NCBI RefSeq assembly: GCF_000142905.1
Contig: NW_013657657.1
Location: forward strand, 248,001 to 312,000
Direction: 5' to 3'
From: Thecamonas trahens ATCC 50062
Lineage: Eukaryota > Protista > Apusomonadida
DNA length: 64,000 bases
Shown in pieces: positions 1 to 64,000 of this stretch. The position numbers and the translations under genes were made by a program. Numbering within the stretch: the first letter of the stretch is position 1; every line of letters starts with the position of its first letter. The notes under the pieces were generated by a model, which made no database searches, was not told where the DNA came from, and saw only the letters and a program-made list of their open reading frames with translations.

Positions 1-1
1 A

Positions 2-583
2 GAATCGATCGCCGCCGCCCCGCGAGTCGCCCGCGTCGCCCTTGCCCTGCCGAGCCCGGACATTGCCCGCCTCACAGAGCTCTGGCCGGCGCTGGCAAAG
101 GCGGTGGCGGATGGCCTTGTTGGAGAGCTTGCAGTTGTCGACGTCTCGGCCGGCGATCTCGCCACCCTCTGCGACACCGTCACCACCCCGCCTACCATGG
201 TCCTCATCTCCAGGGACTCGGGCCTGTACAGTCCCGATCTTGTGGACATCGCCAAGGCTCGCAACATTACCATCGCCGCCCACAACATGGCGCCGTGCGC
301 AGAGATGCTCAGCAAGCTCCCGCTCTCCAGCCTCTGCTCGCTCCTCGCTCAGCGCGGTGTCTTTTCGCCGTCGCCGCTCGCGCCGCCAGTCTGCCCGATC
401 TCCTCTACCGCCGCCACAGATGCAAAGCCCGCCTGGGTCCCCACCTGGCTCGCCATGGAGCAGACGCTCAACGTCTGCCGCTCGCTCATCGCCTCGCGTT
501 CGTTTGTTGTCTCACTCGACATCCCGGAAATCTGCACTCGCTCGCTCGTCTCGGCGCCCGAGCCGAACCCGTCGCAGGAGTAG
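2..583 (+). CDS. GCLM: Glutamate-cysteine ligase modifier subunit (aldo-keto reductase-like), 3' part; 5' end lies before the window
   Basis: Frame is open from base 2 to TAG at 583. LTELWPALAKAVADGLVGELAVVDV...PDLVDIAKARNITIAAHN...WVPTWLAMEQTLNVCRSLIASRSFVV parallels the GCLM pattern YWEELENLV..KIVAIGTSDL...PDLTAFAKQFDIQLLTHND...WVPLWLLRYSVIVKSRGIIKSKGYIL. Confidence 0.7.
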   Translation, partial: ESIAAAPRVARVALALPSPDIARLTELWPALAKAVADGLVGELAVVDVSAGDLATLCDTVTTPPTMVLISRDSGLYSPDLVDIAKARNITIAAHNMAPCAEMLSKLPLSSLCSLLAQRGVFSPSPLAPPVCPISSTAATDAKPAWVPTWLAMEQTLNVCRSLIASRSFVVSLDIPEICTRSLVSAPEPNPSQE

Positions 584-698
584 ACCAGCCATGCCACGCT
601 ACCTCTGCCTCCTCTTACTCTCTCCTTCCTCTTCTTACCCTGTTCCGCCAAAAACAAACGACCACAGCAATCGACGACGGCCTCGCCAGGCGTTCAGT

Positions 699-1670
699 CT
701 ATGGCGGCGTGTACGGCGGCGCAGCCTCGTAGTCTGGCGCTTCTAGACCAGCAGGCGCCTCAGCCCACACGCCCGTCGTCAGAAACGTGATCATTGTCTC
801 TAGCGCCGGCGCCACCTGCCCGCATCGCGCCACAGCCTCATCCGTGGCAGCCAGCACGCCGTCATAGTCAAAGCCCATTTCCAGCAGCTGCGCCACTCGC
901 CCATCGACCCACACCGGGCCCGTCGCAGTGGCCAGTGCCATCACTCCGTCATCATCCCATTCCTCGTCCTTACCCTTACCCACGGCTGGTGAGCTCACCG
1001 GCACCCCGATGTGGATCTTTGGCCCGGCCGGCGGCGTGTAGACCGGCAGCTCTACGCTGTCGTCGTCACGCCGACTGCCACCGCCAACAGGCGCAACATA
1101 CGCTGGTAGATCCACATCCTCCTCGTCAACCACCTCCTTACCCTTGCCAACCACGTCCGGCGGTGGTGCCAAGGCGCCTGGCCCCAGCCGGACCGGCGGC
1201 GGACCGACCGGATCGCACGCATCGGCCTCGGCGTACGCCGGCGGCAGGACGGGACGCCGGATAGAAGCCGGGACCGCAGCAGATGAAACAGGCGCAACAG
1301 CCACGCGCTCTCCAGGCACATCAGTGGTGTGAGAGCCGGCTGTGCGGTCCGGCAGGCCACGGCCGCGCTGCAGAGTGGCAACGTGATCGGCGACCTCTCG
1401 GTAGCTGGCATCAAAGGCCTCCCACGCCGGTGCGGCATAAGGCGGTGGAAGACCAAGCAGGGCTGCACGGAGCGCACTAACAGCCTCCTCCCGGTCGTGG
1501 CGGGCGATGTGGATGCGGCGGGAACAGGACGATCGGCCGCAGCGGAGGGCAAAGACGGCGGTGGGCGAGGCGGCGCTTAGCGCCGAGAGAACGTCGGCGG
1601 CGGCAAGAACACAGCCACAGCCAGGAAAGGCAACCGTCTCTGCTCCAGGCGGAGCATCAGCCGAGGCCAT
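699..1670 (-). CDS. Hypothetical protein with an N-terminal Cys cluster, several PY (PPxY/LPxY) motifs and a C-terminal UBA-like domain
   Basis: ATG at 1670 (MASADAPP...). Motifs PPPY, PPAY, LPAY, LPVY. UBA signature VAQLLEMGFD. Confidence 0.65.
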   Translation of the reverse strand: MASADAPPGAETVAFPGCGCVLAAADVLSALSAASPTAVFALRCGRSSCSRRIHIARHDREEAVSALRAALLGLPPPYAAPAWEAFDASYREVADHVATLQRGRGLPDRTAGSHTTDVPGERVAVAPVSSAAVPASIRRPVLPPAYAEADACDPVGPPPVRLGPGALAPPPDVVGKGKEVVDEEDVDLPAYVAPVGGGSRRDDDSVELPVYTPPAGPKIHIGVPVSSPAVGKGKDEEWDDDGVMALATATGPVWVDGRVAQLLEMGFDYDGVLAATDEAVARCGQVAPALETMITFLTTGVWAEAPAGLEAPDYEAAPPYTPP

Positions 1671-1774
1671 GTTCCAGAGCGGAGCGGGGCGAGAGAGAGC
1701 GCGCGAAAGAGAGAGAGAGAGAGGTGCGCCACGACAGTGGTACAGGAGGTTGCGATGTACGGGTGCGGGGGGGC

Positions 1775-1955
1775 NNNNNNNNNNNNNNNNNNNNNNNNNN
1801 NNNNNNNNNNNNNNNNNNNNNNNNNNNNNNNNNNNNNNNNNNNNNNNNNNNNNNNNNNNNNNNNNNNNNNNNNNNNNNNNNNNNNNNNNNNNNNNNNNNN
1901 NNNNNNNNNNNNNNNNNNNNNNNNNNNNNNNNNNNNNNNNNNNNNNNNNNNNNNN
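1775..1955. other. Assembly gap (N run) flanked by G- and C-tracts
   Basis: Run of N. Confidence 0.99.
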
Positions 1956-1989
1956 CTCCCTCCCCCCCCCGGAACTACACACACCACTC

Positions 1990-2320
1990 ATGGAATCATT
2001 GTTACCCCTCAACGACAACCACATGGCCATCGGCATTCAACACAAACAGGGGCGCCGACTTGATCATCTTCATCATCGAGTACCCGGCGCCGGGTCGGAA
2101 CAAGTCGGCCTCAGAGGTCATCTTGCACAAGTATGTGGGCTTTGTCGGTACTTCTGTCTTCTCCAACTTTTACATCAGAGCTGGTATGTACTTCATCATC
2201 GCATGCGTCTGCTTTGCCGGCCTCCCGCTCATCGTCTGCGGCCTCATCCTCATGATTGCAGCCTTTATCTACGGTTACGCAGGCTACAACGGCGAGACCG
2301 TCAACAAGGGCCGTCGCTAA
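1990..2320 (+). CDS. CYBA: Cytochrome b-245 light chain (p22phox) homolog; 5' part in the gap or in low-quality sequence
   Basis: IIFIIEYPAPGRNK...FSNFYIRAGMYFIIACVCF...LILMIAAFIYGYAGYNGE matches p22phox LLEYPRGKR...TRNYYVRAVLHLLLSVPAG...LAIASGIYLLAAVRGE. Upstream fragments (GIIVT, HMAIGI) are in shifted frames next to the gap. Confidence 0.75.
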
Positions 2321-2338
2321 GTGCTAAAGTCAACCACA

Positions 2339-4128
2339 CTACACGGTCGCCTCGACCAAGACCCGCAGCCGCTCGATAGCCTGGGTACTCTGGGTAGCCA
2401 CATAGTTCTTGACCGACGAGAGCAGCCAGCCCTTGAGATCGACGCAGTTGATGTACGTGACACGCGTGCCGCCATCTGATGGCTCGAGTACGTAGCCGGC
2501 AAAGTGAAGGTGCGCCCGAACGTATTCGCGCCCGGCCGGCGCACCGCTGTGCTCGACAGAGAACGACACAATGTGGATAGCGCCATCAGCCTGGACCGTC
2601 GAGCCGGCGAGGACCACCATGTCACGGCCCTGCACCGGGCCCGGCGCGCTAAACGCGTAGTGCGTGATGCGGTATCTCTCGTTGAATATCTCTAGGTAGC
2701 TGTGTGAGACAAACATCGGGTCCCACTCGCCACGCCGGCTCGTGTCTCGCAGCAGCGCGTACACATGAGCAGGCGGCGCGGCAATGTTGCCAACGCCCTT
2801 GACTGCAAACAGGGAGGTGCCGGCGTGCTTGCGGCGGAACGACTCAACCCCACCCGAGGAGCCCACATGCACCCATCCCTCGTCGCGGGCGTAAACCTCG
2901 AGCTGCGTGTACGCCCCGGCAATGGCATCCTCGTATCCGGCCGGCCACTCGCTGCGACCAGACGTGCCAATGCCGTACACAGCCTCGACCACACCCGGTC
3001 CGTCCTCGCGCGGTGACGACTCCAACCCCGCAATTGACGACGGTGGCGTACGGTATTCGTCGGCGTCAACAAAGTCGTACTCATCGTATTCGTCTGACGA
3101 CAGCCGCGAGCTGCTCAAGCCTACTCTCCGCACCTCGCTCGCCCCGATCGAGCCGTACATCGATCGCGCCGGTGACGGCGACGGCAGTGCTGGTGACGAC
3201 GAGTGCAGCCGCGACCGCCGCGCGCTCAGCGGCGACCGCGGCGCTTGCAGCGAGCCCGACGTGCCCGACGGAGGAAGCGAGGCAAACAGCAGCCGCTCAC
3301 GCTCGCGGTCCGCCTCCTTTGCCAGCGCCTGCGCCCGTTCCTGCGACCGAATCCGCAGCCGCCGGTAAAAGACCAGCGTCTCGAGCCAGGCCGAGACAAA
3401 GAAGCCAAACATAATGATCACCGCCATAGACTCGACCCCTCCCTTGGCCTCCCAACCGCCCAGCGAGAACATTGCCGCCTTCACTACCGCATACACCGTA
3501 GTGGCTCCCGTTGCCGCATACAGCAAGCCCATTCCGTGGATATCGTACACCCCATACGCCAGCCCCAGGCCTGCTGATCGACCTGCAGAGAAGCAGAGAA
3601 CATCAAACAGCGACGATGAAAAGGTAAACGCCTTTGCCTGTTCTGTGATAAACGATCTCGAGCCCGTACTGTTACCCTCAAGCCCACACATCCCGCCCAA
3701 ACGACGTTGTACCCACACATCGCACCCACACATACGTTGCGTTGATCAGTCGCGGTGTGAGCCACCCGCCACCCGCCACACACCACCCACCACCGGCCAC
3801 CAGCCCAGTCACCATCACCAAGCCCAATACACACATAAACGCATATACACACACATCCAATCACCATATATCATCTACACAGTAAGTGGGTGGGTGATGA
3901 TGGGAGGAGGGAGGATGAAGGGGCGGGGAGGGGGCGGGGAGGGGGGGTGGGGGTGGGGGGGGTGCTGGCGAGTCATCATCAACAGGTCACAGGTTTGGTT
4001 TGGGGGGGGGGGGGGGGGGGGAGGGGGGGGAAGGAAGGCATGACGTACGAGATACCAGAGACGAGAAAGAGGATGAACAGGGCAGCTATGTTAAATACGC
4101 ATGTGAGAGCAAACACATGGTCGCCCAT
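2339..4128 (-). CDS. STARD3: STARD3/MLN64-like sterol transfer protein (MENTAL 4-TM domain + FFAT-like linker + START domain); 2 or more exons
   Basis: join(4049..4128, 2339..3668). Phase-2 intron 3669..4048 (GTACGT...AACAG) keeps the frame. MENTAL motifs SLFDV..R..GL.LAY, VKA and SAWLET. START motifs RGEWDP and PVQGRDMV. A further short upstream exon (ATG ~4263) is possible. Confidence 0.8.
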
Positions 4129-4336
4129 TACCGGCACAGGACCCCACCTCTGGACGAGTGCACAGTTGGGTGGTCAGTGGTCAGAGTCGGCGAACGCTCC
4201 GCTCAAGACGACAGACAGCACTTCAGCTACCTGCCTCGATCCGCCCCCGCGCATTGCGCGCATACACACACACACACACACACACAAGTTCAGTGATATT
4301 CCACTTTAACACACTTTAAGCTTTTATTCTCATCGC

Positions 4337-6458
4337 TCAACGCAGCAGCTCGCCAAGGGTGGCAACCCGCCACTCGCCTTCGCCACCAATAAAGATCTCC
4401 TCGCGGGCGCCGTGGAGCACGACGTCGATGCCATTGGCGCGGTTGTCCTGGACAACGGCAAAGACAGGGAGGCCCAACGAAGCCGCAACTCTGCCTGTCG
4501 TCTCGAGTCGCGCATCGTGGTCGAGGAGGAATCGTTCCACGAGCTCGCGGAAGCTGAGCTCGACTCGCGCAGGCGGGCCTGCCGCAGCGTCTCCTGCACC
4601 GCGGCGGACTCCAGCCCGCGCTTTGCCGGAGAGATCCTGTGATGCCAGGAGTTGCTGTATGCGCTCTGGAACGAGGGCAAGCCATGCTGTACGAGACAAC
4701 GGCGGCGCACGGTCAAGATACGCCAGCGCCTCAGCCGCAAGCTCGGCGACTACAACTTGTGGCAGAATGTCGAGCCAGGCAAAGAGCGGGTGAAGGAGCC
4801 GCGGGTGGGCCGGCGGATCGGCAAAGGCAAGCGGCGACGCAAACGAGCTTGCGATCCAAGTCTTGAGCGTCGGCACAACTCGCTTGGCCAGTGCACGCTC
4901 GACCACCGCTCGCAGTGGTGCCAGCGGAAGCTGTGCCCACGGCATGAGCCAGTCCAGCGCGTCGGCCGGCGACTCGGCCTGCCACGACGCGAGTGCCCGA
5001 CCAAATGCCGGGCCGACCACAGGCGCAAGCGCCGCCGCCCCGGCTGCCCCAAGGTGCGGAAGCCATGGCAGGACAACGTGGGTAAGCGCAAAGCCAAGAT
5101 CGCGGCCCGCGCCTGCAGAGTCCAGCGCCCGCCCGAGCCCGGGTACCACCGACTCGACAATGAGGTGAGCCCGGACGTGGAGCGGGAGCTCGTCGCGCCA
5201 TGCCTCAAACAGCTCCAGCGCCGGATCGTCAGCACTATCGGTCGCACCCGCTTGCCACTGCGTCACCAGCGCTCGCTTGACCGGCGGGAGCCAAAGTGCC
5301 TCCACCGCAAGCGCGTAGCCCGACGGCGCACCCATGGCTCCGGGTGCTGCGGAGAGGAGCGGCTTCCACTTGGCAAAGATCTCGATCCCGTGGGCCGGCG
5401 CCCTCAGCGGACGCCACGCCTCAACAGCGGCAGTAAGATGCGGCCAGGCCAGCGGTAGCGCTAGGTCTGCGAGTCCGAGCAGAGCTGATGTCTCTGGCTC
5501 TGACACGAGAAGCGAGCCGAGCGCCACTGCTGCCGACCCCGGGTCGTCGTCGTGCGCTACGTCTGCCCCCGCTGCCGCCAATTTGGCTGCAGACTCTGCC
5601 GCCACCCCAGCAGCATCGGCCTTTTCGTCAGCCGTCGTCACTGCTGCCTGCAGCGAAGCCACCTGGGTACGAGCCTTGGTGGCCTTGGCCGCCGCGCCGC
5701 GGAGATCAGCATCGATAAAGTCGGCCAGCGACCGCAGATTGTACTGCAGCTCCGGCAGCGCCGCCGCTGGCGCGCTAGACTTTCTCTGTACCCCCGAGCC
5801 CGAGAGCGAGGTCACCTTGCGTGGCCCGCCTTCAACCGTCATGTCGATGATGGTCAATGGCTCGGGAGCGTGATCGACCTCGGCGCTGGCGGCGTACTTG
5901 GCGGCCAGCTCCTCCGCTGTCGCGTACTTTGGCCGGTGCGACGAGACCTTGCTCGCACGCCAGCGCTTGGTAGCGCGAGCGGGAACGGCAGCTGTTGCGG
6001 CAGACTTGGTTGCCGACGGAGGCGACTCGACCTTCTCCTTGAACCCGCCGAACGCGATGCCCTTGCCCTTGGGCCGGAGCTTGACTCGGATCGGCTCTGC
6101 GATGCCCTGCCGATCCTTGCCGAGGCCCTCTCCAGGCTGCCATCCCATTTTGCGAAGCAATGACGAGCCAACACCCTTGGTGTGGGCATCAAACGAGGCG
6201 CCAAGCTCCCCGCCATTCCCTCTGCTCCCACCTCTGACACCAGAGCCCAGCCCGCCCCGCCCGCTGCCGAGCCCACCTCGACCAGGCGCGCTCCCTAGGC
6301 CAACCCGAGCAGTCTCGCCTCCCAACCCGCTACGACCTCCGGCTTGCCCACTCCCTGCCCCCACAAACGAGACGCCTACGCCTTTGCGTGCCCTCTTGCG
6401 TGCCGGCCCGCCCGACGCAGACGACGAGGTCGAGAACGAGTACGAGGTGCTCGAGCTT

Positions 6459-6490
<32 letters not shown>

Positions 6491-6529
6491 GCCCGAGCTC
6501 GCGCCTGAAGACGACATGCCCGCCTCCAT
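4337..6529 (-). CDS. TFIP11: Tuftelin-interacting protein 11 / Ntr1-like spliceosome disassembly factor (G-patch + GCFC domain)
   Basis: G-patch HTKGVGSSLLRKMGWQPGEGLGKDRQGIAEPI, followed by LPELQYNL (TFIP11 PELxHNL) and the helical GCFC region with a W.PL..P..G motif. Confidence 0.85.
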
Positions 6530-6537
6530 CTCCTCCC

Positions 6538-7202
6538 TCAATGCTCGCAACAAGAAAAGTGACGTGTGCCTCTCTGTCTGTCTTCTCTGCCCCGTCGACC
6601 GTCGTCGTCGTCGTTGCCGACGTCGTCGTCGTCGTCAAGCAGCCCAGTGTGCGACTCGGCGCGCTCGACTCTTGTTGAGCCACCATCAGGGCGCTGCTTG
6701 TGGTTGGTACTCGACAAATTGTCGTTGCCTTCCATTGCGCACGCGCCCTCGAAGACCCCTACCACTGCCATTAGCATCATCGCATCTCGTGGCAAAGTGC
6801 ACGCACCTACAATGGCTTGCATGTCTGCATCAAGATCAGCGGCAGCAGTACAGCCACGGCAACAACGTTGCCTGGGTGTGATTGCGGCATGCGTCGAGCC
6901 GGCTTCATCAACCGCCAGATCTGGCGGAGCTCCGCAGTACAAACACGTTCCAAGCTCGATAGCTAGTTGCATCGCAACACGAGCCCTCGGCCCATCCAAG
7001 CAGGGATGAAAGCTCTGAGCGGTAGATGGGCATATCGCAGAGCGACGCCTGCGGGCACGTGACTGGGCGGTCAGCAAGCACAAATTTGGCGCGCGCGCGA
7101 AGGTCGAGCAGGCATGACGTCACCTGCAGGTGTACGTCATAGACAGCACGAAGAAGGCGATGTTGAGGCAAGAACAGACAGGATGTAGAGGAGAGAGCAT
7201 GT
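6538..7202 (-). CDS. Possible small Cys-rich hypothetical protein (uncertain, maybe 2 exons)
   Basis: 181-aa ORF with CLYC...CCRGC. A possible short intron GTGACG...CTGAC...GCAG near 7050-7125 would join it to an upstream ATG. No recognisable family. Confidence 0.25.
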
Positions 7203-7857
7203 AGAGGGAGTAGGTGAGAGTGAGTGGCAAATCGAGGAGGTGGGAAGGAGGTGGCATTGCAGGCGAGGGTCTGCCATCAGCACGTGGGCTCGGCGATTAT
7301 GCACACCCGTCTCCACCACCACACAGTCTACAACAGGACCACTTCCTTGAGGCTTGACGTCGAGGACGGGGAGGAGCGCGGAGGAGGAAGAAGAAGAAGA
7401 AGAAAGTTACCACAAGCATTTACATAGGCAACCTACTCGGTGTGTAGAACCCCTGAGCAAGACTTGCCCGCTGTACCTACTCCCACCCAGACCACCCCCT
7501 TGGACGCTTGGAACACCACGTCGCTGTGATTGATTGATTGATTGCTGGATTTTTCCCCCGCCATCGAATTGTTGCACGTTCAAACACCAGTCACCGACAA
7601 CAGTAGCAGCAACAGGCTCGAGCTCCAAGAGCAACAACAACCACGTCAGCAGCCCCAAAAAAATAATCATTGGCTTGCTCACACAGCACATACCAACGGA
7701 ATCGCTTCGCTTGCTGTCTACCTTTGTGTACTTGCTTGCCTGACCTGTTACTCGGTCGTCCCGACGGTCATCCTGATCACTTGCTGCTTCACGCTCATAC
7801 TTTGATCACCACTACTACTCCAACTACTACTACTACTACGACGACGACGACTGCACC

Positions 7858-9060
7858 ATGGACGGCACGCCCCCCAGCCCTGCCACCATTCAGGTCCAGA
7901 TCGCACCAGGCGAGCGGCTCGCCGAGCTAGCGTTTCTGGCGGTTCTTGGCCGTCTGCTACTGGCTTGCGTCCTTGGCGCAGCCATCGGACTCCAGCGCGA
8001 GCTGGCGCGCAACACGGCTGGCCTGAGAACGCATCTACTAGTCTCACTCGGCTCATGTCTTATCATGCTCACGTCGCAGCATGGATTTAACGAGGATCCG
8101 CGGACCGGTGATCCAGCACGGATGGCAGCTCAGGTTGTGTCAGGCATTGGCTTTCTCGGTGCCGGCGCCATCATTCGGCGCGGCCCTGTGGTGCGCGGCC
8201 TGACAACTGCTGCGTCGCTCTGGGTCTCAGCTGGCCTCGGCCTGGCAGTCGGCACAGGCTACTGGATCGCCGCCCTCCTCACCACCACACTCACCATTGT
8301 CTCGCTTGTGGTACTCAAGGCCATCGAGCGGTCGTTTATTTCGCCGCGCGAGACCCGCGTGGTCTCGATGCACGACGTGACGTGGGACCAGGTCCAGGCT
8401 TGCATCAACCAAATGCGCAAAGAGTCAATTGTCATTCTCTCCATCAAGTCAGCGTCGTCGGACACCCCGGTGGCTGAGGACGCAACACCGCTGGTTAACG
8501 TCGACCTCGTTGTCCGCCTGCCCAAGTCGGCGTCAGGTTCGCACATGGTCGACACTCTCTCCACCATCATTGTCTCGTCCATCCCGCAGCTCGAGCATGC
8601 GCCGCAGGCGCCCTCAGTTGCAGCCATGGCCGAAGAGGGCGATGGCACGTCTGACGACTCGCGCGCCCGCAAGCCCATTGCTTTCCGCCGTGCCCGTGCC
8701 GCCATCCCCATGCCTTCAGTCTCAGTCGAGACCGTCAAGGGCGCCGCCAACGACCGCCGCCGCCGCAAGTCGCAGCCAAACAACGTCTCGCACTCGCGCT
8801 CGGTCTCGCGCTGCCCCTCGCCCGACGGCCGTAAGCTGGTCGATGCCATCCGCGCTCTCGAGCGCTCACAGAGCCCGCCGCGCGCCGCGCGAAGCCCGGG
8901 TGTCCCCGGAACCGGCGCCACCATCGCCATCTCTGACCCGGTCCGTGTTGTCACCAATCCGCCGGCCATCTCGCTCGAGGGCTCGCCCGAGGTCTCGAGT
9001 CTCGAGCTCGAGTTCGAAGACGAGGAGTTCTCCTACATGTCGTACTCGGACTACATGTAG
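7858..9060 (+). CDS. mgtC: MgtC/SapB family membrane protein with a C-terminal ACT-like region and a disordered tail
   Basis: Diagnostic MgtC motifs GAAIGLQRE, AGLRTHLLVSLGS, DPARMAAQVVSGIGFLGAGAI, VRGLTTAASLW. Confidence 0.92.
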   Translation: MDGTPPSPATIQVQIAPGERLAELAFLAVLGRLLLACVLGAAIGLQRELARNTAGLRTHLLVSLGSCLIMLTSQHGFNEDPRTGDPARMAAQVVSGIGFLGAGAIIRRGPVVRGLTTAASLWVSAGLGLAVGTGYWIAALLTTTLTIVSLVVLKAIERSFISPRETRVVSMHDVTWDQVQACINQMRKESIVILSIKSASSDTPVAEDATPLVNVDLVVRLPKSASGSHMVDTLSTIIVSSIPQLEHAPQAPSVAAMAEEGDGTSDDSRARKPIAFRRARAAIPMPSVSVETVKGAANDRRRRKSQPNNVSHSRSVSRCPSPDGRKLVDAIRALERSQSPPRAARSPGVPGTGATIAISDPVRVVTNPPAISLEGSPEVSSLELEFEDEEFSYMSYSDYM

Positions 9061-9429
9061 TCGCAGGACCTTAAACCCATGGAACACTGAGCATCTTGTC
9101 AGGTCTTACAATGAACTCGACGCGTGGAGAACAGTTCAAAGCATGCTGGGTGATGCACGATGCGAGCGACGAAGACACCGACCATAAGCCTGTTGGACCT
9201 TGAGTATCTACGGTGGAAGACAAAGAACATGAGGAAAGCAAACCCACTTAATACACACATACTCTCTCTCTCTTATACCGTCAACCCCCCAGGACCCATC
9301 AATCATATACCAGATCCTCATCTGCACGCTGTCGTGTCGTCTTTCATTTGCTTGATCACGCAACTTGAGGCACCTCTCCCTAGGCCCCCCCCCCCCCCCC
9401 ACCGCTCCCTCTCTCCCTCCTCTCTCACC

Positions 9430-12357
9430 ATGCTGCACAGACTCAGTCATCCACTACACATAGGACGACTGCACTCGTCATTTGCAGCACAGGCGTTCGC
9501 GGCAGCGTGCAGAGCAGCATTACCTGGGCGTGTGACGACGACTACGGCCGAGTGCTTTGCCTTGGGCACCGACGCCTCGCCCTACTCGCTCACGCCACAC
9601 ACCGTTGTCTCGCCGGTCTCCGAGGCCGAGGTCCAAGCCACGCTTGCAGCAGCAGCTGTGCACAGAGTCCCGGTCACGTTCCGGGCGGCAGGGACATCGC
9701 TCTCGGGCCAGGCGTCCACCGATGCAGCGCTAATCAAGATATCCCACGCAGAGCCGGCCTGGAAGGAGCTGGTCATTGCCCCTGATGGTGGCTCTGTCCG
9801 GCTCGGTCCGGCTGTCATTGGCGGTGCAGCCAACGCTGCTCTCGCTCCTCTCGGTCGGAAGATTGGCCCGGACCCATCATCCATCGACTCGGCCATGATC
9901 GGTGGCATTGTAGCCAACAACTCGTCCGGCATGTGCTGCGGCGTGGCAAGCAACGCTTACCACACCATCCGGTCCGCTCGCATCATCCTCGCCGACGGCA
10001 CGCTTCTCGACACTGGGTCGGACGCCTCGCGCGCTGCTTTCCTCACTTCGCATGCCAAGCTTGCGCAGGGCCTCGTCGACTTGGCTCGCGAGGTCCAGGC
10101 CGACACCGCCCTCGCCGCACGCATCGCCTCCAAGTTTTCCATCAAGTGCACGACCGGGTACTCGCTCAATGCACTTGTGGATGCCGACCCCAACGACCCC
10201 GTTGACATTGTGCTCAAGCTTATGGTCGGTTCAGAGGGTACGCTTGGCTTTATCTCATCAGTCGAGCTTGCTACTGTCGTCGAGCACCCCCATTCGGCCA
10301 CCGCCTTTGTCACCTTTGACGCCACCGCCGCCGCCGCCGAGGCGACCCAGGCGCTGCGTGCGCTTGGCGACCGCGCTCCAGACGCGGTTGAACTCATGGA
10401 CGCGGTCTCACTCGCCTCGGCGGCGCACTCGTCGGACATTGCCTCTGTTGCGACCCTGCCTAACCTTGATCTCAATCCGCGCGCTGCCGCGCTGCTCCTA
10501 GAGGTCAAGGCACCCACTGCAGGGGATCTTGAAGCTGCCTGTGCTGCACTCGCTGCCGAGCCTCTCTTTGAACCGGCGCTGGGTGACAAGCTCGGCTTTG
10601 CCCAATCGGCTGCCGAAGCCAAGATCATGTGGGACGCCCGCAAAGGCATCATCCCCATCGTAGGAGCGCGCCGGCCGCCCGGTACCTCGACCATCATCGA
10701 AGACGTGGCAGTCCCAGTCTCTGCTCTTGCTCCGCTCACCGACGACCTCTCGGCACTCTTTGCGTCGCTGGGCTACCCAGACGCGTGTATCGTGGGCCAT
10801 GCGCTTGAGGGCAACTTGCACCTCATCTTCAATCAGGGCTTTGCCACCCCGGCTGACGTCGACGCTTTCCGCACCCTCCTCGACCGCATGGCTGAGCTTG
10901 TCGCTGTCAAGTACGACGGCTCGCTCAAGGCCGAGCACGGGACTGGACGAAACATGGCACCATACGTCGAGATGGAGTGGGGTCCGCGTGCCACTTCCCT
11001 CATGTGGCGAATCAAGGAGCTGTTTGATCCGGCCGGCCTGCTCAATCCGGGCGTAATCCTCAGCCACGACGCCGAAATTCACGTCAAGCACCTCAAGGCC
11101 ACCCCGAGCGTTGACCCGGTCGTTGATGCGTGCATTGAGTGCGGGTTCTGCGAGTCGAACTGCCCGTCCCGCAACACCGCCCTCACACCGCGCCAGCGCA
11201 TTGCCCTCGCTCGCAAGCTCTCCACCCTCGAAGACGGCTCGGCCGCCCACGCTGAGGCCTCCGCGCTCCTTGACTCGGCCGCCATCGACCTCTGCGCCGC
11301 GGACGGCATGTGCCAGGCCAAGTGCCCGGTGAGCATCAACACTGGCGAGTATATGGTCGCCCTCCGCGCTGCCCGTCTTGCTTCGGGCTCGCCATGGGCG
11401 TCCAAGCTTGCGCTGATTGTGGCGGACAACTTTGGTGTCGCCACCGCAGCCGGGCGTGGCATGCTTGCCGTAGCCCACGCCGCCGCATCACTTGTGGGCT
11501 CGGCATCGCTCACCACTGTTTCTGCGGGCCTCAACACCATCAGTGGAAGCTTGATCCCAATCTGGCACGAAGCACTTCCGTCGCCGCCGCTGCCGGTATC
11601 GTGGCGCGGGGCACAATCGCAGCCGGCTGGTGCTGCCTCGCGCCGCCGGGTGGCGTACTTTCCTACTTGTGTCTCGCGAGTTCTCGGGCCGTCGCAGCGC
11701 GGCGAGCTCTGCGTTGTCGATGCCGTCCAGCGCCTGTTTGATGAGCACCTTGTGGATAGCTACGAGCTGGTCATCCCGGACAATGTTGATGGGCTCTGCT
11801 GCGGGTGTGCGTTCGAGTCCAAGGGTCTCTCGAGCGCGACCGACGCCGCCTCGGCTCGACTCGGCGATGCACTTGCCGCCCTTGATGTCGATGCTGTGGT
11901 CGTCGACGCGTCGCCTTGTGTCGAGACGATGCGGCGACTTGGTGCTGGTGGTGTTCCCGTTTATGACGTCGTCGAGTACCTAGATCTGGCAGCACGGTCG
12001 GGGCACTTTCCGGCGCTGTCCGAGCTCGCGCCGCAGCCGGCAGCCGAGCCAGTAGTGTTGCACATTCCGTGCTCGGCGTCCAAGGTGGCCGGCCTTGAAC
12101 GAGTGTACCAGTCTGTCGCTGCGCGGCTGTGGGGTGAGCGTGGAGTGGTGGGCTCGGACGTGGCATGTTGCGGCATGGCCGGTGATCGTGGGCTCCGGTT
12201 CCCCGAGCTCCGCGCATCTGCGCTGGCCAGTCTCACTGCTCGCGCCCCGGCCCGCGGGGTCAGCTGCTCGCGGACGTGTGAAGTGGGGCTAGAGGCCGAG
12301 ACCGGCGCACCATGGCATCATGTTGTCGTTGCGCTTGCCGAGCGGCTGTGCAAATAG
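9430..12357 (+). CDS. FAD-linked, Fe-S-containing D-lactate dehydrogenase (GlcD-like + 4Fe-4S dicluster + CCG domains), probably mitochondrial
   Basis: FRAAGTSLSGQ, IGGIVANNSSGMCCG, GSEGTLGF, GHALEGNLH, SLKAEHGTGRNM, CIECGFCESNCPS, CAADGMCQAKCPV and two CCG motifs. N-terminus MLHRLSHPLHIGRLHSS looks like a transit peptide. Confidence 0.88.
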   Translation: MLHRLSHPLHIGRLHSSFAAQAFAAACRAALPGRVTTTTAECFALGTDASPYSLTPHTVVSPVSEAEVQATLAAAAVHRVPVTFRAAGTSLSGQASTDAALIKISHAEPAWKELVIAPDGGSVRLGPAVIGGAANAALAPLGRKIGPDPSSIDSAMIGGIVANNSSGMCCGVASNAYHTIRSARIILADGTLLDTGSDASRAAFLTSHAKLAQGLVDLAREVQADTALAARIASKFSIKCTTGYSLNALVDADPNDPVDIVLKLMVGSEGTLGFISSVELATVVEHPHSATAFVTFDATAAAAEATQALRALGDRAPDAVELMDAVSLASAAHSSDIASVATLPNLDLNPRAAALLLEVKAPTAGDLEAACAALAAEPLFEPALGDKLGFAQSAAEAKIMWDARKGIIPIVGARRPPGTSTIIEDVAVPVSALAPLTDDLSALFASLGYPDACIVGHALEGNLHLIFNQGFATPADVDAFRTLLDRMAELVAVKYDGSLKAEHGTGRNMAPYVEMEWGPRATSLMWRIKELFDPAGLLNPGVILSHDAEIHVKHLKATPSVDPVVDACIECGFCESNCPSRNTALTPRQRIALARKLSTLEDGSAAHAEASALLDSAAIDLCAADGMCQAKCPVSINTGEYMVALRAARLASGSPWASKLALIVADNFGVATAAGRGMLAVAHAAASLVGSASLTTVSAGLNTISGSLIPIWHEALPSPPLPVSWRGAQSQPAGAASRRRVAYFPTCVSRVLGPSQRGELCVVDAVQRLFDEHLVDSYELVIPDNVDGLCCGCAFESKGLSSATDAASARLGDALAALDVDAVVVDASPCVETMRRLGAGGVPVYDVVEYLDLAARSGHFPALSELAPQPAAEPVVLHIPCSASKVAGLERVYQSVAARLWGERGVVGSDVACCGMAGDRGLRFPELRASALASLTARAPARGVSCSRTCEVGLEAETGAPWHHVVVALAERLCK

Positions 12358-12374
12358 AGATCATCAAAGTCCAA

Positions 12375-15300
12375 TCACAGATCGGCCTTCCGCCACGACA
12401 CCCACGCGAGGCTGCCATCGTCGCCACCAAACGAGTTGGCTTCGATAGTCATGCCGGCGAGCTGAGCAGCGCAACCGGCGCCGCCTTGGCCCGCGGGCGT
12501 GAGCTGCTCTGAGAGCGGAGCAAAGGCGCCGACCTTGCTGATGGCGCAGTACGAGGACCGGACGCCGATTTCTGTGAGGTGGCGGCCACCAAAGACGTTT
12601 TGAATGAACAGCCGATTGGTGGTGCGGAGCTTTGCGGCGGCGTCACCGGCGACGGCAAGGGCAAGGACGACGCCGTTGTCGAGCCGCGAGACGGCGTCGC
12701 GAGCTGTGTCGGCAGCATCCTTGTCGACGCTCGTGTCAAAAACGGTGTGGAAGAGGACCTTGACAGCGCCGTCTGAGACGTCGAGGGCAGCAAGATGGAG
12801 GCCGGCGGTCTCTGGACGCGGCGAGCCGTTGGGCAACAACGCCGGTGGCTTGCGCCGCGGAGTCGGCTGCGGAGTGGGCGCGGGAGTGGGCGCAGGCGTA
12901 GCCGACTCGCCTACGAGCTCCTTGACCTTGGCGACGGCATCAGCGGCGTCCTCGACGAGGTTGTCGCGGCTGTGGATGCGAATAACAAAGCGAGCGTAGT
13001 TTGGCAGGGTGACGGTCTGGGCGAGAAGTTCGGCCTTGAGCGACTGGACGCCGTCTTTGGTGACGTCAATCTCGTGGCGACGCATCCGCTGGAGGAGGTC
13101 GCCCGAAGCCGAGAACTGCTTTGTGGCGTCGAGGCCCATGACTCGCGGGTGCGGGAGGGCGCGGTAGTGGCCCTCTGTGCGGGAGAGGCGCTTGAGGCCA
13201 GTGCGACCGAATTTGTGGGTGATGCGCAGATACATGTCGTCGTCCTCGCGGCCCCAGCCCCAGTAGCCATTGGAGAAGCCACCGACGCTGACGTAGTCTT
13301 CAGCGCGCATCTGCAGCGCGCCGCCGACCATGGCCGAGTATGAGGTAAAGCCGTCCTGCGTCGTTGCCGCGCAGAGATGGGTAGGCTCGGCGCGCCAGCC
13401 GTAGTTGTTGGTCATGTGAGTCGGCAGCTGGTCGACGTCGTGGAGGACAACGTACTCGCAGCCAAACTTGTTGACGCCGAGGACAAAGGCGGCATTGAAC
13501 ATGGCGCCCTTGTTGAAGAACCCGCCCTGGTCCTGCTCGGCCACTATGATCTTAAACCGCCGGCCGGCGTCGGTCAGCCACTCCTCCATGTACGGCACAA
13601 ACTCATCGAGATTAGCTTCACGTCCAGCGCCCTGGGTGGAGAGCGACGGCGAGTCGCGGAAGGGAACAAGGACACAGAGCAGCGGCTCGGCGCTCGCGTC
13701 GGTGTCAGCAGCTGCCGCCGCAACCCGCGCGAGCGTAAGCTGGGTGTCGAGGAGAGCAGGCGGCTCCGGTGATGGCGGATAGGCCGAGACCGGCTCAATC
13801 CACTCGGTAACGGCCGAGTCGGCAGGCGCGTTGGCTCTGGTTCCTGCCAGCCCACGGAGCCGGGTGGCCATGTCGGTGATGGCGTTGACAAACTTGTCTA
13901 CGTCGACAGCATACTCGTGGCGGCGGGTGGCGCGTGGAATGGAGAGGACCTGGCAGACGCGGTCGGCCCAGCGGCAGAAGTTCTGGTAGTGGTGGCGGCG
14001 GCGATAAGCGACGGGAACGATTTCGAGGAGGCCGGTCGGGACGTCGTTGGACATAAAGAGGACGTGCGAGAGGCCGGCGCCGTGGATGCCGGTGAGGATG
14101 TGTGAGGCTGCGACGATGCGGAGCTGCTCACCGTAGGTGAGCTCGGTAAAGACATAGCACGAGGCATGGAAGCCGCTGCGAGCGTTGAGGGTGGCGGCGA
14201 GCTCGTTGCAGTTGACCAGCTTGCGCTCGGCTGAGCCGCCAAGGTTCCGCGGATGGGCGACATAATCTTTGCGGACGAGGATGGTGACAACAATTGGGTT
14301 TGCGGCGAGCGGAGTGGTGTTGGGTGCGGGAGCTGGTAGGCCGACGCCATAAAGGCGCCAAAGTGCTGGACGCCCGGGAGAGTCGAGCACGGTGAGTTGG
14401 TGGCGATGTGCAGGTTGATGGGCGAGGCATATCCTGCAGCGACGACGATTGCATTCTCGAAGCAGACACGGCCTCTTGGAAGCTGTGAGAGGTACAAAAC
14501 CTGGGCGGGCGCAAAGATGTCTGTCCACGGCTCGTCAAGGTTGCCGGCGGCGTGGCCATCGAGCCAGACAATAACGACCTCTTCGCGGGAGTGGACGTCA
14601 AACATCTCGAGAGCCAGATACGTGTTGTACCAGTCGGTCATGGTGTGAAACAGGTTGCAGTACTCGTACCGCTGCACCAAGAGCGTCGGACGTGTCTCTG
14701 TAGCGTCACACGGCCCGCTGCTCTCGCCGACAACCAGCTTGCTCGGCATGATCATGTGCTCGAGGTGGTTGAGCATGGGGACGAGCGGAGCCTTCTCCGA
14801 AAACTTGGAACAAGCCCTAGCCTCCCACGCCCCAGCAGTATACTCGGGGTACTCGTCGCTCTCCTCACGGCCGGCGACATCGTAGAGGTTCTCGGCGCCT
14901 GTCGAGACCTTGACCTTGCGGGTGTCGAGGGCGAGGGAGGTGACCCGGCACATGGTGGCCGGCACGCCCGGATGGTGACGGCAGACCATAGCGTCGTCCT
15001 CCTCGCACATTTGAACTTCTGGCCAGTACAGCTCGCGCGATTCGTCCGAGAGAGAGAACGCCGTCGGGCAGTGTCTGGCAAGATCCGACGACGGGGCCAC
15101 CTTGCCGGGCTTGTTTCCCTTGGGCGCCGCAGTCATCGGCGAAGCCACGTTGCCGGCTACATCGGCCGGCAGCCTCGGATTGTCGCGGAAGGTGTACCGT
15201 GTCGCGCCTGCTTTTGATGCAGGGGCGAGAGTGGGGGTGGGAGTGGGGGGCGGAGTGGGGGCGGGAGTGGGGGCGGGAGTGGGGGCAGGGGTGGGGTGGG

Positions 15301-15678
15301 GGTGATGGCAATTGGGGCGGGATGGCGAGTGGTAGCCGTTGTTGCTGACGTGGCCGAGCTTGCAGCGGCGGGATGTGGCGAGGTAGACGAGGGAGCCGCA
15401 GCAGACGACATCTTGGTTGTCGATGAGCGCGCAGACGGCGAGGAGGAAGAGCGAGCAGGAGCAGGAGCAGGAGTAGGAGCAGGAGCAGGAGCAGGACGAC
15501 GAGGAGGAGGAGGAGGAGGAGGAGGCTCAAAGCCAGACCGAAGGATTGTCAGAAGATATACATTTTGAACAATGACCATGAGTGTGAGGCAGGCAAGCAT
15601 AGTCCGCCATGTCACGCATCGGCCGACCACCCGTTCACCAAGACTATGTCCGCGCCGATCCACACCACCAATAAGCAT
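12375..15678 (-). CDS. Type II membrane fusion glycosyltransferase: TM + Pro/Thr stem + GT61 (beta-1,2-xylosyltransferase-like) + GT7 (B4GALT7-like) + ILEI/GG domain; two -1 frameshifts in this assembly
   Basis: Three consecutive ORF segments join at ~15292 and ~14330. GT61 motifs: RYEYCNLFHTMTDWY, WLDGH, RKDYVAHPR, GIHGAGLSH. GT7 motifs: LVPFRD, FNKG, HDVD, GFSNGYWGWGREDDD. ILEI-like motifs: GLHLAALD...FDT...G.RSSY. Confidence 0.8.
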
Positions 15679-16100
15679 GGCGAGGTGGAGGGGGGAGGTA
15701 GGAGGGGGGAGGGAGGGGAGGGGGGGAGGGGAGGGGAGGGTGGGGTGGGGGGGGGGGGTAGGTAGGGAAGGGAGGAGTGGTAGTGGTAGTGGGTGGGTTG
15801 GGTTGGGTTGGGTTGAAGGGGGGAGGGGGGGGTATGCCTGATGCTGGTGGTGTTGGCGTGTGTGGTTGTCGGGCTGTCGGTCGGGTTGTTGTGTTGGTCG
15901 TGCAAAATGATGCAAATGGTCGCTCCGTGATGGCGGCGGTGGCCATGGCTTTGGGCAGACGACCAAAACCGGTTGGCCAAATCGTTCGCCGGTTCAACCG
16001 TTGCCTCGCCAGCACTGTGCCTGAGGCTGTGACTGAGACTGGTGCGCGGAAGGAGGAGCACTTGGCGCAGAGCTTACAGTACTGTGACACGGGGTTTAGT

Positions 16101-17237
16101 ATGGGCTCGTCAAAGAAGAAGAAGTCAAAGGGGAAGACGAGGAAGACGACAGAGAGCTCGGTGAGTGTGTCGAGCGCGAGCGCGAGCAAGGGCAAGGGCA
16201 AGGGCAAGGGCAAGGGCAAGGGCAAGGGCAAGGGCAAGGGCAAGGGCAAGGGCAAGGGCAAGGGCAAGGCTGTGGGCGTCGTCGCCGTTGACGGACACAA
16301 TGACTATGCATACATGATTGATCCGGACTCGTCGTCGTCGAGCCATCACAAGTCCAAGGGCAAGGGCAAGAGCAAGGGCAAGGGCAAGTCCAAGTCCAAG
16401 TCCAAGAGCAAGTCCAAGAGCAAGTCCAAGAGCAAGTCCAAGTCCAAGAGCAAGTCCAAGAGCAAGTCCAAGTCCAAGTCCAAGAGCAACATCGTGTCCG
16501 TGGTTGGTCCGGACGAGGCGCGGCTGGCCAACTCGTTCAACTCGCTCGAGAGCGAGCTGTCCGACACGGAGATCGAACGGAGCAGAAAGCCACGTCGCAG
16601 AATGGGCAAGGCAAAGAAGGGCAAGACAAAGAAGGGCAAGACAAAGAAGGAAAAGGGCGCCAAGGCCAAGTCGTCGTCAGAGTCCAGCGAGTCGACGTCT
16701 GCGTCTGACTCGTCGCGTGTGGTGGCAAAGGCGCGCAAGGGCAAGCGTCAAAGCCACTCAGATCTGCTTGTTGTCACCTCGTCGCTGTTCTCGTCGACGT
16801 CGGGCGCGTCCGAGCCAGCCGACTACACGCTTGCCCACCAGCTCACCCGCCACGGCCTCACCGCCAACCAAAAGGCCTTTATCGACTACCTCAAGCAGAA
16901 CGGGCAGGCGCCGCTGGCGGCTACTGCAGCGAGCGCACCATCCGACTCTTCGGGGTCATCATCGTCGACCTCGGCTCGCCGCCACCGCCACCGCCATCGC
17001 CACCGCCACCGCCATCGCTCCTCCTCCTCTTCTTCAGCCTCGTCGCCGCGTCGCATCGTACACAAGTATCTTCCGCCGTGGGAAAACTCGGAGCTCGACT
17101 CATCCGAAGTCGCCTACGCCGCTGCCATCCATCCAGGCTACCCAGATCATCCCGCTCACGCCCACGGCGGCAACGCTGCAGCCCATCAGCCGCCTCGTCG
17201 TCGCGGCTCCGCCTTTGGCTGGCACAACCTCCACTAA
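16101..17237 (+). CDS. Highly basic low-complexity protein with (KG)n, (KS)n and (RH)n repeats
   Basis: ATG at 16101, frame open to TAA at 17237, GC3-rich codon usage like neighbouring genes. No known domain. Confidence 0.6.
   Translation: MGSSKKKKSKGKTRKTTESSVSVSSASASKGKGKGKGKGKGKGKGKGKGKGKGKGKAVGVVAVDGHNDYAYMIDPDSSSSSHHKSKGKGKSKGKGKSKSKSKSKSKSKSKSKSKSKSKSKSKSKSKSKSNIVSVVGPDEARLANSFNSLESELSDTEIERSRKPRRRMGKAKKGKTKKGKTKKEKGAKAKSSSESSESTSASDSSRVVAKARKGKRQSHSDLLVVTSSLFSSTSGASEPADYTLAHQLTRHGLTANQKAFIDYLKQNGQAPLAATAASAPSDSSGSSSSTSARRHRHRHRHRHRHRSSSSSSASSPRRIVHKYLPPWENSELDSSEVAYAAAIHPGYPDHPAHAHGGNAAAHQPPRRRGSAFGWHNLH
16188..16265 (+). repeat. (AAGGGC)~13 perfect hexanucleotide repeat encoding poly-KG; related AAGTCC/AAGAGC repeats continue at ~16350-16487
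   Basis: Directly visible. Confidence 0.95.
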
Positions 17238-18011
17238 AAAATCCTCGCAAACCCATGCGCAAACCCATGTGCAAACCCTTGCGAATAGCCCTTCCCCCCT
17301 CCCCCCAAGTTCCTCCCTTCTTCTTCCCCTCTCACTACGATCTCCACCATCACCGCTTTGTGGGGCATTCTGGGCCCCATCAGTACTCCGGGTCTCCAAC
17401 GTCCAACTTGGATTCTTGGAATCACGTCAACTCGACGTCAACAGTCATGGTTGGAATACTTTGGTCTCTGATACCTCTCCCCCACTGTCCAACGACCGCA
17501 GTACGGATCCCAGCTAGCCACCATGACTCCCTCTCCGCTCTTTGCTTCACACAAGTTGTGAATGTGAACAGAGCAGGGCACACACATTCTATACCACCTC
17601 CCCTCCCCTCCCCAACCACTTGCCACTCCTTCTTCCCACCACTGTCTCCGCTGTGCCTTTCCCGCAGTGGCAGCCTGCTGGCCAACCATGGCCTGAAAAA
17701 ATTCGGCTGGCCAGCCTTCGGCCGACCCCTCCCCTGGTCCCCCCTTTCTCCACCTCCGGCAATGCCAAGCCTCCGCTCGCGAGCGCCCCCTCCCTACCAG
17801 ACTCCTGCCCTTGCTTTCCCACTGTTGTGCATTGTATTGTGCGTGTTCTTCGCCCAGTCGCGCCACCCCCTCCCCGCCTACAAGCACCAGCTGTCCTTCC
17901 GCTCGCTCGCCCCCCCCCCCCTCTCCCCGCCACTTGCCAACACCCGCAATCACTCATCCAGCGCCCGCCCTCCCCCTCCCCCTCCCCCCCCCTCCCCTGG
18001 CTCGTACTTTG

Positions 18012-21000
18012 ATGTCTCTTTTTGACACAGTGTCTGACGACAGCTACTACTCGGGGTACTACTCCGACGAGGAAGTCGGGCGCCCCGCGCCCGCGGCGGC
18101 TGCGCCGCCCAAGTACTCTTCGCGTGGTGACCGTGGCTCCAAGGGCTCGTCGGGCCGCAATGCCGGCGGTTCGTCGCGTCGGGCCTCGGGCCGCAAGTCG
18201 TCGACCCGGACGCCGGTGCAGACGGATATTGTGCGGACGATGTCTGAGATTTCTGCCAAGTACGAGCAGGCTTCTGCCAAGGCTGCGCGCGGGCTCAACC
18301 TGACGCGGTCTGAGATGCGTGCTTGCAACGAGCTGCGGATGGACCAGCACCTTATGTCGCTCGACGAGCTCATGAACGACCCGGTGTACAAGACGGATCC
18401 GGAGCGCGGCCTGAGCAAGTCTGTGGCTGCGGAGCGGCTCAAGGCTAACGGGCCGAACGAGCTCACGCCCGAGGACAAGGTTCCCGAGTGGAAGAAGTTT
18501 GTGGAGCAAATGACCGGCTGGTTCTCGCTCCTCCTCTGGGCCGGTTCGGCGCTCTCGTTCTTCGGCTACATCCTCGACTCTGAGGGTGTGGAGAACCTTT
18601 ACATTGGCATTGTCCTTGCAGTCGTCGTCTTCCTCACTGGTGTCTTCTCGTACATGCAGGAGCGCAAGTCGTCGAAGATCATGGAGAAGTTCAAGGACTT
18701 TCTGCCCAAGACGACGCGTGTCATCCGTGACGGCACCGAGATGTCTGTGCCTGTGGAGAACCTTGTCCTCGGCGACGTGGTCAAGGTCAAGTACGGCGAC
18801 ACCATTCCGGCCGACCTGCGGATGATCGAGGTTGCCGGGCTCAAGGTCGACAACGCGTCGCTGACCGGCGAGTCTGAGCCTCAGGCGCGCGACACCAACG
18901 TTTCTGAGGAGAACCCGCTCGAGGCGACGAACCTTGCGTTCTTCCTCACGGCCGCAGTTGAGGGCACTGCCACCGGCGTGGTCATCAACTGCGGTGACGA
19001 CACGATCATGGGCCGGATTGCCAAGCTCGTGGCGACGACCGAGCAGCGCAAGACGCCGATCCAGAAGGAGATTGACCGATTCATTCTCATCATTTCGACG
19101 GTTGCCATGGTTCTCGGCATCTCGTTCTTCCTTGTCGGTGTGGCCAACGGCACGCCGTGGATCTCCAACCTGGTCTTTATGATCGGTATTATTGTGGCCA
19201 ACGTGCCCGAGGGCCTCCTGGCTACGGTCACTGTCTCGCTCTCGCTCACCGCGCAGCGGATGGCCCGCAAGAAGGTGCTCGTCAAGCTTCTCGACGCCGT
19301 CGAGACGCTCGGCGCGACGACCACGATTTGCTCGGACAAGACCGGCACGCTGACGCAGAACGTCATGACTGTTGCCCATCTGTTCTACAACGGCAACCTC
19401 GAGGACTGCGACTTTGCCGGTACTACGCAGGACAAGACGTGGGAGTGGGACGCGCCCGAGTTCCAGGAGCTCCGTCGCGTGGCCATGCTCTGCAACAACG
19501 CCGCTTTCGACGAGGACGAGGAGGCGATGAAGATCGCCAACAAGCTCGACCGCCCGGTCTCCGGTGACGCGTCCGAGACGGCCATCCTCAAGTTTACCGA
19601 GTCGATCTGCCGCGGCGGCGATACGGTCAAGGACTACCGCAAGCGGAACACCAAGGGCCACCCGCCGCATGTCCGTGAGATCATCTTCAACTCGAAGAAC
19701 AAGTGGCAGCTTTCGATCCACGAGCTTGAGGACGACCCGGACCAGCTCCTGCTGTGCATCAAGGGCGCACCCGAGCGCATCATGCGCATGTGCTCGCACG
19801 TCTACCGCGACGGCCGTGAGCGCACCTTTACCGAAGCAGAGAAGGCGCGCGTCCTCGCCGGCCAGAACACGTGCGCTGAGAACGGTGAGCGTATTCTGGG
19901 CTTTGCCGAGTACTACCTGCCCAAGTCGGACTTCCCGGTCGACTACGACTTTGACATGACGTACCCGTACAACTTCCCGGGCCCGCCGTCGGTTGACGAG
20001 CTCGCCGATGACTCGCTCGACCTCGGTCGCTACACCTTTGTCGGCTTTATGGCCATGATGGATCCGCCGCGCGAGGCTGTGCCCGGCGCCGTCGCCAAGT
20101 GCAAGTCGGCCGGCATCAAGGTCATCATGGTGACCGGCGACCATCCGACGACTGCCAAGGCCATTGCCAAGATGGTCAACATCATCACCTCGCCGACCGC
20201 CGAGGACATTGCCAAGGAGCGCGGCACCGAGGTCACGCCCGCCATTCGCGCCGAGGCTCGCTCCATCGTCAAGGCCGGCTGGGAGCTCCCTGAGTTTACC
20301 GAGGAGGACTGGCATTTTGTGCTCGACCACGAGCAGATCGTCTTTGCGCGTACCTCGCCGCAGCAGAAGCTCTTCATTGTTTCGCACTGCCAGGAGCGCC
20401 ACGAGATTGTCGCCGTCACCGGCGACGGTGTCAACGACTCGCCCGCCCTCAAGCAGGCCGACATCGGTATTGCCATGGGCATCATGGGCTCTGACGTCGC
20501 CAAGGCCGCCGCCGACATGATTCTGCTTGACGACAACTTTGCCTCGATTGTCAACGGCATCGAGGAGGGCCGCATCACCTTTGACAACCTCAAGAAGTCG
20601 ATCGCCTACACCCTCTCGTCCAACATTCCCGAGATCACCCCGTTCCTCTCGTTCATCACTTTCGGCATGCCGCTCCCGCTCTCGACCGTCCTCATCCTCT
20701 GCGTCGACCTCGGCACTGACATGCTCCCCGCCATTTCGTTTGCCTACGAGATGGCTGAGTCGGACATCATGGACCGCAAGCCGCGCGCCCGCGACGACAA
20801 CCTCGTCACCTCGCGCCTCATCTCGTTCTCGTACCTGCAGGTTGGTATCTTCCAGGCCCTGGCCGGCTTCTTCATGTACCTCGTCATCCTCGGCGACAAG
20901 GGCTTCCGCCCCTCCATCCTCCCGGGCACCGGCATCGACTGGTCGCGTGACAAGAACCTCATGATCGCCGGCGAGAACTACGTCGTCCGTGACGAGGCTC

Positions 21001-21326
21001 TCCGCGCCGCCCAGACCGGCTTCTTCATCTCGATCGTCATCGTCCAGTGGGCTGACGTCCTCGCTTGCAAGACCCGCATGCTCTCGCTCTTCCAGCAGGG
21101 CATGAAGAACATGGTCATGAACGCCGGTCTCGTCGAGGAGACCATCCTCTGCATCATCCTCGCCTACGTGCCGTTCATCAACCTTGTCTTTGGCTCGCGC
21201 CCTGTCAAGCTTATCCACTGGCTCGCCCCGGTCCCGTTCTCGCTTGCCATCCTCGTCTATGACGAGCTCCGCAAGGCTGTCATCCGCCGCTCCAACGGTT
21301 TTATCAAGCGCACCACCTACTACTAA
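18012..21326 (+). CDS. ATP1A: Na+/K+-transporting P-type ATPase alpha subunit (P2C)
   Basis: DNASLTGES, VANVPEGLL, CSDKTGTLTQN, KGAPE, MVTGDHP, TGDGVNDSPALK, SNIPEI, DLGTD and C-terminal TTYY. The exact start is uncertain because an ACAG acceptor lies at 18030. Confidence 0.95.
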   Translation: MSLFDTVSDDSYYSGYYSDEEVGRPAPAAAAPPKYSSRGDRGSKGSSGRNAGGSSRRASGRKSSTRTPVQTDIVRTMSEISAKYEQASAKAARGLNLTRSEMRACNELRMDQHLMSLDELMNDPVYKTDPERGLSKSVAAERLKANGPNELTPEDKVPEWKKFVEQMTGWFSLLLWAGSALSFFGYILDSEGVENLYIGIVLAVVVFLTGVFSYMQERKSSKIMEKFKDFLPKTTRVIRDGTEMSVPVENLVLGDVVKVKYGDTIPADLRMIEVAGLKVDNASLTGESEPQARDTNVSEENPLEATNLAFFLTAAVEGTATGVVINCGDDTIMGRIAKLVATTEQRKTPIQKEIDRFILIISTVAMVLGISFFLVGVANGTPWISNLVFMIGIIVANVPEGLLATVTVSLSLTAQRMARKKVLVKLLDAVETLGATTTICSDKTGTLTQNVMTVAHLFYNGNLEDCDFAGTTQDKTWEWDAPEFQELRRVAMLCNNAAFDEDEEAMKIANKLDRPVSGDASETAILKFTESICRGGDTVKDYRKRNTKGHPPHVREIIFNSKNKWQLSIHELEDDPDQLLLCIKGAPERIMRMCSHVYRDGRERTFTEAEKARVLAGQNTCAENGERILGFAEYYLPKSDFPVDYDFDMTYPYNFPGPPSVDELADDSLDLGRYTFVGFMAMMDPPREAVPGAVAKCKSAGIKVIMVTGDHPTTAKAIAKMVNIITSPTAEDIAKERGTEVTPAIRAEARSIVKAGWELPEFTEEDWHFVLDHEQIVFARTSPQQKLFIVSHCQERHEIVAVTGDGVNDSPALKQADIGIAMGIMGSDVAKAAADMILLDDNFASIVNGIEEGRITFDNLKKSIAYTLSSNIPEITPFLSFITFGMPLPLSTVLILCVDLGTDMLPAISFAYEMAESDIMDRKPRARDDNLVTSRLISFSYLQVGIFQALAGFFMYLVILGDKGFRPSILPGTGIDWSRDKNLMIAGENYVVRDEALRAAQTGFFISIVIVQWADVLACKTRMLSLFQQGMKNMVMNAGLVEETILCIILAYVPFINLVFGSRPVKLIHWLAPVPFSLAILVYDELRKAVIRRSNGFIKRTTYY

Positions 21327-21579
21327 GCTTGAGCCGTGCCGACTTGGCTTTTAAAAAACATCACAACAACATTCTTCTTTCCCCCCCTCCCCTCCCCCTC
21401 GACCACCGGACCTTGTGACTCGCGCCACCGCGAACACCGGAAATGAGCCAACTCGAGTCACACGACTACCCACCCCCCTCCCCCACCCGCCTCCCCCCCC
21501 CCCCTCCCCCACCCGCCGCTCTCTCCCTTTCCCCTCACAGGATCCAACCTACAGAGCAGTACCCCCTCCGGTCCAAGCC

Positions 21580-23466
21580 ATGTACCACCCCACGGCCGTC
21601 ACCGCCGCCACCACCCTCCTCCTCCTCTTCCTCCTCACGGCTCTCCTTGCCGCGACACCCACCACGACGACCACTACGACGACCACCACGACGACCACCA
21701 TACCCCCAAAGGTGGCATACAGCGGAGTCGGCGTAGGTAGGGACAAGGAGCAAAGAGCAAGACCCTCTGCTACAGGCAATCACACCACCCGGTTCTGGCC
21801 ATGTGGTGTGTATGGACGTGATGGCGACGGCAGTGAGTATGGTCAAGATGATGGTGCTGATGGTGCTCATGCTCCCGATGGTGTTGATGCCAGCGGCTGG
21901 CAAGGAGTCGGCGAGAATGGTCTGCTCAACACACCCTTGCTCTTCCCCTCGTCGCCTCTGCCGCGCCATGTCTCGTTTTCCATTCCAAAGGCGTATGCCC
22001 AGCTCGCTGTCCTCCGCGCTGTGCTCTCGCCAGCGCCCAACCAGCACCCGATGGATAATACTGCCGTCTTGGTCTCGTCTCGCCACCGCCACCCGACTCG
22101 CGCCTCGGCACAGTGGTCCATGCAATGGTCGTTCCTCGGCTTTGACACCGACGACCGCGATGATAAGAGCACGTTCGATGCCTCGGATCGTGCCGGCCTT
22201 CCCTCGCTTGCCGCCTCACTCCATGTGCTTCCGCCAACGGCTCAGGCGCTGTTTCTCTCGCGGTCGTCGCTGCCGCCGCTTCCTCGCGACACCTCGGTTC
22301 TCCATGTCACCATCGATGGGCCAGGCGACGTGGTGCTGCAGCTGGTTCGATATGACGCTAACGTCATTCCGGGCGACGCCGGCAATCTGCGCGTTGATCC
22401 GCATCCGGGCCCGGGCGGCGTGGTTGACGTCTGGTGGGCTGCGCCGCGCAATCTGGGCCACGGAGAGTTTACCGCTCACGCCTTTTCGGCGCCACTGGCG
22501 ACCAACGTCTCGATTGAGACCATGCTCTGTCGCATCGGCTCGCTCATGGACGCGCAGTCTGCGCTCAACGCACCACAGTCGCTGAGCCTCACCTCGACTC
22601 TGCGGCTCTCCGACGCGCGCTACGTCTCGACCTTCTCAGGCCTCCCGCCGGGCTTCCACGTTCTCAACATGGTGCTCTTCTCGCTGGTGGACGGCTCGCG
22701 GCTTGCGCTCTCGCCCGTAGTGGTCTTTCAGCCGCCGCCCCCGGCGCCAATGCCAGCACTCGCGCTGGCGGTCCTTATTCCGCTGGTCTTTTTCGTTTGC
22801 ATCTTCCTCATTGCGCTCTTTCTCCGCGGTCTCTCTGTTCGCGCTGCCGGCATTCCGCTCGCATCACGCGGCGGAATGTGCGCGGCACTCTGCTGCTGCT
22901 GCGCCTCACTCTTCTTCCGCCCTTCACGGACCCGGTGGAAGTACACACTTGCTTTTGACGCCGCTGTTGCCGACCAGCCCGAGCTCCCGCCGCCGCCGCT
23001 TGTCGGCCCGATGTTTATTCCGGGCTCGTCGCGGCCGTCGTCGATTGCGTCGGCGCCGCTGCCAATGGCGTCGTCGGCACCGTCGCACAACCCGCCGCCG
23101 CATTCGGCATACACGTACGACCCGGCATCGTCGGCCGGCGCACGCACGCTTCCGTCGTCGTTTGCAGCTCGTTTCATGGCTACTGACAACGCCTTTGCGA
23201 GCCCAAACGCGGCGCACAGCTCTCCCGCGCTCGGCTTGGGCGGCACGACCTCGCGCTACTTTGGCTCGGCCTCGTCGTCGCTCTCGGCCTCGTCTTCGTC
23301 ACACCTCTCTGACGATGCGCGGCGGCTCTTGGCCCACTGCGCTATCGTCCCGCCACACCTTGCCACCCCGCCGCGCACCGACTCGACCTTCCTCTATGCT
23401 TCGTCGACGACCTCGTCGTCGGGTGTCGACGACGACGACGACATCTTTGGCACTACCCCGCCTTAG
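21580..23466 (+). CDS. Type I single-pass membrane protein of unknown function
   Basis: Signal peptide (LLLLFLLTALLA), poly-Thr stretch, TM helix LALAVLIPLVFFVCIFLIALFL, juxtamembrane CCCC, Ser/Pro-rich tail. Confidence 0.7.
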   Translation: MYHPTAVTAATTLLLLFLLTALLAATPTTTTTTTTTTTTTIPPKVAYSGVGVGRDKEQRARPSATGNHTTRFWPCGVYGRDGDGSEYGQDDGADGAHAPDGVDASGWQGVGENGLLNTPLLFPSSPLPRHVSFSIPKAYAQLAVLRAVLSPAPNQHPMDNTAVLVSSRHRHPTRASAQWSMQWSFLGFDTDDRDDKSTFDASDRAGLPSLAASLHVLPPTAQALFLSRSSLPPLPRDTSVLHVTIDGPGDVVLQLVRYDANVIPGDAGNLRVDPHPGPGGVVDVWWAAPRNLGHGEFTAHAFSAPLATNVSIETMLCRIGSLMDAQSALNAPQSLSLTSTLRLSDARYVSTFSGLPPGFHVLNMVLFSLVDGSRLALSPVVVFQPPPPAPMPALALAVLIPLVFFVCIFLIALFLRGLSVRAAGIPLASRGGMCAALCCCCASLFFRPSRTRWKYTLAFDAAVADQPELPPPPLVGPMFIPGSSRPSSIASAPLPMASSAPSHNPPPHSAYTYDPASSAGARTLPSSFAARFMATDNAFASPNAAHSSPALGLGGTTSRYFGSASSSLSASSSSHLSDDARRLLAHCAIVPPHLATPPRTDSTFLYASSTTSSSGVDDDDDIFGTTPP

Positions 23467-23519
23467 CACCGGCCCTGCAGACGTAGCGCGTGGTTTACCG
23501 TTACAGCCATCCTCCTCTA

Positions 23520-24569
23520 TCATTCGTCGTGTTTTGACGACTTCGACTTGGCCTTGGACTTGGACTTTGACTTTGACTTTGACTTGTCCTTGCTCTTTGA
23601 CTTTGACTTGTCCTTGCTCTTGGCCTTGTCCTTGCTCTTGGCCTTGTCCTTGGCCTTGGCCTTCCCCTTCTTCTTCCCCTTCCCTTTCTCCTTCCCCTTT
23701 GCCTCGTCCTTCTCCTCATCATCCGTGTCGGCCCCAGCCTCAGTGGCCGCCTCAAACCCACGGGCACGCTTGCTCGCCGGGACATCATCGGCGGCGGGCG
23801 AGGCCTCGGGCTTGGCCTTGCCGCGCTTGCGCTTGGCCTCGCCGCGCTTGTGGCGGTAGACCGGCTCCGGCGGGACAAACGAGTCGACAGTCGGCTGGCG
23901 GCCTGCAGCCTGGAGAGTGGCACCCTTGGCAGCCATTGCCTGCTTAAAGTAGTCCTCCATCGAGACCGAGGCCGTGTGAGTAGGGATGGATGAGGCATCG
24001 GCATGAAGCTCTGGCTTGGGCGAGGATGTGGCCGCCGGCGTCGGCGTGGCTGATGGCGACGACGCGCCCGACGATGAGGCCGGGCGGCCAAAGATGGCCG
24101 ACAGATCCTCGTCAGCGTACGAGTTGACGTCCTTGGACGAGACAAACTTGGAGTAGAAGATCTTCTTGGAGCCCGCCCGGCGATCAGCAGCACGCTGGGC
24201 AGCAGTCTTCTTGACCTTGGCCTTGGGCACAAAGACCCGCGGTGGCTCATCATCGGCCTCCCCGTCCTTGACCTTGTCTAGTGCGTGCTTGGCGTTGAGC
24301 TTGGCCAGGATCGATGAGAAAGCGTCGGCGTTTGCCAGCCAGTTCTCCGACGCCAGCGACGCCCCAATACCCTTCTTGTCGCCCTTCTTGGTCACCGCGA
24401 TGTGGCTTGTCCGTCCGTTTCCGGTTCGTCCAAGCCCAGTTCCAGCCTCCCATCCCATCGACTTCATCAGTCGCTTTCCGTACGTCGACTCGTCCTTGGT
24501 CCATGCCTGGTTGTTGGGGTCTCCGTGATACCGCCGCCGCGAGCCCGAGCTCCGCGAGCTGTCCGTCAT
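23520..24569 (-). CDS. PINX1: PinX1/Gno1 G-patch nucleolar protein
   Basis: DPNNQAWTKDESTYGKRLMKSMGWEAGTGLG...GIGA...W....DAFSSILAKLN, YSKFVSSKDV..Y...DL..IFG, SMEDYF, Lys-rich tail. Confidence 0.9.
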   Translation of the reverse strand: MTDSSRSSGSRRRYHGDPNNQAWTKDESTYGKRLMKSMGWEAGTGLGRTGNGRTSHIAVTKKGDKKGIGASLASENWLANADAFSSILAKLNAKHALDKVKDGEADDEPPRVFVPKAKVKKTAAQRAADRRAGSKKIFYSKFVSSKDVNSYADEDLSAIFGRPASSSGASSPSATPTPAATSSPKPELHADASSIPTHTASVSMEDYFKQAMAAKGATLQAAGRQPTVDSFVPPEPVYRHKRGEAKRKRGKAKPEASPAADDVPASKRARGFEAATEAGADTDDEEKDEAKGKEKGKGKKKGKAKAKDKAKSKDKAKSKDKSKSKSKDKSKSKSKSKSKAKSKSSKHDE

Positions 24570-25260
24570 ATCAACCGCACACACAAAAGCAAACTTTACC
24601 ACACAGAAGACAATGTCCTGAAACACAGCCAAGTTCTTGTTCTTCCCTCGCCTGACTCGTGTAGAGAATGTGAGAGAGGTTGACCGTGCAAGAGAGCAAG
24701 AGAGTGCAAGAGAGATAGCCGGCGCGTGGACGCCTGCCCCGAGCTGGATGTGATGGATGGCCAACGAGGCCGGATCACTCGCACCGGCCATTGCCACCTG
24801 CGAGTTGCGGGGGAGGGGCGCTGAGGAGTACCGCTTCCAAGTCGCAAAAAATAGTCACTCCAGTCCACCCAAACCACGTGACATTTTTGTTGGTTGGGTC
24901 GGTCGTCTTCCAGTTCTTCGTCTCCTCCGCCTTTTGCCGCAAACGTCCAATATTTGTAGCCGCTGACCCCCGAGGCAACCTTCCCCCCCTACACCGGCAT
25001 TCACTCGTCTTCTCACACCGAAACAGGGCTATACGTGTGTATACGCGTTTAAAGCTTTGTTTTGCTTGTTCCAAGTACGTGCCTCCTCCTCTGTGCCTCT
25101 TTCCTGCCCGCTCCACCACCCACCCACGTGGTCGGTTGCTGTTTTGGCGTAGCCGACCCCTTTTTTTGACCCTTTTCCCCTCTCCATCTCTCACCACCAG
25201 CCGCCCGGCCTCCTTCTCCCTGCCACCCTCATGGTGCCCCACATGTTCAGAATGCGAACA

Positions 25261-28200
25261 ATGTACCAAAGTACGGTGTTTGCAGCTGTTGCCTGTCTGC
25301 TGCTTGCAGCCTCAGCCTCGGCAGCCATTATCACCAAGACGGCCACTTCGTCCACTTTCTACGGTTCGCACAACGGCGCACCCTGGTCGGGAAACCGCGC
25401 CCAGGGTGCCCACTGCTGCGGCGCCAGCCAGCATTCGCAGTATCGTATCTTCTACGGCTTCAACCTCAACATCCCGAGTGGTCATGCCGTTGACGGCATC
25501 CAGGTCTCGTACGAGTACATCTCTTCGACCACTGGTTTCTCGGCCTGCGTTAACAAGGACATCACGCTCCGAACCACGTCCGGCTCGGTCATTCTCTCCA
25601 GCAATGCCAAGACCGGATCTAGTTACTTTTCCAGTGGCACCATCTCCAAAGGTTCTTCAACCGACACATGGGGCCTCTCTGGTTCGGCGTCTTCGATCCG
25701 CTCTGCTCTCAATTCGGGTACGTTTGGTGTCGCCGTCCGTGCCACCGGATTCGCCGAGGCATCAAGCTCGTCTGGCCAGATTCCGCTCGCGCCTACCGGG
25801 GGCGATAGTGATGGATCTCGCCGCGTTTCCACCCGTGCGCCCACTGTAGGAACCTGGCGCGTCGACGTCTACAACGGTGACGTGACTATCAAGGTCTGGA
25901 CCCATCAGCTCACCTGCGGCGCGACCGGGCCGTGGCCGACAACCAACGCCGGTTCGACCGCCACTCTTGGCTGCTCAAGCGGTTACACCGGCTCGCGGAC
26001 CCGGTACTGCACGACATCAGGATCGTGGCAGTCCGAGTCCAACGGGTGCACGCTTGTCACCAACTACTGCTCACTCCTTACTGCGCCGTCCAACGGCATC
26101 CTCACCGCCTCATGCTCCAGCAAGCGCTCGCTTGGCGAGGTCTGTGGCACTTTTCAGTGTAACTCTGGGTACCAACTGTCCGGGTCGGCGTCGCGGACTT
26201 GCAACGCCGGACCGTCGTGGTCTGGCTCGGCCGCATCGTGCGTCAAGATCACCAACTACTGCTCACTCCTCACGGCCCCATCCAACGGCTACATCACATC
26301 GGGCTCGTGCTCTGCGCAGCGCTCTATCGGCGAGTCATGTGGAACGTTCCAGTGCAACGGTGGCTACAGCCGCTCTGGCGATGCGTCGCGGACGTGCAAC
26401 GCGGGACCGTCGTGGTCCGGCTCGACAGCGTCGTGCGGACTCATCACCAACTACTGCCCGCTCCTGACCGCACCGGCCAACGGAATCATCACGACCTCGT
26501 GCACCTCCAAGCGCTCGGTCGGGGAGTCGTGCGGCAACTTCCAATGCAACGGCGGGTACCAGCTGAGCGGATCGATGTCGCGGACGTGCCAGTCGAACGC
26601 GGCGTGGGGCGGGTCAGCCGCGTCGTGCTCTCCCATTCCTGACTATTGTCCGCCACCGCCGGCTGCTCCGTCCAACGGCGTCCAGGGCTCATGCTCGCGG
26701 ACGGTTGGTGGCACTTGCTCGTACTCTTGCAACACCGGGTACAATCCCGGCGGCGGCATGACCATCACCTGCCAGTCCAACGGTGCGTGGTCCGGATCGC
26801 CTGCTGCCTGCAACCCGACAGCCGACTACTGTCCCGCGCTCACGGCACCGACGAACGGTAATGCTCCGGCCTCGTATTCGCGGACGATCACCTCTGTCGC
26901 CTCCCCGTACACCTGCAATGCAGGCTACGATCTCTCCGGCTCGGCGTCGCGGACGTGCCAATCTGACGGGACGTGGTCGTCGACAACGCCGACGTGCGTT
27001 CTCGACACGTCATACTGTGGGGCTCGCCCCGCGACCCCGGCCAACGGCAACGCTGGCTCGTGTGGATACTCGATCGGCGCGTCGTGCACCTACGGGTGCA
27101 ACAATGGGTATGAGCCGACAGGCTCGATGACCGTCACCTGCAACTCGGGCGGTGCGTGGTCCGGGAGCCCGGCGTCGTGTGGGCTCAAGACCAACTACTG
27201 CCCGGCACTGACCAACCCAACCAACGGCCAGGATCCTTCGTCGTACTCGCGGGTGCTCGGCGCGGTGGCGTCGCCGTACACGTGCAACTCGGGCTACATC
27301 GTGACTGCGGGCTCGACGTCGCGGACGTGCATGGCCAACTCTGCTGCATCGGGGGTGTGGTCCGGCACGACGCCGACGTGCTCGATCGACAACGCGCACT
27401 GCAGTACGGCGCCGGCGCCGCCGCCCAACTTTTTCATCGACACTTGCTCGGCTGCCCAGTTTGGCGAGTGCATCTACAAGTGCAACAACGGCTACACCCG
27501 CAGCGGCGGAGACCGGTACACGTGCCAGCCGGACACATCCTGGGGCGGTAGCCTCGGGACGTGCTCTCTTACCAACAACTACTGTCCGGCGCTGACGATC
27601 CCGGCCAACAGCAACCGCGGCGCGTGCTCCGGCCAGCTCGGCTCGATCTGTGGCCCGGTCACCTGCAATGCAGGGTACTCGATCTCTGGCTCGGCGTCGC
27701 GGACATGCGAAGACGCTGGGGTGAGTGCGGGAATCTGGAGTGGCACGGCGACAAGCTGTGCGCTCATCACCAACTACTGTACGCTTCCGAGTACGCCGAG
27801 CAACGGCGTGCTGGGAGCGTGCACGCGCTCCATCGGCGGGAGCTGCACGTACACGTGTGGCAACGGGTACGAGACGTCCGGCACGACGACGATCACCTGC
27901 CAGTCGGGACCGACCTGGTCGGGCTCGTTTGGCACGTGCGTCAAGACGAGCGGGTACTGTCCGGTCGAGTCGGCGCCGGCCAACGGCGTGGCGGGGACCG
28001 GGTGCACGGGCCAGATCGGGACGTTGTGCGGACCGGCGAGCTGCAATGCCGGGTACAACCCTTCGGGGACGGCGACGCGGACGTGCAACGCCAACAACGC
28101 GGTGAGTGGGACGTGGAGCGGGACGACGCTGACGTGCGCGATCGACCCGGCTTACTGCACGACGCCTGCGGCGCCGGCCAATGGGGCGATTGGATCGTGC

Positions 28201-31200
28201 CCGCTCTCGATTGGGTCGTCGTGCACCGCGTCGTGCTCGAACGGATACTCGACAGGCGGGCTGACGTCGGTGACTTGCGAGGCCGGTCCGGCGTGGTCGG
28301 GCGTGTTCGGTGCCTGCTCGAAGTATGCTGGGTACTGTGGCGCGCTGCCGCAGCCGTCGAATGGAGTGATTCCAGGCTGCACAGGCATGCTGGGAAGCTC
28401 CTGCGGGGCTGCGAGCTGCAACGCCGGCTACAATCTGGCGGGCGACGCGACGCGTAACTGCATCGACAACGGACCTGGGTTTGGCAGTTGGACCGGCACC
28501 TCGGTCTCGTGCAACATCGAACCGAACCATTGCACGCCGCCGCCGGCACCGGCCAACGGTGCGCTCGGAACGTGCATCACGTCGATCGGCGGCAGCTGCA
28601 GTTACACGTGCGACAACGGATACGAGGTGTCTGGAACCGGAACGATCACGTGCTCGGCCGGACCTACGTGGTCGACGTCGTTCGGGACGTGCGTCAAGAG
28701 CGCCAACTACTGCCCGGCGCACCCGCCGCTGGCCGACGGCAGCAACCCGTCGTGCACCGGCGAGATTGATGAGGTCTGCGGGACGTTCACCTGCAATTCC
28801 GGCTTTGACATTGTTGGCTCGGCAGAACGGACGTGCTTGAACAATGGCCCCATCACGGGGATTTGGTCCGGCACCGCGCCATCGTGCCAAGTCGACAACG
28901 ACTACTGTCCTAGCGGCCCGGCACCGCCCGCCAACGGAGTCAAGGGCTCGTGCGCACGGTACCTTGGTGGAACGTGCGAGTACTCTTGCAACGCAGGATA
29001 CACCAATACCGGCTCGTCCTCGCTGACCTGCACGTCTGGCAAGACCTGGTTGGGCGCTTCCCCCAACTGCGTGCCGTACAATGACTACTGTCCGCCGAAA
29101 ACTTCCATCGAGTATGGTAACGCGCCGGTGTGCAACAACCGCATCAACGAGGTGTGTGGCACCTTCACTTGCAATCCGCCTTTCGCCATTTTTGGCGAGA
29201 AGGATCGGACATGCGGGCCTGACGGCGACTGGATTGGCGACGAGCCGTTTTGCTCGTCGACCGACGTTTCCAAGTCGCTTGTCTACTCGGCGCAGTTCAT
29301 CACGGTCTCGGCCGACGGTCCAGGCTGGCGGATTGAGATCGAGCCGCGGACTGCATCGAACGACACTCTTGCCGAATCGCAGGACTTTCCGTCGGTCCTC
29401 CTGGCGTCGACGCCACCATCGGTCGAGGCGCCGTCGGTGGCACCAGCAGCGGTGTGGAGCGCCGCAAAGTCGCGCTTCCTTATCGAGCTTACCCCGCAAG
29501 TGGTTGCTACCTACTCGCTCAACATCCTGCTCAACGGCGTTGTCATCGGTGCCTCGCCGTACACTCTGGTTGTCGAGGCCGGCGTTCCTGCAGCGCCGAC
29601 GACCTTTGCTACTGGCCGCGGGCTCGGCATTGTTGTGACCGACGACGATTTGTTCCCGCAGAACGAAGTTGTCCGGTTTGCGGTCTTCCCGCACGACCAG
29701 CACGGTAACGTGGTGCCAATGGCGAGCAACCCGGCGACAACGCCGTACGTGGCGACGCTCAAGGGCGCCGGCTTTGCCGAGGGTGACGTCCCGATTGTGT
29801 ATCTGGCGGGCGAGTCGGGACCGACGACGGGCTACGTGTACGAGTACTCGGTGCCGATCGGCGGGCTGCTGACACTGTCTGTGACGCTTGACGGGCTGGC
29901 CATTGCCGACTCGCCGTGGCTGGTCCAGGTGCGTGCAATTTGCGAGCCTGGCAAGCAGGCGCTTCAGATCACGGGCCCATGCGTTCCGTGCGAGAAAGAC
30001 TCGTACTCTGCGCCCGACGGGCGCGAGTGCTTGTTGTGCCCGGACTTTATGACGTCGCCGTCGTCGTCAGGATCGATCGGCAACTGCACGTGTGTGCGTG
30101 GATACTTTGAGAACCTGGCTGTGGTGGGCGCTGATCCGAGCAAGCGGCAGTGCGACGCGTGTCCTGTGGGCGCATCGTGCGCAGGCGGCAACGCGCGGCC
30201 GATTGCGGATCCCGGGTACCACCAGGTGGGTGACGAGTTTGTGTCGTGCCCACAGCCGTCGGCGTGCCTTGGTGCTGGACAGTGCGCACGGGGCTACAAG
30301 GGCGCGTCGTGCACTGACTGCGTCTCGGGCTACTACCGGCTTGGGGACCGCTGCTACAAGTGCAACAAGGCACAGGCGGCTTTCATCGCGACTGGCATTG
30401 CGTTTTTGCTGCTGCTGTTTGTGGCGGCGCTGGTGTACCTCAACACGCGCGAGTCGCACAACCGGATGTACACGGCAGCGGCGTTTATGATCGGTTTCAA
30501 CTCGCTGCAGATCTCGGCGATGTATGGAGAGATCGATCTGCGTTGGCACCCTGTGGCGGAGCAGTTCTTCAACATCCTCTCACTGGCCAACCTCAACATC
30601 GAGCTCACCTCGCCCGAGTGCTCTGTCGACTTTTTCGGTGATCCGTGGTTGATCAAGTGGGTGCTCATGCTCATGCTGCCGATCTTCATGGTCTTCCTTC
30701 TTGGCGTTACTTTTGTGCTTGGCCTCCTCTACCGGCTGTTTGCACGGACGTACGGTGCCAAGTGGGCGGACAGGCACCCGTCGTACTTCCCTGGCGCCGA
30801 AAACTTCTTTGACGCCGGCGGCAAGGCGTCGCGGTCAACGCTGATCAAGTTCCGGATTGGGCGTCTGATGTCCGAGGCACCGTTGACGCCTGCGGCGCTG
30901 CGGCAAGCTGTTGTGCGGACGTTCTTCCAGCTGTTCATCTTCTGCTATCTGCCGTTGACCGCAGTGGTCCTGCGGTACTTTGAGTGCGAGCGCCGCGCGC
31001 CGGGCTCGTCCGAGTACGTCCTCGCCACCGCGCCGTCAGTCGAATGCTACGACGCCACGTACTGGAGTCTGTTCTGGATGGCCATTGCCGGCTCGATCGT
31101 TTACGCGCTCGGTATCCCGCTCTTCACCTACCTCCTCCTCTACTTCCGCAAGCGGCAGATGGCCGAGGTCAACTTCATGCTCCGCTACGGATTCCTCGTG

Positions 31201-32226
31201 GCGCGCTTCCGCGAGAAGCTGTACTACTTTGAGATCACAATTATGATCCGCAAGTTGCTTGTTGTCGGTGCGGTCGTCGCCTTTGGCTCGCCAGTTCAGG
31301 AGGCTGTTATGGCAGCGCTCGTTCTTGTTATTTCGTTCGGCTTTGTCGCCCACGCCACGCCGTATCTCAAACCGTTCCACAACCGCCTCGCGATGTCTGC
31401 TCTCTTCACTTCGTGCATTGTGCTCATCGGCGGAACCGTCGACTCGAACGGTCTCCGCGACACGCTGGTTCTCGGCGGCCTCGGCGCCAACATCTTTGTT
31501 ATCGTCTACGGTATTGTGGTGGAGACCAAGAACCTCATCATCCGCGAGGCCGAGGACATGGTTGAGGTCCTCGAGCTGCAGGACACTTTCGAGATGGGCA
31601 CGTTCACCATCAACGAGGACGAGGACACTTCCATGCATTACATGGTCCCGACGGATGACGGCAATGGCAAGCCGCCAGCCGGCGGCATGGCCAAGCCGGC
31701 CGACTCAATCGTCGTCTCGTCAAGCACCGATGACAACACCTCGATGGTCACCGCCTCAATGGTCTCGTCGTCGGCACTCCACCCGTCGGAGTCGATCTTC
31801 CCCTCGTTCGCTCTCGAGTGTGACACGGCTCCACCAGTCATCCTCCCGCCGGGCCCGCCGTCGCCGGTCTCGCCGGTCGCACCGGCGATGCCGGCGATGC
31901 CGCCGCCACCGGCCCCGGCCCCGCCACCACCGCCCCCCGCCCCTGCCGCGGCTCTCCCGCCACCGACACCGTCGATGGTCGCTGGCGTCCCGCCCGGAGG
32001 CTCGCTTCCGCCGCCGCCGTCTTCCACTAACCAGCCGGTGGTGGGCCCTGGTGGTCTGGTGGCGCCGCTGCCACCGCCCAAGGCCGCCCTGCCGCCACCG
32101 CCCGTCGGCCATGGCCCGCCCAAGCCTTCCCGACCCAAGCCCTCGGCCCATGCCGGCCCGCCCATCCCGGCGCCTAAGCCGTCTGGCACCTCGGCCGCAC
32201 CTTTTCCCCCGCCGAAGCCGTACTAG
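25261..32226 (+). CDS. Giant cell-surface receptor-like protein, copy 1: signal peptide, N-terminal beta domain, HormR-like domain, 17 Sushi/CCP repeats, 2 filamin/Ig-like domains, Cys-rich (GCC2_GCC3-like) repeats, ~9-TM TRP-like domain, Pro-rich tail
   Basis: Single uninterrupted ORF. CGATGPWPTTNAG...C..G..G...R.C...G.W, then repeated YC..P.NG...C..GY...G...RTC...WSG...C, then YGFLVARFREKLYYFE...RKL...PY...FHN. Confidence 0.88.
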   Translation: MYQSTVFAAVACLLLAASASAAIITKTATSSTFYGSHNGAPWSGNRAQGAHCCGASQHSQYRIFYGFNLNIPSGHAVDGIQVSYEYISSTTGFSACVNKDITLRTTSGSVILSSNAKTGSSYFSSGTISKGSSTDTWGLSGSASSIRSALNSGTFGVAVRATGFAEASSSSGQIPLAPTGGDSDGSRRVSTRAPTVGTWRVDVYNGDVTIKVWTHQLTCGATGPWPTTNAGSTATLGCSSGYTGSRTRYCTTSGSWQSESNGCTLVTNYCSLLTAPSNGILTASCSSKRSLGEVCGTFQCNSGYQLSGSASRTCNAGPSWSGSAASCVKITNYCSLLTAPSNGYITSGSCSAQRSIGESCGTFQCNGGYSRSGDASRTCNAGPSWSGSTASCGLITNYCPLLTAPANGIITTSCTSKRSVGESCGNFQCNGGYQLSGSMSRTCQSNAAWGGSAASCSPIPDYCPPPPAAPSNGVQGSCSRTVGGTCSYSCNTGYNPGGGMTITCQSNGAWSGSPAACNPTADYCPALTAPTNGNAPASYSRTITSVASPYTCNAGYDLSGSASRTCQSDGTWSSTTPTCVLDTSYCGARPATPANGNAGSCGYSIGASCTYGCNNGYEPTGSMTVTCNSGGAWSGSPASCGLKTNYCPALTNPTNGQDPSSYSRVLGAVASPYTCNSGYIVTAGSTSRTCMANSAASGVWSGTTPTCSIDNAHCSTAPAPPPNFFIDTCSAAQFGECIYKCNNGYTRSGGDRYTCQPDTSWGGSLGTCSLTNNYCPALTIPANSNRGACSGQLGSICGPVTCNAGYSISGSASRTCEDAGVSAGIWSGTATSCALITNYCTLPSTPSNGVLGACTRSIGGSCTYTCGNGYETSGTTTITCQSGPTWSGSFGTCVKTSGYCPVESAPANGVAGTGCTGQIGTLCGPASCNAGYNPSGTATRTCNANNAVSGTWSGTTLTCAIDPAYCTTPAAPANGAIGSCPLSIGSSCTASCSNGYSTGGLTSVTCEAGPAWSGVFGACSKYAGYCGALPQPSNGVIPGCTGMLGSSCGAASCNAGYNLAGDATRNCIDNGPGFGSWTGTSVSCNIEPNHCTPPPAPANGALGTCITSIGGSCSYTCDNGYEVSGTGTITCSAGPTWSTSFGTCVKSANYCPAHPPLADGSNPSCTGEIDEVCGTFTCNSGFDIVGSAERTCLNNGPITGIWSGTAPSCQVDNDYCPSGPAPPANGVKGSCARYLGGTCEYSCNAGYTNTGSSSLTCTSGKTWLGASPNCVPYNDYCPPKTSIEYGNAPVCNNRINEVCGTFTCNPPFAIFGEKDRTCGPDGDWIGDEPFCSSTDVSKSLVYSAQFITVSADGPGWRIEIEPRTASNDTLAESQDFPSVLLASTPPSVEAPSVAPAAVWSAAKSRFLIELTPQVVATYSLNILLNGVVIGASPYTLVVEAGVPAAPTTFATGRGLGIVVTDDDLFPQNEVVRFAVFPHDQHGNVVPMASNPATTPYVATLKGAGFAEGDVPIVYLAGESGPTTGYVYEYSVPIGGLLTLSVTLDGLAIADSPWLVQVRAICEPGKQALQITGPCVPCEKDSYSAPDGRECLLCPDFMTSPSSSGSIGNCTCVRGYFENLAVVGADPSKRQCDACPVGASCAGGNARPIADPGYHQVGDEFVSCPQPSACLGAGQCARGYKGASCTDCVSGYYRLGDRCYKCNKAQAAFIATGIAFLLLLFVAALVYLNTRESHNRMYTAAAFMIGFNSLQISAMYGEIDLRWHPVAEQFFNILSLANLNIELTSPECSVDFFGDPWLIKWVLMLMLPIFMVFLLGVTFVLGLLYRLFARTYGAKWADRHPSYFPGAENFFDAGGKASRSTLIKFRIGRLMSEAPLTPAALRQAVVRTFFQLFIFCYLPLTAVVLRYFECERRAPGSSEYVLATAPSVECYDATYWSLFWMAIAGSIVYALGIPLFTYLLLYFRKRQMAEVNFMLRYGFLVARFREKLYYFEITIMIRKLLVVGAVVAFGSPVQEAVMAALVLVISFGFVAHATPYLKPFHNRLAMSALFTSCIVLIGGTVDSNGLRDTLVLGGLGANIFVIVYGIVVETKNLIIREAEDMVEVLELQDTFEMGTFTINEDEDTSMHYMVPTDDGNGKPPAGGMAKPADSIVVSSSTDDNTSMVTASMVSSSALHPSESIFPSFALECDTAPPVILPPGPPSPVSPVAPAMPAMPPPPAPAPPPPPPAPAAALPPPTPSMVAGVPPGGSLPPPPSSTNQPVVGPGGLVAPLPPPKAALPPPPVGHGPPKPSRPKPSAHAGPPIPAPKPSGTSAAPFPPPKPY

Positions 32227-32743
32227 TCGTTTTGGCCCTCTTCACTCTCTACAACCATCATAACATTTTCCCCCTCTTCACCCTCATCAGCTGTCTTGTC
32301 GGCCTTCTCATCTCAAGTACAAAAAAAATAGCCAACTTGCGCCACCTGGCACCCAGGAATAGAGTGACACCAACCAACCAACTAACCATTAGTGTGTGAG
32401 CCGTGTCGACAGAGAGAGCTACATCAAGAGCTGGAGACGACAACTCCAGCACGGCCGTCCCTCACAGCTGCAGCCCCGCAGTTGTTCAACAGTCATTCCT
32501 CTCTCCCTCTCACTTTGTGGCAAAGAAACGGAAGGACAACCCCCGTCCTCTCCCCTTCACCCCCCACCCCCACCCATACACTCTTCCAATCTACAACTTC
32601 ACGCTCACCAGCCCAAGCGTACACCCCTCCTCCCCCTGCGTGCCACTTTGTGTTCCACGAAAACGATCGCTTCCTCTGCGGTTGGCGCAAAAAATTCCTC
32701 TCTCTTTGCTGCTTTTTGCACACCTCGATTCCCACGTCGGCAC

Positions 32744-35700
32744 ATGACCTGTCACACTCTGCACGGCCTTCTCCGGCTTGTGCTGGTAGTGGCCAGCATT
32801 TTGGCCATGGTCCATGCGGCTCCATCTACGTCGTCGTCGTCGTCCGTCACTTACGGTATTGGAACTGCCTCCTGGAGCGGAAACTCGGTCGGTGACGTAG
32901 ACTGCTGCGGCGACTCGCGGACGTCCAACTACCGCATCTTCACTGGCTTTGGCATCAACGTCCCTCTCGGCCATGCTGTCGACGGCATCTCAGTCTCGGC
33001 TCTTTGCACGCGGTCCATCAACGGCTTCTCGTCGGCCTGGTTCAAGGACTTTTCACTCCGCACCACCTCTGGCACCATCGTCCAGGGTGCCGGTGTCAAG
33101 ACGCTCAACTCGCTGCTAGGCTCGACTAGTACAAAGACAGCCGGCTCGTCGACTGACACCTGGGGCATGACAGGCTCTCCATCGCAGATTCGCTCGGCAC
33201 TCAACTCGGCCTCGTTTGGTGTGGCTGTCCGAGTCTATGGCTATGCCGAGTCGTCGTCGTCAGGGCCGTCGGGCCCCGGCAGCTCAGGCCCTATTCATAT
33301 TGAGTTTGCCCCTGATCATTCGTCTGAAGCCAGGCTAGATTCAGACGCCTATGGTGATGTCGGCGCGGCGCCGGAGCGCAAGGTTGCCACCCGCTCTTTT
33401 GGATCGTGGACTGTCAACATTGCAGAAACCGCCGTCTCCATCTCCATCTGGACTCGCCAGCTCACCTGCGCCGCGACCGGGCCGTGGCAGACGACCAACG
33501 CCGGCTCAACTCACAACGTCGGCTGCTCTGCCGGTTACACTGGTACCTATTCGCGGTACTGCAACACCAATGGCGAGTGGAACACGCCTACGGATACCTG
33601 CACCAAAATCACCAACTACTGCACTCTCCTTACTGCGCCGTCCAACGGCATCCTCACCGCCTCATGCTCCAGCCAGCGCTCGATCAACGAGGTCTGTGGC
33701 ACTTTTCAGTGTAACTCCGGATACCAACTGTCCGGGTCGGCGTCGCGGACTTGCAACGCCGGACCGTCGTGGTCCGGCTCGGCCGCATCGTGCGTCAAGA
33801 TCACCAACTACTGCTCACTCCTCACGGCCCCATCCAACGGCTACATCACTTCGGGCTCGTGCTCTGCGCAGCGCTCCATCGGCGAGTCATGTGGGACGTT
33901 CCAGTGCAACGGTGGCTACAGCCGCTCTGGCGATGCGTCGCGGACGTGCAACGTGGGACCGTCGTGGTCCGGCTCGGCAGCGTCGTGCGGACTCATCACC
34001 AACTACTGCCCGCTCCTGACCGCACCGGCCAACGGCATCATCACGACCTCGTGCACCTCCAAGCGCTCGGTCGGCGAGTCGTGTGGCAACTTCCAATGCA
34101 ACAGCGGGTACCAGCTGAGCGGATCGATGTCGCGGGCGTGCCAGTCGAACGCGGCGTGGGGCGGGTCGGCCGCGTCGTGCTCTCCCATTCCTGACTATTG
34201 TCCGTCACCGCCGGCTGCTCCGTCCAACGGCGTCCAGGGCTCATGCTCGCGAACGGTTGGTGGCACTTGCTCGTACTCTTGCAACACCGGGTACAATCCC
34301 GGCGGCGGCATGACCATCACCTGCCAGTCCAACGGCGCGTGGTCCGGATCGCCTGCTGCCTGCAACCCGACAGCCGACTACTGTCCCGCGCTCACGGCAC
34401 CGACGAACGGTAATGCTCCGGCCTCGTATTCGCGGACGATCACCTCTGTCGCCTCCCCGTACACCTGCAATGCAGGCTACGATCTCTCCGGCTCGGCGTC
34501 GCGGACGTGCCAATCTGACGGGACGTGGTCATCGACAACGCCGACGTGCGTTCTCGACACGTCTTACTGTGGGGCTCGCCCCGCGACCCCGGCCAACGGC
34601 AACGCCGGCTCGTGTGGATACTCGATCGGCGCGTCTTGCACCTACGGGTGCAACAATGGGTATGAGCCGTCAGGCTCGATGACCGTCACCTGCAACTCGG
34701 GCGGTGCGTGGTCCGGGAGCCCTTCGTCGTGCACGTCCAAGACCAACTACTGCCCGGCACTGACCAACCCGACCAACGGCCAGGATCCTTCGTCGTACTC
34801 GCGGGCGCTCGGCCAGGTGGCGTCGCCGTACACGTGCAACTCGGGCTACATCGTGACTGCGGGCTCGACGTCGCGGACGTGCATGGCCAACTCTGCTGCA
34901 TCGGGGGTGTGGTCCGGCACGACGCCGACGTGCTCGATCGACAACGCGCACTGTAGTACGGCACCGGCGCCGCCGGCCAACTTTTTCATCGACACTTGCT
35001 CGGCTGCCCAGTTTGGCGAGTGCATCTACAAGTGCAACAACGGCTACACCAACAGCGGCGGAGACCGGTACACGTGCCAGCCAGACAGATCCTGGGCCGG
35101 TAGCCTCGGGATGTGCTCTCTCACCAACAACTACTGTCCGGCGCTGACGATCCCGGCCAACGGCAACCGCGGCGCGTGCTCCGGCCAGCTCGGCTCGATC
35201 TGTGGTCCGGTCACCTGCAATGCAGGGTACTCGATCTCTGGCTCGGCGTCGCGGACATGCGAGGACGCTGGGGTGAGTGCGGGAACCTGGAGTGGCACGG
35301 CGACAAGCTGTGCGCTCATCACCAACTACTGTACGCTTCCGAGTACGCCGAGCAACGGTGTGCTGGGAGCGTGCACGCGCTCCATCGGCGGGAGCTGCAC
35401 GTACACGTGTGGCAACGGGTACGAGACGTCCGGCACGACGACGATCACCTGCCAGTCGGGACCGACCTGGTCGGGCTCGTTTGGCACGTGCGTCAAGACG
35501 AGCGGGTACTGTCCGGTCGAGTCGGCGCCGGCCAACGGCGTGGCGGGGACCGGGTGCACGGGCCAGATCGGGACGTCGTGCGGGCCGGCGAGCTGCAATG
35601 CCGGGTACAACCCTTCGGGGACGGCGACGCGGACATGCAACGCCAACAACGCGGTGAGTGGGACGTGGAGCGGGACGACGCTGACGTGCGCGATCGACCC

Positions 35701-38700
35701 GGCTTACTGCACGACGCCTGCGGCGCCGGCCAATGGGGCGATTGGATCGTGCCCGCTCTCGATTGGGTCGTCGTGCACCGCGTCGTGCTCGAACGGATAC
35801 TCGACAGGCGGGCTGACGTCGGTGACTTGCGAGGCCGGTCCGGCGTGGTCGGGCGTGTTTAGCGATTGTGCGACGTATGCTGGGTACTGTGGCGCGCTGC
35901 CGCAGCCGTCGAATGGAGTGATTCCAGGCTGCACAGGCATGCTGGGAAGCTCCTGCGGGCCTGCGAGCTGCAACGCCGGCTACAATCTGGCAGGCGACGC
36001 GACGCGCAGCTGCATCGACAACGGACCTGGGCAGGGATGTGGTCAGGCACGGCTGTCTCGTGCAGCATCGAACCGAATTATTGCACGCCGCCGCCGGCAC
36101 CGGCCAACGGTGCGCTCGGAACGTGCATCACGTCGATCGGCGGCAGCTGCAGTTACACGTGCGACAACGGATACGAGGTGTCTGGAACCGGAACGATCAC
36201 GTGCTCGGCCGGACCTACGTGGTCGACGTCGTTCGGGACGTGCGTCAAGAGCGCCAACTACTGCCCGGCACACCCGCCGCTGGCCGACGGCAGCAACCCG
36301 TCGTGCACCGGCGAGATTGATGAGGTCTGCGGGACGTTCACCTGCAATCCCGGCTACGCGCTGTCCGGATCGGCCGAGCGAACTTGCCAGGTCAGCGGTC
36401 CGGCCGTAGGCGTGTGGTCGGGGACCGCGCCGTCGTGCGTGGTTGATGGTGACTACTGCCCGGTTGGCCCAAGTGCGCCCGGGAATGGGACGCAGAATGC
36501 TTGCCCGAGGTTCTTGGGCGCACAGTGCGAGTACTCGTGCAATGCGGGGTACACCAACACCGGATCATCGGCGCTTTCCTGCGCTGTTGGCCCAATGTGG
36601 ACCGGGACGCCGGCCAGCTGTGTTCCATTTGACAACTACTGCGCGGTGAGGTCGTCGCCGGCCGACGGATTTGCGCCTGTGCCGGCGTGCAAGAACCGCA
36701 TCAACGAGTGGTGTGGCCCGTTCACGTGCGCGCCGGCGTTCACGCTGTTTGGCTCTGAGTATCTGTTGTGTGGGTCGGACGGAAACTGGATCGGTGTTGA
36801 CCCGTTCTGCTCGTCGACAGACCCAGCGCTCTCGCTGGTGTACTCGGAGAAGCATGTCACGGTTTCGGCCGACGGCCCGGGCTGGCGGATCGAGATCGAG
36901 CCGCGGACGTCGTTGAACGACACGGTGTCGAACTCGCAGGACGTGGTGGCTGTTCTCTTTACGTCGACAGCGGTGTCGATCAGCGCGCCATCAGTGGCAC
37001 CGGCCGCAGTGTGGAACGAGGCACTCAGCCGGTTCTTTATTGAGCTTACGCCCAAGGTGAAGGCCTCGTACTCTCTTAACATTGTGCTCAACGGCGTTGT
37101 TATTGGCGACTCGCCGTACACTCTGGTTGTCGAGGCTGGCGTTCCTGCAGCGCCAACGACGGTGGCGACTGGCCGCGGGCTCGGCATTGTTGTGACCGAC
37201 GACGATTTGTTCTCGCAGAACGAAGTTGTCCGGTTTGCGGTCTTCCCGCACGACCAGCACGGTAACGTGGTGCCGATGGCGAGCAACCCGGCGACAACGC
37301 CGTACGTGGCGACGCTCAAGGGCGCCGGCTTTACCGAGGGTGACGTTCCGATTGTGTATCTGGCGGGCGAGTCGGGACCGACGACGGGCTACGTGTACGA
37401 GTACTCGGTGCCGATCGGCGGGCTGCTGACACTCTCTGTGACGCTTGACGGGCTGGCCATTGCCGACTCGCCGTGGCTGGTCCAGGTGCGTGCAATTTGC
37501 GAGCCTGGCAAGCAGGCGCTTCAGATCACGGGCCCATGCGTTCCGTGCGAGAAAGACTCGTACTCTGCGCCCGACGGGCGCGAGTGCTTGTTGTGCCCGG
37601 ACTTTATGACGTCGCCGTCGTCGTCAGGATCGATCGGCAACTGCACGTGTGTGCGTGGATACTTTGAGAACCTGGCTGTGGTGGGCGCTGATCCGAGCAA
37701 GCGGCAGTGCGACGCGTGTCCTGTAGGCGCATCGTGCGCAGGCGGCAACGCGCGGCCGATTGCGGATCCCGGGTACCACCAGGTGGGTGACGAGTTTGTG
37801 TCGTGCCCACAGCCGTCGGCGTGTGTGGGTGCCGGGCGGTGCGCGTTGGGATACAAGGGGCCGTCGTGCACTGACTGCACCTCGGGCTACTACCGGCTGG
37901 GGACCAAGTGTTACAAGTGCAACAAGGCGCAGGCGGCGCTTGTTGCGGCTGGCATTGCGTTTTTGCTGCTGCTGTTTGTGGCGGCGCTGGTGTACCTCAA
38001 CACGCGCGAGTCGCACAACCGGATGTACACGGCAGCGGCGTTTATGATCGGTTTCAACTCGCTGCAGATCTCGGCGATGTATGGAGAGATTGAGCTGCGT
38101 TGGCACCCTGTGGCGGAGCAGTTCTTCAACATCCTTTCGATTGCCAACCTCAACATCGAGCTCACCTCGCCCGAGTGCTCGTTCAGCGTGGGTGACCCGT
38201 GGTTGGTCAAGTGGGTGATGATGCTGCTGCTGCCGATTTTTATGGTGCTGATGCTTGCTGTTGTGTTTGGGCTCGGGCTGGCGTACAGGCTGTTCACCAA
38301 GACGATTGGCGCCAAGTGGTCCGAGAAGCACCCGTCGTACTTCCCTGGCGGCGACGGGTTCTACGACGCCGGTGGTAAGCTGCCGCGGTCGCTGGCGACC
38401 AAGTTCCGGATCGGGCGGCTGTTGTCTGAGAGTCTGCTGACGCCTGCGGCGCTGCGGCAAGCTGTGATGCGGACGTTCTTCCAGCTATTCATTTTCTGCT
38501 ACCTGCCTCTGACTGCGTCTGTCCTGCGGTTCTTCGAGTGCAAGCGCCGTGCACCGGGCTCATCCGAGTATGTCTTGGCGTCTGCGCCGTCTGTTGCTTG
38601 CTTTGACTCGCGGTACTGGAGCCTGTTCTGGTTGGCGCTTGCCGGCGGTGCAGTGTACGCGCTGGGGATCCCGATGTTCACGTTCGGCCTGCTGTACAAG

Positions 38701-39660
38701 CGCAAGCAGAGCCTGGACGAGCTCAACTTTATTCTCCGCTACGGATTCCTCGTGGCACGCTTCCGCGAGAAGCTGTACTACTTTGAGATCACGATCATGG
38801 TCCGCAAGCTCCTTGTGGTTGCAGCGGTGGTGACGTTTGGCACGCCGGTGCAGGAGGCGATCATGGCGGCGCTTGTGCTTGTTGTCTCGCTCTGCGTTGT
38901 CTCGCACTGGATGCCATACCTCAAGCCGTTCCACAACCGGCTTTCGATGGGGGCTCTGCTGACGTCGTGCGTTGTCCTGTTTGGCGGGACTGTCGACTCG
39001 AACCGGCTCCGCGACACGCTGGTCCTCGGCGGACTTGCGGCCAACGTGCTGGTCATTGTCTATGGCGTACTCGTGGAGTCGCGCAATCTCATGGTGCGTG
39101 AGGCGGAGGACATCATGGAAGTACTGGAGATGCAGGACGACTTTGAGATGTCGACGTTGGCGATCCATGAGGACGAGGACCAGAGCGTGCGTTACATGGC
39201 ATGTGGCGATGGCGGGTATGGTGGGTCGTCGCAAGGTGGCATGAGCTCGTCGTCGATGATGACGACGTCTGTTGTCGGGTCGTCGGTGCTCCATCCGTCC
39301 GAGTCGATCTTTGTGTCGCAAGCCGGCGTGCAGGATGACGACGACTTTGCAGTGCCACAGATTGGCAGTGGACGTGATGCGCCGGCGGCACCGGGAGTGG
39401 GAGCTGTGGGACCGGGCGGGCGTGTGATGGCACCGGCGCTTCCGCCGCGCGAAGTGACTGCGCCGGCGGCTGCTGGCCCGCCCAATCCGTCTGCCGGCCC
39501 GCCGAAGCCCACGCCGTCGCCGATGATCAACCCTGGACCGCCGCTGCCGCCTTCAGCGATGGCATCACCGGCTGCTGCTCCGATGCCCGGCCCTCCTTTG
39601 CCGCCGCCGCCAGCTCCAGCGCCCAAGCCGGCGGCCAAGCCTGCCGCACCCCAAGCCTGA
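32744..39660 (+). CDS. Giant cell-surface receptor-like protein, copy 2 (tandem paralog); -1 frameshift at ~36035 in this assembly
   Basis: ORFs 32396..36409 and 35866..39660 join at CAGGGATG (~36032-36039). Adding one G gives QGMWSGT, matching FGSWTGT in copy 1. Domain order is the same as copy 1. Confidence 0.85.
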
Positions 39661-39894
39661 TCGTTTTTGATGATGCACCTCGCGCGTACATGCGCGCATG
39701 AAGCCGAACACTCTTAACTTTTCTCTCACAACAAACATTCTCTTTCATTTCTACGGCTCTTCCACTCGCTGCGCTGTTGGCTCTGTTTTGCGGTGAGATG
39801 GTGGCCCAAACCACGTGTGCGCACAGTAGCGCCGGCGAAGCGGTGGCCGCCGGCCGCGTTTTCCACCCAGCCCACCCCACTCTCCTTTGCTCCA

Positions 39895-41106
39895 ATGTCT
39901 GCCACCACATCTGAGAGCCGCAAGCGCAAGGTCGAAGACTCTGACTCGGGAGCCGAGTCTGGCTCTGACTCTGGCTCTGAGGAGGTAAGCACCAGTTAAA
40001 TAACTATCACCATCCACCTCATTCATCCATGGTGGCCTGCTTCGGGAAGGGCGACGGGAAGAGGGGGAAGCCGGGCAGAGGGAGAGGATTGGATCCCCCC
40101 TGGAGATCCGAGCCGAGCGAACGGTTTGGAGACGGGGAGGGGATCGGGGGGGAAAGGGAGGGAAAGGAGGGGGGGGGGGAGCTCATGGCGATGGACTTAT
40201 GGTGATGATGGTGATGCTGATGGTTGTTTGAATGCCTGGGTTGGGTGCGGTTGCTTCTGCTGGTTATGATTGTGGTTGTGGTTGTCATGATGGCATGATG
40301 ATGGCTGGGACTGGCGGTGCCGCGCATCACAGCTCGACATTGTCGACGTCGACTTTGACTTTTGCGATCCTTCGGCCGGAGACTTTTGGGCAGTCAAGCT
40401 CTCGCTGGCTCACTACATCGAGGCAGAAGAGTACGACGCTGGTTCTGTGGCCGATCTGGTGTGCGCGCAGCACGGAATTGGGTCGGTGGTCAAGGCCAAC
40501 GGGCAGGTTGTGGGCTACATCTCGGCGGTTAACCTTCACCAGGACGGTGTGCCGGGCCTCGAGTCGATCAAGGCGTACCTGAAGCGAAAGGCGATAGGCG
40601 CTAACGCGGGCAACAAGACGCTGCACAAGGTGCTGGACAACACCGAGATGCCGGCCGGCCTTATTCTTAACTATCGGCTGCCCAACGCGCCTGATCAGCT
40701 TGCTACTCCTCTCCACGCCTCGCTCTTCCAGGAGCTCGCCGAGGTCTCGCTTGAGGAGCCCGAGTTTGGCTTTGACAACTACATCCTGCTCACCCGCTCG
40801 TACCGGACCCGGACTGCGGCGGCGACGCTGGATCCGGACGCGCCGCGGGCCAAGCGCAAGAAGCCGTCCACGACTGGCGACATCCAGCCGTTCTACGTGG
40901 AGGAGGAACTGTACTTCAAGCATGCGACGGCGCGGTACGATTTTGAGGTTCTGGACGACTCGGTTGAGGGCAAGCTGACCCTCGACGCCGTCGTTGACGT
41001 TGTTGGCCACATCCTGATCATTCCGGCCGACGCCATCGGTGCCCTTGTGGCCGAGATGGACGCGCTAGTGAGTGAGGCGCTTGAAGCACAGGTTGAGGAC
41101 TTTTAG
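39895..41106 (+). CDS. BCCIP: BCCIP/Bcp1 family protein; 2 exons
   Basis: join(39895..39984, 40333..41106). Phase-0 intron GTAAGC...CACAG. Motifs VDVDFDFCDP..GDF.AVK, GLILNYRLPNAP..LA.PL, EEE. Confidence 0.85.
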
Positions 41107-41174
41107 AGACAAGGAATAAAGACCAAGAGTGGAGAGCGGATGTCTCGTGGTTTGAAGCTTGGCAGCGTGCTTTA

Positions 41175-43118
41175 TCATGTTGAGGCCTCGGCGGTCGCAG
41201 CCGCTCCGGAGCGCGGCTTGTATGTGACGACGCCTGGGCCGGTGGCGGCAAACCGCGGCTTGGACTGCGAGAAGATGGGCGCCGGTGAGCGGCCCTGGGT
41301 TGGGAGAGGAAGCGCCGAGAGCGGGGTGCGGTTGGCGTCGCGGCCGGCGTGGGTGTTCTCGCTGTGGGTGAGCGACTCGGCCGCGGCCTTGCCGGCAAAG
41401 TACGACGGGCGCAGCGAGTACGCCGAGCCTGCGACGGTGGCCGGCGGCTCCGACGCCGGGGCCACCACGGCCTCGGGCTTCTTGGGATCTGCCAGCGGGC
41501 CATGCGGGAGAACGGCATATGAGCCCGAGGCCTCACCGACGGCAAATGGGTTGCGCGATGCCGTCAGCGAGTTGTTCATCTGCTGGTTGAGGAACTTGAT
41601 GAGGTTCTCGTTCGACTCGAGCTGATTACGTGACGCGGTGAGAGCCTCCTTGAGCGAGGCGTTATCATCGGTCACGCGCGCGAGGACCGCGTCCTTCTCG
41701 CCGAGTTGCGAGTGCAGGTCAGCAATGGTTCGCTCGGCCTTGCCCGCCGCAGCCTGGGCATCAGCGAGCGCAGCCTCCTGTTGGACCGAAATGGCGTTCT
41801 TCATCTTGATCTTGGACTTGAGGGCAAGAATGTCCGATTGCAGCTTGCGGATGATATCGTTGCCCTTGTTGATCTCTGCTGCTGCAGCCGCCACCTTGGC
41901 CTCGAGCTTGGTGTTGGTTGCCTTGTACAGCGCGAGTGTCTCGTCGTGCTGGGCGCGCGCCGCCGACGCCTCGACGAGAAGCGACTCGGTCTTGGCCACA
42001 AGCGCGTCCTTGTCGGCCACCTGCTGCTCGAGAGCGGCAATGCGAAGCTTGGCTTCGTTGATCGAAAGCAGCTGGGCGTGCTTGGTCGAGTCAAGGTCGA
42101 CGTTCTGCCCGCGGATCGCCGCCAGCGCCGCCTTGGTCTCCTCGAGCTCGGCGTTGGACGCACCAAGCTTGTCGGCGAGGCTCTCTACTTGAGCCTCGAG
42201 GCGGGTGTTGGCGTCGACAAGCGTGTCCATGCGAGAGCGGGCGTCAGCAAGCTCGCGGGCGGCGGCGGCAGCGGCCTTGGCGGCCTCGCGGCGTTCGGCG
42301 TCGAGCTTGGCGGTCATCTCGGAGCGGACCTTGTCGAGGGCGCGGGAGGCAGCGGCGGCTGCCGATGTGGCGTCACGCTGGGCGAGCAGCTTCACACTGG
42401 CAACCTGCTCGGCAGCCTGAGACGATGCAACGGCAAGCTTCTCGGCCAGGGCCGCTCGGTCAGCTTCCAGCTCCGCCACCTGGGCCTCGAGCCGAGACGA
42501 CGTCTCGTCGAGCTCGTACGTCAGCTGGGCCTCCGACTCGCGAGTCAGGGCCAGCTGCTCCGCCAGATACGCCTTGACATGCTCATCATCACCAAGGCGG
42601 AGCTTGAGCGTCAAATGCGAGAGAAAGCGCAGCGGGTTGGTCTCGACAATCGAGAGCTCGCCGACCGACGAGCCGGGTGGACCGACGTCGAGAAAGACGA
42701 GGAACTTGCCCTGTGAGCCGCCATGGCTTGCTGGCCCAGCAGGACCAACACTCGAAGCACCTGCGCAACGAGGCGAGGCATCCGATGAGGTGGAAAGCGA
42801 GGCAGGCGAGGACGAGAGCGAAGCTCTGACGGCGTCAAAGAGGCGAACCAGGTCCGAGGGAAAGGTTGCAAAGTCAACGAGGAGGCCTTGCTCGGCACGA
42901 AGGTTTTGAAAGGCGGCTTCATGGACATGGAGAAAGTACAGAAAGTATGGGTCCGAGCCTTCTGTCAGCCGCAGTCGCAGTTCTTTGTTCTCCAGAGCAG
43001 ATGGACGGGTGTGGAGGGAGAGGGTGGCCCGGACAGCCACGTACTTTTCCTCCCGCCCGGGCGCACGGATGCACAGAGGCACCTCGCCGTCATACAGCAT
43101 GTGGGCGTTGTCGCTCAT
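41175..43118 (-). CDS. SAS6: Centriolar cartwheel protein SAS-6
   Basis: PISA motif LTEGSDPYFLY...FQNLRAEQGLLVDFATFP, SIVETNPLRFLSHLTL, long coiled coil with EINKGNDIIRKLQ, and NENLIKFLNQQMN. Confidence 0.93.
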   Translation of the reverse strand: MSDNAHMLYDGEVPLCIRAPGREEKYVAVRATLSLHTRPSALENKELRLRLTEGSDPYFLYFLHVHEAAFQNLRAEQGLLVDFATFPSDLVRLFDAVRASLSSSPASLSTSSDASPRCAGASSVGPAGPASHGGSQGKFLVFLDVGPPGSSVGELSIVETNPLRFLSHLTLKLRLGDDEHVKAYLAEQLALTRESEAQLTYELDETSSRLEAQVAELEADRAALAEKLAVASSQAAEQVASVKLLAQRDATSAAAAASRALDKVRSEMTAKLDAERREAAKAAAAAARELADARSRMDTLVDANTRLEAQVESLADKLGASNAELEETKAALAAIRGQNVDLDSTKHAQLLSINEAKLRIAALEQQVADKDALVAKTESLLVEASAARAQHDETLALYKATNTKLEAKVAAAAAEINKGNDIIRKLQSDILALKSKIKMKNAISVQQEAALADAQAAAGKAERTIADLHSQLGEKDAVLARVTDDNASLKEALTASRNQLESNENLIKFLNQQMNNSLTASRNPFAVGEASGSYAVLPHGPLADPKKPEAVVAPASEPPATVAGSAYSLRPSYFAGKAAAESLTHSENTHAGRDANRTPLSALPLPTQGRSPAPIFSQSKPRFAATGPGVVTYKPRSGAAATAEAST

Positions 43119-43476
43119 GGCGGTGAGGATAAAAAGATGATGATGATGGTGGTGGTGGTGGTGGTGGTGGTGGTGGTGGTGGTGGTGGGTGGTGGTGGTG
43201 GTGGTGTGGAGTTGTGTGGCTGGTCCGCCAGTTTTTCGCGCCAAAACTGGTCGGTCAGTGGCAAGCGGCGGTGGCTGGCCGGCTGGCAGGTGGGCGGCTT
43301 GCCGGCCGGCAACTGTCAGACAAGTTGTGTTTGAGAGTATGTGTCGGGGTTTATCCACAGTATCATCAATCATGGTGGTGATCATGGTGTCGTGCTTGTC
43401 CTGTGCTGGCGTAGTAGCCTGGCTTTGCAGCCAACCAGGGGCGGGACAACGACAAGGTCAACGGCAACGAGCTTGC

Positions 43477-45154
43477 TCAGGCCCAAGGCTTGCTGGCCGA
43501 CTTTGAGGAGAGCGGCATGCTGGCGAGCTCGACACAATACTTTTCCGGCACTCCGGCGGCGCGGAGCTCGGCAAGCTTGCGGTCGCGGATGGCCTCGAGC
43601 TTGCGGATGCGCAGCTCTTCCTCGAGATCGTCATGGCGACCCTCCTCGCGGATGGCACGGCGCTCGCGCTTCTTGGCCTCGTCGCGCTGGAGCATCTGGC
43701 GGCGGACCTCGTTGCGGTAGTTACGAACGCGCTCAGCCTCCTCGGTGCGGCGGCGCTCCTCGTCCTCCTGGATGGACTTTTGGACTTGGACGACGCGCTC
43801 AAACTCCTGGCGGTCCTGTGCGGCCTGTGCGGCGATGAGGCGCTCCTTGTGCATGAGCTGCTCCTCGCGCGCGGCCTTGAGCTCGTCCTCCATGCGCTTC
43901 TTGCGGCGGGCTTCCTCGGCCTCCTTGCGCCGCCAGTCGCGCTCGTACTGCTCGGCGGCGCGGCGGGCGAGGAGCTCGTCGCGGGCAGCCTGCTTGTCGA
44001 TGATGCGCTGCTGCTGACCGCGGACGCGGGCGACTTCGCGGGCCTTCTGGGCCTTGATCTTGGCGACTTCAGCCTGGTACGCCTCCTCGCGACGGGCCTT
44101 TTCCTGGACGTACGCCAGGATGCGCAGGTCATCCTGCCGCTCGCGCTCGGCCTCGATATCGCGCTTTTTGGCCAGCTCCTTGTTGGCGGCGTCGATCTCG
44201 AGGCGCATCTCGTGCTGGACAGCGAGCTTTTGCTCGAGCGCCACTCGCTCCTCCTCCTTCATCTCAGCCATCTGCGCGAGGAGAACCTGGCGCTCGGCCT
44301 CAATGCGGGCAAGGTTCTTGAACCGCTCCTCCTCGCGCTCGGCAATCTGCATGCGGATGACCTGCGCCGACTCGCGCTGCTCCTTGCGGCGGGCGATATC
44401 GCGCTGCTTGTACGTCTCAATCTTCTCCAGCCGGAGCTTCTCCATCTCCTCGGCAATACGCGCCTCGCGCTCGGCGTTGATCTTCTTGCGGCGCTGCTTC
44501 TCCTCGAGCTGCGCGTCGCGGATGGTCACCGTCTTGGCGTGGCGGACCAGGGCGTTCATGGCCTTGACCTCGTCCATCTCCTCGTCGAGCTGCGCCTGAG
44601 CCATCGCCCGAACGAATGCCTCCTCTAGCGCCCGCTCCTTGGACACTGTGTGACGGTGAGGGTCACGCTTCTTCTTGGCCGCATCGATACGGCGCATTCG
44701 CTCCTTGCGGTCCTCGGGCGTCACCGGGCAACGCCCGACCCGCGTCCACGCGGCGTTGATCCGCGCGACGCCGCATCTGCCTTGGCCTTGGCCCGGATCC
44801 GCTGCAGGTCGTTCACCCCAATAACCGCTGCCTTGGGTGCCCGCGCATCGAGCGTCTGGCCCGTCCCCTTGCTCCTCGTCCGCAGCGTCCGCACCGAATC
44901 CTGCGTCACCACCGTCGTTGTTGCCCCCCCCCTGCTCCGCGGCGTCCGCGAGCCCCGAGCCTATCGTAGCAACCAACATCACACAACATAGCATGTGAGT
45001 GAGTGAGTGAGCATGCGCGGGTGTGGTACCCCCCCCCCCCTCCGCTGCTGCAGCGGGTGGAGCTGCCCGCGTCCCAGTGCCCTCTCTCCCCCTCTCGTCG
45101 CTCCCCCCCCCTCCCTCCCCCTCAGGCCTCCGTCTGTCTCCGTACTGCAAGCAT
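43477..45154 (-). CDS. CFAP45: Cilia- and flagella-associated protein 45 (TPH coiled coil); 2 exons and one -1 frameshift at ~44726
   Basis: Exon 1 is 45146..45154 (MLA). Intron 44961..45145 is GTACGG...TAG. Motifs DEVKAMNALVRHAKTVTIRDAQLEEK, DELLARRAAEQYERDWRRKE, KLAELRAAGVPEKYC. Confidence 0.85.
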
Positions 45155-45738
45155 ATATATCACCAGATGGGTATTCTTGCGTGGACGTGTAGTTCTCTTT
45201 GTCTCTCTCCGACTAGCTCTTGTTTGTGCGAGCGGTGGTGGTGGCTATCCCTTCCTGACTGTCTTCTTCTCCTTGCTCTCCTCGCTCTCCTCTTCGCCTC
45301 GTCGTCCGTTGGTCCGCAAAGCCAACAAAGTTAGTGCCGAGGGACAATGGCAAAACGGCCTGTTCAACCCATTGCCGGTATTGGACGAGGTCAATTGCAG
45401 AATAATCATTGAGCCTCCCCCCCCCCTCCCCTCCCCATGACCCAGACTTCCCCAACTCCCCACAAACCAGCCCATTTGCACCACCATCGTTCATCCATCT
45501 ACTTTGACGACATACCAATGATTACATCCGATATTATCCATGACACTGCACTTGCATGAAGAACACCCGCGAGCGCATCAACCATCCAGCATCCATCGAT
45601 TAATCGATGCAGTTTGATGTGATCTGTTGCGTCAGCCATATGTTCCCGACGGTTTCTCGCGAGAGAGTGAGACAGAGCCAACAACAGGTGGAGTATTGGA
45701 GACGTGTTGGAAGGGTACACTTGTCGCACACATACAAC

Positions 45739-45815
45739 ATGGGCAAGCATCGTACGTACATACCAACATGTTCTTCTTCGTACTCTATATCCCTCATACA
45801 TACTTGGATGGTCCG

Positions 45816-45862
<47 letters not shown>

Positions 45863-46940
45863 GTGGTAGGGTGGGTGGGTGGGTGGAAGAAAAAGGTGCC
45901 GAAGTGCGGAACGGTGGCAAAGGGTATCGCCGCACGTGCGGGTGGCTGGCTGGCAGGGGGGGGGTCAGTGGCGGAGAGATTGGGTGGGGTGGGTGGGGTG
46001 GGGGGTGAGCAGAGGGAAGACGAGCAACTTACCTGTTGTATGTGTCATGTTCTTGGGGATGTGTGTAGAGTACACCAAGCTTGAGCGCGTGGACGTGGTC
46101 GAGTCGACCAAGGACGTGGAGCTCGTTGAGGTCGCGGCTGTTGAGGTGGAGGAGCCGGCGGCGCCGGTGGTCGACGACGCGACAGTGCCCGACGATGAGC
46201 TGTACTACGGTTGGCTCGCTGAGCGGCAGTACGCGGTGGACGTGCGGTCGATCTGGTCGCGGTCGTGGGAGCTCTACCGCAACCACGCCGGTCTCCTGAC
46301 GGGCGGGTTTGTGGCGGTCGTTTTCGCGCACTGCCTGGTGGGCCCTGGCTCGCTCCTCGGCTCGTACATGGGCTACGGCTACCTTGTGATGCTGATGAAC
46401 GGGATGCGCGCGTCGAACACGACAGGCTTCATGAAGTTCAACGACCTCTTTTCCGGCTTTTCGCTCTTTGTCCCGCTCCTCGGCCTCATGCTCACGCAGG
46501 CGGTCCTGATGATCTCGGCGATTGTGGCGTACATCTTTGCGGTTATCGGCCTCTACTTCCTGATCTTCATCAAGCTTTCGGCGCCTGCCTGGGTCGGCTA
46601 CCCGTACCTCGCGGTTGTTCTCGCCCTCCTCTACCCGCTCATCTACGTCTCAGTCGGTATCCACATGGCAGCGCCCGTCCTCCTCGAGTTCCACACTCGC
46701 CGCATCGGCGTCTTTGCCTCGGTTGGCCTCGCCTTTAAGCAGCTGAACAAGAAGTTTACCTCGGTCGTCCTCTTTGTCACCATGCTCGCCTGCTTCCAGG
46801 TCCTCGGCACTCTCGCTTTTGGCGTCGGCATCTTCTTCACCGCCCCGCTCTCGATTGTCCTCTACATGACGCTTGTCAAGGATATGTTCGGCCTCAACGC
46901 CTCCGAGTTCCGTGCCAGCGAGTGCGTGGTCTGCGTTTAG
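45739..46940 (+). CDS. Multi-pass membrane protein of unknown function; 2 exons
   Basis: join(45739..45751, 46069..46940). Phase-1 intron GTACGT...GTAG. About 5-6 hydrophobic helices, ending LGTLAFGVGIFFTAPL. Confidence 0.7.
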
Positions 46941-46999
46941 AGCGCTCCGTCAACTTTCTTTCTTCTTTCGTTCAACAAACAAACAAACACACAACTCTC

Positions 47000-48240
47000 T
47001 CAGTACGGCGCCGGGCGCGCGGTGCGCGACGAGTGCTTCTGCGCGCCATGGGCACCGGCAGTCTGTTGGCGCTGCGGGGGCTGCGAGCGGGCAGGTTGTG
47101 GCCGCGACGCGGTCGAGGTCGACGAGCTGGCGCCGGCCGAGCCCTGGGCCACTACCGTTCCACCGTGACGGGCGTACATGTCCAGGATCTCGTTGGAGAT
47201 CATCTCAAGGGTCTTGAGCGGGACGCCGACGATGTCAATCCACGACTTGCCCTCCAGTTTCTCGTCGAGATTGACCTTTTGGTGCAAGGCAGAGAGGTAG
47301 ATGGCGGCGGCAGCAACCTCCCGCGGCTGGTACCGCAGACACAGCGTCATGCTCAGCGAGTCGTTGATGAACGACCACGCCGACTGGGCCAGCTCACGCG
47401 AGGCGTGGATATCCGAGGCCATGGGCATCAGGTCCTTGTACGGGTGGACCACCGTGAGGTCAAAGGCCAGTGTCTGCAGTACCTTGCGCTCGTGGATCAA
47501 AATCTGCTCCTTCAGCTGGAACAGCTTGCTGTCGTCGCGAGCCTCGCCTGGATACCGTTGCTCGAACGCCATATCCACCACGTTGCGCAGCTTCTTGCTT
47601 GATTCTTCCACCTTTGTGGCGAGGAAGAGGCACGTCACCGCCACCAGCCACGCATCGTGCTTCTTGAACGAACGCCGCAGGAAGAATCGATGGAAGAACA
47701 GCACGGCCGTCGCCTTGGCCAACGTCGGTCTGTCGCCACGCGCCCACACCCGCGCCACGCCACACCGCATCCCAGCATGAGTTTCGCTCACACCCGCACA
47801 CCCACCCAAGGCGCTTCTCCACCCAAGCCCGACGATGGCATTCGCCCGCATCAAGCCTGAGCCTCGCACGCGGCGTCAAGACGAGACGGAGAACGCAGCC
47901 TATCGTACGATAGTCTGGGCACATCCGTCTTGCATACATTGGCCTCTACCCGTCCGTCCGTCTGTCCGTCCGTCTGTCCGACGGTCTGTCCGTCCGCCCG
48001 TCTCTGTCCGACCGTATCCGTCCACGTCCCCCTCCCCCCCTACCCCCCTTCCCTCTCCCCCCCCCCCCCCCCCCTCCTCTCCTCAAGCACGTACACATTC
48101 AGCTTGGCACCCAGGTGCAGAATGGCCATGCACTGCTTCTGGCGTTCGGCACACTCTGTGGCATAGTCCATGCCGTCCTCCCGCGACGGTGTGTGCTTCT
48201 TGAGCTCGTCCAGCGTCACATACCACGAAGATGCCTCCAT
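47000..48240 (-). CDS. Transcriptional cyclin (cyclin T/K family); 2 exons
   Basis: join(48095..48240, 47000..47729). Phase-2 intron GTACGT...GACAG gives TPSREDG...GAKLNVPTLAKATAVLFFHRFF...CLFLATKVEE...ERKVLQTLAFDLTVVHPY. Confidence 0.9.
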
Positions 48241-48398
48241 CACAGCCACTCCAATGTCAACTAACACGCCGTGTCAAACTATGTCCTCTTGCTTGCTGTG
48301 CTTGCCCTGCCTCCGTCCCGCCGGGTAGAGTCCGGGGAAGTGCGGTGTCCTCCCCTCCCGCCTTGGTCGCCTCCGGCGACCCACCGACTGACCGCCGG

Positions 48399-48702
48399 AT
48401 CGCCCGCCCGCCAGCTCACCTACCAGCTCACCTGCCCACCAGCTCACCTGCCCACCAGCTCACCCACCCGCCCGATCGCCTGCCCACCAGCTCACCTACC
48501 CGCCCGATCGCCTGCCCGCCCGATCGCCTGCCCGCCCGATCGCCTGCCCGCCCGATCGGCTCACCTGCCCACCCGATCGCCAGCTCAACCACCAGCTCGC
48601 CCACCCGCCAGCTCACCTACCCGCCCGATCGCCCGCCCGCCAGCTCACCTACCCACCCGATCGCCAGCTCAACCACCAGCTCGCCCACCCGCCCACCAGC
48701 TC
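48399..48702. repeat. Degenerate tandem repeat built from CCAGCTCACC and CCCGATCGCC modules, between divergent genes
   Basis: About a dozen CCAGCTC and several CCCGATCG units are visible. Confidence 0.85.
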
Positions 48703-49003
48703 GAGTACTCGATAGATCATCGGGATATTGACCTTGGCTGTGGTATGGTGGTCAAGCAGAGGGAGGTCTGCCAAGTTATGCACTGCCGATGGATGTGTGC
48801 AGCGGTCAGATCACCCACCGCCGATTGCTCACGCCAAGCCGGTTGAAGATGGAAGCGTACGTAATCAACCAGTCGATCTGTCTTTGATCACTATCACCTA
48901 CACCATTAGCGGCTGCGCAGAGACGACATGACCATGCTCTCCACCCGACTCGGTTCCTTCCCCTCCCCCCCCCTCCACCAGCACCCCACTCACGCCCACC
49001 ACC

Positions 49004-50050
49004 ATGACCGACACCGCCTCGGAACCGCTCGCGCGCCCGTACATGACCTCGTTCAGCTCTGACAAGCCATCTTTGAAAGAGCTCGAAGCCTATCTCGCTC
49101 TCCCGGACTTTGCTCGGGCACAGGTGCGGGTGCCGGGGTCGGCGCCAGTCGAGTCGGAGACGGAGACGGAGACGGAGACGGAGACGGAGACGGAGACGAA
49201 TCCGAACGCGAACGAGTGGCCGCTGACAACCTCGACCGGTGCTAAGCGACCGTACACGTGGTACAACGCTGTGACCACGCTTGATGGCGTTACATCGTTT
49301 GATGATCCTCCGGATCACCTCGGTGCCGCCGCCGTCGCCCTCGCCCACGATCCACAGGCGGCGTCGTCTGCTGACGGTCGCGTGTTGTTCGCCGGCCGCA
49401 TGGTCTGCCACGCCCTCGTCCACGGCGGCAACACTGTGCGGAGCGAGCCGCGCCTCTTTGGCGGTATTCCTCTTGCTGATCTTGCTGCCGAGCGCCAGCG
49501 TCTTGCCGGCGACGCCGCGGCAGACGTCCCGCTCCAGGTCATCCTCTCCGGATCCGGCGCACTGCCTGTCGACGATCCCGAGTGCTGGCTGCTCGCGCCC
49601 GGCGGCAGCCACAAAGTCGTCATCTTGACCTCGCCTACTGGCCACGCAGCACTTGTCGATTCCTGGGGTGGCGTCGAATGCGTACCGGACCACGTGACGC
49701 TGGCCGCGTTTGCTCCGGCAGGCGATCCTACCAGCCGCGCCTGCGACGTCGACCTCGCGGATGCCTTTGCGTATCTCTACACCAAGCACGGTGTGCGGCT
49801 TCTGGACATGTGCGCCGGCGGACGGGCGGCGGCGGCCATGCTCCGCCTCGGGCTCATCGACGAAGTTCGGCTGACGTACACCTCGCAGTTTAGTGGGCGA
49901 TCGAGCACGATGGGGCGGCCGCGGCCGCTGGTCTTTGATGCGAGCGCTGGCGCCCCGCTTGGCGTCTTTTCTGCGGTGCGGCTGCAGAACGAGGGGCTCC
50001 GCGCCGCCGGCCGCCGGCATCTCTTCCTCCGGGCCTCGGTCGTCATGTGA
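49004..50050 (+). CDS. RibD C-terminal (pyrimidine reductase/DHFR-fold) domain protein
   Basis: RPYTWYNAVTTLDG, ALVHGGNTVRSE, GVRLLDMCAGG...LGLIDEVRLT. Contains a (GAGACG)n repeat encoding poly-ET. Confidence 0.75.
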   Translation: MTDTASEPLARPYMTSFSSDKPSLKELEAYLALPDFARAQVRVPGSAPVESETETETETETETETNPNANEWPLTTSTGAKRPYTWYNAVTTLDGVTSFDDPPDHLGAAAVALAHDPQAASSADGRVLFAGRMVCHALVHGGNTVRSEPRLFGGIPLADLAAERQRLAGDAAADVPLQVILSGSGALPVDDPECWLLAPGGSHKVVILTSPTGHAALVDSWGGVECVPDHVTLAAFAPAGDPTSRACDVDLADAFAYLYTKHGVRLLDMCAGGRAAAAMLRLGLIDEVRLTYTSQFSGRSSTMGRPRPLVFDASAGAPLGVFSAVRLQNEGLRAAGRRHLFLRASVVM

Positions 50051-51425
50051 CCCGAAGCGGAACTGTGGTCTTGTTCTCCCACTCGAAGCAGTCGGGCTCC
50101 GGCTGGTTGGCTACTCCGCGAGCATCGTGCAGCTCGAGCAGGACCTTGCGCGTCGCCTGTGTGTAAGTGAGGCCATCGACGTCTGCTGTTCGGAGAGGAA
50201 CATGTCCACCGTAGCGAGGGATGCGCCCCGGTGCCGAGTCGGATAGAGGCTCGGCGTGCACATCGTCACCGGTCTCGGCCAACACGCCGGCCGGGATGCC
50301 CCCAGCACGGACCGACGCCAGCGCCGCAGCCCGGGTGTGGACCTCGGCGGTCCGGTTGATGAGGCCGGCCCGCGAGGTGCCAAGTCCAATCCGCGAGTTG
50401 CGGCCGGGTACAAAGCCGGCGTACCCGTTGGCGACCCGCGACGGCGGACGAGCGGAGGCGGCGCCGTCGTCCCCAGCCGCCGCCGCCGCCTCGAGCGCCG
50501 ACGCCGCGCCGCGCGGATACAGCCGCTTGCCCTTGGTCCCGGGCGCGGTCGGCTGCGGCTCAAGCCGCCGATGGTGAAGTGCCGCCGCGACCGTGTTGTC
50601 ATTGCTGTTGCCATCGGCGCCGGCGTCGGCGTCGGTGTCGGCGTCGATTGTCGCCACGGCCGAGTTGTGCAACGTGGGGTGCCAGGTTGACGAGAGCGAG
50701 GCATCCGGCCGGAACGGAATGTGTCCGCCGTACCCCGGCGCCGCCCACGGCCGAAGCCTGGTCTTCTCCAACCGGGCCTTGCGCTCTGCCGCCGACGTCA
50801 TGGCGGCAAGGAACGGCGGCGCTGCGCCCGGTGTCGAGATCGGGCCAACAGGCGTGGGGCGAACAAAGACACCATCTGCCACCCCCGACGACAACGACAA
50901 CGACGACGACGCGGTAAACGCTGCCTGCGCCGGAGTAGTGGTCGAGTCGACACTCGGCGATGCCGCTGCCTTTGCCACCACCTTGAGATCTGCCCGACGG
51001 GCTGTCTCGGACGCCCGCCGCTTGCTAGCCCGATCACTGCCAGTGGCCCCTGGCCTCAACGTCGGATTGTATGCGCCACGGAAGCCAGCCTCGATGCGGG
51101 CATTGTACTCGGGCTACATGCAACAATACGTGAGTCCTTCACCCGTTCTCACTACATGTACTTCCTCTGTGTCTCTGCGCCTCTGCGCCTCTGCTCGGAT
51201 GAGGCTAGTGAGACAGTCCGTTGGCCACGCGCTTTGACCTGCTGCCAACGGACACGGGAGTGCGACTGGCAGGGAGCGTACCTGGAACTGGGTATGTGTT
51301 CCCAGGGGCAACCCATCACGGATACGCCCGCCAATACGCTCTACACGAGCATAGGCAGGTGGAGCGTCTTGTGGTGGAAGCATCGGTACGTGACCGGCAT
51401 ATCCGGCAATGGCGTGGGTCGACAT
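50043..51425 (-). CDS. Ciliary microtubule-inner-protein-like (FAM166-type PGYxGH repeats); 2 exons
   Basis: join(51282..51425, 50043..51113). Phase-0 intron GTACGC...GTAG. Repeats IAGYAGHVP, PGYGGHIP, NGYAGFVP, IPRYGGHVP. Confidence 0.7.
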
Positions 51426-52484
51426 GCTCCCGAAAGTGAGGTGCCTCTGCCACCAAACGGCCGCGGGCAGCCGACCAATACGCCCCCCCCCCCCCCCTCC
51501 TCACCACCTAATGGACAATCTAGTACGATCCTGTCTGTTGATCCTCGTCCTTTCGTCTCTCGTACGATCTGCACACGGCGGGTATGTAGGATAGGTAGCA
51601 TTGGTCTAGCGGATGAGCATGGACTTTGGGGTGGGTGGGTGTGGTGGGTGTGGGTGTGCGGGAAGGGGGGTTGACTCGGACCAGGCTGCTCACCTCACCT
51701 CGGTTGGCCCTAGCAAGACTCGATCGCCTCCCTCCCCCCCCTCCCCACCCCCCCCCCACCCCTACGAACACACACAAACCGGGGGTTAATCTCGTATTAT
51801 CGCTCCGCTGTGTCTCAAACAGCCCGGCTGTCGTGATCGCCCGACGTATCCCCATCACCACGACACCCATCGACCTCCTCCCTCCCCCCCCTCCCCCCTC
51901 TCAAGCTCCCGTCCCCCCATCAAGCTCCCGTCCACATCCTGATCCTAATCCTGATCCCAATCTGCACAATAACGATGATGATGATGATCTCATCCCTCGC
52001 CCTCCCCCCCCCCCCCCCCCTCCCCTCCCACTCCCTCATCCCAGCTGACGCCACCCGCGCGCTCAGTACCCAATGTTCCAACCAAAATGATGTCGTCATG
52101 CACCCGCGCGGGCCATCCATCCTTTGAGCGAAACGCGACAGGCATAGAGGGTGGAGGTAGTACCTGACGCATTTACTGGCTACTTTCCATCGCCAAGGAG
52201 TAAGGCAGTACTTGACGACAGAGTCCAGGAGTATAGTCTTCAAGCACATTCTCTCTCTCTCTCCTCTCTCTCTCTTTCTTACTCGGTCTCGCCCTCTCAA
52301 CTTGCCGCCGCTGCTCTCGTGTCGCCAGCTCGCCCCCGCAAGACGCACACGCCGCCAGCATCACAGTTCAACTCCCAGTCAACATTCTCTCCTGTTGTTG
52401 TTGTGGAGGATAAGGCTAGTCATCGGGCGGTTCATCAACTTGCTGTGATTGTCCAGGGTTTTGTCATCGGAGGTTGACTCGGTC

Positions 52485-53453
52485 ATGTCGTACTCGCAGC
52501 AGACTTCGATGCCGTCATCATACACGCTTTCGCATCCGATCTCACCGATCTCACTCTCGCCGCAGCCAGCAGCTGGTCACGGAGATGATGATGACTCGGA
52601 TGCTGTGCCCGAGTTTACTCGCATTGTCTGTGGTGCTTGTCACGCGCCCAACTCGCTCGAGGTGAGCCACTGCTCAAAGTGCGGTGCAGCTGTCTCGCCG
52701 ACTACCTGTGCGCTCACCACCTCGCCGTGCCCGTTCTGTCTGCTGGTCGCGGCCTTGGATGCAGCAGGCGCGGTTGGACACTTTGATCCGCCGCTTGCCG
52801 TGGGCAACGAGAGTGTACACTACGCCGACTCGGACGTTGTGGTCTTTGATGCCTTCCACGCCGCGTCGTGGCTGCAGCTCAACATCATTCCGCGCCACCA
52901 CGTCGCTCACCTCGCTGAGCTCGACAGCTCACCAGACTACGCCACTGCGGCTGATCGCAAGGCGCTTCTGGTCAAGCTCTACACTGCTGGCATGGCGGTG
53001 ACCGAGCGCCTTGTCGCTGTCGCCGCGCCGCCGTGGGCCGCCGAGGAGGTTTACTACCCAACGGCCCGCAACCCGGACATTACCTTTACCGCCGCCTACA
53101 ACATGCCGCCTTCGGTCCCGCACCTCCACTTGTACATCATTGCCACCCCGTACCAACGTCCGATGAGCTTCATGCGGTCGCAAGCCGTCGCCTTTCCGCG
53201 CTCCAAAACCCACGCCGCCGTCCTCAACTCCCTCGACCGCCACGGCCGCTGCATTGCCGGCAAAGATCGCGAGGCGCCCGAGTACGAGGCCGAGGAGCGC
53301 GCCGCTCATGCCGTCGACGTCGCCCGCATCGTCTCACTCCACGTCGAGCGGACCGCGCGCCTCCACGCTGCCGCCACATCGCCCAAGGCCTCGGATGTCT
53401 CGGACGCCGAGCTCCAGTTTTACCTCGGTGGTCAGTTTGAGCCTGCGGCCTAG
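52485..53453 (+). CDS. HIT-superfamily (HINT3/aprataxin-like) protein with an N-terminal zinc ribbon and a degenerate triad
   Basis: CGAC...CSKC, CPFC, YADSDVVVFD...LNIIPRHHV, PSVPHLHLYII. The 5' end may include further exons. Confidence 0.7.
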   Translation: MSYSQQTSMPSSYTLSHPISPISLSPQPAAGHGDDDDSDAVPEFTRIVCGACHAPNSLEVSHCSKCGAAVSPTTCALTTSPCPFCLLVAALDAAGAVGHFDPPLAVGNESVHYADSDVVVFDAFHAASWLQLNIIPRHHVAHLAELDSSPDYATAADRKALLVKLYTAGMAVTERLVAVAAPPWAAEEVYYPTARNPDITFTAAYNMPPSVPHLHLYIIATPYQRPMSFMRSQAVAFPRSKTHAAVLNSLDRHGRCIAGKDREAPEYEAEERAAHAVDVARIVSLHVERTARLHAAATSPKASDVSDAELQFYLGGQFEPAA

Positions 53454-56400
53454 CTGCTTGCCGCGACTGCCGCCACCGCTCGGTCAAAGAGGACCACCCG
53501 CGGGGGTTCGGTGATGGACGACGACGTGCTCACCACCGTGGCCACAGAGCCGAGCGTCACTCCGCGTCCGGCACAGAGGCTTGACCCACAGAGGATTGGC
53601 TCGTACTTGCGCTGTTCAACAGGCACCACCACCGAGTTGCTCGCGTCAATGCTCACCGCGGTGTCGGCCAGCTGCGCACGCCGCAGCTGCCACCCGTGGG
53701 CCCGGAGCTCCGACTCGGTGGCCGATCCGCGCGGAACTTTGCCGGTCGTCACAATCTGCCCACACGCCCGGCATCCGAGCTCGATCACGTCCTTGGCTTC
53801 CTCATCGTCGAGCCCTGCACTGCAAGTAGCGTCGCTCGGCGCGCCGGCTGGCCCGCTCTCGTCATCGCCGTCGAGCTCGAGCACCACCGCGGGCTTGCCC
53901 GACGCCGCCGCCGCCCGCTGCTCAGCGGCCTCGGCGGCTGCCGAATGAAAGTTGTGCAGCGCCTGGCCAAAGGCTTGCGGATTGGGGAACGATTGGATGG
54001 CAGTGCGGACCCACTTGGAGAGCGACGGTGCGATCGAGGACCGTGCGAACCGCTCGTCGACCAGCAGGATCGAGCCGTAGTCGTTGCGGTGGCGGATGCA
54101 CCGGCCGAGCGCCTGGTTGAGGGCTCGGAACGCCTGCAGCGTGTACCACTTGGAGCCCGGCAGCAGTCCGCGGCTCGTCGAGTGTGTGTCGTTGTATCGC
54201 CGCTTGATGGTGATCTTGCGGTCCTTGATGTTGGGGTACGGGATGCCAACGCAAAGCACCGACCGCGCGTTGTCATCGGAAAAGTCGATGCCCTCGGAGA
54301 CCTTGCCACGGTAGACCGCAAGCAGCACCGCCCCGCCGATCGTCGGCGGCGACGCCTTGGAGCCCTTGATCGCTGCGTAGAACTTGGCCATGGTACCTTC
54401 AAAGTCGGCCTTGGCCCGAGGCTCCTGCACCACACGCTTCAGCTGCGAGAGCTGTGCGTATAGCCCGGTCTCCTTCCACCGCTTCACGAGCTTGTCCAGC
54501 AGCGTGTACGACGTGACAAAAACAAGCATTCCGTGCGGCACAATGTGCGCCAGCGCCTTGACCGTCTCGCCGAGCTGGTCCTGGAACTCGAGCGTGTTCG
54601 AGTGCTTCCACGTCGAGTTGAGCGTGTAGCCAGACGGCGCCTGGACCAGTGGCGTCACAAACACCTGCTTCTCCATGTCGATTACATGCCCAGCCTCGAG
54701 CACAATCGGAAATGGCGCCATCAGCTCAGACTCGAACGAGTCGAGCGGCGAGAGCGTGCCAGAGGTGAGGATGACCGACCGCGACTCACCAGCAAGCGAG
54801 TTGAACACAATGCCCGGGTTCATGCACCAAAAGTTGAGCGAAGTTTCGAACCCGGTCTCGCCTGCGCTGCGGCTAGGGCCGCTTCCACCTTGGTTCCCGC
54901 TGCTGCCTGGGCTCGCCCCACCGTGCCCGCTACCAACCGTCACCGCCGACAGTGGTGACGACGCAAACGCGCGCTGTGCCGAACGAGCGCCCCGCCGCTG
55001 CCGATGCCGGTTCGGCGTCGAAAAGAGACCCGAGTCCATGTGCCCGCCGCCGCGTCCACCACGTCCGCCGCGCCCGCCGCCGCGCCCGCCGCGCCCGCGC
55101 CCAAATTGCGCCTTGCGCACCTTGCGCACCAGCATGACATAGTCGGCAGCGTGCACGCCGTCGTCGCGGACGCAAATGTCGACCACAAACAGCAGCGTCT
55201 CCAGGACAACAAAGGTCTCTGCGGTGAGGACATGGGTGTTGTCGTCATCGCGCGGCCCGCCCTCAGCCGAGTCGCGCTTCGACTTTTCTTGCCGGATGTC
55301 GTTGGCCGACTTGAGGGCGGCTCGGACGACAACGAGCGACGACGGCGTGAGTCCCATTTGCTCCAGCGCCGCAAGGAGCGAGCGGCCGGCGAGCTCCGGG
55401 GACTCCTCTACCTCATATTCGACGCCGCGCAGCGACGACGCCGCCGTGTTGCGGAGCCAGCCTAGAACGGCGTCGATGACAACCAGCAACGGCTCGTACG
55501 CAGCGCGCGCTGTGTCAGACGTCTTGCGTCCTGCGTCGAGATCTTTCTGCGCGTGATCAAGCGAGTCGAGCGTGAGCTGCGCCGAGCCGGCGTCACGGCA
55601 CGAGTCCTCGATGTTGTGGGCCTCATCGAGGATGACAATAGCGTTGGAGAGCGCGATCGACATCGAGCCGCGGACTAGTGGATCAACGAGGTAGTTGTAT
55701 GGGCAGAACACAATGTCAGCCGTCTCAGCCAGGTTCTTGGACGCAAAGTACGGACACCCGCGCTTGCGCCGACCGGCCGACACCAGGTTCTCGATGTCCC
55801 ACACCTTGGTCGAGAACACTGGGTCGCTCGCCAGCCGCTGCACATTGTGGTTGAACCCGCAGCCTGCGTGCTCGAGCAGGGCCTTGCACTCGTCGTTGCG
55901 TCGGGCAGACTTGGAGACCCGCGGATGGATGCAGTACTGCTCGCGCGAGGCCAGAATCGCCATCCGCGGCCGGTACGCCGTCGCCCGCAGCTCGCCCACA
56001 ATTTGATGCACCTGCGAGTGGGTCCGCGACGCAAAGTAGATCCGCGGCGGGTCCTGCGCGAGCTCGGCGGCGTCGGCTCGCGCCTGCTTGTCCGCTTCTG
56101 CATCACCCGAGTCAAACATCGCATCTTCGCCCCGGGACTCGCTTGCGCTATTGGACACCTTGCCCTTGCCTTTGAAGCTCCCAGAGAGCAGCTTGGCCCT
56201 CTTGGCCGGCGGGCCCGGCGGCGGCGTCGACGCCCGCGGCTTGGCCTCCACAGGCGGGCTAGGCGGGAGCGGCGGGGGTGCCGGGCCGGGCATAAAGTCA
56301 TCGTCTGACGACAGCATCGTCGTTCGTCCAGGCTGCGGCTCGGCAGACGCGACCATCGCCGTCGCCTGATTGTCGCCCAAGCCCGGCGGCGGCTGCGCCG

Positions 56401-56854
56401 GCAGCGGACCGCCTCCCGGCTGAGGCGTTGCGTCACCATCGCCGTCATCACCCGGCAGTGGCTCCTTGGCTGATGGCTCCAGAAGATCGACGAGCTTGGA
56501 CGGACCGGGCGGCGGCGGCGGATGCGGGCCGGTAGGCCGGCGACGTGAATTGTGCAGCTCGTCGTGGGCCACCGCCGACTTGGCCATCCGCACGGTCTGG
56601 GCCAGGCGGTACTCACGGAGGCGACGGCGAGCGGCAGCCCGGCGGGTGAGAACCTCACGCTGCCAAGCAAGCGTTGAGCAGAGGAGGGCGAGCGACTTGC
56701 CTGAGCCGGTGGGCGACTCGAGGAGGGCATTCTTCTTCTCCGCCACGGCCTTGATCACCTTGGCCATCATGGCCATTTGCGAGGGGTAGGCCTTGAAGGG
56801 GAACTTGACGTTGACCCCGCCAATCCAGTATGACTCACCGCCCTTGCGCGACAT
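53450..56854 (-). CDS. BRIP1: FANCJ/BRIP1 Fe-S DEAH helicase (XPD family)
   Basis: FPFKAYPSQMAMM, ALLESPTGSGKSLALLC, SRTHSQ, Fe-S cysteines, ILDEAHNIED, ILTSGTLSP, YRGKVSEGIDF, RALNQALGRCIRHRNDYG. Confidence 0.92.
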   Translation of the reverse strand: MSRKGGESYWIGGVNVKFPFKAYPSQMAMMAKVIKAVAEKKNALLESPTGSGKSLALLCSTLAWQREVLTRRAAARRRLREYRLAQTVRMAKSAVAHDELHNSRRRPTGPHPPPPPGPSKLVDLLEPSAKEPLPGDDGDGDATPQPGGGPLPAQPPPGLGDNQATAMVASAEPQPGRTTMLSSDDDFMPGPAPPPLPPSPPVEAKPRASTPPPGPPAKRAKLLSGSFKGKGKVSNSASESRGEDAMFDSGDAEADKQARADAAELAQDPPRIYFASRTHSQVHQIVGELRATAYRPRMAILASREQYCIHPRVSKSARRNDECKALLEHAGCGFNHNVQRLASDPVFSTKVWDIENLVSAGRRKRGCPYFASKNLAETADIVFCPYNYLVDPLVRGSMSIALSNAIVILDEAHNIEDSCRDAGSAQLTLDSLDHAQKDLDAGRKTSDTARAAYEPLLVVIDAVLGWLRNTAASSLRGVEYEVEESPELAGRSLLAALEQMGLTPSSLVVVRAALKSANDIRQEKSKRDSAEGGPRDDDNTHVLTAETFVVLETLLFVVDICVRDDGVHAADYVMLVRKVRKAQFGRGRGGRGGGRGGRGGRGGGHMDSGLFSTPNRHRQRRGARSAQRAFASSPLSAVTVGSGHGGASPGSSGNQGGSGPSRSAGETGFETSLNFWCMNPGIVFNSLAGESRSVILTSGTLSPLDSFESELMAPFPIVLEAGHVIDMEKQVFVTPLVQAPSGYTLNSTWKHSNTLEFQDQLGETVKALAHIVPHGMLVFVTSYTLLDKLVKRWKETGLYAQLSQLKRVVQEPRAKADFEGTMAKFYAAIKGSKASPPTIGGAVLLAVYRGKVSEGIDFSDDNARSVLCVGIPYPNIKDRKITIKRRYNDTHSTSRGLLPGSKWYTLQAFRALNQALGRCIRHRNDYGSILLVDERFARSSIAPSLSKWVRTAIQSFPNPQAFGQALHNFHSAAAEAAEQRAAAASGKPAVVLELDGDDESGPAGAPSDATCSAGLDDEEAKDVIELGCRACGQIVTTGKVPRGSATESELRAHGWQLRRAQLADTAVSIDASNSVVVPVEQRKYEPILCGSSLCAGRGVTLGSVATVVSTSSSITEPPRVVLFDRAVAAVAASS

Positions 56855-57065
56855 CCTCACTTGTTGCTCGGTCCTCAGCTGTACCTTGTATCTGCTGAAA
56901 AGGAGAAGCCGGGGCGTGAGGCGTGCGGTGTGTGGGGTGAAGTGTGCTGGCGGCCATCGAAACTGCGACCTTTTTTGGTTGGGCGGCAGTGAGTCGCACG
57001 ACTAAACAAGATACGACTGAACAAGATGAGGCGACGGATGGAGAAGAGAGACTTTTGACGACGAC

Positions 57066-57965
57066 CTACAGCTTGAAGCCCGAGTGCATGGCGGCGATGC
57101 CAAACGAGAGGTTCGAGTAAGAGACGGCGCGGAAGCCGGCGTCGTCGATCATGGCCTTGAACGTCTCCTGGTCCGGGAACTGGCGGATGGACTCGACGAG
57201 GTACTGGTACGAGTCGCGGTCGTTGGCCACCAGCTCGCCCAGCAGTGGGATGAGCTGGAACGAGTACGCATCGTAGGCCTGCGAGAGGACAGGGAGGGCG
57301 ACGCGGGAGAACTCGAGGCAGAGGAAACGGCCGCCCGGGCGAAGGACCCGATACGACTCGCGAAGGGCAGCAGCAACGTCAGTCGTGTTGCGGATGCCAA
57401 ACGAGATGGTGTATGAGTCAAACGTATTGTCTTCAAACGGCAGCGCCTCGGCATCGCCCTGGACCCACTCAAGGCCGGCCGGATCGCGGCCGTCGGCGGC
57501 AGCCCGCTCGCGACCGACGCCGAGCATGCCCTCGTTGATGTCGCAGACGGTGACCTTGGCCGGAGCCGTGGCAGCACCTGCCGGCTTGCGCCCGGCGTGG
57601 TCGAGGCAGCGGAAGGCAATGTCGCCCGTCCCGCCGGCCACGTCGAGCATACGCATGCCGGGCGTCGGATCGAGGGCCCGGACAAACTGGTCCTTCCACA
57701 CCCGATGAACTCCGGCAGACATGAGATCGTTCATCACATCGTACATATCAGCCACATTGGAAAAGACCTCGCCAACCAAGGCCTTCTTCTCATCCACAGG
57801 CACGTCCCGGAAGCCAAAATGGGTGGTCGAACCATCTCCGACCGTCCCTGCCTTCGACGACGCGGCACGAGTCACTGCCGCCACCACCACACCGACTACC
57901 GCTGTCCTCGCTCCAGCACCCATGTTCCGACCCATGCCTGCTACCGCCCGTCCTACTCCTAGCAT
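57066..57965 (-). CDS. COQ5: Mitochondrial 2-methoxy-6-polyprenyl-1,4-benzoquinol methylase (UbiE family)
   Basis: [60 protein letters not shown]. Arg/Ala-rich transit peptide. Confidence 0.95.
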
Positions 57966-58194
57966 GCTTGTGTTGCGCGTGTAAGAGTGCGGTGTGTCTG
58001 TGAGCGTGTGTGGCGGGGTGGTGGCGGTGGCGGTGGTGGCGGTGGTGGGTGAGGGTGGCGGCTGACGAACTGTTCGTCGCAGCAGCCGGCTGAGCCTAAG
58101 AGATAGATCAAAGGGAGATGGCACCATGGCTGTGTGTGTATGTGTGTGTGGGAGGTGCTGTTCATTCAGGATGCAGTCGTGGGTGTGATCAGGC

Positions 58195-59231
58195 TCACGA
58201 GTCGGCGTGGGAGAATGATGGTGCGATGAGCGGGAACATCTGCGACATGTAGATTGAGGCCCAGCTAGAGAGTGGCAAACCGAGAAGGTCGGGGTGAGTT
58301 GCGGAGAGGGGGATGGGGAGGGGGGGGGGGGAGAAGGGGAAGGGGAGGGGAGTGAGGGAGGAGAGAGAGAGAGCGAGGAGAGGGGAGGGGAGGAGGGAGG
58401 GGGGGGAGGCGGAGGCGAGGGAGCGATCACGGCTTCTTCCACGTACAAGATCCACATGCAGAAGGTGAGAGTGATGATGAGAGTGCGGACCAGCCTATCC
58501 ATCCATACACCACCACGTTGCCCACGGCAGAGCACCACCACGTTGCCCACGGCAGAGGACCACCACGTTACCCACGACAGAGTACCGCCACGTTACCACC
58601 CACAAAGCCCACAGCCACCCGACGACCAAGTGAGTCACTCATCCACCCCATCAACCTATACACCCATACCCTTTCCTTATACAGCCTCCCCTTTCTCCTC
58701 TCGATCCTGCTCATGCCCACACCAGGTGTCCACCCTCCCCAGGTCACGCGGAGCAAAGCGAGTCACACCGCACCGCACCGAGAGCCTCTCACACCCAGCA
58801 GGCCTGGGTATGGCAGAGAGGCAGAGAGGCAGAGAAAGGGGGAGAGCGCAGGGGGGGGGGGAGTGGTGGGATAGCGGAGTGTGTTGAGAACGTAGTGGGA
58901 GAGGGCGGAAGGATAGGGAGGGGGGGGGAGGGGAGAAAGTGCTTGCACAAGCCACGTCGTCCCCACGTCGCCCCCCCCCCNNNNNNNNNNNNNNNNNNNN
59001 NNNNNNNNNNNNNNNNNNNNNNNNNNNNNNNNNNNNNNNNNNNNNNNNNNNNNNNNNNNNNNNNNNNNNNNNNNNNNNNNTCCCCACTCTCGCCCTCTCG
59101 GCAATGTCAACGTACCCACCATCGCACGACCTGTTCTTGAGGTTAAAGGCAAATGTACCAAGGACGGCAACAAGGCCGGCACCCCAGAAGAAGATGGTGC
59201 CCAGAATGAGGGCGTGGAACTGTGGCTTCAT
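58195..59231 (-). CDS. ATP6V0E: V-type ATPase subunit e (Vma9/ATP6V0E), 77 aa, 3 exons
   Basis: join(59116..59231, 58447..58494, 58195..58264). Both introns are GTACGT...TAG. Product is [77 protein letters not shown], with the family motif C.W..W...Y..Q..PL..P. Confidence 0.85.
58511..58600. repeat. ~25-bp intronic tandem repeat (CACCACGTTGCCCACGGCAGAG-like, ~3.5 copies)
   Basis: Directly visible. Confidence 0.8.
58981..59080. other. Assembly gap (100 N) inside intron 1 of V-ATPase subunit e
   Basis: Run of N. Confidence 0.99.
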
Positions 59232-59402
59232 TCCTCCTCCTCAGCAGCGAGCAGTGTGACCGACTGAACGTTGAACGTAGCGTTCAGTGGACAGGCTGTG
59301 AGCCAGAGGTCAACTAGCTCAGCCTTTGGATCACTATCTTCATGGTGCTATGTAGTGGTCAGTACAGTGTTTTTCGAGACATAAGACTGCAGGTGGTGCA
59401 GT

Positions 59403-61302
59403 CTACGGATGGAGCAGATCTAGCGAGCAGAGCATGTCGGCCATGGCACGGGCATACGCCTCGTGGTCGCGGTAGTAGACGCAGTTGTTGGCGCAAAGGT
59501 CGGGGTGCGAGGCCCAGAACGGGACGTCGCACATGCAGAGGCGCGGGAGAGCAAGGCCCTTCGACTCAACCTTTTCGATGATCTTGGCACGGAGCGCCTC
59601 GACAAAGCGCATCATTTCGGTCTCCTTGCGCTTGGCGCGGCGCTCGAGCTCGCGGTCACGCTTAGCGCGCGCCTGGGCGGCACGGTCTTGTGCGGCGCGG
59701 TTGGCCTCGGCCTCGCATGCTGCGCGCTGCGTCGAGATGGAGATGGCTGCTTCACGCGAGGCGCGGACCTGCTCCTTCTGCTTGATGATGGCGTCGATGC
59801 GGCGCGACTCGCGCTGGGCGTGCTTGATACGGCGGATCTTTTCGCGCTCCATGTCCATCATAAACTTGCGCCTCTGCGCAAAGGCCTTGGCCTCTGCGCG
59901 ACGATGCTTCATCTCGTGGTACGACTCGGGCTTGACAAGCGAGAGGTCAAAGGCTTCGACCGACTCGTCGACGTCAAAGGTGAGCGAGGCCTGGTCGTTG
60001 TCCTGCGGCGGGTGACCGGCAGCGCCATGCTGCGAGGACTCAACTGGCGCGGCGCCGTCAGCCTCAGCCTCGGCCCACACGGGCGAGCCACGGCGCGGGA
60101 TCGGCTTGCGGACTGGGAACCGGCGGGTCGGCGGGCGGGAGTCGATCTCGCGCGGCGAGTCAAGCCCGTTGTGGGCGCCGATGTGCCGGAACGACGGCGC
60201 AACAAGCGCTGGGCCGTCGCCGGGCACCAGGTCGCCGAGATCAAACCGCTCAGGCTCGGACGGCTCGGTGCCGTGGTCGCCCTGGCTCTGCGCGCCGTCG
60301 CCGTCGTCTTCGTGCGGCCGTTGGCTGGCGAGGGCGGCCATGGCCATGCGGGCACGCGAGGCGGCAAAGTTCATCTTCTCAATCTCTTCCTCCAGTGGCG
60401 ACGAGACGGCAGCAGCCATAACGCCAGCCACATGGTCGCGAGGCTCGCCGTTGACTATCGGGAGCGAGAGCGTGTGCCGCGCCGGAAAGGCTGGCGTGCG
60501 GGTGAACAGCGGCGCCATCTCGGGCACGTTGCGGTAGACCGAGATGGCAGCCTTGGAGAGCATCGAGATGGTCTGTTCGGCCTCCTCACGCGCCGCCGCC
60601 GCCGCTTCGCGCTTGGCTGCCACCGAGAGAGCATCAACTCGCGCGGCAACCTTGGCTCGGAACGCTTCCAGCTGGGCCTCCTTGGCGGCCCGCTCTTCGG
60701 CCGCCGCCGCCGCCGCCACCACCGCCNNNNNNNNNNNNNNNNNNNNNNNNNNNNNNNNNNNNNNNNNNNNNNNNNNNNNNNNNNNNNNNNNNNNNNNNNN
60801 NNNNNNNNNNNNNNNNNNNNNNNNNNNNNNNNNNNNNNNNNNNNNNNNNNNNNNNNNNNNNNNNNNNNNNNNNNNNNNNNNNNNNNNNNNNNNNNNNNNN
60901 NNNNNNNNNNNNNNNNNNNNNNNNNNNNNNNNNNNNNNNNNNNNNNNNNNNNNNNNNNNNNNNNNNNNNNNNNNNNNNNNNNNNNNNNNNNNNNNNNNNN
61001 NNNNNNNNNNNNNNNNGCACAAACCGCGCCGCCCGCGCCGGCCGGGCCCGCAACGGCGCTTTGTGCTCAAGCTGCAGGTCCTTGAGCGGCTCAAAGAGCG
61101 GGAGCTGGACGCCAGCATGCCGGGCTCGCTCACTCGCACTCTGCGGCTGTCGCCCACCATCTGAGCGGCCATGCCGGCTACCGCGCGGCGTTTGCATCAG
61201 TGCCCTCTTCTTCGACGCGTTAGAGACCAGTCTGCCTGGCGTGGCCGACGCGCCCTCACCCGGACGGGCCCTGGTAGCCACCGAGTACACCGACGATGAC
61301 AT
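59403..61302 (-). CDS. CCDC15: CCDC15-like centriolar coiled-coil protein (interrupted by N gap 60727..61016)
   Basis: C-terminal LPRLCMCDVPFWASHPDLCANNCVYYRDHEAYARAM resembles the CCDC15 pattern LPPLC.C...FW..HP.TCANNC.FY. N-terminal EAQLEAFRAKVAARV also fits. Confidence 0.75.
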
Positions 61303-61686
61303 TGGATGACGGCAGTGGAGTATTGTAGTGATTGGGGAGGGCCGAGGGGTGTGGTTGGGTGGATGGAGTGGTTGGGGTGGGGTGGGGTGGGAGGGGCATC
61401 TGTCTGCCGTCGCTCCTCAATGCCCAGCTACTTGTCCTCCTCGTCGTTGGCCTGGCGGTTGGTGGCCGAACCGCTGGTTTCGGCGCCAACTGCAGACCGC
61501 TCAAACATGGCCTACCCGCACCAAAAAAAGGTCGTGGTTTCTCGCCCTGCCGCGTCGGGCGAGCCACAACGCGGCTCAAGCCACAGGCGTTCTTGTCGCC
61601 TTCACCCACACCAACACGAGCCACGAGCTGCGAGCTTCGAGCTACGAGCCACGACCAACACCTGTCTCCTTCACCTCACACACATC

Positions 61687-63282
61687 ATGCTACGGTGCGT
61701 GCCGCGGGCGGTGGCCTGCGTACCGCCGAGGGTGACCGGTCACCTCGGCCGCGAGCTGTCCAAGGTCGCGTATCTGACCGATGTGGAAGGCAACTGGGCG
61801 TACTTTGTGCGATGTGTTGAGGCCTCGCCGGTGCTGTCGTTTGCAGAGGCGACGTCCGACGAGGCGGTCGAGGCACTGGCAGCGGCGCGGATCGAAAGCG
61901 GCGTCGGCTCGCAGGCCGAGGCTCTGGCGGCGCTGCGGGCCTTTCCGCCGCACGCGCTCCGGCTAGCGCCCGATGCTGGACTGGTCTTTGGCGGCGATGT
62001 CTTTGACCGCGGCCTTGGCGACATCACTTGCCTCACTGCGCTGGTGGGCATCAAAGAGCGCTATCCGGATCGGGTGTTTTGGACCCTCGGCAACCGTGAC
62101 ATCAACAAGGCCCGGCTGGCGTCCGAGCTGGCGGATCCGGCCGAGCTGGCCCGCCACCCGGCGGCGGTCGGCGGCCCGTACTGGGTCCCCAAGCTCTTTC
62201 GCCACCCGTGGGAGCTGTATCTGGCTCGCAAAGGCCTTCTTGGTTCGTCTTGGCAGCACGACGGGTTTACTAAGCTCCGCTACCTGCTGCAGCGGACGAT
62301 GGGCTGCGACGGGCGAACAATCGCCCACCGCAGACTCGAGCTTGCCGTGCTGGCCGGAGGTGGGCCAGAGGACGTGCGCAGTGTGTCGGACGCCGACGTG
62401 CTGCGATCGTTCACGACGCTTGTGGCGCCCGATCCAGACTCGCTCTTTGCACGCTACCTCCGCTACGGCTCAGTGGCGGTCCGCCTCGGCGACGCGCTGT
62501 TTGTGCACGGGGCGGTCGACCAGCCGTCGCTGGCCGTTGTTCCGAGCTGGGTCGGCTACCGCTCAGACCGCAGGGCCTCTGCTGACGTGCCTTACGCGGC
62601 TTACCCGCCGATGGTCTCGGCACCGGCGCCGACCGCGCTTGAGGACATGGACGTCGACGCCTGGGTTCGCGACATCAACGCCTGGATCCAGTCCGAGGTC
62701 TCGGACTGGCTTGATCATCCCCACTACGATGCCGACCGCTGCCACCGCGGCGGCGAAGGCCTCATCGGCTATGCCAATCAGTCATGTATGTCGTCGCGGA
62801 CTGTCGTCTACAACTCGTGGCTCACCAATGGCCACCCGGTGGCTCCTGGCCCGGGCCTCGCCGGCGCGCTCGCCGGCGCGGGCATCCGCCGCGTCTTTTC
62901 CGGCCACCAGCCGTTTGGCGACCACCCGCTAGTCATGAAGGCCCACGGCGTGAAAGTCGTCACCGCAGACACCTCGTACTCGGACGTCAACGCCGACGAC
63001 AATCGCGGCGCCGCTGTCGCCAGCATCGTCTGTAACCTTGATCCGTCGGCGCCCGACACCCACATCACCGGTCGACTTGCCTGTGGCGCCGGCTTTGATT
63101 TCCTCGTCGATGCCGACGACCTCATCGGCCGCCACTGCTACTCTTCGGTTGGCAGCGAGTGGATCACTGCCTACCTTCCGGGCTCTTCCCACTACGTCCT
63201 CCGCTCCGGCGCCGGCTTTGACGTCTCGCACCGGCTGGTCTCGCCCGACGAGGCGCTGGCTGTTGTCACCAGCGGAGTGTGA
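61687..63282 (+). CDS. Calcineurin-like metallophosphoesterase with variant motifs and a probable mitochondrial transit peptide
   Basis: YLTDVEGN, FGGDVFDRG, LGNRDINK, FVHG, SGHQPFG, ADTSYS. N-terminus is MLRCVPRAVACVPPRV. Confidence 0.8.
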   Translation: MLRCVPRAVACVPPRVTGHLGRELSKVAYLTDVEGNWAYFVRCVEASPVLSFAEATSDEAVEALAAARIESGVGSQAEALAALRAFPPHALRLAPDAGLVFGGDVFDRGLGDITCLTALVGIKERYPDRVFWTLGNRDINKARLASELADPAELARHPAAVGGPYWVPKLFRHPWELYLARKGLLGSSWQHDGFTKLRYLLQRTMGCDGRTIAHRRLELAVLAGGGPEDVRSVSDADVLRSFTTLVAPDPDSLFARYLRYGSVAVRLGDALFVHGAVDQPSLAVVPSWVGYRSDRRASADVPYAAYPPMVSAPAPTALEDMDVDAWVRDINAWIQSEVSDWLDHPHYDADRCHRGGEGLIGYANQSCMSSRTVVYNSWLTNGHPVAPGPGLAGALAGAGIRRVFSGHQPFGDHPLVMKAHGVKVVTADTSYSDVNADDNRGAAVASIVCNLDPSAPDTHITGRLACGAGFDFLVDADDLIGRHCYSSVGSEWITAYLPGSSHYVLRSGAGFDVSHRLVSPDEALAVVTSGV

Positions 63283-64000
63283 CAAGGCAAAAAATACCTT
63301 ATGCCGCACCATGAGGAATAAGCCACTCGCCACCGTCGAGCTACCATTTGCTGGCTCATTCACCATTGCTTCTCGCCAACGTACGTTATCAGCAGCCAAA
63401 CGAACGAGTGTCACCAGCGAGCAAGACGCTCTGAGGCTAGCCAGGGGCAGCTTTTGAGGGAGGCAGACAGCGAGGGAGAGCAAAGGCAGGAACAGAGCTA
63501 GCCATAGCTTCCCCTCCTATCCCAAGTATCCTTCCCCTCCTCTACCCCTCTATCTCCCTTGCTCCTTCTACCGTACCACCACTGGCCTATCCGCTCCATC
63601 GCTGACCCTCTCCCTCTGCGCCACACTCCACCCACAACAGGGTATCCCCACTCCAGCACGCCCCCTCCCACACACAAACACATACTCACTCCCGTCCCCT
63701 CCTCCTCCTCCCTCCCCTCCATCCCCCCTCCCCTCCCCTTCTCCTATCTCCCCACTCTCATCCATTCTCTATCCCCTGGCTACGGTCACACTCCCCAACA
63801 CACCTACTCGTGGCCGTCTCGACTTCTGTTCCGCAGTCGTTCACCTCGCACCAGGTAGAGCGGAGGCAGCAAAGGGCGGACAACCAGGTCGAGCCCGTTC
63901 CTCAGCGAGGGAAAGGCTTGGCAACCGACTGGTACAGAGCGGGTGGGACTCTGGAAGCACATACTTGGTTGAGGCCACTGAGGCTTATGGGCTGTGGTTC

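What the first reader, a model, noticed from the sequence alone, without database searches (positions are those of the whole stretch)
25261..39660. Tandem pair of ~2300-aa adhesion-receptor/channel-like proteins (HormR + 17 Sushi + filamin-Ig + Cys-rich + TRP-like ~9TM + poly-Pro tail)
Seen: two head-to-tail intronless paralogs with the same domain order and mostly 6-Cys, selectin-like Sushi repeats. Known: HormR domains are typical of secretin/adhesion GPCRs, and the YGFL...YYFE...RKL...PY...N membrane core resembles the TRP-like/FLC class widespread in protists. Inference: a long ligand-binding stalk coupled to a putative channel or signalling domain, with LPPPP/FPPP tails able to recruit EVH1/SH3/profilin actin regulators. 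This would be a candidate surface-sensing, gliding or prey-capture receptor system in a unicellular eukaryote. No GAIN/GPS motif is evident.
Basis: partly seen in the sequence, partly recalled or inferred. Interest (0 to 1): 0.8.

Follow-up and report, generated by a model that had tools for sequence, protein, structure and literature searches.

The report
Sushi-stalked Pkd2/Flc-type membrane receptor pair
Two neighbouring genes of the gliding protist Thecamonas trahens encode giant surface proteins that join a long stalk of 17 Sushi repeats to a nine-helix membrane module related to the fungal Pkd2/Flc putative calcium channels; they belong to a family of at least 90 such genes in this genome, and their function is untested.

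Summary
Gene 1 (25231-32226) is one uninterrupted 2331-codon ORF. Gene 2 (32744-39660) has the same domain order but is broken by a missing base near 36031. The public model hides this break with an invented 98-nt intron.

The domain order, checked here, is:
- signal peptide
- an HRM-like 4-Cys unit (below the Pfam cut-off)
- 17 Sushi repeats (15 with six Cys)
- filamin-type Ig (borderline)
- a Cys-rich ephrin-receptor-like/DUF7630 region
- a 9-helix membrane module
- a Pro-rich tail

The membrane module scores below the Pfam PF06011 ("TRP"/Flc/Pkd2) cut-off. It is nevertheless clearly homologous to Thecamonas proteins that pass it (hhalign 99.9%, E 3e-34). Its confident AlphaFold model matches no solved fold, so it is neither a canonical 6-TM TRP channel nor a 7-TM GPCR.

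The module occurs at 90 or more loci in this genome, with varied ectodomains. First-stage notes of this scan already flagged it on other pieces of the same genome. Other protists carry it too.

Channel activity, ligand and actin coupling remain inferences. Alveolate CRMP contact sensors share the layout, but their homology was not tested. Verdict: a new variant of a known kind, of moderate interest.

The parts
25231..32226 (+). Gene 1 (public model P0001 starts at 25252): complete 2331-codon ORF, no intron
25231..25323 (+). Gene 1 signal peptide (aa 1-31)
   Evidence: Hydrophobic segment at aa 16-34; read from the sequence
25324..25905 (+). Gene 1 N-terminal head domain (aa 32-225), a jelly-roll beta sandwich found in only 5 genes of the genome
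   Evidence: No Pfam hit. Five loci. AF2 pLDDT 79.5. Foldseek top hits are Eph-receptor ectodomains, E 6e-4 but TM about 0.2. VIA gives Z 8.5 to CBM15, adhesin, MAM and Eph LBD domains.
25906..26058 (+). Gene 1 HRM-like 4-Cys unit (aa 226-276)
   Evidence: HRM 16.7-21.9 bits against a cut-off of 26.2. All 5 head-bearing paralogs hit HRM, best E 3e-5. A Sushi hit at 17.6 bits overlaps it.
26059..29265 (+). Gene 1, 17 Sushi/CCP repeats (aa 277-1345): 15 six-Cys and 2 four-Cys
   Evidence: Pfam Sushi E 2e-72; Cys spacing; 195-bp tandem period at 26057-26628
29266..29925 (+). Gene 1 filamin-type Ig region (aa 1346-1565)
   Evidence: Filamin 26.1 bits against a cut-off of 26.9, two stretches. The same position in relatives P0003 and P0004 scores 60 bits.
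29926..30366 (+). Gene 1 juxtamembrane Cys-rich region (aa 1566-1712): ephrin-receptor-like/TNFR-like plus DUF7630
   Evidence: DUF7630 31 bits against a cut-off of 27; weak Ephrin_rec_like and TNFR_ELAPOR1 hits
30367..31545 (+). Gene 1 nine-helix membrane module (aa 1713-2105), PF06011 (Flc/Pkd2 'TRP-like') superfamily
31546..32226 (+). Gene 1 cytoplasmic Pro-rich tail (aa 2106-2331, 28% Pro; LPPPP twice, FPPP once, one run of six Pro)
   Evidence: no Pfam hit
32744..36030 (+). Gene 2 (AMSG_05459), first frame: signal peptide, head (32807-33457), HRM-like unit (33458-33610), Sushi 1-13
36026..36036 (+). Gene 2 frame break: one base fewer than gene 1 beside a short G run. The reading frames on both sides continue the Sushi repeat.
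36031..39660 (+). Gene 2, second frame: rest of Sushi 13 to 17, Ig (36823-37482), Cys-rich (37483-37923), 9-TM module (37924-39099), Pro-rich tail (39100-39657)

Best explanation
These are two paralogous surface receptors of Thecamonas trahens. Each has a large extracellular arm: a jelly-roll head, an HRM-like unit, a stalk of 17 Sushi repeats, two filamin-type Ig domains and a Cys-rich juxtamembrane unit. If the stalk is extended it would be roughly 60-70 nm long; that figure comes from general knowledge of CCP modules. The arm is fixed to a nine-helix membrane module with its N-terminus outside and its C-terminus inside. A disordered Pro-rich cytoplasmic tail follows. The membrane module is homologous to the PF06011 family (yeast Flc1-3, S. 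pombe Pkd2). The most likely working model has three steps. The head and stalk bind a surface, prey or matrix ligand. Engagement or pulling is passed through the rigid Cys-rich unit to the membrane module, which answers with cation (Ca2+) entry or a conformational signal, as proposed for stretch-activated Pkd2. The tail then couples the site to actin regulators. What is shown here: the domain composition, the topology, the homology to PF06011, the expansion to 90 or more loci with swapped ectodomains, and the gene-conversion mosaic with purifying selection on both copies. What is inferred: surface location, ligand, ion flux, gating and tail partners.
For: Architecture. Organism and public models. 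Homology to PF06011 rests on several results. Eight of 22 paralogous modules hit only this family. Fourteen Thecamonas loci pass its cut-off, and several of them also match this module at 1e-15 to 1e-27. L034 scores 35 bits on PF06011 and matches the module at E 3e-30. The profile-profile comparison gives 99.9%, E 3e-34 over 350 columns. P0047 matches at E 5e-6. The nearest language-model clusters carry PF06011, DUF7630 and Ephrin_rec_like. The confident 9-TM model has pLDDT 85.5 and pTM 0.81. Its layout matches the published AlphaFold description of S. pombe Pkd2: signal peptide, ectodomain, 405-aa nine-helix TMD and disordered tail (bioRxiv 10.1101/2022.08.11.503631). Reconstituted Pkd2 lets Ca2+ through when the membrane is stretched (PMC9727806). 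The head has a binding-module fold. dN/dS is 0.24-0.35 in all blocks of the pair, including those downstream of the frameshift. WH1/EVH1 genes exist in the genome.
Against: The window genes themselves score below the PF06011 cut-off (17.7 vs 28.5 bits). No solved structure shares the fold, so a pore cannot be argued from structure. Channel function of PF06011 proteins rests on few experiments, and the yeast members were first described as flavin carriers (my own knowledge). There are no expression, localisation or binding data. The tail argument rests on short motifs, and the tail is only 50% conserved between the two copies. Gene 2 may be broken.
Confidence: 0.5

Rival explanations
1. A CRMP-type contact sensor rather than a channel. 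As with alveolate CRMPA/CRMPB, two paralogous nine-helix cores would pair in the membrane and, on contact with a target, trigger regulated exocytosis or another downstream signal without conducting ions themselves.
For: CRMPs have the same layout: adhesive domains, EGF/ephrin-receptor-like Cys-rich units, a conserved 9-TM core and a cytosolic C-terminus. They act as heterodimers needed for rhoptry or mucocyst discharge (PMC9670195, PMC9815656). The window genes form a tandem paralog pair. A chromerid protein with DUF7630 plus PF06011 is a detectable relative.
Against: Sequence or fold homology between this module and CRMP cores was not tested, because no CRMP sequence was reached by the three word searches. 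The dimer prediction for the two modules gave no verdict. Thecamonas has 90 or more such genes, not a dedicated pair.
Confidence: 0.2
2. A passive adhesin or cell-coat protein. The Sushi stalk and head would make up part of the glycocalyx or theca, or stick the gliding cell to surfaces, and the multipass module would be only a stable anchor or trafficking unit.
For: The ectodomain is built entirely of adhesion-type modules. Sushi repeats are abundant in this genome. The stalk is homogenised by gene conversion, as in many surface-coat genes.
Against: The module has many invariant polar residues on both membrane faces across paralogs that are only 30-40% identical overall. It has stayed attached to very different ectodomains in distant eukaryotes. 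That argues for a function beyond anchoring, for which a single helix would do.
Confidence: 0.15
3. A small-molecule transporter module (flavin-carrier type, as first proposed for yeast Flc proteins) carrying a large luminal or extracellular domain.
For: PF06011 includes the yeast Flc proteins (PMC9600462 abstract; the flavin-carrier history is from my own knowledge). Foldseek's weak top rows are mostly transporters.
Against: Those Foldseek rows are noise (E at least 0.05, TM below 0.2). A 1700-aa adhesive ectodomain and a Pro-rich tail make no obvious sense for a carrier.
Confidence: 0.05
4. A canonical TRP/polycystin channel or an adhesion/secretin-type GPCR, as the Pfam name 'TRP' and the HormR label might suggest.
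For: The sub-threshold HRM hit and the Pfam name of PF06011.
Against: The module has nine helices, not six or seven. No TRP, PKD2 or GPCR chain stands out in Foldseek or VIA-align searches of the PDB, although hundreds of such chains are present. There is no GPS/GAIN hit.
Confidence: 0.03

Closest known systems
Fungal PF06011 proteins: S. pombe Pkd2, Trp663 and Trp1322; S. cerevisiae Flc1-3; A. nidulans TrpR; C. neoformans Flc1
   Same: The ~400-aa nine-helix membrane module is homologous, with the N-terminus outside and the C-terminus inside. It follows a signal peptide and an ectodomain and is followed by a disordered cytoplasmic tail (bioRxiv 10.1101/2022.08.11.503631). Pkd2 is at the plasma membrane and passes Ca2+ on stretch (PMC9727806).
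   Different: Fungal members carry one small Ig/ML-like lipid-binding ectodomain of about 150 aa. Here it is replaced by about 1700 aa of jelly-roll head, HRM-like unit, 17 Sushi repeats, Ig domains and Cys-rich modules. The window genes score below the Pfam cut-off. The family has 90 or more copies here, against 3-4 in yeasts.
Alveolate cysteine repeat modular proteins (CRMPA/B of Toxoplasma, CRMP1-4 of Plasmodium, Tetrahymena CRMPs)
   Same: Same layout: signal peptide, host- or ligand-binding modules, EGF/ephrin-receptor-like Cys-rich units next to a conserved 9-TM core, and a cytosolic C-terminus. They are proposed contact sensors and occur as paralog pairs (PMC9670195, PMC9815656).
   Different: Homology was not tested here. 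CRMP ectodomains use Kringle, MAR and lectin modules rather than Sushi repeats. CRMPs act in rhoptry or mucocyst exocytosis, organelles that Thecamonas is not known to have (my own knowledge).
Adhesion GPCRs and polycystin-1
   Same: Same logic: a long modular adhesive ectodomain, with an HRM-like unit, joined to a multipass signalling domain. Another Thecamonas PF06011 protein even carries a GPS motif.
   Different: There is no 7-TM or 11-TM/TRPP fold. The window genes have no GAIN/GPS. The HRM hit is below its cut-off.
Selectins and complement-control proteins (CR1, factor H)
   Same: Long tandem arrays of CCP/Sushi modules form a stalk with a binding domain at the tip. The extra Cys pair sits at the positions seen in selectin CCPs (sequence pattern; the comparison with selectins is from my own knowledge).
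   Different: Those are single-pass or secreted animal proteins. Here the stalk ends in a nine-helix module, and the head is a jelly roll rather than a C-type lectin.
Other protist proteins with the DUF7630/ephrin-receptor-like plus PF06011-type core
   Same: The same Cys-rich plus 9-TM core is found in Vitrella (ANF-receptor and LRR), Phytophthora sojae (cadherin and IPT/TIG), Cafeteria (IPT/TIG), volvocine algae (SRCR and beta-helix), and Thecamonas paralogs with FG-GAP/VCBS. Two environmental proteins, P0003 and P0004, even share the order Sushi, filamin, DUF7630, TM.
   Different: All are annotated only as hypothetical or uncharacterised. Apart from P0003 and P0004, their ectodomains differ, and those two have fewer Sushi units and, as far as Pfam shows, lack the head.

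Membership tests
Pfam PF06011 (TRP-like / Flc / Pkd2) | Score at or above the curated gathering cut-off (28.5 bits) | tested here: not met
   17.7 bits for gene 1 and 17.6 bits for gene 2. Only profile positions 272-350 match. The genome-level score at this place is 19.4 bits.
Pfam PF06011 (TRP-like / Flc / Pkd2) | Significant homology of the whole membrane module to proteins that do pass the cut-off | tested here: met
   hhalign of A1 against A4 (five Thecamonas PF06011-positive proteins) gives 99.9%, E 3e-34, over 350 columns. L034 (35 bits on PF06011) matches the module at E 3e-30. P0047 matches at E 5e-6 with 87% coverage. Eight of 22 paralogs hit PF06011, and no other family recurs.
Pfam PF06011 (TRP-like / Flc / Pkd2) | Nine transmembrane helices in about 400 aa, N-terminus out and C-terminus in, followed by a disordered cytoplasmic tail (as modelled for S. 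pombe Pkd2) | tested here: met
   The AF2 model has pLDDT 85.5 and nine TM helices. The hydropathy profile agrees. K/R-rich loops sit on the inferred cytoplasmic side (sequence). The Pkd2 description comes from bioRxiv 10.1101/2022.08.11.503631. The two models were not superposed.
Pfam PF06011 (TRP-like / Flc / Pkd2) | Small N-terminal Ig/ML-like lipid-binding ectodomain of the fungal members | tested here: not met
   The ectodomain is the head, the HRM-like unit, 17 Sushi repeats, Ig domains and Cys-rich modules.
Pfam PF06011 (TRP-like / Flc / Pkd2) | Stretch-activated Ca2+ permeation | not testable with these tools
   Known only for reconstituted S. pombe Pkd2 (PMC9727806).
Canonical TRP / polycystin-2 channels | Six-helix S1-S6 fold with a pore loop, similar to solved TRP structures | tested here: not met
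   Foldseek against the PDB gives a best E of 0.05 with TM-scores of 0.2 or less, and no TRP/PKD chain is listed. VIA-align over 48,161 chains gives a best Z of 7.9, generic helical bundles. The profile search of PDB sequences finds nothing at E up to 1.
Adhesion / secretin GPCRs | Seven-helix GPCR fold | tested here: not met
   The module has nine helices. GPCR and rhodopsin rows appear only at noise level, Z 6.0-6.5.
Adhesion / secretin GPCRs | GAIN/GPS autoproteolysis motif | tested here: not met
   No GPS hit at E up to 0.1 in either gene. The method does detect GPS in another Thecamonas PF06011 gene.
Adhesion / secretin GPCRs | HRM (hormone receptor) domain | tested here: inconclusive
   16.7-21.9 bits against a cut-off of 26.2. 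All five head-bearing paralogs hit HRM, best E 3e-5. The unit also matches Sushi at 17.6 bits.
Sushi / CCP repeat (PF00084) | Repeats of about 60 aa with the four consensus Cys and the conserved Trp, above the cut-off | tested here: met
   E 2e-72 with 13 stretches detected. Cys spacing gives 17 units.
Filamin/ABP280 Ig repeat (PF00630) | Score at or above 26.9 bits | tested here: inconclusive
   19.8 bits in the full protein and 26.1 bits for the excised region. The relatives P0003 and P0004 score 60 bits at the same position.
DUF7630 (PF24633) | Score at or above 27 bits, placed directly before the first TM helix | tested here: met
   31 bits in gene 1 and 27.3 bits in gene 2.
Alveolate CRMPs | Adhesive modules, then EGF/ephrin-receptor-like Cys-rich units, then a conserved 9-TM core | tested here: met
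   The layout was compared with the descriptions in PMC9670195 and PMC9815656.
Alveolate CRMPs | Sequence or structural homology of the 9-TM core | not tested
   No CRMP sequence was returned by the searches, and none could be entered by reference.

The most novel reading that the evidence does not exclude
The Cys-rich plus nine-helix core of these genes, the alveolate CRMP core and the fungal Pkd2/Flc module would form one ancient eukaryotic superfamily of contact and force sensors. In apusomonads it would be the dominant surface-receptor class, with 90 or more genes carrying shuffled ectodomains. The tandem Sushi pair would work as a hetero-oligomeric, contact-gated Ca2+ entry site that steers gliding or bacterial prey capture through its Pro-rich tails.
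Probability: 0.15. Interest if true: 0.85.

Novelty: new variant of a known kind. Interest (0 to 1): 0.55.

Why it matters
Apusomonads sit close to the root of the animal-fungal lineage and are used to reconstruct how adhesion and signalling evolved before multicellularity. This work shows that Thecamonas joins animal-type adhesion modules (Sushi, filamin Ig, FG-GAP, HRM-like, GPS) to the Pkd2/Flc-type nine-helix module rather than to 7-TM or kinase domains. It does so in 90 or more genes. That points to a large and essentially unstudied receptor class in protists. It also gives the poorly understood fungal Pkd2/Flc family, and possibly the apicomplexan CRMP invasion sensors, a broader evolutionary context. 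The module has no solved structure, so a structure or a flux assay for any member would inform all of them.

Tried and rejected
- Canonical TRP channel and GPCR readings are rejected by the fold searches and by the helix count.
- The profile search of PDB sequences found nothing.
- The 'atlas' structure library was not available.
- hhalign of A1 against the single best PF06011 protein (L031) gave only 58% probability, E 1e-4, over the central motif. The comparison became decisive only with an alignment of five PF06011-positive proteins.
- CRMP sequences were sought with three word searches: gene 1 residues 1560-2160, Vitrella P0023 residues 900-1450, and gene 1 residues 1740-2110. Two language-model look-ups were also tried. 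None returned a named CRMP, so that link stays open.
- Complex prediction of the two membrane modules gave no verdict (score 0.03). This is not evidence either way.
- Literature searches found no description of this architecture. The terms were Thecamonas with Sushi, PF06011, DUF7630/PF24633, Thecamonas with TRP, and apusomonad adhesion receptors.
- Gene 2 was never read through its frame break. Its two pieces were searched separately.
- An old pseudogene reading of gene 2 is disfavoured, because dN/dS is 0.24-0.33 downstream of the break.
- Neighbouring genes are unrelated housekeeping genes and give no functional context.
Full report
**What is there**

The window comes from Thecamonas trahens ATCC 50062, an apusomonad. 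The public proteins P0001 (identical to gene 1 from its third Met) and AMSG_05459 (gene 2) lie on a 456-kb contig of that organism. The window is contig 23, positions 248001-312000, of a 28.7-Mb assembly.

Gene 1 is one open frame of 2331 codons, 25231-32226.

Gene 2 starts at 32744 and ends at 39660 but changes frame near 36031. Aligned to gene 1, it lacks one base beside a short run of G, inside an otherwise regular Sushi repeat. The public model steps over this break with a 98-nt 'intron' (36056-36153), which removes about 33 residues of the repeat. I take that intron for an annotation device.

Downstream of the break, gene 2 still shows purifying selection against gene 1: dN/dS is 0.33 in the Ig region and 0.24 in the membrane module. 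The break is therefore either an assembly error or very recent. I searched the two pieces separately and did not join them.

**Domain order, checked piece by piece**

- **Signal peptide:** aa 1-31.
- **Head:** aa 32-225. It has no Pfam match and occurs in only five genes of the genome. A five-sequence AlphaFold model has pLDDT 79.5, with a disordered insert at model residues 147-174 (aa 178-205 of the protein). It is a jelly-roll beta sandwich.
  - The best Foldseek rows are Eph-receptor ectodomains (E 6e-4, but TM only about 0.2).
  - VIA-align gives Z 8.5 or less to CBM15, bacterial adhesin domains, MAM and Eph ligand-binding domains.
  - This identifies a generic binding-module fold, not a family assignment.
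- **HRM-like unit:** aa 226-276, with four Cys. It stays below the HRM cut-off (16.7-21.9 vs 26.2 bits), although all five head-bearing paralogs hit HRM (best E 3e-5). It also matches Sushi weakly.
- **Sushi repeats:** aa 277-1345. There are seventeen units, 15 with six Cys and 2 with four, with Pfam E 2e-72.
- **Filamin-type Ig region:** borderline at 26.1 vs 26.9 bits. It passes clearly (60 bits) at the same position in two environmental relatives.
- **Cys-rich region:** it ends in DUF7630, which passes its cut-off (31 vs 27 bits).
- **Membrane module:** nine helices, then the tail.
- **Tail:** 226 aa with 28% Pro, two LPPPP motifs, one FPPP and one run of six Pro. The gene 2 tail has 19% Pro and one LPPPP.
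- **GPS motif:** none found in either gene.

**The membrane module**

A search of the genome with gene 1 aa 1700-2150 gave 147 matches. I merged them by hand into at least 90 separate loci. Only 94 of 239 candidates were scored, so this is a lower bound.

An alignment of 22 paralogous modules (A1) shows invariant polar and aromatic residues.

PF06011 is the only Pfam family that recurs among these 22 modules (8 of 22, best E 3e-5). The window genes themselves score 17.7 bits, below the 28.5-bit cut-off. Homology to PF06011 is still well supported:

- Fourteen Thecamonas loci pass the PF06011 cut-off.
- One of them, L034, scores 35 bits and also carries Ephrin_rec_like and DUF7630. It matches the module at E 3e-30.
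- An alignment of five such proteins matches A1 at hhalign probability 99.9%, E 3e-34, across 350 columns.
- A PF06011-bearing metagenomic protein matches gene 1 at E 5e-6 over 87% of the region.

The AlphaFold model of the module is confident (pLDDT 85.5, pTM 0.81). It shows nine membrane helices, a short extracellular beta hairpin carrying conserved Cys, and K/R-rich loops on the inferred cytoplasmic side.

The model matches nothing solved. Foldseek gives a best E of 0.05 with TM 0.2 or less. VIA-align against 48,161 chains gives a best Z of 7.9, which is background for helical bundles. A profile search of PDB sequences is empty.

The module is therefore a member of the PF06011 superfamily. 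It is not a canonical six-helix TRP channel and not a seven-helix GPCR.

The published AlphaFold description of S. pombe Pkd2 has the same plan: signal peptide, ectodomain, 405-aa nine-helix domain and disordered tail (bioRxiv 10.1101/2022.08.11.503631). Reconstituted Pkd2 lets Ca2+ through when the membrane is stretched (PMC9727806).

**Family context**

In Thecamonas the same Cys-rich plus nine-helix core sits behind several ectodomains: Sushi arrays, FG-GAP/VCBS propellers, beta-helices and ephrin-receptor-like repeats. A canonical PF06011 gene on contig 43 has a GPS motif just before the membrane domain.

Outside Thecamonas the core follows other ectodomains:

- an ANF-receptor plus LRR ectodomain in Vitrella
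- cadherin plus IPT/TIG in Phytophthora sojae
- IPT/TIG in Cafeteria
- SRCR and beta-helix in volvocine algae

Two environmental proteins share the order Sushi, filamin, DUF7630, TM. All named relatives are annotated as hypothetical.

First-stage notes of this scan describe the same module on other pieces of this genome. I found no paper that describes the architecture.

**The two copies**

Identity between the two copies is a mosaic. Synonymous divergence varies about 25-fold between blocks, while dN/dS stays near 0.25-0.35.

| Block | aa identity | dS |
|---|---|---|
| Head | 51% | 1.64 |
| HRM-like | 61% | 0.90 |
| Sushi 1-13 | 96% | 0.066 |
| Sushi 14-15 | 90% | 0.29 |
| Sushi 16-17 | 58% | 1.79 |
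| Ig | 85% | 0.33 |
| Cys-rich | 95% | 0.11 |
| Membrane module | 78% | 0.585 |
| Tail | 50% | 1.42 |

This is the pattern of gene conversion homogenising the stalk and the Cys-rich unit, while the head and tail stay distinct. It fits two receptors with different ligand and coupling specificity.

**How it probably works**

Shown here: a secreted-type N-terminus, an extracellular arm made entirely of binding and spacer modules, a conserved nine-helix module of the Pkd2/Flc kind, and a disordered Pro-rich cytoplasmic tail.

Inferred: the head binds a ligand on a surface or on prey. Force or a conformational change passes through the disulfide-rich juxtamembrane unit to the module. The module then admits Ca2+ or signals in some other way. 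The tail recruits actin regulators; WH1/EVH1 genes do exist in the genome.

I give this model about 0.5 overall. The identity of the parts is near certain. The ion-flux step taken alone is about one in three.

The main rival (0.2) is a CRMP-like, non-conducting contact sensor. Alveolate CRMPs have the same layout, act as heterodimers through their nine-helix cores, and trigger exocytosis (PMC9670195, PMC9815656). I could not obtain a CRMP sequence by reference, so homology is untested. The dimer prediction for the two modules gave no verdict. A passive adhesin or coat role (0.15) and a carrier role (0.05) remain possible.

**Surroundings**

The neighbouring genes are unrelated eukaryotic genes:

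- a P-type cation ATPase
- a G-patch protein
- SAS-6
- a TPH-domain protein
- an FAD/Fe-S dehydrogenase
- a glycosyltransferase fusion
- an XPD-type helicase

They give no functional context.

**Verdict**

Four corrections apply. Gene 2 is frame-broken. A head domain precedes the HRM-like unit. The HRM and filamin labels are sub-threshold. 'TRP-like' means the PF06011 fold, which is unrelated in structure to true TRP channels.

The function is unproven. I rate the finding as a new variant of a known kind: a PF06011 module with a giant adhesion-type ectodomain, within a very large lineage expansion. It is of moderate interest.

Noticed in passing
window 36056-36153: The public gene model AMSG_05459 (P0002) removes 98 nt as an intron. 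The only apparent reason is to restore the frame after a one-base shortfall near 36031, and the cut drops about 33 residues of a Sushi repeat.
   Followed up: yes
L043:3022-7299 (G000:C43:255521-259798): A 1426-aa Thecamonas ORF combines a GPS motif (30 bits, aa 944-971) with a canonical PF06011 membrane domain (78 bits, aa 1089-1357). This is an adhesion-GPCR/polycystin-1-style cleavage motif placed on a Pkd2/Flc-type module.
   Followed up: partly
G000, at least 90 loci listed: The nine-helix module is massively expanded in the 28.7-Mb genome. Most copies lie in open frames of 1000-2700 aa, and one lies in a 6353-aa frame. Sushi repeats occur at 20 or more loci, many beside such modules.
   Followed up: partly
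window 25324-39657 (blocks): Synonymous divergence between the two genes ranges from 0.066 (Sushi 1-13) to about 1.7 (head, Sushi 16-17). This is a gene-conversion mosaic.
   Followed up: yes
P0005 (AMSG_12417; G000:C62, about 5200-15430, minus strand): This third paralog, with head, Sushi repeats and a 59%-identical membrane module, is annotated as a 3429-aa 'pyruvate kinase' fusion. The public model probably merges two genes.
   Followed up: no
window 12375-14528 (-): One ORF combines GT61, galactosyltransferase GT7 (N and C) and ILEI domains.
   Followed up: no
window 17811-21326 (+): A P-type cation ATPase with N- and C-terminal cation-ATPase domains. An overlapping 1209-aa antisense ORF has no Pfam hit and is probably a GC-rich artefact.
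   Followed up: no
P0023, P0024 (Vitrella brassicaformis): A class-C-GPCR-type ANF-receptor (Venus flytrap) domain plus LRRs is joined to DUF7630 and a PF06011-type module instead of a 7-TM domain.
   Followed up: partly
L035 (G000:C47:31198-34635): The genome-level search scored PF06011 at 34.7 bits here. hmmscan of the 771-aa ORF covering the same frame returned no family at E 0.001 or better. The discrepancy is unexplained.
   Followed up: no
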